Shown: positions 1 through 64,000 of the stretch, piece after piece | Layout of the letters: each line of letters opens with the position of its first letter | Numbering within the stretch: the stretch's first letter is position 1 | From: Paraspadella gotoi | Lineage: Eukaryota; Animalia; Chaetognatha | Length of the DNA: 64,000 nt | Assembly (NCBI GenBank): GCA_051294375.1 | Contig: JBJCIZ010000744.1 | Location: forward strand, 2,091,402-2,155,401 | Reading direction: 5' to 3' | Program-made: the position numbers and the translations under genes | Notes under the pieces: model-generated | The model's input: the letters and a program-made list of their open reading frames with translations, nothing else | Databases searched by the model: none | What the model was told of the DNA's origin: nothing

Positions 1-75
1 GTGACGGGAGAGTGTTGTCCAATTGAAGAGACCTCGCGAGCGGGTCCTGCCAGTCGGAAGGTAGGGTCGAGGAGG

Positions 76-117
76 CGAGGGGCGAGGGGCGAGGGGCGAG
101 GGGCGAGGGGCGGAGGG
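76..117 (+). repeat. (GAGGGGC)n heptamer repeat, G-quadruplex-prone
   Basis: About five direct copies of gaggggc. Confidence 0.85.
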
Positions 118-231
118 GCTTGCCCGTCGCCTGAAGCTGCAAATCTGATTACTTACCATCGCGTCTGTCCATTCAAAATAGAACGCAGCCTTTGAATTTC
201 GAATAGATCAGGAAAAGAAGGAAAGGGGAGG

Positions 232-233
232 GG

Positions 234-315
<82 letters not shown>

Positions 316-452
316 AAGCTCCGACGCGTTGGCGCATAAATGGCTCCTCAGAAAAGAAGAGGCAAACTTTTGTGGCAGACAAAAAGAGTATATAAGCCGA
401 ATATGGAAAAAAAAGCGAAAGAGGGAGAGAGGGAGAGAGAGAGAGGAGAGAT

Positions 453-527
<75 letters not shown>
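232..527. repeat. (GA)n microsatellites; many more occur, e.g. 871-930, 3386-3458, 9174-9241, 16630-16675
   Basis: Direct dinucleotide runs; they produce the spurious ER/SL-repeat ORFs in the ORF track. Confidence 0.95.
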
Positions 528-872
528 AAAAGATAACGCGAGATATACCAGATACATCAGGGAGCTTTTTTATAAACTTTTTAATGGTTTTAAGTTTTGA
601 AAAAATATAAGAAAAAAAAAAGTCCGCCTTTTTTTATTGAGGAAATGAAATTTTTTATTTAAGAAAGCACAAAAAGGAGAAAAGTCTTGGTTACAGAAGA
701 CCTTGCTGTCGAAAAAAAAGAAAGAAAAGAAAAATAAGTTTTGATAAAACTAAAGAATGTCTGTCAGGGGGAGCAAATTGGATTTTTTAAGAGTAGGGTT
801 GGGTTAAATAAAAAGTATATGGGGTGAGTGGTATGAAAAGAGAGGAGGAAAGAAGAGGGAAGTCGTTTATGA

Positions 873-931
<59 letters not shown>

Positions 932-1014
932 ATTTAATTTAAATTTTTAATTTAATTAATTACAATTGCAATCAAAAGTTACCTCACCTTCTTTTTTCTC
1001 CCTCACTCCACCAG

Positions 1015-1224
1015 GGAAAGTGCCAACGCAAAGACCCGCCCTGCAAGTACCTTCACCCGCCGCAGCATCTTCGCGAGCAGCTGCTGGCCAACGGACGCAA
1101 CAACCTGATCCTTAAAAACACCGCGGCGATGCTGGCGGCGCAGCAGGCCGCTGCGGTGTCCGCGCACGTTCCTTACCATCAGGCGGCCATCATCTCCGCC
1201 GCGACGGGGATGCAGCCGCAGGTG
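1015..1224 (+). CDS. mbl: muscleblind-like CCCH RNA-binding protein, exon A (end of ZnF2 plus Ala-rich linker); the earlier exons lie upstream of the window
   Basis: ccag|GGA...GTG|gtaagt, phase 0. Translates GKCQRKDPPCKYLHPPQHLREQLLANGRNNLILKNTAAM..., the C-terminal half of the muscleblind tandem zinc finger. Confidence 0.96.
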
Positions 1225-1370
1225 GTAAGTTATGGGAAAGGAAGGGAAGGGAAATTGTGAAGATGGATGATCTAGATATGGTCTAGGTCTCGATCTAGGT
1301 CTAGGACAAGGAGTCGGGGATTTATAGTAGTGATTCTATATTATGAGTCGTTATTTTCTTTTCTTCGGCC

Positions 1371-1410
<40 letters not shown>

Positions 1411-1443
1411 CTGTTAAAACAATCCCTTTTTTAACCACTACAG

Positions 1444-1520
1444 GGAGGAAACCTCTTGGCCCCAGGGTACAATCCATACTTGAGCTCCACCCACGGACCC
1501 ACGGCCCTTTCCCTCCACAG
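1444..1520 (+). CDS. mbl: muscleblind exon B
   Basis: cag|...AG|gtaaac, phase 0 to 2. GGNLLAPGYNPYLSSTHGPTALSLH contains the MBNL linker motif [FY]NPYL. Confidence 0.88.
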
Positions 1521-1605
1521 GTAAACGCGATAAAAAAAAATCAATAAATCAATCAAAATCAATAAATCAATCAATTTAAAAACAATGTATATTCAATATT
1601 GGTAA

Positions 1606-1663
<58 letters not shown>

Positions 1664-1696
1664 TGACTAATAAATATTTTTTTAAATTGTCTTCAG

Positions 1697-1782
1697 TGCT
1701 CTAGTCCCTCACCATGGACATCAGTCTAGTAATCAGCCCACGAGCGGCGCTGCTCCCGGCTACGCCCACCAGCAGCCGCAAG
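1697..1782 (+). CDS. mbl: muscleblind exon C
   Basis: cttcag|...G|gtaagg. Only phase 2 is open (SALVPHHGHQSSNQPTSGAAPGYAHQQPQ), which matches the exit phase of exon B. Confidence 0.8.
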
Positions 1783-2060
1783 GTAAGGCTCTCTGATTTA
1801 TTTATTTATTTATTTATTCATTTGTTTTTTAGTATGTATGTTTATGTATGTATTTTGATTGTTTCATTTGTTTATTTGATTATCAGTTCATTGTTTCATT
1901 TTTTTATTTGTTTCATTAGTTTATTGGTTTATGCTTTCATTGATTTTCATAATTAGTATGAAGAGAAAACATTTTTCGTAATTTATTATATAATATTTGT
2001 TTATTTATTTATTTATTTAATTTTTTTTTCTTTTAAAATTTTCCGTTTTTTCCTCGGCAG

Positions 2061-2172
2061 GCCAGAGTGATGGCAGCACTGCCCAACACCAACTAGTCCA
2101 ACAACCAATCAATGTGATCCATCTCCTTCAATTGTGAATGCCCAAAAACTTCAGCGCACTGATAGGCTGGAG
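2061..2172 (+). CDS. mbl: muscleblind exon D, linker before ZnF3; one base out of frame as assembled
   Basis: cggcag|...GAG|gtgagt. The 3' part reads VNAQKLQRTDRLE, like MBNL AQKLMRTDRLE; the entry frame hits TGA at 2135-2137. Confidence 0.88.
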
Positions 2173-3404
2173 GTGAGTTCCCTCCGTTTAAACTTACCTA
2201 AACCGGTATATTAGTTTCATTTTTTTTTGTTATTGGTAATTAAGTTCCAGACTAGAGACAAAATGCTCTTTGGTTCTTTATTTAACGTTTTTTGTTTTAG
2301 AGTCAGTAAAAGTATAAATATTAAAATATTTATATTAAAACGAATCATTGATTAAAAGCGAATATTAGAAATCCGTAGAAATGAAACAATGAATAATGAT
2401 GAGCTCTAGATGGAATCGAATCTTACGATTGTTAAATATTTGTATCTGTTTTCCCCACTAATGATTATATAATAGAACAACAAAATTCAAACTTCAAATC
2501 TAAAAAAGAAAAAGATGATGAAAATTTAAAGATATTCTGGAGCTGATCCTGGAGCTTGCTTAATAATAATATAATATAATAATATAATATATAATACTTA
2601 TATCTCCTCATTAATAAAACAAGGTAAATTTTTTTTTTTATCAAAACTCTAGTTTGAGATAAAAGGAAAAGTTGACATTCAATATTTGAACTATTTAAAT
2701 TTTAATTTTTTCTCTTATTTAAAAAAAATTTAACTATTAATTCATTAAAATTTAATGATTTGAAACGTTTTATACAAAGAGAGATACACTCTCCCCCCCC
2801 CCCTCAACTCGTTTCCACCGTCCGATGACTAATACCTAAAATTAATAACTTCATTTCCAAAGCAGCGCAACTTTTTTGCACAAAACGAATTCTTGACGCA
2901 AGATTAGATTAGTTTCACTTTTTTTTTATTACATGCAACATCAACCCAAATATATATTTATAAAAAAAAGTTTATTAATCCATTTTTTTGCACTTTTCTT
3001 GCGCCGCTGCATTCTGTCTTTTTTCTGTATTTTTAGCTCCAAAAAATTTTTCCATGTGCGATTTTCGCTTTATTTTTCTCTCTCTTTCTCTCGCTCTAAT
3101 TTGAAAATAAAAAAAAAAAGATTATGAGTACAAATTAAAGTTAGTACCATCTTAGAAATAAAAAAAAATCATTGGATTTTATTATAAACGATAGATTTAC
3201 ATATACCATTTCGTCTAAATTGGTACTCAACTAACACACAAATTATTGTTTTTTCTTCATTCTTTCTTCTCTCTTGTTTTTTCGTCCGCTGTTTTTGCCA
3301 ACCGCTTCGAAATTCCCGCTACATTTTGATGGCCGCTTAAAAAAAAAAAAAAAAAAAAAAAACCGGGCACGCACTATTTTCGTTTTCTCTACTCTCTCTA
3401 CTCT

Positions 3405-3463
<59 letters not shown>

Positions 3464-3474
3464 AAAACAAAAAG

Positions 3475-4077
3475 GTATGTCGCGAGTTTCAACGTGGCAA
3501 TTGCAACCGTTCGCCCTCCGACTGCCGTTACGCCCACCCGCCCGAGTCGATCAGCGTAGACGCCTGCGACAACGCAGTCACCGTTTGCATGGACCATTTG
3601 AAGGGCAAGTGCTCTCGAGACGCTTGCAAGTATTTCCATCCGCCTCAGCACCTACAGGTTCAAATCAAAACCGCGCAGCAGCGGGCCTCGGTCGCCGCGG
3701 CCGCCGCTTCGGTCGCCGCGGCCGCCGCGGCGGCCGGAGCGGTCGTCGGCGGCGGGTCGAAAGGCGGCGGAGGAACGCCCGTCGTTTGCCCGGGGGGCGG
3801 AGGGGGATTGGGGTTGGTAGGTAACGCCGGGGCGGGCGCCGCCTCGTGCTCTGTCGCTAACGCCGCCGCCGCTTCGTCCGCTTCGGCGGCGTCGTCCGTT
3901 CGCGCGATCGGCGTCGCCGCCGGCGGCGGCACCGCCACGCCTATAGCACTTTCCGCCGCTAACCCGGTCGCTGCATCCGTGCCTCTCCCCTCGGCGTCCC
4001 ACGGCCCAACCTCGGCCGTGGCGGCCGCTCAAGTTGCGCTTGTGGCAGCCGCTGCTGCTTCTCATGGCTCCACAATG
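3475..4077 (+). CDS. mbl: muscleblind exon E (ZnF3 and ZnF4 plus Ala/Gly-rich region)
   Basis: aag|GTATGT...ATG|gtaggc, 603 nt, phase 0. [22 protein letters not shown]...[24 protein letters not shown] encodes two CCCH fingers. Confidence 0.97.
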
Positions 4078-5064
4078 GTAGGCGACTCTAAGTTTGCCTT
4101 TTTTTTTGGTTCTTTTTTTTTTTTCTTTTAAAAATTATTACTTATATCTTAATTTTTCATTCTCAACTAGTCATTTACGCTCGCATGCTTTTTTTTTTGG
4201 CAATTAAAAACAAAAAATAAAAAAGAAATTCAAATTGCTTGGCTTATCTAAATGAAATTTCCGTTCTTTGCTTGCTAATGCTTAATGATTATTCATAAAT
4301 CATATCCTAGTTATATTCGCCCTTTTCCCCTTACATCCCCTAATGTTTTGCACATTAATTCATACTAAAAAGTTTAGACGTTTTTAATACAATAAAATAT
4401 TAAGTTTCAACGCTCACCGTTAATACTAGTACACAGTTAATACACAGTTAATACTAGTACACAGAAATAGGAAAAAAAAAAAGAGAAATAAGGTCTAATG
4501 GGGAAAACAGCTTTTCTAATCAATCCATGCTTTAAATTTATTATTTTGGGTGATTCTTTATATGAGAGAAGAATTGTTTGGTTTTTTTTTTCTTAAACTT
4601 CTTGGAATCAGCAGTGATTTTGACAGATTGATCACCAAGTGTGAATCCTCGATAGATCACCCGTGATCCGCTGTGATTTAATGAGTCTAGTCTGGAATTT
4701 TTTTGCCCACCTCAAAATCGACTGCTGACGGCCATTTTAAGTTATAATGATGTCATTTTTAGCATCATTTTTCCATAGATATATAAAAAGTCAGACGCAA
4801 AAAATTTAAATAATTAAACTAGAAATTCTTCTTTAATATTCTGCATGTCAATTTATTTCTTTGTTTTTTTTTTTTCTCCTTATTTTACACGACGAAATTT
4901 CCGTCAATCCGCGACCTTCCTAATTCTGCAATAACCGTCGCTGCAACGATGCAATTTCTTTGACTATCTGCAATAATTCTTTGCGAAATCGACGTTTTGA
5001 TTCGACGAAAACAAAACACTTCTCACACACACACACACACACACATTTTCACTCACACATCAAG

Positions 5065-5640
5065 GCTGAAGGAGAACTGAATCCTCTCGATGCGGCGATG
5101 GCAGTGGCCCAACGAGCCTCGGAAGGCCCCCTCTTGGAGCCTGGCCGACCGCGGGCGATCCCGACCACGCCGTCGACGACCGACTCCAGTTCCGCCGTCT
5201 CCTCCATCGAGGTCATCACCAACGCCGCCCTTACGGCGCCCCACCGGCCGATCTCGGCGCCGCCGGCATCTCTCGACGCCGCGGCGCCGCACGGCTGGAC
5301 CCAACAGCAGCACGAACTGCCAAAGACGACGACGACGGCGCCGCTGGCGCCCGTTTTCGTCGGCAAGAAGCGCCCCTGTGATCAAATGTCTGATGTGATA
5401 AACTGCCAAGGTGCCGTCGCCGTTCACGCCGCCGCCTTCGCCAACTATTCTCACCAACAACAACAACTACAACAACAACAACAACAACAAACCGTTTCCT
5501 TCTCGCCTTCCAACGCGCAGCACGCCGCCGCCGTCGCCGCAGCCGCCGCCGCCGCGGCCAACTACTCTCAGCAACAACAGCACATCAACAACGCGGCCGT
5601 CCTGCAAGCCACGTTGATCGGCGGCCAACATCCCGTCTTG
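5065..5640 (+). CDS. mbl: muscleblind exon F (low complexity, KKRP basic motif, polyQ/polyA); probably alternative
   Basis: caag|GCT...TTG|gtacag, 576 nt, open, phase 0. GC-rich codons; KKRPCD resembles the KRP NLS element of MBNL exon 5. Confidence 0.8.
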
Positions 5641-7422
5641 GTACAGTCTTCCCATTTTTGTTTATTTTTTGTTTCTTGTTTTTTTTTTTTTGTTTTTTTT
5701 TTTGGGGGGGGGTTTCTAAGTTTTCTTTTTTTTTAATTCTCCAGCAAGATGTCTTTTTGTTTGAAAGATCGAGAATTACGTTTTGCTTTTTTTTATTTCA
5801 GTTTTTTCTCGCGGTTTTTTTTTCTTTTCTGTAATTTTTAGATATTTTTTAAGTTTTTTTTTTATACATAGTCACCATGGTTTGCAAAATGCCCTATTTT
5901 TTTGTTATTAAAATTTATTTTCTTGAGATATATTTGCATGCTTTATTAACTATATCTATTCTTTCGTTTTGGTTTTTAGTGATAAATCGTGATTCAGTGA
6001 CATCGTGAGTAGAGATAATTGCATTTAAGTTGAAGCCTGGATTGATTCACATTTGGGCCTCTGAGAAACGAGTAGCTTACACGAAAAACCTTAATATAAA
6101 ATTTTTCTTTTTAACTTTTGCCTTTAGCACTCTGGTTAGGAGGAAGCTTAAGCTAATTTTCGTGACAAAATATGTGAGAAAAACAAATTTTACAAAACTT
6201 TTTTTTTAAGTAAAATAACAAAATTTTGCAAACCAGCAGCAAGTAAATCGAAGAAAGAAACGAATTAATTTTACGAAATGGGAAATTTCTAAGCAAGCAG
6301 TGATTTCTAAGCAAGCAGTGATGATGAAGCTTGTTATTGTAATAATACAGCATTATATAAGCGAATGGTATGATTATCACCAAAAAAAAAATCTTTCCAC
6401 AAAAATGATTTGCGGCAGATATTTCTCAGAAACAATTTTTTTTTATTTGTTAAAACATGTTGCTTCTTTTTCTAATTTAATTTTATATTTTCAAATTTGA
6501 CCGTTAATTAATTTTAAAACTCTTTTTTAGGTCTATTTCTAAAAATTTCATCATCATCTCTGGTGGACTTGCACCGTAGGTGTCATGTTTACAACGGATG
6601 AATTTGTATAATTTGATATTGATACTCGATGTTACTTATATAAAAATACATCACCAAATTATACAAATTTAGTCGAAAACCGCCCTGCCGTGCATAGTCA
6701 CGTTAACTCAAACGTAAGTTAACAATTTTTTTTTTACCTTGTTACTCTCTAAATCTTTGCCATAGAGCAGAAGCTTCATGCCTTTTCTATATATCAAACA
6801 AAAGCCTAAAAATTCGGTGTATCCTTTTTAATGCACCCACCCTTCTCAAAATAAAAAAAAGATGAAAATGTCCCCCGCAAGTCATTTTTGTGTCTTTTCC
6901 GCATCAAACGGCTTACAAGTGCATCTTTTCTTTTCTTTCCCTCTCCACCTCCCTATAATTCCTTGGCAACGAACAACAACAACTACGAAAAAAAAAACAA
7001 AAAAAAAACAAATGAACTCTGCTGTTTTCTGCCGCTCAAATAATTGCGCTGTCAATCAACATGATCTCTCTATATCTTTATACACTACGCAACACGTTTC
7101 GCTCTTACTGTGTTTGTTTACCAAAACAATAATCAAACCAAAACAAAACAAAATAAATTTGGTTTTTCCTTTCTGCCGCTATTCCTATGCATATAAACGC
7201 CAATCCCCCAACGGCCTATCCCCGCCCCCCCAACTCCATCGGCTATTCCCCATCCGATGGTCAAACATTATATCGTTGCTACTCGCATCTTGGAATTAAA
7301 AAAAAAAAACACAAAAAATCGTTAATATATAAACATAAATAAAATTTATAAAGCATGGAACGTAAAAAAAAAATCAAAAATCCAAACTTAATGAACGAAA
7401 ATGCAAAAAAAAAAAAAAAAAG

Positions 7423-7628
7423 CATCAGCAAAATAACATGCCAGGTTTAGGTCATCCCGTTGCTAAGAGACCAGCCTTAGCCGATGCTAAAAGCGGTGTT
7501 CCCGTGTACCCCAGCCTGCCGCTCCCGCGCTAACTCGGCCGCTTATCACCAGGCCGCAGCTTTAGCCGCTATGCAACTGCAGCAAACAGCCACATCTGCC
7601 CAGCAAAATGCTTTTGTACCCGTGTCAT
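7423..7628 (+). CDS. mbl: muscleblind exon G (KRPAL NLS, AMQLQQ, FVPVS); local indels near 7508-7530
   Basis: aag|CATCAG...TCAT|gtaagt. Reads HPVAKRPALADAKSGVPVY, then after a frame slip AAYHQAAALAAMQLQQ...AFVPVS, matching conserved Mbl C-terminal motifs. Confidence 0.87.
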
Positions 7629-8662
7629 GTAAGTGATCGGCCCATCGGTGATTAGTTTTTTTGTTTTTTTTTTTCATTCTTTCATTCTTTTTGTTTCATA
7701 TTTTGTTTTTCCGCTTTGGTGTTTTCATTTTTATCGCTTTGCCAAAATATTTTTTTTTAACGCTACAATCAGCTTTTCGGGTTATTTTTGTTATCCCCCG
7801 TTTTCCAGCTTTAAACGCTTTTTCATTTATTCGTTCTTTAATTTTTTTTAGCTTACTTTCAATAACCTCTTTGGAAAAGAAGTTAGTTCTTTTTTTAATA
7901 AACAAATACAAACAAATATTATCGTTCCCTTAACTATTTACGCGAGATTAAGAATTAGCAGACAACATTTTTTTCTTAAATTTGATTCCGTTTCACTCGA
8001 TGAAATTGACTGATATTTTTTTGTGCTTCCTTACCGATGTAGTAATATAATATGTACTGGTGTTTTTATAGCTGCTAAATTCGAGCTTATTTCGCTAAAA
8101 GAAAAGAAAAAAAAAGAAATACGCGCGATTTTCTTTTTAAGGGGTTAAGTTCATAAAATAAACTAAAAATAAACCTAAACAAAAAAAACTTACCATAAGA
8201 TTCTGATTAATCATTTTATTATACTATCGATTTTAGCATCATGTGTTTAAATCGTGTTTTAATTTAAAAAAAAACAACTTTCAGAATTTATCTTATATAC
8301 AACAAACTGTATTAAGATAAATTAAAATTCAAAATTTAAACAAAAATTAATCTTTCATAACAGCCATAACCAAATTAAAAAAACTTACATTAATTTTTTT
8401 TTTTTTGTTAATTTCGATTCTTTAAAACGAATTTAACGATCGCGAAAAAGTCGGACATTTTTAATTAATCCTTCAACCCTCGCCTCGCTCGTTCCGACAT
8501 TTTCAAAAAAAAAAAAATAAAAAAATAAAAAAACCCCAAAATTCCCCCTTCCCCTTAAACGACCCCAAAAAAAACCTCTTCCCTTCCATACCCAACTCTT
8601 CCCACTCCCCCCCCCCGCCCCCCTCTTTCGTCGGGGTTTTTTTTCCTTCCGACGGCGCGCAG

Positions 8663-8697
8663 TTACAGGCCATCCACCAGGGGTACCCCGCTTCTGA
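8663..8697 (+). CDS. mbl: muscleblind last coding exon H (FTGHPPGVPRF*)
   Basis: gcgcag|TT ACA GGC CAT CCA CCA GGG GTA CCC CGC TTC TGA joins exon G in phase 1; I recall this as the invertebrate Mbl C-terminus. Confidence 0.85.
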
Positions 8698-8853
8698 GTA
8701 CGTGCAACAGTACGAGGCCGCCGCGGTGTATCCCCACCAACATCCCTTCAAGCATCACTTCCAATAGCGAGGCTTTCTTTCCGCGGAAGGCTGGCGATGC
8801 TCACGGGTGGCTCCTTAACTTTGCTGACATTTGTTATATTTTTTAAAAAAAGG

Positions 8854-9106
8854 GTGAGTTTTTAAACAAATAAGTTGGGGAAATTGTTTGTTGAAAATTT
8901 TTTTGGGAACAATTTTTTGAAAGAAATGAATCGGATAAGATATTGAGTGTTGTATTTTTTCTTTGGGAGGAATGTTTGCACGGTTTCAGAATTATTGAAA
9001 AGTCTATGAAGTTGCCTTAAGTCGACTGAGACCGGGTCAGTTCTAATGAAGTTTCCCTATGTCTCTCTCTCTCTCTCATTCTCTCTCTCTCTCCCTCTCT
9101 CTCCAG
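8854..9106 (+). other. putative intron in the mbl 3'UTR
   Basis: Donor AGG|gtgagt at 8854; (CT)n polypyrimidine tract ending ctccag| at 9106. Confidence 0.55.
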
Positions 9107-9172
9107 GTGATATAATTCTACAATTACTTTACCACAATGTAACCAAGTGACCAATGAAAACCGAAAATCGGC

Positions 9173-9243
<71 letters not shown>

Positions 9244-11005
9244 TCATCGACTTCGGTGCGGAGAAACCGTCCGGCAAAACCTGTCCGGACTTTGCCGGTG
9301 CCGCCGACTTGCGCCGACGTTTAGGCGAAAACCGCTCGCCGACGCAAGCCGACACCGTCCGCCGACGCAAGCCGACAACGCCCGCCGACGCCGATCAGAA
9401 GGAAAAAAAATTTTTTTTCTCGTGAACTTTTTTCGGTTTTTTTTAATTTTTTTTTATTGTGTGTGGAAGAAATAGGATCTCAAATCGAGAAGAAATTTTG
9501 ACCGTTAAGGAAACGTCTTCCAAATTAACATTTTTTTGTTTTTGTTTTCCTTTGTTTTATCATAACCACAATTCATAATATTCAATTCATTTTTCTTAAT
9601 ATATCAGATGAGGTAATGGTATATGAATAAAGATAAATCTTAATGTCTTCCATTTAGTTACATTAGACGGCGTTTATCACTTTTTTTTTAAAATTAAGTA
9701 ATAATTAATCTTCAAAATTATAAAAAAAAACAAAATAACAACGGTTCAGATTTCTTTCGGTTTTGACATTTTTTCCTTAATTTAATTTTTAACAAAAAAA
9801 CAAACAAACTAAAGACGGCGATAAAGAAGTGTGATAATAATTTTGTAATATCATCATTTGACTATCATTATCATCGAGTTTTTGAATTATTGCAAAAGTT
9901 TTTTTTCTTGTTAAGACATTTTTTAAACCACAATTTTTTTTCTATCGAAATGGTTTTTTTTTTTAAGAGTCAAAAAGAAAAGAATCTTCGTGAGTCTCAA
10001 ATTCACAAATTCCGCTGCAATTGAAATATTATTATGATTATTATTATCTCGGGTGGATTTGTCAAATAATCATGTTGATGCTATAAATACTAGTCTGTGT
10101 GAACTACATCCTTTTGTACGATGGAGATTTTAACCTGTTTTTTTTTTCTATGTACATATATTGTACCTTATAACAGATTTATTTGGCATTTTTAATGATT
10201 TCATTAGCGTACAAGTATGGATGTACCTACTGTCTTTTACTACTGTTTTTTCAAGTAAATACTTAAAAGTTGATATTTTTGGTAAGTGCAGGAGTAAGTT
10301 GGGACTTTCTTCCAACAAAACTGTACTTTTGTAAATTTTGATTACTTGTTCGACTTGTACGACTGGGATTATGTACGATTCATTAAAGCATGCCAGATTT
10401 CACGGCGCTTAGTCAATGAAAATTTTATTTTAGAAATTAAAAAAGTGTATCAATGAATTTGATTGTGAAATGTATCGGTTATTGAAAATCGAGTTTTTAT
10501 AAGTTCCTATATTCCATAATCTTTTGTCGCAAAGTAATCAGCCATTGAGAGAAGTACAGCTTAGAAGGAAGAAAGGGCCAGCCCTGTATATTTGTAATCC
10601 TCTCTCTCGCTCTCAGTTTTTTTTCTCTCTCTCTCCCTCTCTCTCCTAAACATTCTGATATACGAAAAAACAAAAACTCCTTCATATTTCAAAATGTATT
10701 GACTTGAGTTTTTTAACTTGACCCTTTTTCTCACAAGCTGTGACGACTTCTTATATTCTTCTTCTCTTAAAACAAAAACAAAAACAAAACAAAGTTGACC
10801 GTGAATTTGTCGTGAAACACTTTTTTCATTCACTGTTTGAAAAAAAAAACGCAAATGTTTTTTGTTTTTTTTTTGGTTTATATATATATATTCACAAGCA
10901 GTCAAATACATTGTATATTCTTGGGAAGGTTTTTTTTCTTACTTATTTTTGAAGTACTTTTCAACTTAAAAAGAAACGAAATAAGAACTAATGTTTCGTT
11001 AAAGA

Positions 11006-11050
<45 letters not shown>

Positions 11051-14000
11051 GAGGGGGAACTACAACAACGACGACAGGATACGCTTCTACCACGTTGTTC
11101 CGATCGACGCCATTTTCCATTTTTTGACGATTGGCTCCTACCCCCCCTTTTTTTATTTCAATGTGTTTTGGCAGCAACAAAGAAAATCAAACTTCGAAAC
11201 TCGGAATGTGTTATCCTACTTCACTGTATTCTAATTTAAATTAAAATATTAAATTTTGTTTTCAATCGAAATGAATTGAATTAATTATTCGTAAATTTGT
11301 AGAAAAATAAATCTATCGCTCCGTATATATATATATAGTCTTTCTTCTTTTGTATAATTTTGTTACTCAAATCAATCGCGATTTAAACAATTAAAATTAA
11401 TAAATGTTAAATGATTAATACAGTGAGTCGATTCATCTTTTTTTTCTCTTTTTCCGCGATATCTGTGTTAATTTAATTTCTTGTCCTGTTTTTTCTGCGT
11501 CGTCGTCAAAGCAAAACTAAAAAAAAAAGAAAAAAAATTAAATTAACTAAATAAAAAAAGTATTTTTTTTTAATCACAGGTCAAATAAAGAAGGAAGAAG
11601 ATAATGTTGAAAAAGAGAGACGATCATGTAAACTAAATATTACTTATTCAAATATATATATACATGGGACTACGTTAATTAAAAGTAGGGGAAGATTTTT
11701 GAAGAAAAATTATTATTTAGTTTTAGTACAACTTGACGTTGTGATCACAAACGATCGGAGATTCAAATAGAAAACTAAATTTAAAGGTTAAATTTGTTTT
11801 TTTAAAAAAAATATTGTTGTACGATTAAACGATTAATTCCCAAGTAAATTAGATGATAGACAAATTCCCAATCTGGTTGCGAATCGTTGTAGAATGTTAT
11901 CATGATACTTATTGTACTAAGTACTATGTATACATATAGTATACGTCTTGGGAAATTTAACTGGAAGAAGATTTTAATTTTTTTTTCCTGAATAAAAAAT
12001 AGCAAATAATATTCCGTTTTTATTTTTCAGTTTTTTTGTTCTTTTTTGTTTCTCGTATATAAGTTTACTACTCTCATAAAAAAAAAGCAGATTTTTTTTT
12101 TATCAATAATTTTAGTTTTTTTTTATCGGATGCTTCTCTAATCCAAACAAACAAACAAACAAAGAGTCCCGGTTGTTTTTTTTTTATATAGTTTTCTTGT
12201 TTCTTATACAAAGGAAACGGCGGTGAAGGTCGAAGCGGGGGCGAGGATTAGTCAAATAAACAACTACTACTGTCTACGATCTGAACCCCCAATTTATATC
12301 CGACTTCACCGCTCATTCCCCTTCCCTCTCTCTGCCCCCCCCCCTTGCTCCAATCTCCACCCCCTCTTTCTCCGAATACAAAAAGAAACAAAAAAAAAAG
12401 AAACAAGCGAAACGAGTCGAATTAAAAAAAAAGAAGAAAAAATATGAAACGGGACTCAGATATTCAGAAAAAAAAAAGCGATATCCTATATTTATTTACC
12501 TGTAATTTCGGCATTAAACCGTTTCGTCTTCTGATATGAAACTGAGGGGGCCAAAAAATGCCTTAAAGACAAACCTTACTTTATCCCTTCAAAAAACAAC
12601 CATATATGTTATAGCCATTTACAAATGTTCTGTTGATACTTAGGAAATAGACTTTCTTGACTGATTTCTCATACGTAATTTTTATCTGAATAATTCTGGA
12701 CTTAATACCCGTATTGTTGGCGCGGTTGCCAAAGTTTTCCGCCTGGATTTATTATTAAAAAAAAATACTAATTATTACAAAAGTTTTGTAATCATATTTA
12801 TAGGGCGCCGTGAATAATGATACACTTTTTTTTTCTTCCTTGGGAGGAATTGGGTTAATATTGAAACGTTTCATTGTATAAAATTGCCTATTTTTTTTCA
12901 CTAAAATTCCGCCAAAGGGTCTTGGAGATTAATTTTTTTTTTCAAATTAATAATCTAAGGAAAAAGAGTACGAATTAAAAACAAAAAAGGTTCCCTTCAC
13001 GTCGCTACCAAAGATTTTAAGCCTTACGCAAAATCCAAACGGCGTGGAATCTTTGGCACAGTTGCTCATTTTTAGCTACCGAGTTTTTAAAAAAAGACTT
13101 TGTTCCAAGACCTTTGTGTCGATCACTTTTAAAACATTTTTTTTTAAATGGTTCCATTTCTCGATTTCAAGAAATCGAGAAAAAAAAATCCAATTTTTTT
13201 TTTATATTCTTTATGATTTTTTTTTTAATATAAAAGAGGATGTTCCATCCTGACGAACTCATAGATCTTCCATTTGTTAAATTTTTTGTCCTAACTGTTT
13301 ATGTAGAGAATTAGTTGAATAATTGTCGATCTAGGTTTTCTATTCCAATCGTTTTGAAATATAATTCAGAAATCTCTCTAAATCAGACGTATAATAATAG
13401 TAATAATAATGATGATGATAATAATAATAACAGTAGATAAAAGAATAACATTCGAGTGTAAAACAAATCGTTATTTCCGTTGAGGTTCTCCAAAGTCAAA
13501 CAGTTTCGTAGATCATTTTTTATAGTACATAGTTGAACTTATATGATCAACACGATCGTTAAAACTAAATTAATGATATTTTTTTTTTAACAAAATTCTA
13601 AAAAAAAATATATTTTTGAGATGATTGACTGGGATAATCCTCAACAAATAGCATGCAAAAAAAAATATGTGAACTTTACTCAGTTTGTATAATAAATCAA
13701 ACACAATGAGACTTTTTTTTATATATCTTTAATCATTAAGGTTCAATTGTGACGAAACACTTAGGAATGGTTTTTTTTTTTCAATCTGACAAAATGAGTC
13801 TAGATTGATTTTATTTCTTATCTTTTAATTACTTTTTTCTGACGTTGTTCTTCTATTGAAAAAATACAGTCATGATAAGTATACTGACAAATTTGTTTTG
13901 ATATTTTTAACCGATGTGGAATTCTAAAAGTGTTAGCAAATCTTACCTGTATGACGACCTCTGGTGGTCGGAGAACCGTAGTCCACAATGTATGCATTAT

Positions 14001-14164
14001 TCCATTAAGTCAGACTTATTAAAAAAAAGAATAATTCCAATAAGAAGAAAAAAAATTAGCAGTTTAAAAGTTAGAATTCCTCATATTAGTTAGTTTCAAA
14101 GATCATTTTCACTTATGATTTTACTTATTCTGGAGACCGAAAAAAAAGTAATAGTTATAAATAG

Positions 14165-14912
14165 TCAATGTTTGAATAGGGAAAAGGGAATTGTAACACA
14201 CAATATCAAATTACTTACCAACGGCAACGTAACGAAAATCTTCAGCCTGATTCTATCAGATGACTTTTGTTTATACTTCGTCCGAAGTTTTTCGTATTAT
14301 TCACCAGATGGAAAAACCTTACAGTATGCAATTTCACCAAATTAAAAATAAAAATAAGGACAACTTTATAAGACAATAGCAGCAAAGAATTGCAAATAAT
14401 TGTTAATAAAAGTAAAATAGCGTAATGATATTTTATTAGCTTCAATGACAACCAAATGTGAATATACTTTAAACTAAAACTCATTGTCTCGAGTCGCCGA
14501 TTGGCTGGGATCTATAAAATCGTCTCGTTGATTGGTTAGGCAACGATNNNNNNNNNNTCAATGTTTGAATAGGGAAAAGGGAATTGTAACACACAATATC
14601 AAATTACTTACCAACGGCAACGTAACGAAAATCTTCAGCCTGATTCTATCAGATGACTTTTGTTTATACTTCGTCCGAAGTTTTTCGTATTATTCACCAG
14701 ATGGAAAAACCTTACAGTATGCAATTTCACCAAATTAAAAATAAAAATAAGGACAACTTTATAAGACAATAGCAGCAAAGAATTGCAAATAATTGTTAAT
14801 AAAAGTAAAATAGCGTAATGATATTTTATTAGCTTCAATGACAACCAAATGTGAATATACTTTAAACTAAAACTCATTGTCTCGAGTCGCCGATTGGCTG
14901 GGATCTATAAAA
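14165..14912. repeat. exact 355-bp direct duplication (14165-14519 and 14558-14912) around a 10-N gap; probably an unmerged contig overlap
   Basis: Identical sequence tcaatgtttgaatagg...tctataaaa on both sides of the gap at 14548-14557. Confidence 0.9.
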
Positions 14913-15066
14913 ACCGGGCGGCAGCGGGGAAAAAAAACGCGCTGTGGCAATTTATTGGCTGCCGCGGCGCTAAATGAGCAAAGAGGCTTATTTTGGTTTG
15001 AGAAGGACCTTCTGACCCTTAACTCCATTAATCACCCGGGGGCGGAGAGAGAGAGAGAGAGGACGA

Positions 15067-15097
<31 letters not shown>

Positions 15098-15320
15098 GAG
15101 AGAGCAGGAGAGAGAGAGAGAGCAGAGAGACAGCCGTGCTCTCTTCACTCTTCACCCCACGGTAATCACCCCTTACGAAACACCTCTCCCATCGTTTATA
15201 TTTTTAAAAGGAGAGAGAGAGACAGAGAGAGGGAGCCAGTGGGAAAGAAGATAGACCCCTTCTCTCTTCGTCTTTTCTTTCTCTCTCAGAGAAACTCATG
15301 ATCACGGAGAGAGAGAGAGG

Positions 15321-15355
<35 letters not shown>

Positions 15356-15715
15356 GAGGAGAACGAGGAGGAGAGAGAAGAGAGAGAGAGAGAAAAGAAT
15401 TGATAACAAGTTTGAGCTACGATCATTATCGGTAAATTTAATTATAATTAATGTAATTTAATAATTTCAAGTTAAATTTAATTAATTTAATTAGGCAATA
15501 AATTAATAAGTTTTGATTCTAATGTTTGTTTTTTGGTCTTTTAGTCACTAACCCACGACAAAAAACCAATGGACCAATGAGAATTAATTGATTGATTAAT
15601 TAATTATTGAATTAATTAATTGTTAAATTAACTGAGTAATACATCTTGCATTTACATTTAATAATAAAAGGGAAAAGAAGCAAAATCAATTAGTTGAAAC
15701 AGGTTTTTTTTTTTT

Positions 15716-16018
15716 CATTTAAAACTCATTTCCATTTCAAAAACGATTCCACGAAATTTGATTTCAGCTTAATTCACACACTTTTCCTACCCCACATACA
15801 AATTCCAGGTCAATCAGCATCAGCCCATCCACTCATGAGCCAATTGGTGTTCAAATAGTTGTTAATTATTTCTATTTTTTTTGTTTTTTCCATTTAAACT
15901 CATTTCACTCAACACGATTCCATCGAAACTTCATATCCAGCTCAATTCGCACACTTCCCTACCCACACACAAAAATTTCATTCCAATCCATCAATTCCAA
16001 TCACGAGTAATTGGTGTT
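15716..16018. repeat. degenerate direct repeat pair, ~130 bp each (15716-15851 and 15891-16018)
   Basis: Shared catttaaactcatttc...acgattcca...cagct...cacactt..cctacccac...aattggtgtt. Confidence 0.65.
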
Positions 16019-16624
16019 TTTTGCTAAGGTTGGGACGGACGGACGGACGGCCTTACGGGAAGCAAGAAAAAAACAGACCACACGCAGACGACAAGGATAT
16101 AGAACAGGACAGACGCACGGACATTAATTTTTTTTTGCAATTAATTTATCATAATTCGATCGTTAATGAATTGATCAATAAGTGAGTGCCCGGAAATTAT
16201 TGATGGAGGCGGACTACCAACGGACGACAAAAGTGCGAACAGAAAACAAATATTTAGTTAGAGTCAAGAGAATATTGCTGATAAGCAGATACCGACTTAA
16301 AAAACAAAAGAACTTTTTAAAAATAATTATTTCGGATTCTTCTTAAAAAGATCCTTCAAAGATTTCGGATTAGCCTGACTTATTAATATTGATTTGTTGC
16401 ACTCTATGCCCAACATTTCGCGATACTTAAGCCGGCCAGCGGATGAATCTTTTTGTGTCTTTTTTGAAACAGGCAAAAAAAAAAAGACACCAGGATCCAA
16501 TCCTCGAGCGGCGTAGCGACATCTTACAGCTTGCCATATAAAGATTTTTTTTATTTAAAAAATAGAAGTATTAGTCTCTCTCTCTCTTCATCCTCTCTCT
16601 CTCTCTCCTGCCCTTTCTATCGAG

Positions 16625-16678
<54 letters not shown>

Positions 16679-18015
16679 TGGCCTCCCGTAACAAGTGACA
16701 ACGTAAAACCGCATGACAAACATTTTATTTTAATCAAAAAAAAATAAAAGAAAAATCAGCCTCTAGAAAAATCGAAAGGCTAGAGGCGAGATTTTTTTTT
16801 TTTTTAAGGAATTGTCAAAATTATTTTTTTCCTAACTTCCAAAAAATCCATTATTGCTTCCTTTCAATCCAATGTTTTCAAAAGTATTTTTCTTTTTTTC
16901 CAAAATCATTCAATCAATTTTTATTTATTAATTAAAATGTTATAATGTTGTGCTTTTGAAGGTTAGATTGATATAGAAAACACATGAGAAAAGGTGAAAG
17001 GATTATCAAAAAATATATTAGAAGGAAAAAAGAGAATTAAACATAACTTTCAGAAGAAAAGATAAACCAAGGGATGGAATAATAAACGAGTGTGATAGTG
17101 TAAAAATAATTTTATATTTATACAAGAAGTGATTGACAACTTTTACCGGTGATAGGAATTACCTATGGTCCGAGCTAATCCAAAGACTAACCTGTAATAC
17201 TCGGTTTTTGGTACACGCACGCTCGCAGAGCTGAATTCCTCCGAGCCGAGGCACTATGGGAGTAATGAACTTCCGGCAATAAGGTTTGGCCTCGTGTTGT
17301 TAAGTAGCTTCCCTCGCGTGAAAGGCATGAGACCACTCTCTGGAATCCGATGTCAAAAAAGGGATTTCGCCGTGATAAAAATAAAATCCATCGCGTCGGT
17401 CCAGGACCCTCCTCAGTGGGAGATAAATGACGGCGGCCCCTCCTCTTTTATAAATTTTTTTGGGTATCCCATGAGCTTATTCCGGTCCCCTGCCCCTTCG
17501 ATCGGGACCCTCGGCGATTTGTGGAGAGTGATTCTACTGACAGACACCCTCTACACGTGTATACAAGCCCACACGACTTTCTCACCTCCTTCACTTTTCC
17601 TAAACACATATTTTGGCACACACCTGCAAGTGAAAGCATTCGCTTTGTTGCCATTGGCCGTCGAGGGCGGAGACGTAATTTGGCTCCGCTGATTGAGTCA
17701 ATATTATGCAAGACACTAAAATAGAAATCGGGGGGGCACGAAGAGTTCGAGAAGTCATCTCTGACCACTAAACACTTTTCTTCGTTCTTCTCGTGAAATT
17801 CTTGGTCGCCGAAATTGCAATCCCGCAATTGGCGCAGAAGAAATGACTCTCGGGTTGCCAGGTACTTTGATCCTAGGGCGACATGCACTTTACCCCTGGG
17901 GGAAAATGTTTAAATTGTTATATTCGCGAAGCGCAGAAAATGACCTTACCTTGCGAGAACATACCAAATCGATCGGACTCGTGAAGACGANNNNNNNNNN
18001 NNNNNNNNNNNNNNN

Positions 18016-20377
18016 CCGCCGCCGCCGCCGCTGACATCGCCGCCGCTGCAACGACAGATGGGGTACAGGGAGAGAAAAAAGAGAAAAAGAGAAGAAAAAA
18101 GAAATTATCTACTAGACTTAGTCAATCCGAATTTCGTAAATGTTAATCTTTAATCGTCACACCCCGAGCTACTTTTTCTTCTGTCTGGATGACTACGCAC
18201 GATACATTGCGCCAGTTTTAATTAGTTATAATTATAATTATAATTACATATCGCATGAGATTAGTTTATTACAAAAACCGAAATTCAAAAAAAAAGTTCG
18301 TAATCTTTGGAAAAGGAATAATTTGCATTTTAATCTAATACGTATCAAATATTTTTTTTTAATTTTCTTTGGAAGTAAAAAGTTGTTTTATTTTATTTTT
18401 TCTCCTCTGTTTTCGAATTTCTATCGTCGGAAAACTTACGTCGGATCGATTTACTGTCTAAACCTCGAATCTCTTTTTTTTATTATACTTAATTCTATTT
18501 TAAAATCTGCATAGTAGCCTAATTAATTAATTAATTAATTAATTAATTAATTAACTAATTAATATCTGTATCAAAGTACATTTACGCTTCGCTCATGGGA
18601 AAGGCAAGGTTCTCCGGGATGAATGAATGAACGANNNNNNNNNNNNNNNNNNNNNNNNNNNNNNNNNNNNNNNNNNNNNNNNNNNNNNNNNNNNNNNNNN
18701 NNNNNNNNNNNNNNNNNNNNNNNNNNNNNNNNNNNNNNNNNNNNNNNNNNNNNNNNNNNNNNNNNNNNNNNNNNNNNNNNNNNNNNNNNNNNNNNNNNNN
18801 NNNNNNNNNNNNNNNNNNNNNNNNNNNNNNNNNNNNNNNNNNNNNNNNNNNNNNNNNNNNNAAGTGTTGTCTTCTTGAAGAAGAGGGAGCATCTATGCAA
18901 CGCAAGGTTGTAATGCTTTCCGCCTCAGTTTTATAAGAGACATACAATTCATTCATTCATACTGTTAAAAAGTTATTGTACTAGTCTCAATCATAAAGCC
19001 AATGGATTTCCAATGGAATTGGCCGCACCTAAAATGTCCTGATTATCTTGCTTACCCTCGTCTCTGTCTCTCTCATTGCTACGTATCTAAAATTGCTTAC
19101 CCTCGTCTCTGTCTCTGCCTCATTGCTGTGAATCTAAATCATCGTCTTAATCTCCGCACACTTTGCCCCCCCCCNNNNNNNNNNNNNNNNNNNNNNNNNN
19201 NNNNNNNNNNNNNNNNNNNNNNNNNNNNNNNNNNNNNNNNNNNNNNNNNNNNNNNNNNNNNNNNNNNNNNNNNNNNNNNNNNNNNNNNNNNNNNNNNNNN
19301 NNNNNNNNNNNNNNNNNNNNNNNNNNNNNNNNNNNNNNNNNNNNNNNNNNNNNNNNNNNNNNNNNNNNNNNNNNNNNNNNNNNNNNNNNNNNNNNNNNNN
19401 NNNNNNNNNNNNNNNNNNNNNNNNNNNNNNNNNNNNNNNNNNNNNNNNNNNNNNNNNNNNNNNNNNNNNNNNNNNNNNNNNNNNNNNNNNNNNNNNNNNN
19501 NNNNNNNNNNNNNNNNNNNNNNNNNNNNNNNNNNNNNNNNNNNNNNNNNNNNNNNNNNNNNNNNNNNNNNNNNNNNNNNNNNNNNNNNNNNNNNNNNNNN
19601 NNNNNNNNNNNNNNNNNNNNNNNNNNNNNNNNNNNNNNNNNNNNNNNNNNNNNNNNNNNNNNNNNNNNNNNNNNNNNNNNNNNNNNNNNNNNNNNNNNNN
19701 NNNNNNNNNNNNNNNNNNNNNNNNNNNNNNNNNNNNNNNNNNNNNNNNNNNNNNNNNNNNNNNNNNNNNNNNNNNNNNNNNNNNNNNNNNNNNNNNNNNN
19801 NNNNNNNNNNNNNNNNNNNNNNNNNNNNNNNNNNNNNNNNNNNNNNNNNNNNNGAGAAAAGTGAAAAAAAAAATTGTGAAAGTTGGAAAAATCTTAATCT
19901 CTTCTTCGCTACGATTTACTCCCGAGGGGGACGAACGGGCAGACTTTAGCTCTCCCGACTTATTTATCACTTTCCTATCCTACCTTTTATATCATCTCTA
20001 TCTCTACCTACCCTTTCCCTTATCCATCCTGATTTTACTTCTTCGTCTCATCTTTCTCTTTCTAACTTCTCCCGAGCTTCCATCTCTAATTGGATAGAGA
20101 TTCTCTATCCAATATGGTTTGAGGATGAATTTTAACACTCTCCCAGCCAACCTTTTAATCTCAATTAATTAATTAATTAAAACTCTCCCAGCCAACCTTT
20201 TAATCTTAATTAAATTTTTAATCCAGAAACATAATTTCCAACAGCTACGAACAAACCAAATCTTATTTCCTCATGCCGTTCTCTAGCAATACACTTCACA
20301 ACGAAAAAAAATTATAAAGCCTGCCACGATAATCGTAACTATGTATAAACTACCCGCCCGACCCGCAGCGCCCTCTT
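18016..20377. repeat. left arm of a ~2.4-kb inverted repeat (contains gaps)
   Basis: Reverse complement of 21422-23836, e.g. ctactagacttagtcaat (18110) versus attgactaagtctagtag (23718). Confidence 0.9.
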
Positions 20378-21254
20378 CCTGTAAGGGCAAACTCGGTCAA
20401 TGGGCTGGGTCAGAAGCTTTGATTGGAACATTTCCAAATGAAACTTCATAGCATTCTGATGAAAACTTTCAATGGAGCAAAATTTTTCTAAATGGCAAGA
20501 AGCATTAGTAATTAATTTTAATTTTATTTACTAGATATCGGGATATGTCAAAAATTTTTTTTTGAATTTTTATTTTAAAAGCAGATTTAAAATTAGCTTA
20601 TAAAAAAGTTATCTTACACAAAGAGTATAATTCTTTTCAATATTTTGATGATATATGGGTTTAAATTGCCGGAAAAACTTTAAAAAACATTATCATCATC
20701 ATCATCCGATGATTTTTAGCACGTTTTACTAATTTTTTAGTAATAGAAACATCAAAATTGGTTAAAAATTGAGATTAATTTTTTTGCTTAACTTTTAACG
20801 CTCTATCAGACATTAATAAAAAACTTAAAATATCCACAAAAAAATGCTGACATTATGATAGCAATTATAATAATATTAATTAGCGAATTACTCATGGTTC
20901 GCGAAACATTTTCAAAAAAATTATTTTAACACAATTAATTGAATACCAAATAATGGATTAGTTATTATGCTGTTCCATTAAAATTTGAATTGGCGTCGCT
21001 ACCGTAGCTATAGGAAAGAGCGCTTAGATTTTATGCTGTGATTTTTTGTAAATTTTTTCGGGGGGAACTGAGTGGGGCGGGGACGTATGGCGGCGAGCCA
21101 CTGAGCGGCTCGCGCGGGTGGCGTCGAAACACTGATGCAGCGAGAAGAGAAAGGAAGGAAGGTTAAAAGCGTGAGCCCCGTTTTAACGGGGGTAATGGTT
21201 CGTAGATATTTCGGAGCGATCGGATGGGAAAGGAAGCAGCAAAAGATGCGCTGG

Positions 21255-21447
21255 CGCGCCGGGCGGGTAGGGGAGGGGAATTTAAAAAAGGGCGCTGATC
21301 GGGGTCGGCGGGTAGGAGGCGAAAATTTAAAAAGAGGGCATGGAGGTGTGGGCCGGGAGGGTAGAGGGGGGAATTTAAAAGAGGGCGCTGCGCGGTCGTG
21401 CGGTAGGGGAGGGGAATTTAAAGAGGGCCGCGCGGGGTCGGGCGGTA
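21255..21447 (+). repeat. G-rich minisatellite, ~45-bp unit, 4-5 degenerate copies
   Basis: Unit approximately gggcgggtaggggaggggaatttaaaagagggcgctgcgggtc. Confidence 0.8.
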
Positions 21448-23836
21448 GTCGTGTTTATACATAGTTACGATTATACGTGGCAGGCTTTATCAATTTTTTT
21501 CGTTGTGAAGTGTATTGCTAGAGAACGGCATGAGGAAATAAGATTTGGTTTTTTACGTATGCTGTTGGATAATTAGATTAATATGTTTCGGTGAATTAAA
21601 AATTTAATTAAGATTAAACGTTTAATTAATTAATTAATTGAGATTAAAAGGTTGGCCTGGCGAGAGTGTTAAAAATTCATCCTCAAACCATTATTGGATA
21701 CAGAGAATTCTATCCAATAGAGATGGAAGCTCCGGAGAGAGTCTAGAAAGAGGAAAGATGAGACGAAGACAGTAAAATCAGGATGCATAAGGAAGTGTAG
21801 GTAGAGATAGATATGATCGATATAAAAGTAGCGATAGGAAAGTGATAAATAAGTCACGGGAAGACATAAGTCTGCCCGTTACGTCCACCCTCGGGTAGTA
21901 AATCTCTACCGAAGAAGACATTGAGAGATTCTTTCCAACTTTCACAATTTTTTTTTCACTTTTCTCACTTTCCATCTTTTTTCCCCTTTCCTCCCCTTTT
22001 TTTCGTTCCTCCCGATTCTCCTCATTAACCTTTTCCGCGGGATCGAGAGGAGAGAGAGCACGCGAGGGAGAGAGAGAAGGAGAGAGAGAGACGAGACGAG
22101 AGAGGAGAGAGGATGAGAGAGAGAAGAGAGCAGCACCGGCAGCAGCGCCAGCGCGTCGGCGTGAACACAGACCGGCAAAGAAGAAAACGCACAGCGTCGC
22201 CGGCATGCGGCAGCAGCGACGCCATCACCAGCACGCGCCAGTAGCACGTCGGAGCGATGTGGTTGCTTCCTTCTGTTCCTTTCTATCTCTCTCTCTCCAT
22301 CTGCCTTTCCTTTTGTCCACTCGCTCGTCATCTCCCTTCCTCCTCGTCTCTCTCTCTTTCATCTTTTTTTCTAGGCTTCACTCTCTCTTCTCTCTCTCTC
22401 TCTCTCTCTCTTCTCCTCTCGTCTCTCTTCTCTCTCTTCTCTCTCATCCCTTCCAGGCGCAAGCATGCCGTTTACTCCTACCTCCTCTTTTTCCTCCTCC
22501 TCCTTCACTCCTCCTCCTTCCATTTCCACTCCATTTCTCAACAACCCTCTCTCCTTCTGCACTTCAATGAATCCTGGCATAGTAGACACAAATGACGGAC
22601 GAAGACGGACAAGACGACGACGAAGACAAGACGACGACGAAAGACGGACGACTAAGCACGTTATATACTCGAAACGATTACAAACCACGTTGATGTGCCA
22701 AAAAGAAATTGGTCTGGGGGGCAAAGTTGCGGAGATAAGACGAATATTAAGATTCATAGCAATGAGCAGAGACAGAGACGAGGCGTAGGAGCAATTTCTA
22801 GATACGTAGCAGATAGAGAGACAAGAGAGGCGTAAGCAAAGATTAATCGAGGACATTTGTAGGTTCTCGCGCGCCAATTCCATTGCGAAATCCTATTGGC
22901 TTATTGATTGAGACTTAGTACAATAACTTTTAACTTATGGCTATGAAATGAGATGAATTGTATGTCTCCTACTATACAAACTGTAGGCGGAACAGCATTA
23001 CAACCTTGCGTTGCATAGATGCTCCTCTTCTTCAAGAAGACAGACCACTATATTAAAAAATAGAAGACATAAAAATAAAAATTAAATAGGAAAATCAGAA
23101 AAAAAAAACAAAACAATAACGACGTAAAAACCTTTAAAATATTAATTATATAAATTATAATATATCTAAAAAGATATCGGAAATTTTTTGAATTTTTATA
23201 AAAATCTTTCAATTTCATCATCCCGAGAAACTTGCCTTTCCCCATATAGCGAAGCGCTAAATGTATTCGTACGATAAATTAGTATTTTATACAGATTATT
23301 AATTAGGCTTACTATGCAGATTTTTAAAAGAGAATTAAGTATGATAAAAAAAAAGAGATTCGAGGTTTAGACAGTAAATCCGACCGATGTTAACGTTCCG
23401 ACGATAGAAATTCGGCAAAACAAGAGGAGAAAAAATAAAATAAAACACGTGTTTAACTCCTCCAAAGAAAATTAAAAAAAAAATATTATACGTATATTAT
23501 AGATATAAATATGCCTATTCAGAGTTTACGAACTTTTTTTGATTTCGTTTTTGTAATATAAAGTAATCTCATGCGATATGTAATTTATAATGGTATGAAT
23601 TATAAACTAATTAAACACTCGGAGCAATGTATCGTTGCGTAGTTTCATCCCAGACAGAAGAAAAAGTTACGCTCGGGGTTGTGACGTTTAAAGATCTAAC
23701 ATTTACGCAAATTCGCCATTGACTAAGTCTAGTAGATAAATTTTATGTTTTATCTTCTCTTTTCTCTTTTTTCTTCTCCCTGACCCCTATCTGTCGTTGC
23801 AGCGGCCGGCTGCATGTCAGCGGCGGCGGCGGCGGC
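21422..23836. repeat. right arm of the inverted repeat (insertion-rich, read-like sequence)
   Basis: Colinear reverse-complement match to 18016-20377 with many 1-bp insertions. Confidence 0.9.
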
Positions 23837-25247
23837 AGCGGCAGCTGCGCTGTGCCAATATTTGCTGCCCCGCGCGCTAAATGAGCCAAGACGGTTATTT
23901 TGCGTTGCAGAACGATCTCTCTACTTTTTTTNNNNNNNNNNNNNNNNNNNNNNNNNTATACATATCTAATAGGATTACTACTGTTATTAAGTAGCTCCTT
24001 TGGCTACTATCACGAGTGTAAACAATGTTTAACCAACGCCAAAAAAAAACCCTTTATTTTTTCAAGACTTCGTTTTTACTTGAGACTCAGTCTTTCATTT
24101 TTCAAAACCGGATTGATTTTCCGAATGTCACTTTGATTATGAAACGTATGCGAAGCAATTTAGTTTTACAACAATCAAGCAGCATTAACTTTCTCTTCGC
24201 CTTTTCAAATAAGTTCACCCCGCCTATAAGCATGACACCATTGTGTAAAATCATCAGCTTATGACCACTAGCTACCGGGTTCAGTCCCGACCTGCGGGTA
24301 GAATTAAGTTGGGTGAGCAATTTCAGTTAGGGATTAGCGTTGGAGATTGGTTTAATATTTTGGTAACAGATTAAAAATGAATATTAAGGTTTGTTGTAAG
24401 GACATCGCATGCTCAGTGAGCATTGCATTGCAATTCACAGGTTAATTCAATATTTAAGTAGTAATACCCACAGAGACTCTCTACCTGAATATTAAGGTTA
24501 AAATTAAGTTCAAGGATTATTAAGAAACGGAAATTGGGAGCTACTGGAAAAGAGAGCCGAAAATAAAATTGGATGCTTTTGGAAAAGAGAGCAGCGAAAA
24601 TTGAGAGAAATCGCGAAGGAGAAGTCGATCGTTTTCGAATTCGACGGAAATAGCGCAGGAGGGGGGAAGGGGGGGGGGTGGTAGAGAAGAGAGAGTGAAA
24701 ATCATGGGGTGTTGAAGGGATATTGGGCCCAGGAGTGTGCAATGGCTTAATCCCCCAGTTTTCTCTTTTCCTTATTTTTCCTTTTCCTTTCCCTTTCTTG
24801 TTTTCCTTTTTCTCTTTTTCTTTTTCCTTTTTCCAATTTTCTCTTTTCCTTTTTCCTTTTTACTTTTTCCTTCTCTTTCCTTTTTTCCTTTTTCCATTAT
24901 TCACTTTTTCTTTTTCCTTTTTCCTTTTTTCCCTTTTCCTTTTTTTCCCCTTTTCCCCTTTTCCATTCGGCGAGAGACTTACCCTCCCTTTCCAATTTTT
25001 CGAGTCAACCGGTGTTGAAGCGACGGTTTGCCTTTGCCACGTTGCTGCAGCTTCCTTGCAACAGCCTTTTTGCTGCGGATTGCTTGCGGCAGCCTTGTTG
25101 CTGTTTTTTTNNNNNNNNNNNNNNNNNNNNNNNNNTCTTGCGGAGTTATCCTTGCGGCCTCACGCCTTTGTGTTTGCTGTTTTTTTTTTCTTAGTGTCGC
25201 ACATGTTAGACGGTGGCCGTTTTTTTTAAAAGAAAAAGGCCGGCTCC

Positions 25248-25279
<32 letters not shown>

Positions 25280-26011
25280 CTCTCTCTCCTCCTCTCTCCC
25301 TCTCTCCTCTTCACTTTTCTTCTCTCTCTGCTCTTCCGCTTTCTCGTCCTCTCGGGGTCTCTCTCTTCGTCTCTTCTGCCTCTCTCTCTCTCTCTTGCTC
25401 TCTCTCTCTCTCTCTCCCCCCTTTATTGAAATTTTCTTTTCCATTCTTTTCTCTCTCGTCTTCTCTCTCTGTTATCTCTCTCTCTTTCTCTCTCTCTCTC
25501 TCTCCTCCTCTCTCTCCTGTTTCTTCTCTCTCTGGTGGTTTTCCCGGTTTGGTGTGTTGGTGGGGGCTTCTAATTCTTTCCTAAGAATGCTTTTTTTCGC
25601 CTTCCCCTCTCCCCCCCCCTCGCGTGTTCCACGCGCCCCGCCCCCCCTCGCTCTCCCCCTCTTTCCCGGTCTTAAATTGCTGTTTCAATCGGCAAATTTG
25701 TTTATCTCCATTAGCTTGATTTCTTTTTGCTTTTTTGCTGGTTTTTGCTTTTCTTTTTTTTTTTTTTTTTTTGCTTTTTTTTTCAGTTTCTCCCAAATGT
25801 CTATTTGTTTCGTCTTTCGGTCGAAGGAATTCGAGGTGTTTCCGTTTCTCTGTTTTATTTTTTGTATTATTTAATTTTTTATTTGTTTTGTTGTTTTTTT
25901 GTTTGTTTTTTTTTGGTTTTGATTAGATTCGTTTTTAGATACAAAGCGAGAAATTCTGTGAAGAAGACAATTTTAAGGAGCATCATAGTTTTTTTTAATC
26001 GGAGATAAATA

Positions 26012-26045
<34 letters not shown>

Positions 26046-28373
26046 TACAAGTTTTAATTGGTTTTTTCGTTCATATAATTTAGTGAAGTCTGGATGTTTT
26101 TCTAAGACTTGATTTGACATCAACTTCTATTTGCTGAAAATAAAAGGGGAGAAAACGTTTTTGCAAAATAAATTTGAATAATATTTATTTAAATATAATG
26201 ATTTGTGTTTTTTAAAAACACGTTTCATTAATTTCATTAGTTTTTTACAATTAACTTAAGGCTACTTGTTTTCCAAATATTTTTTTATTTTTTTAAAAGA
26301 ATTCGGTCAGAATAAGCCTAAATATTTTAATTATTTTCGTTTTTACCAGTATCATTATTCATATTATTACTATTACTAAACTGAAGTAGCGATGGCCCGG
26401 ATTCTTTCTGGAATCGGATCGAGGTCAAAGGTTATCTTAGAGGTCAGGTCAAAGGTAAGGTCAGNNNNNNNNNNNNNNNNNNNNNNNNNNNNNNNNNNNN
26501 NNNNNNNNNNNNNNNNNNNNNNNNNNNNNNNNNNNNNNNNNNNNNNNNNNNNNNNNNNNNNNNNNNNNNNNNNNNNNNNNNNNNNNNNNNNNNNNNNNNN
26601 NNNNNNNNNNNNNNNNNNNNNNNNNNNNNNNNNNNNNNNNNNNNNNNNNNNNNNNNNNNNNNNNNNNNNNNNNNNNNNNNNNNNNNNNNNNNNNNNNNNN
26701 NNNNNNNNNNNNNNNNNNNNNNNNNNNNNNNNNNNNNNNNNNNNNNNNNNNNNNNNNNNNNNNNNNNNNNNNNNNNNNNNNNNNNNNNNNNNNNNNNNNN
26801 NNNNNNNNNNNNNNNNNNNNNNNNNNNNNNNNNNNNNNNNNNNNNNNNNNNNNNNNNNNNNNNNNNNNNNNNNNNNNNNNNNNNNNNNNNNNNNNNNNNN
26901 NNNNNNNNNNNNNNNNNNNNNNNNNNNNNNNNNNNNNNNNNNNNNNNNNNNNNNNNNNNNNNNNNNNNNNNNNNNNNNNNNNNNNNNNNNNNNNNNNNNN
27001 NNNNNNNNNNNNNNNNNNNNNNNNNNNNNNNNNNNNNNNNNNNNNNNNNNNNNNNNNNNNNNNNNNNNNNNNNNNNNNNNNNNNNNNNNNNNNNNNNNNN
27101 NNNNNNNNNNNNNNNNNNNNNNNNNNNNNNNNNNNNNNNNNNNNNNNNNNNNNNNNNNNNNNNNNNNNNNNNNNNNNNNNNNNNNNNNNNNNNNNNNNNN
27201 NNNNNNNNNNNNNNNNNNNNNNNNNNNNNNNNNNNNNNNNNNNNNNNNNNNNNNNNNNNNNNNNNNNNNNNNNNNNNNNNNNNNNNNNNNNNNNNNNNNN
27301 NNNNNNNNNNNNNNCATTCTTTCCACACGAAAGGAACCAAAAACATGTTTTGTTTCTGAATTGTTGTAAAAACTTCGCTTAGTCTTATTTCTAATTAAGG
27401 CGATTTCCGCCTAAACTCGTATTAGGCCCTAATAATTTAGGGTAAGGGTTCTTGTTAGTTGGCGACTTCGACATGGCGAAGGCCAAGGCCAAGGCCCTGG
27501 CGGCGTCGCCATTACACTCACTGGAGTAACGAATTGAAGTTGGGGCTTGGAGATGAACTGGAGACCCGGGTTAGGGTTAGGCTTTGAGGAGAAACCCGCG
27601 GGTGATGGGAGGGTTGAGACAAGAGGCCCAGGTGAGATCATACTATACTGTACTATACTATACTATACTATAGAACTGTAGAATTTATTGATTGATTTTT
27701 AAATGTTAATAATTAAGAGCTAAATATTAATGATTTAATGATTATCGCAGTGGATCGTGGCCGACGAGTCCAGGGTTCGAGAATCGCTATAAGAACTTTA
27801 TTCACTATTTTGGAATAATAATTTAAAGCTCCGACGTTGAGATAAGATCTTATTAGACTCTATAAAATTATTTGAAAATGATAATTAATTAATTAATAAT
27901 TAACATCTAAATATTACTGATTTAATATTGGAAGCTACAACTCTAGCTTCAACCCTAATCCGAGCTACAACCATCTCAACCCTAATCCGAGTAGGGAAAA
28001 TCGCCATTAGGCTAAGTACTTAGTAAGTAGCCTTGGCTTGGCTTGCCATGGCTACTTAGCCAAATAACGATTTCGCCAACGAACTTCATCTGGCGATTGA
28101 ATTTTAATTATATTGAAATTATATTATTATATTATATCTTGAAAATTTTGACTCCGAACAAATACCGTAAAAACGCAAAATAGGTAACCGAATAACAGCA
28201 ATAAATTAATTTGTAAATGTATAAACCGGGTCCTGCTTTTATATATATTATGTTATTATCTCATCCTAAAGCTCGTTTATTAATATTCAATTAATATTCT
28301 TTATATTGATTGCACCATTTTCATATATAAAATAATAGTCATAGAAATAAAATAAACAATCGAACAATCCCAT

Positions 28374-29055
28374 TCATCTTTTTTCCGCCAATCGTTTCAT
28401 TTCCCGCCAAATCAATTCTTCTCTCTCCATCTTCTTTCGAGATTCGCTCTTTCTTCCACTCGAGCGCCGACCCAAACTCATCGTGCGCAGCGCCTGCACC
28501 CGTAGCGGCGCCGGAGGTGACAATATCGGCGCCGGGGGTGACGATTCCGACGCCGGACGCGTCAGTGGCGGCGCCGAACGCGTATTGAGCGACGCCGAAC
28601 GCGTATTGAGCGGCGCCGAACGCGTATTGAGCGGCGCCGAACGCGTATTGAACGGCGCCGAACGCGTATTGAGCGGCGCCGAACGCGTATTGAGCGACTC
28701 CAGCGGAGTAGGTGTCGCTTTGATCACTGTGGTCTTCGCTTGAGTCCGTGATGTGTCTTCTGGCATCAAAGACGCCGCGATTGATGACGCCGCGATGGAT
28801 GACGTCGCAAAGTGGGCGTGGCTCGCGATTGTCGACGGCGTCACCGATTGGTCGATCGACGAAGCCTCAGTTGAAAAACAAGTCGAGGAAGGAATTTCCT
28901 CCGAGATCGAAATTGTATTTTCCAAGATCTTCGTTTCTCCGTTCGATCCTCTTCCTCCTCCTCCTCCTCCCTCCTCCTCCTCCTCCTCCCCTTTTCCTCC
29001 TCTCCTCCTCCTCCTCCTCCCCTCCCCTCCTCCTCCTCCTTCCTCCTCCTTCGCC
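28374..29055 (-). CDS. terminal exon encoding an S/T/P-rich segment with LNTRSAP repeats; alternative last exon of the membrane-protein gene or end of a separate gene
   Basis: Frame open from 29055 to the stop at 28374; AATAAA at 28281-28276 (minus strand); the acceptor is uncertain. Confidence 0.5.
28567..28697. repeat. 21-bp tandem repeat, about 6 copies, encoding LNTRSAP on the minus strand
   Basis: Unit gccgaacgcgtattgagcggc. Confidence 0.9.
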
Positions 29056-29630
29056 CTTTACGACCGACAGTTTAGATTCGTCGGCTTTTCGGTTCTGCCC
29101 CGTTCGGCCAAAACGGGAGACAAGACGAGAGAGAAAGAAATGACTTCAACATTCTTTCCCTGATTTCTGATCGAATGAACTAAAGGACGAGAAAGAGTTT
29201 GAAAAATTGCGAGAAAAAAAATATTGAGTTGCAAATATACTTCNNNNNNNNNNNNNNNNNNNNNNNNNNNNNNNNNNNNNNNNNNNNNNNNNNNNNNNNN
29301 NNNNNNNNNNNNNNNNNNNNNNNNNNNNNNNNNNNNNNNNNNNNNNNNNNNNNNNNNNNNNNNNNNNNNNCACTTGTTGTGGGGGAACGATTGACTGCGT
29401 TCCCCGCTAGTGATGACTATAGTTGAAGAAGAAGAAAATATAATACACAATGAAAAATAATGTTTTTTTAAAAAAAGAAATATTTATAAGTTTTTGTTTC
29501 TTTTTATAGTTTCAGTTTGATATGAGCGAATCAAGAATACATCTAAAATGTTCTTTATTACCCGATTTTATAAAAAAATTCAGTACAGAAAAGTCTGTAT
29601 GTGACTCATATCATTCAGTCAGTCTGTCCA

Positions 29631-30033
29631 TCAATCCAATTCTGAATCCCATTTTCTGGAACCCGTCCTAGAACGCTGGGCGTCGTCGTCTGGCCTATTA
29701 ATCGTCGTCGTGGAGGGTTCGTCGGCCGAATGAAACTCTTCCTCGGATTCTTCTCTGGATTCGATTTCCGGTGGCTGGCGCCGTTGATGGACCGGTTGAT
29801 GGAGCGGCGGCTGGACAGGTTGCTGAAACGTCAGCTGGAGCCACGGGAGATGCGCTGACGGCATCGCGGCGCATTGAGTGCGAAGTGGAGGGGAGGCGAT
29901 GGTGGAGATGGTGGCAGAGATGGTGGGAGAGATGGTGCTTAGAGGATGGTGGCAGAGATGGTTGGCAGATTTTGCGATTCGCCGCGAAGAATGGCGGTGA
30001 CGTCGACGACGGCGAATTGGATGCCGATCGTCG
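29631..30033 (-). CDS. uncharacterised single-pass membrane protein, last exon (FFAT-like EEEFHSADE)
   Basis: ctttcag| phase 2, open to TGA at 29633-29631; AATAAA at 29559-29554. Confidence 0.78.
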
Positions 30034-30425
30034 CTGAAAGAAAAATAAGGAAAATATCTCGAAAAAAAAAATATATTATTATAAAAAGTTTAATAAACTA
30101 AATAAATTAATGAGATACGGTTTCTTATCTTTAAATTTTCTCAACAGCGACGCAAAATCGATTGTTAATTTAAAACCATTTCCGAGAAATGAGATTTTTG
30201 TGCACAAAATTGCGGAATTTATTGTATTTTTAAAACGGAAAATATTTTTAAATTTGAATTTGTTAATTTTACAAGTCTTAAGTTTATTTTATTTTATTTT
30301 ACAACTACTTTGAAATTTTGAACTTTGAAATTGAATGAATTTGAATTTTTCAAAATCAATTTATAAATCCACATTCTAATTTTAAATTGTGAATAGTGAA
30401 TTGTGATTCCAAACGACAAACTCAC

Positions 30426-30843
30426 CGATCGACTTCGACATCCGCGTCCCCACTGAAAGGCCCCATCGCCTCCGCCTCCATCCCGCCTCCGATCCAAAGC
30501 TCGACACTCTCGTCACCTTCTCCGCTCGACGACTCCAACCGCCCGTCGAGAAGGACGTCCGGCATCCTCGGTCCCATGACCCGATGGAAGGGCTTCATGG
30601 CGACCTTCACCTCGCGGTCCAAGTCGACGGGACGTTGCACGAGGCTCGGGGAGATCGGGTCTTCGAGGACGACGTCGCCTGCGAGGGTCTCCGCCTCTCG
30701 ACAGTCGACGTCGAGCATTTCCGGGAAATGGACGTCGTCGAGGAGTGGGCGTGGCCTCACGGTGGAGGGCGTGGAATCCCCTTCGTCTTGGATGGAATCT
30801 TCTTCGATGAAGAGACCGCGATGGTTGATGGAAGAAGTTGCCA
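30426..30843 (-). CDS. uncharacterised membrane protein, internal exon f (acidic)
   Basis: tttccag|...CG|gtgagt, phase 1 to 2, 418 nt open: VATSSINHRGLFIEEDSIQDEG... Confidence 0.82.
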
Positions 30844-31351
30844 CTGGAAAGTGAGACAAGTTCGTCTATTTCGAAACTAACTAATTTTCTGGTTAACAAA
30901 CGAAACAGTTTTTTATGAAAATTGCAAAATTACTTGTTTCACTATCTTTTTTTTTTAGATTTAGAAATATCTATCATTTATGATTTTGTTTATTTGTTAA
31001 AATATTTTTTTGTGTTAAATATTTAAATATAATATTTGTTTGGGATGAGGAGGGGGTCGTTAGTGTTGTCTTCTGGAAATAGAGGGTGCATCTACACAAC
31101 ACAAGGTTATTGATAAGGGAGCCAGGTACTCTGGGAGTGAATAAACTAGACTGTGTGAGAATCTTGATTGGAATAATGAAGGGTTCTGCTGCGGAATCTT
31201 GTAAAAGTCCTTCATCCACTACAGCCTTTCCAAAGTAGAAAGATAGCAAGGTAGCAAATAATAATCTTTTTTTTTATTTAATTTTTTAAATTAAATTCAA
31301 TTGGAATTAAATCGATAAACTAATAATTTATTTAAATATTCATTTCATTAC

Positions 31352-31702
31352 CTTTAAAATCTTTCATGGTCAGGGAATCGAATGAGAATACTTTGGTTTT
31401 CTTCTCTCTCTTCTTCTCCTCTTCTCCCACCTCCTCGCCCACCTCCTCCCCCACAACCCCTTCCATCTCAGCGCCACCTAGATTCCCTTCCAAAGCGACG
31501 AAACTCTTGACGTTGCCGAATCCGGCAAAGTCCACGCTTGACGCCCTTTTCCCGTATCTCCCGGCGCCAAAAATTTCTTCGGCGCGTCCGGCGCTCGCTG
31601 GCGCCGAGAGACGTTTCTCGTTTGTCACCGGCGCCGCCATTTCCGTGGGATGTTGAGGGTCGGCGGCGTCGTCCGATGAAGAGGCGGTTTCGTCGGCGGT
31701 AT
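31352..31702 (-). CDS. uncharacterised membrane protein, internal exon e
   Basis: cacgcag|...G|gtaatg, phase 1 to 1, 351 nt open: DTADETASSSDD...KRASSVDF... Confidence 0.78.
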
Positions 31703-31798
31703 CTGCGTGGAGCATCGTAAGCAAGCAGGGTCGATGGGGTTCAACTTCTTATCTTCTTTCTTTCTTCATCCCATTTTATACTTTTTAAATATTTTAAT

Positions 31799-32337
31799 AA
31801 ATATTTTCTTCGTATAGTTTCTTTCTTTCGTTGTGTTTAAGATTAGTAAATGGAAGTAAATATATAATTTATTTACAACAACGACAGGATTTTTAATTCG
31901 GACAAGTTTTAGGCGACTTACCACCGGTCTCTCTCTCTTGACGTACAAACCTTCATCGGTGCTTGAAAATTGTGAAAATTCACATAGAATTTAGAATTTT
32001 CACAACAGTCAAGAGACGATGAAGGCCGGAACGTTAAAAGCCGTAACATGTCGTCTTAAATAACTTAAATATTTACTTCCCTCTTCTAAATATTTTCTTC
32101 GTATAGTTTCTTTCTTTCGTTGTGTTTAAGATTAGTAAATGGAAGTAAATATATAATTTATTTACAACAACGACATGATTTTTAATTCGGACAAGTTTCG
32201 GCTTTTGACGTACAAACCTTCATCGGCGCTTAAAAATTGTGAAAATTCACATAGAATTTAGAATGTAAACGTCAAAAACCGTAACATGTCGTCTTAAATA
32301 ACTTAAATATTTACTTCCCTCTTCTAAATATTTTCTT
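31799..32337. repeat. intronic tandem duplication (~290 + ~250 bp) containing a small palindromic MITE-like element
   Basis: aaatattttcttcgtatagtttc... recurs at 31799 and 32088; internal inverted repeats at 31950-32025. Confidence 0.85.
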
Positions 32338-32442
32338 TAAATTTCTTTTCCCCTAATCTCAAGTCTCATTCACTTTCTTCTTCCTCTTCCTCCTCTTCTA
32401 TCCGCCTCACTCACGGCGACCTCACCTTTTCCTCAGCCTTAC

Positions 32443-32699
32443 CTTCCTCCATCGACTCTTCCAAGCATCCCAGCCTCTTCTCTTTGTCCTTTCTCTCATT
32501 GTCTTCATTCTCAAATCTAGCTTCGTCCTTCTCATCGCTCTCCTCTCCGCTCCACCGGCTGGTTACGGCAGCCTCGTTTCCGGCGGCAGCCTCGTTTCCG
32601 GCGGCAGCTCCTCCAAACCGGAATTCCGGTGGAGCGAAAGGCGTCGGTCGGCGGACGAGACATGCGGATCTCGATGTCGCGTCGGAATCGAAGGAGACG
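32443..32699 (-). CDS. uncharacterised membrane protein, internal exon d (VSFD...RRPTP)
   Basis: ttctcag|...G|gtaagg, phase 2 to 1, 257 nt open; missing from the ORF track because it has no start codon. Confidence 0.78.
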
Positions 32700-33001
32700 C
32701 TGAGAAATGATTAACGATAGTCAATTAGTCATGTTAATTATTATTAAATCGGTACAATAAATATTAATAAATAAAAAGAATAATAAACATAAATATAATA
32801 AACAATGGAGAATCTTAAACCACTTTACTGATTTTGAAAAAATAATTTTAGATTTTATAGTGGCGTTTTTTTTTTCATAGGACAGTGTATGAAAAAAGCA
32901 TGTTATTAAACTTGTTTAAACTTACACAATCAAATCGATAATATCAATAATGATAATAAAGATCATATAATAATTATTCTTACGCTTCTCGTCTCACCGA
33001 C

Positions 33002-33319
33002 CTTTTTTCTTCAGTCTTCTTTTTCTCTTCATCCGATCGTACATTATTTGTTCCTTCTTCTTCAGCTCCCGCTCGTTCGCATCTTTGTTCCTTCGTTCCT
33101 TCTTTCGTTCGTTCCTCGAATATGTCGTCTTGCTCGACTCGTTTGTTCCTTTCTTCCTCTTGTTCGTCTCCTTCGTTCGTTTCTTCCTCTTGTTCGTCTC
33201 CTTCGTTCGTTACTTCTTTCTTCTCGTTTTGTTGTTCGTGAGATTGGCTAATTCGTTCATCTTTGTTCGCTTGTTCGTAGTTTCGTTCCGTAAATCGTTC
33301 GTCGTCTCTTTCATCGATT
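33002..33319 (-). CDS. uncharacterised membrane protein, internal exon c (E/D/N-rich, TNEGDEQEEE twice); alternative in-frame end at 32984
   Basis: ttcag| phase 2; IDERDDERFTERNYEQ...DEEKKKTEEK; donors AG|gtcggt or GC|gtaaga. Confidence 0.75.
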
Positions 33320-33487
33320 CTGAATCATTAACATAACAATGGATGAATCACGCCTATTTCCTTCGTTGATGTAACTATTATTAAAACTTTCTTATTTTAT
33401 AAATTTTGTAGCGTAGAAATATACATAATTTTAATAGACAATATTTATTAATTATAATATCCCTTTTGATTAAACGCTACGACGTAC

Positions 33488-33842
33488 TTTTGCGTACCCC
33501 CCGGCGCTGCAGTCGCCGCCGCCGACGCGAGCTCATTTCTCCGCAGCGGGGACGCTGGATGATGCCAAGCGACCGGAGATCTCGGGGGCTTCGCCGGCGG
33601 CTCCGAGGGCGCCGCTTCATCCGCATCCGGAGCGGAAGACGGCGTCGAAGTGCCGAGGGATGCTTTGTCGTGGAATCCTTCGTCGAGGGCGATCGTCGAC
33701 GTCTTCGACGCTGAGAGTTCGACCTCGAGATCGCTGGGCAAGAGGATGCTGCAAGAGTCGAGATCTGGAGGCGGGAAGGCGGACGAGCAGTTGGAGGCCT
33801 CGACGGCTTCGAGGAGATCCAAATCATCGGCGGAGACTTTGT
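33488..33842 (-). CDS. uncharacterised membrane protein, internal exon b
   Basis: aaacag|...AA|gtacgt, phase 1 to 2, 355 nt open: DKVSADDLDLLEAVEASNC... Confidence 0.8.
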
Positions 33843-33883
33843 CTGTTTCGTTGCAAAGTTTTGTTTAATAAATGTTAAATATA

Positions 33884-34128
33884 TGTCGTAGAAACAGCCG
33901 GGTCGCCCATTGGGATGGGGCATCTCACTGTTGGCTTTGGGGGCTTCCGACCCTCAGTGACGCATCCAGTCACTGGCGCGGTTACCCTAGGACGGTCTCG
34001 CTTTGCCAACGCAGAGGGAAGTCGTGAGGACTGTGGATGGAACACTACGCCTGGGATGGTGTGTTCCCCCTCTGAGCCAATGGGATTGGCGTGAAGCGGT
34101 GTGAATATACCGCCACAATGTATTGACA
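33884..34128. mobile_element. 245-bp GC-rich intronic insertion with TGTC...GACA ends; solo-LTR-like or structured-RNA element
   Basis: Abrupt GC-rich island in an AT-rich intron, inverted termini flanked by TA, several internal stems. Confidence 0.5.
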
Positions 34129-34385
34129 TATTAAAGAATAAATAAATTAAATTTTTTTCAAAAAATAAATAAATAAATAAATAATATATAAATGAATTAA
34201 TAAATAAATAAATAAATACATGACGACAAAAAAGTGAATCAATGAATCAATAATTCGATCAATCAATAAGCAAATAAATCAATAAATAAATAAGTAAATT
34301 AAGTAAATCATTTTGAAATATTTCGTGAAACCTTGAACCAATCTCTTGGCCCACTCCGCCGCATCCCCGCAGGCCTCGAACTTAC

Positions 34386-34576
34386 CCCTCTTCCTTTTGT
34401 AGCACCAGAGACAAAAGAGCATGAGGAAGACCCCGCCCCCTAACGTGCAAAGGACGACGATGAGCGGCATGTACTCTCCGTGATCGACGATGAAGATCGA
34501 CGACATCATCTGGCGTTGACGCGAGGAGGAATGGCGTAGAGAAAGTGGCGGGAGCGTGGCGTAGAGATGTTGGGCC
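34386..34576 (-). CDS. uncharacterised membrane protein, transmembrane exon; its 5' end is lost in the gap
   Basis: ...YMPLIVVLCTLGGGVFLMLFCLWCYKRKR, then G|gtaagt: a hydrophobic helix followed by a basic stop-transfer cluster. Confidence 0.8.
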
Positions 34577-37500
34577 NNNNNNNNNNNNNNNNNNNNNNNN
34601 NNNNNNNNNNNNNNNNNNNNNNNNNNNNNNNNNNNNNNNNNNNNNNNNNNNNNNNNNNNNNNNNNNNNNNNNNNNNNNNNNNNNNNNNNNNNNNNNNNNN
34701 NNNNNNNNNNNNNNNNNNNNNNNNNNNNNNNNNNNNNNNNNNNNNNNNNNNNNNNNNNNNNNNNNNNNNNNNNNNNNNNNNNNNNNNNNNNNNNNNNNNN
34801 NNNNNNNNNNNNNNNNNNNNNNNNNNNNNNNNNNNNNNNNNNNNNNNNNNNNNNNNNNNNNNNNNNNNNNNNNNNNNNNNNNNNNNNNNNNNNNNNNNNN
34901 NNNNNNNNNNNNNNNNNNNNNNNNNNNNNNNNNNNNNNNNNNNNNNNNNNNNNNNNNNNNNNNNNNNNNNNNNNNNNNNNNNNNNNNNNNNNNNNNNNNN
35001 NNNNNNNNNNNNNNNNNNNNNNNNNCCAAAAATCGCATTAGCATTTAATCATTTTTCGAGATTTGAATTGTTTAAAGTTTCTTTTGCCTCAAACATTCGT
35101 GTTTTCTCGTCGGAACGATGTTTNNNNNNNNNNNNNNNNNNNNNNNNNNNNNNNNNNNNNNNNNNNNNNNNNNNNNNNNNNNNNNNNNNNNNNNNNNNNN
35201 NNNNNNNNNNNNNNNNNNNNNNNNNNNNNNNNNNNNNNNNNNNNNNNNNNNNNNNNNNNNNNNNNNNNNNNNNNNNNNNNNNNNNNNNNNNNNNNNNNNN
35301 NNNNNNNNNNNNNNNNNNNNNNNNNNNNNNNNNNNNNNNNNNNNNNNNNNNNNNNNNNNNNNNNNNGTTGTTCGTTCTCAGAGTAAAATATAGTTTTAAA
35401 CCGACTGATGTTATTCTTTCTATTTAACCAAATTAAGTGCGAAATTTTCACAAAAAAAAACAAAAGGAAATTCTACCGACATTAAAAAGTAAAGTGTCAA
35501 ATTCTGCCCACAATTGCGGTTTCATACCAAAAAATAGGAAAGTTCTCCTTTTTGGGTGGCACTATTTCACTATACGTCCCCAAAAAGCAATTAATTTCCC
35601 GCCAAAACCTCACCCTTCCCATATCCCGTCATCGCAACGAACTTACCCTCTTTTCTTCCTCAGAAGAGCCTCACCCTTCGCCCTCACCCTTCGCCCTCCC
35701 CCTTCAACCTCACTCTTCGCCCTTCGCCTTCACCCTTCGCCCTCACTCTTCGCCCTCACCCTTCAACCTCACCCTTCGCCCTCACCCGTCGAGGATAATG
35801 GTCATCGCGATTTCACTCACAACAAAACTCGAAACACTTTGTGGGTCGAAAGCGTAACGGTTGGGGGGGGAGTGAAAAAAAAACGGGAAAAACTGACTTC
35901 AACTGACTTTAACCATAAGGATTTACTCGAACGAAACGCCTGAATCTCTCTCTCTCTCTCTCNNNNNNNNNNNNNNNNNNNNNNNNNTCCTCTCTCTCTC
36001 TCTCCTCTCTCTCTCTGTCTCTCTCTCTCTCTCCGTTGTAATAGAAGGCGGCTACAGCAGCTTTTTAACTGCGGCTGGAGCCAGCTGCAGCAGGAGCGTC
36101 GCAGCGCCATTTCTTTTTATGCGCGCGTTGTCATCCCGCTTCCTTCGCCGCCGGTCCCGGCAGACTCTCGGTAATGACCGCCCCTTCAGGAACGCGTAAT
36201 TTCCAGCCGGTCTCTTCTCTTCTCATCTCTCTCTACTCTCTCTCATCTTCTCTTTCTCTCTTCTCTCTCTCTCTTCTCTCCTTTGATAAGAGCAATGAGT
36301 CCGGAAAAGTTAGAGAAATTCCTCTGAATCCGTGTTAAAGGCAAGAATCCCCTTCTCTTCTCTCTACGTCTCTCTTCTCTTCTCTCTCTTCTCTCATCTG
36401 TCTCTTGCTTACTCTCTCTTCTGTCTCTTTCGATCGAAAAACGTGTAACGTTGCCTCGTAACGCGTTTTCAGTTACATATATTACGTCTTGTGGTCGTTT
36501 GTGAGTTGATTTAAACGAGGAACAAGGTTGTGTTGTTGCTGGGATGAGACGAAGAGAAGAAGAGGAAAAGATTTAAAACTAAAAATAAATAAAAAGATTT
36601 TTTTTAAAAAACTGTGATAAGGGAAGACTTAAGGGAAGATTATTAGTTTTTCTTCAGTTACTTTTTTTAAAACGAGAAATAATGCATTTGAAAATCTAAC
36701 ACCAAACATATGTATGACCATTGACCATGTCATACTAAGAAAGAGAATTAGCAATACTAAGATGACTTCTCTCAATTTGACATTCCTGTTACCGTCGAGA
36801 ATGTCCTTCCCTATAAATGTATATTATTACATGACCGAGAAATGTCACTCCAACGGGCTAACAAGACGAGCGTTGTAATTCAAAACAAAGAAATCCCCGA
36901 GAATGTCACAACTGTCTAGGCGAAGATTGATTGTAGGTAGAACGACATGCCGAGGTGGTTTTTAAAACAGGAATGCCCGGAAGAACGTTCACTTCACTCA
37001 CAAATTGACATGGTGAAGTATCTCGAGGCATCAACGACAGTTGCCCGAGAACGTCACATCCCTTCACTAAATGACTGATCGGAGTTAATCACATGCCGAC
37101 GTCAATCGGACGATGAACAGGGGCAGTTCGAAGAACGTCCATCAGCCCATCACGCGCATTATGACTATCAATGTATCGCAGATGACGCGGCCATAGAACC
37201 GACGGAGTTCTTCCTTCTTCTCCGTGATATGTCTGAAACGGGCTTTTCAGAGTGCGCTCGGCCAGAGAGACGGAGAGACCATGGGTGCTGTTGTCGTTCG
37301 AACAGGAATAGGCTACAGTCACGCCAAGAGCACCAGAGGCTTCTAGGGTACACGGGAGGAGTGTCTTGAAGAGGAGAGAGATGAGAATGAGAGAGGGAGG
37401 ACGATAGAGAGAGTATTGGAGAGGAGAGGATGAGAGAGACCGAGATGAGTAGAGAGAGAGAGACGAGAGCAGAAGAGAGAGAGGGAGGAGAGAGAGAGTG

Positions 37501-40500
37501 AGTTGGAAAGCAGAACCAAACCACCACTTCAAGATGCGTTCTTGTTCTCCTCCGGTATCGAGGATCTGGGTGTATAACATGACTTTACCTCTCTGTCTCT
37601 CTCGCCTCGCTCTCCACTCATCTCCTCTCTCTCAATCTGCTCGTCACACTCACGTCTCCGTGCGCTCTCACGTTTCCTCGATTTTCCATCGCATTTGCGT
37701 CGGCGATCTACTCATTACCGTCTCTCTCTTCTAATCGCGACAGACTTCAAAAAGGGCGGATAGAGATAAGCGAGTCGGCGAGGACCAGTTTCTGCGATTC
37801 GTTGTTTCTGCCTTTCCTGTTTCGTTGTTTCTTTGTTTCGTTGTTTTCTTGTTCTTTAGTTTTATTGTTATATTGTTTTTTTCTTCGCTTTTTTATGCTT
37901 AGCTATTTCACAGTTCCTATTTTTATGTCTTACGGGTTCTACTTGTTTCGTTAATTGTTCCGTTGTTTCTTTAGTTTGTTATTTTTTATTAATTTTTGCT
38001 GTTTTTATTTTTCACGGTTTTTTTTATCGGTGTTCGGCGAAAATGCAAAAAATGTTTTCTTGATCGATTTAATTACGTACGAATATTTTGAACATCTGTT
38101 TTTTTTCAATAAACATAGACAACGACGGGATTTTAACTGCCACAGTCAAAGTTAAATCAATCGCTCAATGAAGTGATTCCACTTGATTTCATTACATATT
38201 ATTAGTATACTTTAAGTATCTTTCTATGTCCCTAGTTAATTTATAAACCGCAAGTAACTCTTCAAGGATTAATTTGAACGCAAATCTAACTTTAGATACA
38301 TTTCACCTTTTCATATCATACAGTAAATTAGCCCAGGTCCAATCTCTTTTATGTTCATTGTTTCATTTTCATGTTCTCTACAAAATTCCTCATCAACCCC
38401 CCCAATTTTTTCACTCTGCCAGCCACAAACCCCACTCGCAACAGTTCCCCCCACGCCCCTTGTCCTCCTTAACCCCCCAGCAAAAGAACAGCCGCCCTTA
38501 CCTCCCCCCACCTCCCCCCCTCCAAACCCAACTTGCTTCTCGCTTGAATATGTGATAAAGGCGTTCGCGGGCAGCCAAAGCCTCGTCGTAGAAACTGGCA
38601 TATGGGCGGAAATTATTAATGATTTGGTTCCTGGCTCCCCACTCCTCTCTCTCTCTCTCTCTCATCTCTCTCCTCTCTCTCTCTCTCTCTGTCAAATCTT
38701 TTCTTTCTTCTTTTCTCTGTTCATAACCGTTCCTTTTTCTCTCTCTATCTCTCACACACTTCCTCTCTTTATCCTCTCTTTTTTTTTATTCTATCTTTCC
38801 CTCCCTCCCTCTCTCTCTTATACCTTCCTCTCCTTTAATCCTCTCTTTATTCCATCTCTTTTTTTTTATTCTCTTTCCCTCCCTCCCTCTTTCCGTCGTA
38901 AGAGAGCGTCAAGGTCTCTCCGCGCCCCGCACGGCCTGACGACGCCGCGGCGCCCGGCACACGCGGCGCCCGGCACCCGCCGGCGCGAATTGAATATCCG
39001 GGGGCCGGACGCAATCAAGTGTCTCAATGTTGTTGCTGATGTCCGACGAAGGGGGGCGTGGGGCGGGGAAGAAGGAGGGAGAGGAGAAGAGGAGTCGAAG
39101 GGAGGAAACGGCAGAGATGGTGAGAGTGAAGGTAAGGTGAGTAAACGATTGACCGCGTGGAGCCATGAGAGAGATGGGATAAGAAAAGTTGCGATGCGGG
39201 AGGAAAGTTGCGAAGTTTGGAAAGAGCTTAAAAGAGAAGAATGAATTTGCTAACTTGAATTCGTTGGTCGAATGCTGAGGCGATGATTTCGATATTGAAA
39301 ACAATTGTGGGCGAAGATATGCTGACCTCCCTATTTGTAAAGCGACGAAGATGAAATAGTAAGGCGTTTCGCTGCTTAAATAGTAAGCGTTCCGCCTTAC
39401 CCTATTTTATATTACATTCGTTTATTTTATCTAAGAAAACAAAGATCCAAGTGTTGAAAAGTAAAAAAGCGACCGCTCTGAAACTTTCATTTCGCTCCGC
39501 CTTTAAATAGGAATAGCAGCCTTTTTTAAAGTAGCAAGCCCTACGCTCTTTGAGAGCGGCGCGGGCCTACGCCTTTAATGAGCAAGGCGTCAGAGTGGGC
39601 AATTTACGCCGAGAACGGTTAAAGCGATCGCTGCGTACGAGAAGCGTTTTTTTTTTGTATTCCGTTTGCGGAAGGAAGTTTTAGAGGGAGATTTGTTAGG
39701 GGATTAGGGTTTTCAACTAAACCTGTCCTTTCTTTTCTTTTTTGGTTTTTTTAGTTTCTAAAGTTTGTTATTTTATCATTTTAAAAAAAAAGCAAAGACT
39801 GTGAAAAGACGAAGAGTATTACCGTCTCTACCGGACGGTTCGGAAAATAATTAATTTAAACTTAAATTACATTAAAATTAAAAGACAATGAAAAGTCAAT
39901 AGAAACTATAATGTCATACTATAATTTCTAAATTACAAGAACGCGTGTTGTTAATAAATCTTTTAAGTGTGAGTGAATTTGAAAATTTAATTTTCTTGAC
40001 AATGACGCGGAGAAAACCGTTTGTCTGTGGTTTGACTCCAGACCTTCAACGATAACATTTCAAAAAATCCGAAAAGTTCTTCAACGTCCGGAAGTCAAGC
40101 ATCAAGAAAACGCTTGATAGCATTGAAAATCTATTTAGTTTTGCTTGCCTAAAATTAAACCTGTCCTAAGGACCTGCAGACATGATAGCTTATTTATTTA
40201 ATGAGCTTTTATAGCAGGTTGTATTAATTTAAGTACTTTTATTTTGCTTTTTTTTGCCGACTATCTTAGAACCATTCCAAAAGTTCGATAGACTCTCTCT
40301 CGCGATTTCTATCGACAATTCTCAATTAGCCTTAGTATTTTGCAACAAGTTTCTTTTTTCTGGGAATTTAAGTTAGTTTTTGCAGTTTCGACTAGTATTG
40401 TGTCATTAACATCTTCATTTGATTTACTACTTCAATTGAAACTGCGAGGGGTCAGATTACTCTGGGAGTTTTAGTTTGAAAGCTTGTAGGGTTCTGCTTA

Positions 40501-42814
40501 TGATATTATTTTTGCAAGCACTGATGAAGGGCTCTAAGTGAAAACCGAAACATGGTCTGACTAAAATTTGGGTTGTCAATTAAATAAAACTGTTTTTGTC
40601 TAAGATTGATAGAAACTTTTTAGCACAACAGTTGGGGCAGGATAGTCTTATTTATTGACAAAAAGTTTAATTTTATATTTGGATTGCTACACATAAGAGT
40701 CAGCTAAGCCGCGCACAACCCAGCCAAATTTAAAAAACACGGCTTGTTCCCCCGCGCCTCTGGCTGGCGAAATTTTGTTTCCCGACTGCTGACTCCGTCC
40801 AGACGTTGACATTCGAAACGCGACAAGCGGAAAAAGGCAGATTCGCGCGAAAAAGTTTTTTTTTTTTTTTTGAATTTCGTTTTTCAACTTTCTGTTTGAA
40901 ATTTCCGAGAGTCAATTTTGAAAATGCGGTCGAAAGTCGCGTCCAACTGTTTCGGAGGAATGATGGTACGAGACTGTTTTCGAGCTATTACGGATGATCT
41001 TGAATTTGCAATACTACTTTGAATTAAGGAATATGTCACTTTCGGGATCTATTATTATCCGCTTGTCAGAGTTCTTGGCTTCCATACTACTTCTTTTTTT
41101 CATTTTCTGTTTTTCTGTTTTCAGGTTGGATAAAAAGCATATTCACTTTTATTATGGTAATGTATTTAATTTAATTATTTAATCTTCAAAGATCACGGAG
41201 AAATTTTACGCCGTCGTGTTAATGATATTCGTATTCAGCATATTTATGCACAAGACTTTTTGATTATAATGAAACTGTATCGAATTCGTCCTATTTCGTA
41301 TCAAATCATTATTAAACAGTATCAAATTGCTATCATTAAATATAAAATGATTTAAAATTTTATCCCGTTCGCCGATCGGAGGAGAAAAGAGAAGTTGAAC
41401 TGATCGACTCAACATTCTATGAGGATCACAAGATTCAGAAGAAAAGCTGCGCGATTTTTCGAGTTGAACGGACTTGATTATCAAATCGGTTTCATGATGT
41501 AGCAGAGAGAGAGAGGGAGGAGGAAGAGAGAGAGAGAGAGAGAGAGCCCCGATCCAAAAATATGCAAATGAGGATTCGAGGCTGCCGCGGGCGGGCCGAG
41601 GCGAGGAAGCGGCGGCGAGAATCACCAAGCTGAGAGGAAACAGACGGTTTGCGTGGAAGTTTTCATCGCAGATGCGAAAGGGAGTAGCAGAGAGCGGGGT
41701 TAGGAAGACGAGGTTGGTTGGTGAGCGAAAGGTGGTTTCGGCGTGTTTTAAACGGCATTTGGGGTGGTTATACTGAGATGAATAGTAGCGGGGGAGATTG
41801 AGGACAGCAGGAGCGGAGATGGAGCGACATGGAGCCAAAGATATAAAATTAAATTAAAAAATGGACTGAAAAAAAGCTAATTATAGCATAGATGCGGATC
41901 AAATGTCATAAAGAAAAAGATATTTATGCAGCAAGTTAATTAAGGCGATGCAGTTCAGGATTAAGAATGATGATAGTTATTCACGAGTTCATTCGATATT
42001 TTGAACCTCTGAGTTTGCACGTTAATTTAAAAATAAATATTAAACATTAATGACTGGATGAAAATGTTTTATTTTAAATCTATTCTGTGGTTTGGATTAT
42101 CAACTGGTTTATCAATTTGCCATTGCGGTCGTGTCCTCGCTTGTCGCTCGGCGCTTCGCCTTCCCAAGAATTCCGCCTTTCGTCATTTTCTTTTTCGTGT
42201 CCCGGTGTCTTCATGCATCCTTCAGGAAGTTGCCGCTTGTGTCCGCGAGCAAGTTGGACCGTAACTGCTGGCGACGTCGACGTCGTCGTCGTCATCACCC
42301 TATCTGTCGTTCGTGTCATCTCCGTCGTCGTCGTCGTTGTCTTCGTTGTTCGTCATCACCCTTATTGTCGTCTGTTGTCATCCTCCGTCGGTTCGTTCGT
42401 CGTTTGTCGTTTCGTTGTCGTCGTCCTCGTGGTTCGTACGGGACAAATTAGGCCGTTGGAATTTTTCGATTGCCGTTGTGAGTCGGAAACTTACGCAGAA
42501 GTCACGTGACTAACCTCGCCTGATCACGTGACTAACCTCGCCTGATCCACTGTGGTCGGCGATATCGATTTCGCTTCGCGACATTTTTTAACGGATTTTT
42601 AAAATACGGTTTGATCCAAGTGGAATTTGAATTGAAAATCTTATTGAGTAATACAAGGCAGAGCATTGGTTTCGGTGAATTAAAAAAAAAAAATCACAAT
42701 TCCGTGATATTTAATGAGGATGTGACACGTGACTCGAAGTTCTTCCACTCAACTTATCGTTCAAGCGAAAAAAAAAAAGGTTTTTGAATTCGAATCCGTC
42801 ACCGTTTTTTTTTA

Positions 42815-45800
42815 ATGGCGAGCGTGGTGGCGTTGGCAGAGGGTGGCGATGGAGAGGGGTGGCGGTGGGAGAGCGGCATTGGGCGGGCAGTGGCAGGGTG
42901 CGAAGGTGCCGTCGGTAGGGTGGGTAGAGCGGGTAGTGGGTCCGTTGTGGGAAATGGTTTTCGTCGTTGGGAAAAGCCTCGGGCTGCAGTGGCATCCAAT
43001 TTGATGGAGATAAAATTACTTTCTCAATGAACCTTAACGGTAAATTGATTATTTACAGAATTATTCTCTTTCTCTCGAAAACGACGCATACGTAGAAAAC
43101 GTATTTTTTAACCAAACTATATTTTTAATAAAAACAAAAAAATTGGAATTTATATTATCTTGCAAGTGTGATGGAGGCCTTAAACTACCCGAAGCCTGAC
43201 CAAAGTCAAGGGACAAGATAGCTTATTTATTAAAATTGGATGGATAATTTTTATATTTGGTTGTACAATTTCATATATATATATGTATAATAAAACACCG
43301 CGAAGACGTAATTTCCTATCGCTTTTTCATATCCTTAAACACAACGACAGGCGAAAACACAACGACGACAACAACGTCGAGCTCTGCCGGGAAAAAAAAA
43401 CCAAGTTTACAGAATCCGATGCTGAAAAACTTGTACGACGAGTGCAGTCGGAACTTGAAAGACAAAGTGCCACTGTCTTTCAGTCAGTTGTGGTTTATTT
43501 TTTCTCTTGAAAATGTTTTTCATTTCGCTATAATTTACAAATACTTATTATTGTTTAATTAATGAATAATTGATATCAATATCAGTATTGGTTATGCGGT
43601 TTGGGCGTCGGCGTGTTCCTGCTGACCAAATTCAAAACTTTCCCGCGAATGTTTTTCCATTTTAACCTTAATTAAATTTAAATTATCAATTAATTAAATT
43701 AAAAAATTTTTTAATTTAAAAATTAGGTTAAGGTGTCGGCATAGGGTGCCTAGATAGAACAGGAGGGATGTGGTTAGGGTTAGGTAAGAATAGGGTATGC
43801 GGATATTATTTAAAACAAGGTTAAATAATAAGGAATGACATTAGCCGCTTTTGGAAAATGAGAGGCCCGGAAAATGAACTTGCAAATCATTCGCGATTCT
43901 CGTCGCTTCTGCTTCTTATTTGTGGACGTGCTCGTCGACTGCCTCGTCGCCCGGGAAATTCCTCGGCAACACCTTTCGCGATGGGATCGCCAGCTCTTCC
44001 CCGCCGCCGGCCGCCGCCGCAAGCCGCAGACAACGCGACTCCGCCCTCAACTCACCTCTTTCTCTCGTTTTCGTGTGGCGAACTTACCCGCCGACTTCAA
44101 CGCGCTCCATTTCTCCCACCTCTTGTGGCTTCGTCTTCCGGGCTGCCTTTGTTCAATTTGCCCTCACCCTTCGCAAGCTTTGGCTTCGCCCGCGACGCGG
44201 AGTTGCGTTCCTTCCGCCGGCGTGGCGCGCGCCTCATTCTCGTATCGTCCCTCTTCATGCTCGACCCCACGAGCCTCTACGCCTTCGGATCGCGTCGCTG
44301 CTGGGCGCTGCGGTCCACGGCAGCTTCCTCCGGCGGCGGTGCCACGCTCGAATCTCCGCCTTCGCCGCCTACTGCATAAAGCATGCGGAGAGATCGTGGC
44401 CGGAGGCCTTCCGCAATTCCTCACCCAATTGCCTGATGACGAGCGCAAGGGAAACTCGGGTCTGCGCGCAATTGACGGACGTTGCAGAGGTTTCCGTCTG
44501 CCGGCTTCGGCGTGGACCATCGCGCTTTCCGGCAGTCGCTTAATTTCTCGTCGTCGACGACCGGCGCCTCTTTCATCGGGCGGCCTGGCTACCGACTTTC
44601 TCGCCGCCAGACGGCGTTCGTTGGCTTTCGTGGGTGAAGTGAGCTGCGCCGTCTGCGGCGGCCACGTGGGCTCGATCCTTCGCCCTATTACCATCGAATC
44701 GGGGAACAGCGTCTTACCCGGAGTCGCGCTGTCTCTCTTCCCCTCCTCTTCGCCTCGACCGGTGGCGACCTCTCGTCTGAGCGCTGCGTGATCGACCGGA
44801 GACGGAATCCGAATCGAGCTCGGAAATGGCTCGTGCACGGTGTGTTCGTCGGTCTTCTGCGCTTCCAAGGTCGCCAACCATGCTCGTCCTCTGGCTCCTC
44901 TTCTTCCTCGACGGCTTCCTTTCCGAGGATCGCCAAACTCTCCAGCAACAACAGGCGTCGTCCACTTTCTTTCTTGCTTACTTTGTTTTTCTCCTTTCCT
45001 CTCAGTTCGTTTTTAGGGTGCCGTCGTTGTTTTGGTGGGACGAATCCAGCATGAGCAGTGTGAGGTTGCGGGGGGAGGGGTGCGGAAGAATGGGAGTTAT
45101 CAAAGAGGAAACCAAAATTGCTTTGTGTGTTCGTGTTCAGATCGGACCACAAACATTTCCTCTTTGTCCTTCTTCATGGCATTTTATAAAATAAATTTAT
45201 TTTCACTCGATGACCCAAACTTATAAATTTTAATTACTACGATTTCAAACCTCTATTAATTTCTTTTTAAATTTAGACCCAAACCTAATTAATTTTTGTT
45301 GATTATGACCATAACTTAATATATTTTTTTTATTGACGCCAAACTTGAATGATTTCATTTCATTATGACCCAAACGCTAATTAACCTTTACTTTGATTTT
45401 CGAATTTATTAACCCGAACTTAATCAACTAAGCTGACCCAAAATGCACCCAAACTTGACCCAAAACTGCACCAAAATGACCCAAACTCGACTTCTCCACC
45501 CAGGAGGTCTCGTTACGACGTCTTCGAATATACTCTGTTCCGCCGGGGCTCGAGTTCATCGAGGAACGGACGACGAAGCAGAGAGAGCAGAGAGACGAGA
45601 CATCGCGAGAGCGAGAGGGCAGGAGAAACGCAAAGAGAGGAGACGCCGGAGAAAGAGTTTCTCCTTGAATTGGATGGAGAGGACAGAGACGACGAACAAC
45701 GACGACAACGACCTACATTGGCGCCAAATCCCGGGCGTCACTTCACGCCAGCCGTCTGGTCTTCCTCGTCTCCGACGCGCTGGCGCAAAGACGACTCGGA

Positions 45801-48480
45801 TTGCGTTGTCGAGTCGCCGTCGTCGCGTCGTCGTCGCCTTTCGTCTTCGCCGTTGGCGTGACGTTGTGCGCCGATCTCCGTGGCGCAGGTTCGGGCTACG
45901 AGCTTCAAGCTACGAGTCGTTGCGATTCGGAACGCTCGACTTCGCTGGTGGCGCAGAAGAGGGAGTACGGACGTGTCGAAAAAAAGTTTTCAGTACGCAC
46001 ATAATGATTATCATTAGGCAAATTTCGTATTTTTTTATTAATTGAAGAACTTTCATGTAAAAGTTTTAAACGTAAGATATAAATAATATCTTAAGTAATT
46101 GTTAATGAAATGATTCCAATTTTATTCAACTTCAAAAAGTGAAAATAATATGCATATCACGTGAGAATGATAGAACCAGTCCTTGCGAGAGTTGCACTAA
46201 AAATTACAGACTGGGAGAGGAGTCTTGATTGAAAGCTCGCCAAAGTCCTGCTATGTCAGAGGGATAGAGGCCTGTCCAAAGTCAAAGGGTAAGTGAGCTT
46301 GCTTATTGAATAAATGATTAATTTTATATTTAGTCATAATCAAAAAATTAGTCAATTTTTATGCGTTTTTAAAATTTTTAGATAGGATTTTACAATTTTT
46401 TCTTTTATTTTTATTTTTTTAATTTTTGCTTTTTGTGTTGTTGTTGTTGTTGTTGTTGCTTGTATCTGTTGTTGTTGTCTGTTTGTTCACTGTTGTTGTT
46501 GTTGTTGTCTCTCTATCTTTTATCTCCCTTATCTTTTCGCCGCTTTCTCCCACCCTTCATCAAACTCCCCCCTCTCTCCCCAAGGGGGACCTGGGCGATC
46601 GATCTGCGTGGGAGGCGTCTCGCAGCCGACTAGCGTGAAGAGGATCGTCCCCTGTGCGTGATCCTGCCGAGGCCCGTCAAATTGGGTGCAGAGGATCGAC
46701 GCCATTTGCGGTTTCGCAAGCGGCCGGACGTGAGCCCCGCCTCTCCGCCTTTTCGTTCGCTTCCGCTCTGCCTCGGCGGAACGAGGAGAGGCCTGCAGCG
46801 ATTGTAAGCAAGTTCGGGTGGGAATCGGCTGCCCTTCGAGTGTGCCACGCTCGGCAAGAGGCTCCACTTCGTCGCGACTGTTCTTTGACTCACGAGCGGA
46901 GGTGAGTTGTTTTGGGTTGGATGCTCTTCGTTGTCTTTGTCGTCCCACGGGTCCTTCCTTTGATATCACTGTTTTTTAAAAACTGTTCACAAATTTCAAT
47001 CAAAATCACTTATTTCATTCGCGAAATATGAAATAAATTTTCAAAATATTATTCATTATTTCCTGACGCGACTTCAACATTAAAACTCCTCAAAGCATTT
47101 TCTTCATTTCTTCACATTCACTCGATTTTTTTTTTTTTTTACTTTGACAAAATTTTACCGACGTTAATTCAATTTAATGCAACAAATTAAATAACTTGCT
47201 TTCTCTAAATGTTTCGCTAAATCAATCCACTCTCTCGAATTTCTCACAAAATGTCAACAACCCTCTTCCATTTTAACAATTTTTTCACAAAAACAAACAT
47301 CGGGATGTTCCAGGAATCACAAGTTTCTCCCTTACCCCCCCACCCACTTAGACTCTCCTTCGCCGCGGTCGAGGCGCCGCTGCGACCGAAACGGCGCCGC
47401 CGGACGCCTGCGCCGCTCGGGCGGTCACGCGGCGACGCTGAGCACGCCGGCGGCTAGACGGCGGAGGTCCTGTCTCGGTATGCGCCTGCGTGCAAGATCC
47501 TTATGTACGCGTGGGGCTGAGGGAGGGACCGAGAAGCATGCGGTTGGCAGTGGGAGGACGGATCGAGGTTGGGTCCGGACGCATCCGCGTGTGGCGAGAG
47601 GAGACGGATAGAAGAGCAGACTGAAGACGATGACGCCTCATCGACCGTCGACGGACGAACTCCACGACGAAGGGGCACAGTAATGGGGGAAAAGGGTCCT
47701 TATATTATCCCGAATCGACCCATCAGATTTAAATTTAAAAGGTAAAGTTATGATGTTTTTAGGTTTAATAAAGTTAATATAAATTAGAGTGAGTGAAGGA
47801 TCTTGAATGCCGTAAACCCACCATTAAACTTTGTAAAGTCAGGGGGCAAAATAGGCTTGTTTAATGAGAGAATTGATTGATTCTATATCGCGGTTGTCCT
47901 AATTTCTCATAGTATTTGACTAATTGTCAATTATTTACTTACAAAATTCATTTCTTCTCTTTAAAGGGGCGAAATACGGCGTTCGTCTTGCGAAATACCT
48001 GCCCGCCCACGAATCCTGGCTGCGTCGCTCGACGCCGGCCGATTCTCTTCCTCCACGCCGGCCGGACGCGTCCATCGGTCGCGGCGTCGGGTCGACAGCA
48101 ACTGCGACGAGCGCCGCTGGCCTCTGCCGGGCGTCTCGGTGACGGAGGCTCCTCGCTCGAGTTCGCGTTGACAGGCGGCGGTGCGCGCAGGCGACGCTCT
48201 CTGCGTCAAGGCTTTTAACGGCTGGCGCGAGATGGGCACGCTGCGGCAGACCCGGAGTCGGCTTGCCGGTTGGGGATGAACGATAACGATTCCGTGGTTG
48301 TGGAATTGCGAGCGGAGCGGAGCTGGCGGGACCGTGTGTGAGGCGGCGGACTGGGAGGCCGCGGCAGCCGGATTGGGAAGAGCGGCGACTCGGTACGGAT
48401 CAATGCGACGGAAGTTTGCAGGACGAGGATGGAAGGCGAGGAGGATGACCGCTGTGCTTGAACGGTTGCGCGGGCGAAGG
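42815..48480 (+). other. frameshift-ridden duplicate of the XKR-SRCR-CTLD gene; uncorrected-read copy more likely than a pseudogene
   Basis: Same exons as 57498-62648 with dense random indels; supplies the CTLD2 sequence hidden by the 62649-63041 gap. Confidence 0.8.
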
Positions 48481-48862
48481 TGGACGAGCATGGCTGGGGG
48501 TGGTTGTGGTGAGGGGGGGAAGAGCAGATTCTTATCAACCGACAAATTCGACGATTGTGAAATGTTGGATTTCTTTAAATAGTTTAAAGGCTTTTAAAAT
48601 TATATAATAAAGAAAAAGGGTGAACGCACGCTTTCTCTCTCTCTCTCTCTTCTCTCTCTCTCTTCTCTCTCTCTCTCATCAATCTCTCTTACTACCTCAA
48701 AACGTATTATTATGTTATTGACTTCTTGGTTTCAGTTGTTTTATGATTTTACAGATTATATTGCAGTTTTTGCATTTCTTGCATTTTGAGCATTTTCAAA
48801 CTCAGATATTGGAGAAAGCGCGCAGGAGAAAGAAACGTTACATGTTTCTTTTACTCTTCCTT

Positions 48863-48899
<37 letters not shown>

Positions 48900-49610
48900 T
48901 CGTCCACTTACGTCACTCTGTGGGACCTCCTATTGTCTTTAGCGCCGAAGAGGCTGCCGTCGCGAGGGCTAGCCGTCGGAATGGGGGACCCCGCGCCGCC
49001 GCCGCCCGCCGCCCGCCGCCCGCCGCCGCCGCCGACTAATTGGATCGTTTATAGATCAGCTAGTTTCTTGATTCTTTGATGTGCGTCGGACGCTGGAGGA
49101 GGCAGGAAGAGGAGAGGAGGAAGTAGGAGGAGGAGGTGGGAGCGGATCAAGTTTAGTCCTCACCATTTTACATCGCTTTACAATGTAAAGTATAATGTAC
49201 TTAAAATCGTAGTTGGTAAGTTAATAATACAATATACATATAATGAGGCATCAGTAGATATTCAATTTTGGACGCCCACAGTTACGAAGAAAATAGATAT
49301 TTAGCATTTAGTCCTATGAAGCCAAAACGATTCGCAAATTAATAAACAGTTTAGAATTTATTAAAACTAATATTAACTGATTATATTATTTTTACTAGAA
49401 AATAAAATACCTGAAAAAAAAACGTGAGTTTCTGAACTTATTGATTTATACCCAATTTCATAACAATAAAATATACAACACTAAAGCTGAAAAAAAAGAA
49501 GAGAAAATTAAATAACGTAAATTTTCACAAAAACTTTTTTCTTTCTTTTCCGTCCGGAGGGTGGATTTCATCTCTCTCTCTTTTGGAGTATTCGAATGAA
49601 CGACCCGATC

Positions 49611-49757
49611 ATGCCACATCCACGTCGCGTCTTTTCTTCTTCTCGTCTTCGCAATTTCCTCGTCCAAAGAAGACGAGAGAATTCTTCCTTCGTTTTCTGA
49701 TTTGCATATTCAAAACGAGGCTTTTACAATCCACGCCAAGAAGATGTGGTTCCGAGG
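49611..49757 (+). CDS. possible first exon of a secreted protein (needs one indel correction)
   Basis: ATG, then in a shifted frame HIHVASFLLLVFAISSSKEDERILPSFSDLHIQNEAFTIHAKKMWFR, ending G|gtacac; signal-peptide-like. Confidence 0.35.
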
Positions 49758-49784
49758 GTACACGAGGAAAGATGGGGGGGTTTG

Positions 49785-49820
<36 letters not shown>

Positions 49821-51559
49821 NNNNNNNNNNNNNNNNNNNNNNNNNATTTAAAAAGGTAAAAGTGTCAAATCGCCCCACAATTGGTGTGGTTTCCATTTAC
49901 CAAAAAAATAGGAAACATTCGTCCTTTTGGGTGGACTATTCCACTACTATACCGTCGCTCCAAACTAAAAAAAAAAATAAAAAAGCATTAATTTTCCCGC
50001 AAAAACTCACCCTTTCCCATATCCCGTCTATCGCAACGAACTCTTTACCCCCTCTTTTCTTCACTGACAGAAGAAGAGAGGAGAAGAGCCTACCACCCGT
50101 CAATCGCCCCACCCTTTCGCCCTTCCCGCCCTCGCCCTTCGCCCTATCCTTCCCCCCAAACCACGCCCTTCTTTCGCCCTAACCTTCCGCCCTCACCCTT
50201 CTCCCTTCTCTCTCGCTCTCCCTCCCGTGTTCCCCTTTCCTTTCTTCGCCCGCTTCCTCTCGCCTCACCCTCTTCCCCAGCCCTCACACCCCTTCATCTC
50301 CCCCCTCACCCAGCCCCCCATTCAACCGCCCCCAACCTCACCCTTCCCCCCGCCCTTCCCGCCTCTCCTCTCTCCTCTCTCTTCCCTCTCGCCCTCCACC
50401 CACCCTTCGCCCCTCACCCTTTCGCCTCATCCCTTCGCCCTGCCACCCTTCGCCCTCACCCTCCCTCACTCTTCGCCCTCACCCTTCAAACCTCACCCTT
50501 GTGTCCCTCACCCCGTCGAGGGATATGGTCACTCGCGATTTACACTCATCAACAAATATCTCGAAACACTTGTGGGTCGAAAAGCGTAACGTTGGGGGGG
50601 GGAGTGAAAAAAAAACGGGAAAAAGCTGACTTCACTGACTTTAACCATAAGGGATTTACTCGAAACGAGGAACGCCTGATTATCTCCTCTTCTCCAGCTA
50701 CTACTCCTCTCTCTCTCGTCTCCTCTCTTACTCTACCTACTCTCTCCCTGCTCTCTATCTGTCTCTCTCTCTCTTCTCCGTTCTTGTAACTACGACAGGC
50801 TTGGCTACAGCCAGCTTTCTTAAACTGCGGCGGAGCACTGCACCAAGCCCCACAGGGAGACCGTCGCAGCGCCATTTCTTTTCTATGGCGGCGTTATCAT
50901 CCCCTTCCTTCGCCGCCGGTCCCGAAAGACTCTTCGGTAATACCGCCTCCTTCAGGAACGCGTTATTTCACGTCCTCGGCCTCTCTTTCTCTCTCTCCTC
51001 TCTTCTCTCTCTCTCATCTCTCTTCTTCTCTCTCTCTCTCTCTACTCTCCTTTGATAAGAGCAATGAGTCCGGAAAAGTATAGAGAATTCCTCTGAATCC
51101 GTTGTAAAGGCAAGAATCCCCCTCTTCTTCTCGTCTCTCTCTCTCTCTCTCTTGCTCTCTCTCTCTCTCTCTCTCTTCGTACTTCTTCTTCTTTCGATCG
51201 AAAACGTGTAACGTGCCTCGTACGCGTTTTCAGTTACATATATTACGTTCGTGTGGGTCGTTGTCGATGAGGTTTAAACGAGAAACAAGGTTGGTTGTTG
51301 CGTGGGATGAGACGAAGAGAAGAATAGAGGAAAAGAGTTTAAAACATAAAAATAATAAGAAAGATTTTTTTTAAAAACTGTGTATAGGGAAGACCTTAAG
51401 GGAAGATTTTAAGTAGTTTTCTTACAGTTTCTTTTTTTAAAACGAGAAATAATGCATTTGAAAATCTAACACCAAACATATGTACTGACCTTGACCATGT
51501 CATACTAAGAAAAGAGAAATTAGAATACTAGAATGACTTCTCTCAACTTTGACATTCCT

Positions 51560-51900
51560 GTACCGTCGAAATGTCCTGTCCTATAAATGTATATTATTAC
51601 ATGACGAGAATGTCACCTCCACGGGCGAAAAACGAGCGTTGTAATTCCAAAACAAAGAAATCCCCGAGATGTCACAACTGTCTAGCGAAGATGTGATTGT
51701 GTAGAACGACATGGCCGAGTGTTTTTAAACTAGTGAATGCCCGGGAGAACGTCCACTTCACTCACAAATGACGATGGTTGAAGTATTGCGCAGGATCAAC
51801 GACATGCCCGAGAACGTCACATCCCTTCAACAAATGGACCTAGTCGGAGTATTCGAGGGGGGAGATGCAACACAGGAGGCGCGCGAGAACGTCCACATGC
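51560..51900 (+). repeat. degenerate repeat with core (c)cgagaa(c/t)gtcac, potentially encoding PENVT; also at ~36790-37145
   Basis: Core recurs near 51605, 51664, 51744, 51808 and 51884 in noisy sequence. Confidence 0.5.
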
Positions 51901-53467
51901 CCTATCACGCATTGATGACTATGGCGAGAGTATGCGAGGATGAGACGAGGCAGGCGCGATTTCAGGCGACACCACGTCGCGTTTTCTTCTTCTCCGTGAA
52001 TGTGCTGCGGCGTCGAGAGGTGCGCGGTGCGGCGCGAAGAGAGAGAGGACGGAGAGACCATGGGTGCTGCTTGTCGGTTTCGAACTAGGATATTCAAACG
52101 AGGCTTACAGATCCCACGCCAAGAGGGCACCGACGAGTGGCTGGGTTCCCTGCGAGGGTAAACACGAGAGAGAGAGTGGGTCCTGGTGGAGAGAGAGAGA
52201 AGAGAGATGGAGAATGAGGAGTAGGCGGAGGCAGCGATATGAGAAGAGCTATTCTGGGAAGAGGGAGTATGTGGATTGAGAGAGATCCGTGAGATTTGGA
52301 GCTCCAGAGAGCAGAAGAGACAGAGGAGCAGAAGAGAGAGGAGAGGAGTGAGAGAGAGAGTGAGTTGGAAGTGGAAAGCAGAACCAACCACCACTCAAGC
52401 TAATGCGTTCTTGTTCTCCTCCGGTATCGAGGGATCTGGGTTATAACATGACTTTACCTCTCTGTCTCTCTCCCTCGCTCTCACTCAATCTCACTCTCTC
52501 TCAATCTCTCTCACACTCACTCTCTCTCGCTCTCACTTTCCTCGATTTTCCATCGCATTTGCGTCGGCGACTATCATTACCGGTTCTCTCTTTCTAATTC
52601 GCGACAGACTTAAAAAGGGCGGATGAAATAAGCGAGTCACCCAGTTTCTGTGTTCCTTCTGTTTCTGCCTTTCCTGTTTCGTTGTTTCTCTTGTTTCCTG
52701 TTTCCCTTAGTTATAGTTTTATGTTTTGTTTTTTTTCGCTTTTTTATGGTTTAGCTATTTCACAGTTCCTATTTTTATGTCTTACGGGTTCTGACTTGTT
52801 TCGTTATTTTGTTCCGTGTGTTTCTTTAGTTTGTTTTTTTTTTATAATTTTGCTGTTTTATCTGTTTTTTTTTTTTCGGTGTTCGCGAAAAATGCAAAAA
52901 ATGTTTTCTTGGACGATTTAATTACGTACGAAATATTTTTGAACATCTGGTTTTTGGCAATAAACATTAGACAAGACGGGATTTTAACTGCAAGCTCAAA
53001 GTTAAATCATATCGCTCAATAGTGATTCCACTTGATTTCATTACTATATTATTAGTACTTTAAGTTCTTTCTATGTCCCTAGTTAATTTATAACCGCAGT
53101 AACTCTTCAGGATTAATTTGAACGCAATCTACTTAGATACATTTCACCTTTTCATATCATACAGTAAATTACGCCCAGGTCCAATCTCTTTTATGTTCAT
53201 TGTTCATTGTTCTCCTACAAAATTCCTCTTCAACCCCCCCCAATTTTTTCCTCTGCAGCCACAACCCCACTCGAACAGTTTCCCCCCCCCCGCCCCTGTC
53301 CTCCTTAACCCAGCAAAGAACAGCCGCCCTTACCCCCCCCACCTCCCCCCCCTCCAACCCAACTTGCTTCTCGTTGAATATGTGATAAGCGTCGCGGCAG
53401 CAAAGTCCTCGTCGTAGAAACTGGATATGAGGCGGAAATATTTAATGATTTGGTTTCCTGGCTCCCA

Positions 53468-53504
<37 letters not shown>

Positions 53505-56500
53505 TCCTCTCTCTCTCTGTCAATTTCTTTCTTTCTCTTTCTCTGTTCATACCGTTCCTTTTTCTTCTCTCTATCTCTCACACACTTTCCTCTTTATTCC
53601 TCTCTTTTTTTTTTTATTCTCTTTCCTCCCTCCCTCTCTCTCTTATTCCTTCCTCTCTTATTCTCTCTTTATTCCTCTCTTTTTTTTTTATTCTCTTTCC
53701 CTCCCTCCCTCTCTCGTCGAAGGAGGTCAAGAGGTCATCTCCCGCGCCCGACGCCGACGACCGCCCCGCGGCGCCCGGCACACGCGGGCGCCCGCACCCG
53801 GCGCGATGAATATCCGGGGCCGGACGCAATCAAGTGTCTCAATGTTGTTGCGAGTCCGACGAAGGGGGGCGTGGGGGGGGAAAGAAGGAGGAGGAGGAGG
53901 AAGAGGGGGTCGAAGGGAGGAAACGGAGAGATGGGGAGAGTGAAGGTAAGGTGAGTCGGATTTTGCCGCGTGGAGCCAGAGAGAGATGGGATAAGAAAAG
54001 TTGCGATTGCGGGAGGAAAGTTGGAAAGTTTGGAAAGAGCTTAAAAGAGAAGAATGAATTTTCTAACTTGAATTCGTTTGTCGAATGGAGGCTGATGATT
54101 CGATATTGAAACAATTTGTGGGCGAAGATATGCTGACCTCCTAAATTGGTAAAGCGACGAAATGAAATAGTAAGGCGTTTCGCTCTTAAATAGTAAGGCG
54201 TTCCGCTTACTATTTATATTACATTCGTTTATTTTATCAAGAAACAAAGATCCAAGTTTGAAAAGAAAAAGCGACCGCTCTGAACTTCCATTCGCTCCGC
54301 TTAAATTAGGAATAGCAGCCTTTTTTTTAAGAGCAAGCCCTACGCTCTTGAGAGCGGGGGCCTACGCTTTTAAGAGCAAGGCGTCAGAGTGGGCAAATTT
54401 ACGCCGAGAACGGCTTAAAGCGATTTCGTGCGTACGAGAAGGTTTTTTTTTTATTTCCGTTGGGAAGGGAAGTTTTAAGAGGGAGATTTGTTAGGGATTA
54501 GGGTTCAACTTAAACCTGTCCTTTTCTTTTCTTTTTTGGTTTTTTAGTTTCTAAAGTTTGTTATTTTTATATAAAAAAAAAGCAAAGACTGTGAAAGACG
54601 AAGAGTATTACCGTCTCTACCGACGGTTGAAAATAATTAAATTTAAACTTAAATTACATTAAAATTAAAAGACAATTGAAAAGTCAAAAGGAAACTATAA
54701 TTATACCTATAATTTTCTAAAGTACAGACGCGTGTTGTTAATAAATCTTTTAAGTTTGAGTGAATTTGAAAATTAATTTCTGACAATGACGCGAAGAAAA
54801 CCGTTTGGTCTGTGTTTGACTCCAGACCTTCAACGATAACATTTCAAAAATCCGAAAAGTCTTCAACGTCCGGAAGTCAAGCATCAAGAAACGCTTGATA
54901 GCATTTGAAAATCTATTTAGTTTTGGCTTGTAAAATTAACCTGTCCTAAGACCTGAGACATGATAGCTTATTTATTTAATGAGCTTTATAGAGGTTGTAT
55001 TAATTTAAGTTATCTTTTATTTTGCTTTTTTTTGCTACTTAGAACCATTTTCCAAAAGTTCGATAGACTCTCTCTCGCGATTTCTATCGACAAATTTCAA
55101 TTGCTTAGTATTTTTGCAACAAGTTCTTTTTTCTGGATTTAAGTTAGTTTTGAGTTTCGACTAGTATTGTGTATTAACATCTTCATTTGATTTCTACTTC
55201 ATTGACTGCGAGGTCAGATACTCTGGGAGTTTAGTTTGAAAGCTTGTAGGGTTCTGCTATGATATTATTTTGCAAGCACTGATGAAGGCTCTAAGTGAAA
55301 GAGCCGAAACATGTCTGACTAAATTGTGTCAATTAAATAAAACTGTTTTTGTCCTAAGATTGAATAGAAACTTTTAGCACAAAGTCTGGGGCAGGATAGC
55401 TTATTTATTGATCAAAAAGTTAATTTTATATTGATTGTACACATAAGAGTCGCTAGCCGCGCACAACCCAGCCAAATAAAAAACACGGCTTGTTTCCCCC
55501 GCGCCTCTGGCGGCGAAATTTGTTCCCGACGTCTGACTCCGTCCATGCGTGACATTCGTAAACGCGACGAAGCGGAAAAGAGATTCGGCGCGAAATTTTT
55601 TTTTTTTTTTTTTGAATTTTCGTTTTTCAACTTTCTGTTTGAAATTTCCGAGAGTCAATTTTGAAATTGGGTCGAAAGTCGGTCCAGACTGTTTCGGGAG
55701 AATGATGGTCGAGACTGTTTTCGAGTATTACGATGATCTTGAATCTTGAATACTGACTTTGAATTAAGGAATATGGTCACTTTGGATTATATTATCCCTT
55801 TCAGAGTTCTTGGCTTCCATACTACTTCTTTTTTTCATTTTTCTGTTTTTCTGTTTCAGTTGGATAAAAAGCATATTACTTTATATGGATTAATGTATTT
55901 AATTTAATTATTTAATCGTTCAAAGATCATCGGAGAAATTTTACGCCGTGTTTAATGATATTCGTATTCAGCATATTTATGCATCAAGTACTTTGATTAT
56001 AATGAAACTGTATCGAATCGTCCTATTTTCGTATCAAATCATATTAAACAGTATCAAATTGTATCATTAAATATAAAATTGATTAAATTTTATCCCGTTC
56101 GCCGATCGGCGGAGAAGAGAAAGTTGAACGATCGACTCAAACATTCATGAGGATCACAAGATTCAGAAGAAAAGCTGCGCGATTTTTCGAGTTGAACCGA
56201 CTGATTATCAAATCGGTTTTCATGATGTAGAGAGAGAGGGAGAGGGAGGAGGAAAGAGAGAGAGAGAGAGAGAGCCCCGATCCAAATATGCAAATGAGAT
56301 CGAGGTGCCGCGGCGGGCCGAGGCGAGAAGCGGGCGGGAGAGATCACCCAAGCGAGAGGAACAGACGGTTTGCGTGGAAGTTTTCATCAGAGATGCGAAA
56401 GGGGAGTAGAGAGAGGGGGTTAGGAAGACGAGGTGGTTGAGCGAAAGGTGGTTTTCGGGTGGTTAAACGGATTTGGGGTGGTTGATAACTGAGATGAATG

Positions 56501-57199
56501 TAGCGGGGGAGATTGAGGACAGCAGGAGCGGAGATGGGAGCGAGATGGAGCAAAGATATAAAATTAAATTAAAAAAATGAAAATGAAAAAAAAAAGCTAA
56601 TTTAGCATAGATCGGATCAATGTCATAAAGAAAAAGTTATATTTATTGCAGCAAGTTAATTGTAAGGCGATGAGTCAGGATTAAGAATTGATGATAGTTA
56701 TTCACGAGTTCATTCGATATTTTGAGACCTCTGAGTTTGCGCGTTAATTTAAAAATAAATATTAAACATTAATGACTGGATGAAAATGTTTATTTTTAAT
56801 CTATTCTGTGGTTTGGATTTTCAACTGTTTATCAATTGCCATTGCGGTCGGTGTCCTCGCTTGTCGTCGGCGCTTCGCCTTCCAAGGAATTCCGCCTTTC
56901 GGATTTTTACTTTTTCGTGTCCCCGGTTTGTCTCATGATCCTTCAGGAAGTTGCCGCTTGTGTCGCGAGCAAGTTGGGACGAACTGCTGGCCGTCGACGT
57001 CGTCGTCGTCATCACCCTTATTGTCGTCGTTGTCATCTCCGTCGTCGTCGTCGTTGTCTTCGTTGTCGTCATCACCCTTATTGTCGTCGTTGTCATCTCC
57101 GTCGTCGTCGTCGTTGTCTTCGTTGTCGTCGTCCTCGTGGTCGTCGGGACAAATTAGGCGTTGGAATTTTCGATGCGTTGAGTCGGAAACTACGCAGAA

Positions 57200-57251
57200 G
57201 TCACGTGACTAACCTCGCCTGATCACGTGACTAACCTCGCCTGATCACGTG
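57200..57251. promoter_or_regulatory. 22-bp tandem repeat carrying three TCACGTG E-boxes, the first a perfect CLEAR/USF palindrome GTCACGTGAC; a further CACGTGA at 57414
   Basis: gtcacgtgactaacctcgcctgatcacgtgactaacctcgcctgatcacgtg, ~250-300 bp upstream of the candidate ATG at 57498. Confidence 0.6.
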
Positions 57252-57497
57252 GTCGCGATATCCGATTTCGCTCGCGACATTTTTAACGGATTTTTAAAAT
57301 ACGTTTGACAAGGGGAATTTGAATTGAAAATCTTATTGAGTAATACAGGCAGAGATGGTTTCGTGAATTAAAAAAAAAAAATCACAGATTCCGTGATATT
57401 AATGAGGATGTGACACGTGACTCGAAGTTCTTCCACCTCAACTTTCGTTCGAGCGAAAAAAAAAGTTTTGAATTCGAATCCGTCACGTTTTTTTTTA

Positions 57498-57709
57498 ATG
57501 GCGAGCGGGTGGCGGTGGGAGGGTGGCGATGGGAGGGTGGCGGTGGGAGAGCGGCATTGGGCGGGGGGCAGTGGAAGGGTGGAAGGTGCCGTCGGTTGGG
57601 TGGGAGCGGGTAGTGGGTCGTGGTGGGAAATGGTTCGTCGTTGGGGGAAAAGCCTCGGGCTGAGTGGATCCAATTTGATGGAGATAAAATTTTTCTCATG
57701 AACGTAACG
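57498..57709 (+). CDS. candidate exon 1 of the XKR fusion gene (Gly-rich N-terminus; indels in G runs)
   Basis: ATGGCGAGC..., GC-rich, ends ...GSNLMEIKF..., donor ACG|gtaaat; also present in copy 1 at 42815. Confidence 0.45.
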
Positions 57710-57856
57710 GTAAATTGATTATTACAGAATATTTCTCTTTCTCTCGAAAACGACGCATACGTAGAAAACGTATTTTTTAACAAACTATATTTTTAATAAA
57801 ACAAAAATTGGAATTTATATATCTTGCAAGTGTGATGGAGGCCTTAAACTACCGAA

Positions 57857-57932
57857 GCCTGACCAAAGTCAGGGACAAGATAGCTTATTTATTAAATGGA
57901 TGGATAATTTTTATATTGGTTGTACAATTTCA
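57857..57932 (+). repeat. member of a dispersed short repeat family (other copies near 54938, 55375, 60810, 62305 and their copy-1 equivalents)
   Basis: Consensus-like cctg.ccaaagtcagggg.aagatagcttatttatt...taattttatattggttgtac. Confidence 0.65.
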
Positions 57933-58008
57933 TATATATATATGTATATATAAACACCTCGAGACGTAATTTCCCTATCGCTTTTCATATCCTTAAACAC
58001 AACGACAG

Positions 58009-58093
58009 GCGAACACAACGACGACAACAACGTCGAGCTCTGGGGAAAAAAAAACCAGTTTACAGAATCCGATGCTGAAAACTTGTACGACGA
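58009..58093 (+). CDS. candidate exon 2 of the XKR fusion gene
   Basis: acgacag|GC...GA|gtgagt, phase 1 to 2, open: GEHNDDNNVELWGKKNQFTESDAENLYD. Confidence 0.55.
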
Positions 58094-58508
58094 GTGAGTC
58101 GAGAACTGAAAGACCAGTGCCACTGTCTTTCAGTCAGTTGTGGTTATTTTTTCTCTTGAAAATGTTTTCATTCGCTATAATTTACAAATACTTATATTGT
58201 TAATTAATGAATAATTGATATCAATATCAGTTATTGGTTATGGTTTGGCGTCGGCGTGTCCTGCTGACCAAATCAAATCTTTCCCCGCGAATGTTTTTCC
58301 ATTTTAACCTTAATTAAATTAAATTAATCAATTAATTAAATTAAAAAGTTTTTTAATTTAAAAATTAGGTTAAGGGTTTCGGATAGGGGCTAGATAAGGG
58401 AGTATGGTTAGGGGTTAGGTTAAGAATAGGGTATGGGATTATTATTTAAAACAAGGTTAAAATAATAAGGAACAGAATTAGGCCGCTTTTGGAAAAGAGA
58501 GCCCGAAA

Positions 58509-59644
58509 ATGAACTTTCAAATCATCGGATTCCTCGTCGCTTCTGCTTCTTATTTTTGGGACGTGCTCGTCGACTGCCTCGTCGCCCGGGAAATCCTCGC
58601 CAACACCTTTCGCGATGGATCGCCAGTCTTCCCCGCCGCCGCCGCCGCCGCAGCCGCAGACAACGCGACTCGCCTCACTCACCTCTTCTCTCGTTTCGTG
58701 TGGCGAACTTACCCGCCCGACTTCAACGCGCTCCATTTCGTCCTCACCTGCTTGTGGCTCGTCTCCGGCTGCCTTGTTCAATTTGCCCTCACCCTTCGCA
58801 AGCTTTGGCTTCGCCCGGACGCGGAGTTGGCGTTCCTTCCGCCGGCGTGGCGCGGCCTCATTCTCGTATCGTCCCTCTTCATGCTCGGACCCACGAGCCT
58901 CTACGCCTTCGGGATCGCGTCGCTGCTGGCGCTGCGGTCCACGGCAGCTTCCTCCGCGGCGGTGCACGCTCGAATCTCCGCCTTCGCCGCCTACTGCAAG
59001 ATGGGAGAGATCGTGGCCGAGAGCCTTCCGCAATTCCTCACCCAATTGCTGATGACGAGCGCCAAGGGAAACTCGGGTCTGCGGCAATTGACGACGTTGC
59101 AGATGGTTTCCGTCTGCGGCTCGGCGTTGACCATCGGTTCCGGCGTCGCTAATTTCGTCGTCGACGACCGGCGCCTCTTTCATCGGCGCCGCTACCGACT
59201 TCTCGCCAGCAAGACGGCGTTGTTGGCTTTCGTGGTGAGTGAGCTGGCCGTCTGCGGCGGCGTGGCTCGATTCTCTTTCGCCCTTACCCATCGAATCGGG
59301 GACAGCGTCTTACCCGGAGTCGCGCTGTTCTCTCTTCCCCTCCTCTTCGCCTCGACGGTGGCGACTCTCGTCCTGGCGCTGCGTGATCGACCGGAGACGG
59401 AATCCGAATCGAGCTCCGGAATGGCTCGTCGACGTGTGTTCGTCGTCTTCTGCGTCTTCAAGGTCGCCAACCTGCTCGTCCTCTGGCTCCTCTTCTTCCT
59501 CGACGGCTCCTTTTCCCGAGGAGTCGCCAAACTCTCCAGCAACAACAGCGTCGTCACTTTCTTTGCTACTTTGTTTTTCTCCTTTCCTCTCAGTTTCGTT
59601 TTAGGGTCGTCGTTGTTTTGGTGGGACGAATCCAGATGGAGCAG
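58509..59644 (+). CDS. XK-related (XKR/CED-8 family) scramblase domain exon; the acceptor is probably at 58470 or 58482
   Basis: YFWDVLVDCLVA (helix-1 DxxxD) and KMGEIVAESLPQFLTQL (ExxxESxPQxxxQL) family motifs, about 8 TM helices plus a re-entrant helix; ends at donor AG|gtgagg. Confidence 0.9.
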
Positions 59645-60082
59645 GTGAGGTTGGGGGGGAAGGGGTGGGGAGAAGGTGAGTTACTCAAGAGGAAACCAAA
59701 ATTGCTTTGTGTTTCGTGTTTCAGATTCGGACCACAACATTTCCTCTTTGTCCTTCTTCATGCATTTTATAAAATAAATTTATTTTCACTCGATTGACCC
59801 AAACTTATAAATTTTTAATTACTTACGATTCAAACCTCATTAATTTCTTTTAAATTAGACCCAAACCTAATTAATTTTTGTTTGATTATGACCATAACTT
59901 AATTATTTTTTTTTATTTGACCCAAACTTGAATGATTTTCATTTCATTATGACCCAAACGTAATTAACTTTACTTTGATTTCGAATTTTTAACCCGAACT
60001 TAATCAAATTAGCTGACCCAAAATGACCCAAACTGACCCAAACTGACCCAAAATGACCCAAACTCGACTCTCTCTCACCCAG

Positions 60083-60515
60083 GAGTCTCTACGACGTCTC
60101 CGAATATCTCTGGTCCGCCGCGGCTCGAGTCATCGAGGAACGGGACGACGGAAGAGAGAGAGAGAGAGACGAGACATCGCGAGAGCGAGAGGTCAGGAGA
60201 AAGAGAGAGGGAGACGCGGAGAAAGAGTTTCTCCCTGAATTGGATGGAGACAGAGACGACGACAACGACGACAACGACCTACATTGGCGCAATCCCGGGC
60301 GTCACTTCACGCCACCGTCTGGTCTTCCTCGTCTCGACGCGCGCCAAAGACGAACCGGATTAGCGTTCGCCGTCGCCGTCGTCGTCGTCGTCGCCTTCGT
60401 CTTCGCCGTTGGCGTGACGTTGGCGCCGATCTCCGTGGCGCAGGTCGGCTACGAGCTCAAGTACGAGTCGTGCGATTCGGACGCTCGACTTCCGCTGGTG
60501 GCGCAGAAGAGGGAG
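60083..60515 (+). CDS. fusion gene exon: charged cytoplasmic linker, type II TM helix, start of SRCR
   Basis: ctcacccag| phase 2 matches the XKR exon; 433 nt open: SLYDVSEYLW...ELDGD...RQRRTGLAFAVAVVVVVAFVFAVGVTLAPI...QKRE|gtacgg. Confidence 0.85.
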
Positions 60516-60970
60516 GTACGGACGTGTCGAAAAAAGTTTCAGTACGCACATAATGATTATCATTAGGCAAATTTCGTATTTTTTTTATTAATTGAAGAAC
60601 TTTCAATTAAAAGTTTTGAACGTAAGAATAAATAATATCTTAAGTAATTGTTAATCGAAATGAATTCAATTTATTCAATTCAAAAAGTTGAAATAATATG
60701 ATATCACGTGAATGATAGTGAAGCCAGGTCCTTTGGAAGTGACTAAATTACAGACTGGGAGAGAGTCTTGATTGAAAGCTCGCAAAGTCCTGCTATGTCA
60801 GAGGGATAGAGGCCTGTCCAAAGTCAAGGGTAAGTGAGCTTGTTTATTGAATAAATGATTAATTTTTATATTAGTCATAATCAAAATTAGTTCATTTTAT
60901 GCGTTTAACAATTTTTAGATAGGATTTTAAATTTTTCTTTTATTTTTATTTTTTTAATTTTTTTGCTTTT

Positions 60971-61041
<71 letters not shown>

Positions 61042-61112
61042 CTCTCTACTTATCTCCCTTTATCTTTCCCGCTTTCTCCCACCCTCATCAAACTCCCCCC
61101 TCTCTCCCCAAG

Positions 61113-61400
61113 GGACCCTGGGGATCGATCTGCGTGGAGGGTCTCGAGCCGACTCAGGTGAAGAGGATCGTCCGCGTGATCCTGCGTCAATTGGGGGCAG
61201 AGGATCGACGCCATTGCGGTTTCGCCAAGCGGCCGGACGTGGCCCTCGCCTCTCCGCCTTTTCTTCGTCCGCTCTGCCTCGGGGACGAGGAGAGCCTGAG
61301 CGATTGTAAGCAGTTCGGGCTGGGAATCGGGCTGCCCTTCGAGTGTGCCCGCTCGGCCAAGAGGCTCCACCTCGTCGCCGACTGTTTGACTCACGAGGAG
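61113..61400 (+). CDS. fusion gene exon: SRCR (scavenger receptor cysteine-rich) domain
   Basis: ccccaag|...GAG|gtgagt, 288 nt, phase 0; GPWGSIC...VILRQLG...CLGDEESLSDC...C...C are SRCR signatures. Confidence 0.87.
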
Positions 61401-61847
61401 GTGAGTTGTTTGGGTTGGATGTCGTCTTCGTTGTCGTTTGTCGTCCCCACGGTTCCTTCCTTTGATATCACTTTTTTTAAAAACTGTCACAAATTTCAAT
61501 CAAAAATCACTTATTTCATTCGCGAAATATGAAATAAATTTTCAAAATATTATTCATTATTTCCTGACGTCGACTTCAACATTAAAACTCCTCAAAGCAT
61601 TTTCTTCATTTCTTCACATTCACTCGGATTTTTTTTTTTTTTTTTACTTTGACAAAATTTTTACCGACGTTAATCATTTTTAATGCAACAAATTATAACT
61701 TGCTTTCTTAAATGTTCGCTAAATCAATTCACTCTCTCGAATTCTCACAAAATGTCAACAACCTCTTCCATTTTAACAATTTTTTCACAAAAACAACATC
61801 GGATTTCCAGGAATCACAAGTTTTCCCTTACGCCCCCCCCCACTTAG

Positions 61848-62168
61848 ATCTCCTTCGCCGCGGTCGAGGCGCCGCTGGACCGAAACGGCGCCGCCGACGC
61901 CTGCGCCGCTCGGGGCGGTCACGCGGCGACGCTGAGCACGCCGGGCAAGACGGCGGAGGTCCTGTCTCGGTTGCGCCTGCGTGAAGATTCCTTGTACCGC
62001 GTGGGGCTGAGGGAGGGACCGAGAAGAGGCGGTTGGCAGTGGGAGGACGGATCGAGGTTGGGTCCGGACGATCCCGCGTGGGCGAGAGGAGAACCGGATA
62101 GAAGAGAGACTGAAGACGATGACGGCCTCATCGACGTCGACGGACGACTCCACGACGAAGGGGCACAG
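61848..62168 (+). CDS. fusion gene exon: C-type lectin-like domain 1
   Basis: cttag|...CAG|gtaatg, 321 nt, phase 0; AADACAARGGHAATL...YRVGL...WQWEDGS...WARGEPD. Confidence 0.87.
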
Positions 62169-62437
62169 GTAATGGGGGAAAAGGGTCCTTATTTTCCGAA
62201 TCGACCCTATTTCAGATTAAATTTAAAGGTAAGTTAGTTTTTAGGTTTAAATAAAGTTAATAAATTAGAGTGAGTGAAGGTCTTGAATGCCGTAACCCAC
62301 CATAAACTTTGTAAAGTCAGGGGCAAAATAGCTTGTTTAATGAGAGAATGATTGATTCTATATCGGTTGTCCTAATTTCTCAATAGTATTTGACTAATTG
62401 TCAATTTTATTACTACAAATTCATTTCTTCTCTAAAG

Positions 62438-62648
62438 GCGAAATACGGCGTCGTCTGCGAAATACCTGCGCCCACGAATCCGGCGTCGCTCGACGCCGGC
62501 GATCTCTTCCTCCACGCCGGCCGGACGCGGTTCCACGGCGCGGCGTCGTCGACGAGCAACTCGACGAGCGCCGCTGGCCTCTGCCGGCGTCTCGGTGCGG
62601 AGCTCTTCGCTCCGAGTTCGGCGTTGGAGGCGGCGGTGGCGGGCGACG
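62438..62648 (+). CDS. fusion gene exon: end of CTLD1 (VVCE) and start of CTLD2; runs into the gap
   Basis: ctaaag| phase 0; AKYGVVCEIP...AAGLCRRLGAELFAP. Confidence 0.82.
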
Positions 62649-63120
62649 NNNNNNNNNNNNNNNNNNNNNNNNNNNNNNNNNNNNNNNNNNNNNNNNNNNN
62701 NNNNNNNNNNNNNNNNNNNNNNNNNNNNNNNNNNNNNNNNNNNNNNNNNNNNNNNNNNNNNNNNNNNNNNNNNNNNNNNNNNNNNNNNNNNNNNNNNNNN
62801 NNNNNNNNNNNNNNNNNNNNNNNNNNNNNNNNNNNNNNNNNNNNNNNNNNNNNNNNNNNNNNNNNNNNNNNNNNNNNNNNNNNNNNNNNNNNNNNNNNNN
62901 NNNNNNNNNNNNNNNNNNNNNNNNNNNNNNNNNNNNNNNNNNNNNNNNNNNNNNNNNNNNNNNNNNNNNNNNNNNNNNNNNNNNNNNNNNNNNNNNNNNN
63001 NNNNNNNNNNNNNNNNNNNNNNNNNNNNNNNNNNNNNNNNNTTCGACGATTTGAAATGTTGGATTTCTTTAAATAGTTTTAAAGGTTTTAAAATTAGTAT
63101 AATAAGAAAAAGGGTGACGG

Positions 63121-63171
<51 letters not shown>

Positions 63172-63348
63172 AAATCTCTCTTACTACCTCAAAACGTATT
63201 ATTATGTTATTGACTTTCTTGGTTTCAGTTGTTTATGATTTTACAGATTATATTGCATTTTTTGCATTTTGCATTTTGCATTTTTCAAACTCAGGATATG
63301 TAAAGCGCGCAGGAGAAAGAAAAGTTACTGTTTCTTACTCTTCCTTTG

Positions 63349-63384
<36 letters not shown>

Positions 63385-63479
63385 TCGCACTTACGTCACT
63401 CTTGTTGGCCTCCTATTGTTTTAGCGCCGAGAGGCTGGTCGGAGGGCGTAGCCGTCGGAATGGGGGGACCCGGCGCCGC

Positions 63480-63527
<48 letters not shown>

Positions 63528-63588
63528 ACTAATTGGGATCGTTTATGAGATCAGCTGTTTCTTGATTCTTGATGTGCGTCGGACGCTG

Positions 63589-63623
<35 letters not shown>

Positions 63624-64000
63624 GGAGGTGGGATGGGATCAAGTTTAGTCCTCACCATTTTACATCGCTTTACAATGTAAAGTATAATGTACTTAAAATC
63701 GTTTGGTAAGTTAATATACATATACATATATTGAGCATCAGTAGATATTCAATTTTGGACGCCCACGTTACGAAGAAAATAGATATTTGCATTTAGTCTA
63801 TGAAGCCAAAACGATTCGCAAATTAATAAACAGTTTAGATTTATTAAACTAATATTAATATTATATTATTTTTAACTAGAATAAAATCCGAAAAAAAAAC
63901 GTGAGGTCGAATTATTGATTATACCAATTTCATAACAATAAAATATACAAACACGTAGTGAAAAAAAGAGAGAAAATTAAATAAACGTAATTTTTTCACA

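What the first reader, a model, noticed from the sequence alone, without database searches (positions are those of the whole stretch)
58509..62648. XK-related lipid scramblase fused in frame to an extra TM helix, an SRCR domain and two C-type lectin domains
Seen: the 379-aa XKR ORF appears to stop at 59648, but its end is a donor (AGC AG|gtgagg, phase 2). The next acceptor (60083) is phase 2 and open. Exons 60083-60515, 61113-61400, 61848-62168 and 62438-gap all join with matching phases and no stops. Known: XKR8/XKR4/XKR9 and CED-8 are phosphatidylserine scramblases with cytoplasmic termini, and XKR8 needs a separate single-pass partner (basigin or neuroplastin). SRCR and CTLD are extracellular recognition domains. 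The topology is self-consistent: cytoplasmic XKR C-terminus, charged linker, RQRR, then a TM helix, which places SRCR-CTLD-CTLD outside. Inference: a ligand-sensing scramblase, or one with a built-in chaperone/receptor, coupling glycan, microbe or cell recognition to PS exposure, engulfment or fusion. I know of no described XKR with this architecture, and ORF-based annotation would split it into two genes.
Basis: partly seen in the sequence, partly recalled or inferred. Interest (0 to 1): 0.92.

Follow-up and report, generated by a model that had tools for sequence, protein, structure and literature searches.

The report
Lipid scramblase fused to receptor arm
This animal gene is predicted to splice an XK-family membrane protein, of the kind that flips the 'eat-me' lipid to the cell surface, onto its own outward-facing recognition arm; related proteins carry the same fusion in one reading frame, and the arm likely steers lipid flipping to where the cell touches a ligand.

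Summary
The fusion is very likely real and belongs to an unnamed family. The five-exon model is exact: GT-AG, phases 2/0/0/0, 796 open codons up to an N gap. Pfam misses the XK domain here, but 13 of 49 relatives examined carry XK domain, linker, extra helix and SRCR-like domain in one ORF, 11 of them with a lectin-like part too. A model of one relative matches XKR4/9/8 (Z 15.6-13.8), SRCR (Z 8.7) and the C-type lectin fold (Z 6.2-6.7) in that order. Five of XKR8's six essential charged residues are kept in register (D18, D22, K164, E167, E171); no caspase motif lies in the linker. Not shown: transcripts across the junction (no RNA data), scrambling, any ligand, the second lectin domain. Sugar-binding motifs are not family-wide, and the extra helix is unlike basigin. 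Best reading (0.5): a likely active, caspase-independent scramblase that its own receptor arm places at ligand contacts. Direct ligand gating: 0.2. No description found in 10 literature searches. New variant of a known kind; interest 0.76.

The parts
58509..59644 (+). Exon 1: XK-related membrane domain, residues 1-378 (predicted 8 membrane-spanning helices, both ends in the cytoplasm)
   Evidence: ORF and donor CAG|GTGAGG; 46 hits, best 35-38% identical; relative's model matches XKR4/9/8; Atlas XK-related 0.92
58560..58574 (+). DxxxD in helix 1 (D18, D22), likely equal to XKR8 D26/D30
   Evidence: Sequence; aligned with DxxxD of P0033, P0035, P0040, P0042, P0045; XKR8 residues from PMC8500837. 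Equivalence inferred from motif and position
58998..59021 (+). K164-x2-E167-x3-E171, equal to XKR8 R134/E137/E141
   Evidence: Profile alignment to 7DCE_X, E 0.15; K/R 13 of 14, E 13 of 14, E 14 of 14 relatives with a residue
59645..60082 (+). Intron 1, phase 2, 34% GC; holds the apparent TGA (59646-59648), an AATAAA (59773) and TGACCCAAA repeats
60083..60515 (+). Exon 2: rest of the conserved helix after the last XK membrane helix (Y382), charged linker, RQRR, extra helix, first strands of the SRCR domain; no Met
60360..60416 (+). Extra membrane helix (residues 472-490), predicted N-in, C-out
   Evidence: Hydropathy 3.08; 4 K/R before, 1 after; same bias in 13 of 14 fused proteins
61113..61400 (+). 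Exon 3: core of a divergent SRCR domain, conserved across the family
   Evidence: BLASTP E 6e-16 to 4e-9 to fused relatives; Pfam SRCR E 0.032; relative's model vs SCARA5 SRCR Z 8.7, rmsd 2.8, 105 of 109 residues
61848..62168 (+). Exon 4: C-type lectin-like domain 1 with EPD at the sugar-site loop (62091-62099); last strand in exon 5
   Evidence: phmmer to CLEC4D E 3.3e-6; Pfam Lectin_C E 2.8e-4, below cut-off
62438..62648 (+). Exon 5, known part: end of lectin domain 1 and start of a possible second lectin-like domain; runs into the gap
   Evidence: Open in phase; no domain hit
62649..63076 (+). Assembly gap (N, 62649-63041) and the likely end of the coding sequence just after it
   Evidence: end inferred from GC fall and from the second copy
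35672..49529 (+). Error-rich second copy of 50401-64000 (87-89% identical, indel-dominated), likely an uncorrected long read left in the assembly; its 48197-48546 spans the gap and shows a QPD motif and a possible closing G-V-V strand
   Evidence: 692 extra and 415 missing bases, 520 mismatches in 12,940 columns; exons hit as hard as introns

Best explanation
This is predicted to be one spliced gene for a nine-pass membrane protein in which an XK-related domain that likely still scrambles lipids is tethered, through a loose cytoplasmic linker and an extra helix, to its own outside SRCR plus lectin-like arm, which would bind a surface ligand and so gather the scramblase at that contact to expose phosphatidylserine locally. 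Shown: the splice phases, the same domain order in single ORFs of 13 relatives, the three folds in a relative's model, the kept charged residues, the lack of a caspase motif in the linker. Inferred: transcripts join exon 1 to 2; topology (positive-inside rule); scrambling activity; activation without caspase; the arm acting by placement or clustering rather than by a direct pull. The ligand is unknown; for the family it is more likely a protein or lipid surface bound by the conserved SRCR domain than a Ca-dependent sugar, though this member may have gained or kept sugar-site motifs.
For: Fusion: 13 of 49 relatives carry XK + SRCR-like parts in one ORF, all 13 XK-matching ones of 500 residues or more; they and the window protein fall on one side of a 100/100 branch, apart from five distant XK-only rows, at 26-67% pairwise identity. 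Exon 2 onward has no Met up to the gap. Two junctions fall inside conserved elements. Folds: Z 15.6/14.3/13.8 to XKR4/9/8, next row 9.0; SRCR 8.7; lectin-like 6.2-6.7 (model pLDDT 78.6). [quoted passage not shown] Tether rather than lever: linker 77-208 residues, 3-23% identical, against 27-40% for XK and 26-34% for SRCR.
Against: No RNA reads were seen. The junction gain is small (3.2 bits) and absent with a short profile. R183 and both stabilising salt-bridge residues that could be mapped (D129, R214) are not kept, on a weak alignment. None of the 13 fused relatives' ORFs holds helix 1 with D26/D30 equivalents; a missing first exon is likely but not shown. Purified rat XKR9 did not scramble (PMC8298096), so the fold does not guarantee activity. 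The fold evidence comes from a relative; the window protein alone folded poorly (pLDDT 46). The window's lectin domain does not match the relatives' lectin profile (8-25% identity).
Confidence: 0.5

Rival explanations
1. Ligand-gated scramblase: binding or clustering of the outside arm moves the extra helix and the conserved cytoplasmic helix after the XK domain, releasing a plug like XKR8's tail, and switches scrambling on.
For: XKR8 is held shut by its C-terminal tail (PMC10938166, abstract); here that tail is continuous with a receptor arm, starts with a conserved helix (Y382 kept in 14 of 15 relatives) and has no caspase motif. The distance from extra helix to SRCR core is nearly fixed, 33-39 residues in 13 of 14.
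Against: The linker between that helix and the extra helix varies from 77 to 208 residues and is unconserved and is unfolded in the model (pLDDT under 50 at 350-397): a poor lever.
Confidence: 0.2
2. Adhesion or recognition receptor in which the XK domain no longer scrambles and serves as a membrane anchor or a dock for cytoplasmic partners (for example a VPS13-type lipid bridge, as human XK is).
For: R183, D129 and R214 equivalents are lost; helix 1 is absent from all 13 fused relatives' ORFs; the window protein misses the Pfam model altogether. XK binds VPS13A (PMC9436381, search listing only).
Against: K164/E167/E171 are buried charges kept across 26-67% identity, and the window keeps D18/D22; the residue before the first homologous D/E fits a splice acceptor in 11 of 11 relatives (8 clusters, background 0.5), so helix 1 is likely on an exon that was not called.
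Confidence: 0.17
3. The extra helix and SRCR are a built-in basigin/neuroplastin-like chaperone that folds against the XK domain and brings it to the surface.
For: XKR8 needs a single-pass partner for surface delivery (PMC8500837); the helix is present in 14 of 14 fused proteins.
Against: Opposite orientation to basigin (type I, PMC8298096); no conserved acid like basigin E230; helix only 4-23% identical among relatives; XKR9 was not found to bind basigin, so a partner is not a family need.
Confidence: 0.07
4. Two genes, or a short XK-only product as the main form: transcripts stop at TGA 59646-59648 and use the AATAAA at 59773.
For: In-frame TGA and an AATAAA 125 bases on; one formal ATG-to-donor mini-exon at 59949-59959; two relatives (P0001, P0003) end in the linker.
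Against: AATAAA occurs in 31 of 49 AT-rich 440-base stretches of the window; the mini-exon lies in a tandem repeat; the donor is strong (8 of 9); stopping there would cut a conserved helix; relatives are fused without any splice model. A minor short isoform is not excluded.
Confidence: 0.06

Closest known systems
XKR4, XKR8, XKR9, XK and CED-8 (Pfam PF09815 XK-related scramblases)
   Same: Fold of the membrane domain (relative's model Z 15.6, 14.3, 13.8; 249-273 residues aligned); the E-S/T-x-P-Q helix; five of six XKR8 pathway charges; predicted cytoplasmic ends.
   Different: 11-13% structural identity; ninth helix and outside SRCR + lectin-like arm in the same chain; no caspase motif in the tail; R183, D129 and R214 equivalents lost; the second re-entrant helix seems short or missing in the model (read, not tested).
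XKR8-basigin/neuroplastin complex
   Same: An XK domain next to a single-pass helix that carries an outside domain.
   Different: Here covalent, opposite orientation, SRCR/lectin-like instead of Ig, no conserved acidic contact residue; contact with the XK domain not shown.
Class A scavenger receptors (SCARA1, SCARA5, MARCO) and other SRCR proteins (CD163, DMBT1, Mac-2BP)
   Same: SRCR fold (Z 7.8-8.7, rmsd 2.5-2.8); type II orientation as in class A receptors (recalled).
   Different: Divergent, below the Pfam cut-off; the cysteine of the usual V-C-R-Q-L-G motif (recalled) is replaced; SRCR sits next to the membrane with the lectin-like domain beyond; no collagen or coiled-coil stalk.
Type II C-type lectin receptors (CLEC4D/MCL, Mincle, DC-SIGN)
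   Same: Exon 4 matches their domain (E 3e-6 to 5e-4) and has EPD in register with CLEC4D.
   Different: Inner cysteine pair and WND missing in domain 1; relatives lack the long loop altogether; joined to a multi-pass protein.

Membership tests
XK-related (XKR) family | XKR fold of two helical repeats | tested here: met
   Relative P0054 (34% identical over the domain) matches XKR4/9/8 as top three of 48,161 chains, Z 15.6-13.8, next 9.0. The window protein's own single-sequence model was too poor to use.
XK-related (XKR) family | Pfam PF09815 at its cut-off | tested here: inconclusive
   Window protein: no hit. 27 of 46 relatives hit PF09815 at E<=0.05, 13 of them above the 24.8-bit cut-off. 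Atlas top clusters XK-related at 0.92, recognition under its mark.
XK-related (XKR) family | Six charged pathway residues of XKR8 (D26, D30, R134, E137, E141, R183) | tested here: inconclusive
   Five kept (D18, D22, K164, E167, E171); R183 aligns with V218. Helix-4 residues from a weak alignment to 7DCE (E 0.15), helix-1 residues by motif.
XK-related (XKR) family | Stabilising salt bridges R98-D129 and R214-D295 | tested here: not met
   D129 aligns with F159 and R214 with V248's register; R98 and D295 could not be mapped. The family has its own near-invariant E245 (14 of 15).
XK-related (XKR) family | Lipid scrambling | not testable with these tools
   Needs a liposome or cell assay.
Caspase-activated XKR4/8/9 subgroup | Caspase-3 site in the cytoplasmic tail | tested here: not met
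   No DxxD-[GSA] (recalled consensus) in the window protein; 3 of 15 relatives have one, each beyond the extra helix, i.e. predicted outside.
SRCR superfamily | SRCR fold | tested here: met
   Relative's residues 428-560 vs SCARA5 Z 8.7, rmsd 2.8, 105 of 109; SRCR chains fill ranks 6-39; window exon 3 matches that relative at E 3e-13.
SRCR superfamily | Canonical six- or eight-cysteine pattern (recalled) | tested here: not met
   C530 and C578 invariant in 13 of 13, but the cysteine before R-Q-L-G is replaced; Pfam score below cut-off.
C-type lectin-like domains | CTLD sequence and fold (domain 1) | tested here: met
   E 3.3e-6 to CLEC4D, 101 PDB sequences at E<=10, the 60 shown all lectin-domain proteins. 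Relative's last domain Z 6.2-6.7, rmsd 2.3-2.7 over 86-93 residues.
Ca-dependent sugar-binding C-type lectins | EPN/QPD plus WND and the inner disulfide (recalled) | tested here: not met
   Window domain 1 has EPD only; WND position reads L-H-D, inner cysteines absent. Relatives have gaps at the loop in 13 of 13 and no WND.
C-type lectin-like domains | Second CTLD in exon 5 | tested here: inconclusive
   No hit; frameshift-tolerant score 76 vs shuffles 60 +/- 8, max 84 of 40; motifs A-x2-L-C-x3-G-A, QPD and D-Q-C are suggestive but lie in a gap or in the error-rich copy.
Basigin/neuroplastin-type chaperones | Type I helix with a conserved acidic residue pairing with the XK domain | tested here: not met
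   Charge bias gives type II; no conserved acid in the helix; basigin facts from PMC8500837 and PMC8298096.

The most novel reading that the evidence does not exclude
A family of receptor-scramblases: single-chain proteins in which ligand binding by an outside SRCR/lectin arm directly switches on lipid scrambling, so that a living cell exposes phosphatidylserine at a chosen contact without caspase or calcium; an expanded set of paralogs with variable lectin tips would give different triggers.
Probability: 0.2. Interest if true: 0.93.

Novelty: new variant of a known kind. Interest (0 to 1): 0.76.

Why it matters
The XKR scramblases in the papers read are switched from inside the cell (caspase, kinase) and have almost no outside domain. 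How living cells expose phosphatidylserine only at one spot (for fusion, engulfment, pruning) is, from my own knowledge, still open. A natural chain that joins an XKR to a recognition arm is a ready tool to test whether an outside ligand can place or gate scrambling, and a design template for ligand-steered scramblases. It also shows an old, expanded animal family that Pfam-based annotation misses: no window exon reaches a Pfam cut-off, and all fused relatives looked up are unnamed.

Tried and rejected
No genome is held for the window, so paralogs were not searched; no RNA data were obtained, so the junction is untested by reads. Word-indexed search with exon 1 found nothing among 7,998 candidates; the full HMMER scan found the family. 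PDB sequence search with exon 1 gave two unrelated weak rows. Single-sequence fold of exon 1 was unusable. The search for related loci found no relative in JGI metagenome or viral contigs, so no neighbouring DNA of relatives was seen and a viral origin has no support. Complex prediction of a relative's XK domain with its own extra helix + SRCR gave no verdict (0.01, alignment not used). Foldseek alone gave no row at E<=0.001; lectin chains are not among the 50 rows. P0028 (diatom chitin synthase) among the hits has no XK-profile match and was dropped as chance. The short junction profile did not extend past the junction. The bacterial promoter scan has no bearing on an animal intron. The Atlas search with a relative's arm gave only leads under 0.8, lectin clusters. 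Muscleblind next door did not place the organism beyond 'animal' (best 74%). A true tandem duplication for 35672-49529 was rejected because indels dominate and hit exons as hard as introns. Four look-ups of earlier findings were empty.
Full report
1. The observation. All coordinates hold. Joining 58509-59644, 60083-60515, 61113-61400, 61848-62168 and 62438-62648 uses GT donors and AG acceptors in phases 2, 0, 0, 0 and gives 796 codons without a stop before the N gap at 62649-63041. Exons are 61-72% GC, introns 31-34%. The TGA that seems to end a 379-residue ORF lies inside the donor CAG|GTGAGG (8 of 9 consensus positions). The host is an animal: a muscleblind exon at 3466-3696 is at most 74% identical to the named molluscan, vertebrate and other animal proteins listed, with no close relative; the lineage stays open. 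No genome is held and no RNA data were obtained.

2. The names were not given by standard tools. Exon 1 has no Pfam hit; exon 3 hits SRCR at E 0.032 and exon 4 Lectin_C at E 2.8e-4, both below cut-off. A word-indexed search found nothing. A full HMMER scan of 1.84 billion representatives found 46 proteins, the best 35-38% identical; 27 of the 46 hit PF09815 XK-related at E<=0.05, 13 above cut-off. A profile search added three more.

3. The fusion is a family trait. Of 49 relatives examined, 13 carry the XK domain, a linker, a hydrophobic helix and an SRCR-like segment in one ORF; these are all the XK-matching ones of 500 residues or more. Eleven of the 13 continue into a lectin-like segment, two of them only in part (the profiles were built from 13 rows that include 10 of these, so P0054-56 and the window protein are the independent tests). 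Of the rest, P0028 is a chance hit, P0001 and P0003 end in the linker, four distant XK-only proteins and one fragment group apart, and the others are fragments. A profile of relatives aligns to the spliced model as one domain over residues 59-639 (E 2e-104), across three junctions; searched against the six raw frames it finds exon 1 (E 3e-70) and exon 3 (E 3e-15) on its own, exon 2 only weakly (E 0.23) and not exons 4 or 5. In a tree of 31 XK domains the 14 fused proteins lie on one side of a 100/100 branch at 26-67% identity; the window protein is a long, compositionally odd branch with no close kin. The fused relatives looked up are unnamed ENA proteins, on contigs of 2.2-4.2 kb.

4. The first junction. 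It falls inside a conserved helix that follows the last XK membrane helix (Y382: Y in 14 of 15 relatives, F in one). Of 138 AG sites, 60083 scores best, 229.4 bits against 226.2 unspliced, and 1 of 500 shuffles of the 21 residues after it did as well. The gain is small, and a shorter profile showed none. From exon 2 to the gap there is no Met; one formal mini-exon in intron 1 lies in a tandem repeat. The AATAAA at 59773 is unremarkable (31 of 49 AT-rich stretches have one), but a minor short isoform is not excluded. The second junction lies inside the SRCR domain.

5. Folds. The window's exon 1 alone folded badly (pLDDT 46). Relative P0054 (665 residues, 58-row alignment) folded at pLDDT 78.6. 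Among 48,161 chains its residues 1-322 match XKR4 (Z 15.6, rmsd 4.3, 256 aligned), XKR9 (14.3) and XKR8 (13.8), next row 9.0; residues 428-560 match SRCR domains (SCARA5 Z 8.7, rmsd 2.8, 105 of 109); the last domain matches C-type lectin-like chains at Z 6.2-6.7, which is middling. Foldseek gave no row at E<=0.001 but listed the same three kinds. The Atlas places exon 1 with XK-related clusters of 408-440 residues (0.92; recognition 2128, under its mark of 2300). Window exon 4 matches CLEC4D at E 3.3e-6; exon 3's eight PDB hits are all SRCR proteins, all weak.

6. Topology (inferred). Basic loops lie where XKR topology puts the cytoplasm (7 K/R in 218-236, 5 in 292-309), sequons N52 and N345 lie in predicted outside loops. 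The extra helix has 3 or more K/R before it in 13 of 14 fused proteins and at most 2 after it in 14 of 14; the parts beyond hold 5-16 cysteines and 1-7 sequons. So the arm is outside.

7. Is the scramblase core intact? In XKR8, D26, D30, R134, E137, E141 and R183 are needed for scrambling (PMC8500837, parts 1-3 of 9 read); XKR4's D125, D129 and E313 are the same residues (PMC12334663, passages). The family profile's best PDB hit is XKR8 (E 0.15) and puts K164, E167, E171 on R134, E137, E141; these are kept in 13, 13 and 14 of 14 relatives with a residue there. D18 and D22 form the helix-1 DxxxD shared with five relatives that have that helix. R183, D129 and R214 are not kept by the same weak register. 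Against the reading: the 13 fused relatives' ORFs lack helix 1. In 11 of 11 relatives (8 clusters) whose ORF runs upstream of the first homologous D/E, the residue before it fits a splice acceptor (background 0.5; a pattern found after the fact), so these ORFs are likely genomic exons that miss exon 1. If so, the whole fusion lies in one exon in relatives and needs no splice model. I could not see their DNA.

8. Regulation. No caspase-3 motif lies in the window protein; the three among 15 relatives lie outside the cell. [quoted passage not shown] The linker here is 77-208 residues and 3-23% identical, the extra helix 4-23%, against 27-40% for XK and 26-34% for SRCR. Selection keeps the XK core, the SRCR domain and their linkage, not a rigid coupling. 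That favours placement or clustering at a ligand (0.5) over direct gating (0.2), a non-scrambling anchor (0.17), a built-in basigin (0.07) or two products (0.06).

9. The lectin tip varies. The window's domain 1 has EPD but no WND and no inner cysteine pair (motifs recalled). Relatives have no long loop there (13 of 13 gaps), and the window's domain does not match their profile, so it may have been replaced or diverged fast; exon 4 is flanked by phase-0 introns. A second lectin domain is plausible but unproven: no hits. The window holds an error-rich copy of 50401-64000 at 35672-49529 (87-89%; 692 extra, 415 missing bases, 520 mismatches), likely an uncorrected long read. Its 48197-48546 spans the gap and shows QPD, D-Q-C and a closing G-V-V, but a frameshift-tolerant match to domain 1 scored 76 against shuffles of 60 +/- 8, max 84.

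10. Novelty. Ten searches of the held library (listings and abstract starts only) showed no XKR fused to SRCR or lectin domains. A survey of 1,747 SRCR genes in 29 animals does not mention XKR in its main text (PMC10855680, passages); its architecture table S6 could not be seen and may bear on this. An acoel immune-gene paper has no mention in text or four supplements (PMC12849515). InterPro was not available, and most subscription papers are not in the library. Earlier findings of this scan: none. Verdict: a real, undescribed architecture on a known family; works like an XKR with a built-in recognition arm; not a member of the caspase-activated subgroup; function untested.

Noticed in passing
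window 35672-49529: A 13.9-kb false duplication: an indel-rich copy of 50401-64000, likely a raw long read used in gap filling. It would be annotated as a pseudogene paralog.
   Followed up: yes
window 3463-5736 (+): Muscleblind-like exons (CCCH zinc-finger pair, Pfam E 7e-27); at most 74% identical to named animal proteins.
   Followed up: partly
window 14165-14912 and 18016-23835: An exact 355-base repeat on either side of a 10-N gap, and three inverted repeats of 330-650 bases at 82-86% with many indels: more likely assembly scars than biology.
   Followed up: no
window 28339-34750 (-): GC-rich exon-like ORFs with acidic and 7-residue repeats and one hydrophobic helix followed by basic residues (near 34300-34450); no Pfam hit of note. 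Probably one spliced membrane-protein gene.
   Followed up: no
window 51729-52088 (+): A 119-codon ORF of ordinary composition with no Pfam hit; possibly a mobile-element remnant.
   Followed up: no
window 63425-63548 (+): A GC-rich island after an acceptor-like site; one frame begins with R-L-V-G-G, as SRCR domains often do (recalled), then runs into a CCG repeat. Could be a further exon or chance.
   Followed up: no
proteins P0033, P0035, P0040, P0045, P0031: A separate unnamed group of short XK-only proteins (159-375 residues) in ENA assemblies, nearest outgroup to the fused family in the tree.
   Followed up: partly
proteins P0002, P0007, P0052, P0055: These relatives add a cysteine-rich tail after the lectin-like domain, in place of the window's possible second lectin domain.
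   Followed up: no
window 57201-57251 and 59795-60062: A 22-base exact tandem repeat with CACGTG boxes 1.3 kb upstream of the ATG, and TGACCCAAA arrays in intron 1.
   Followed up: no
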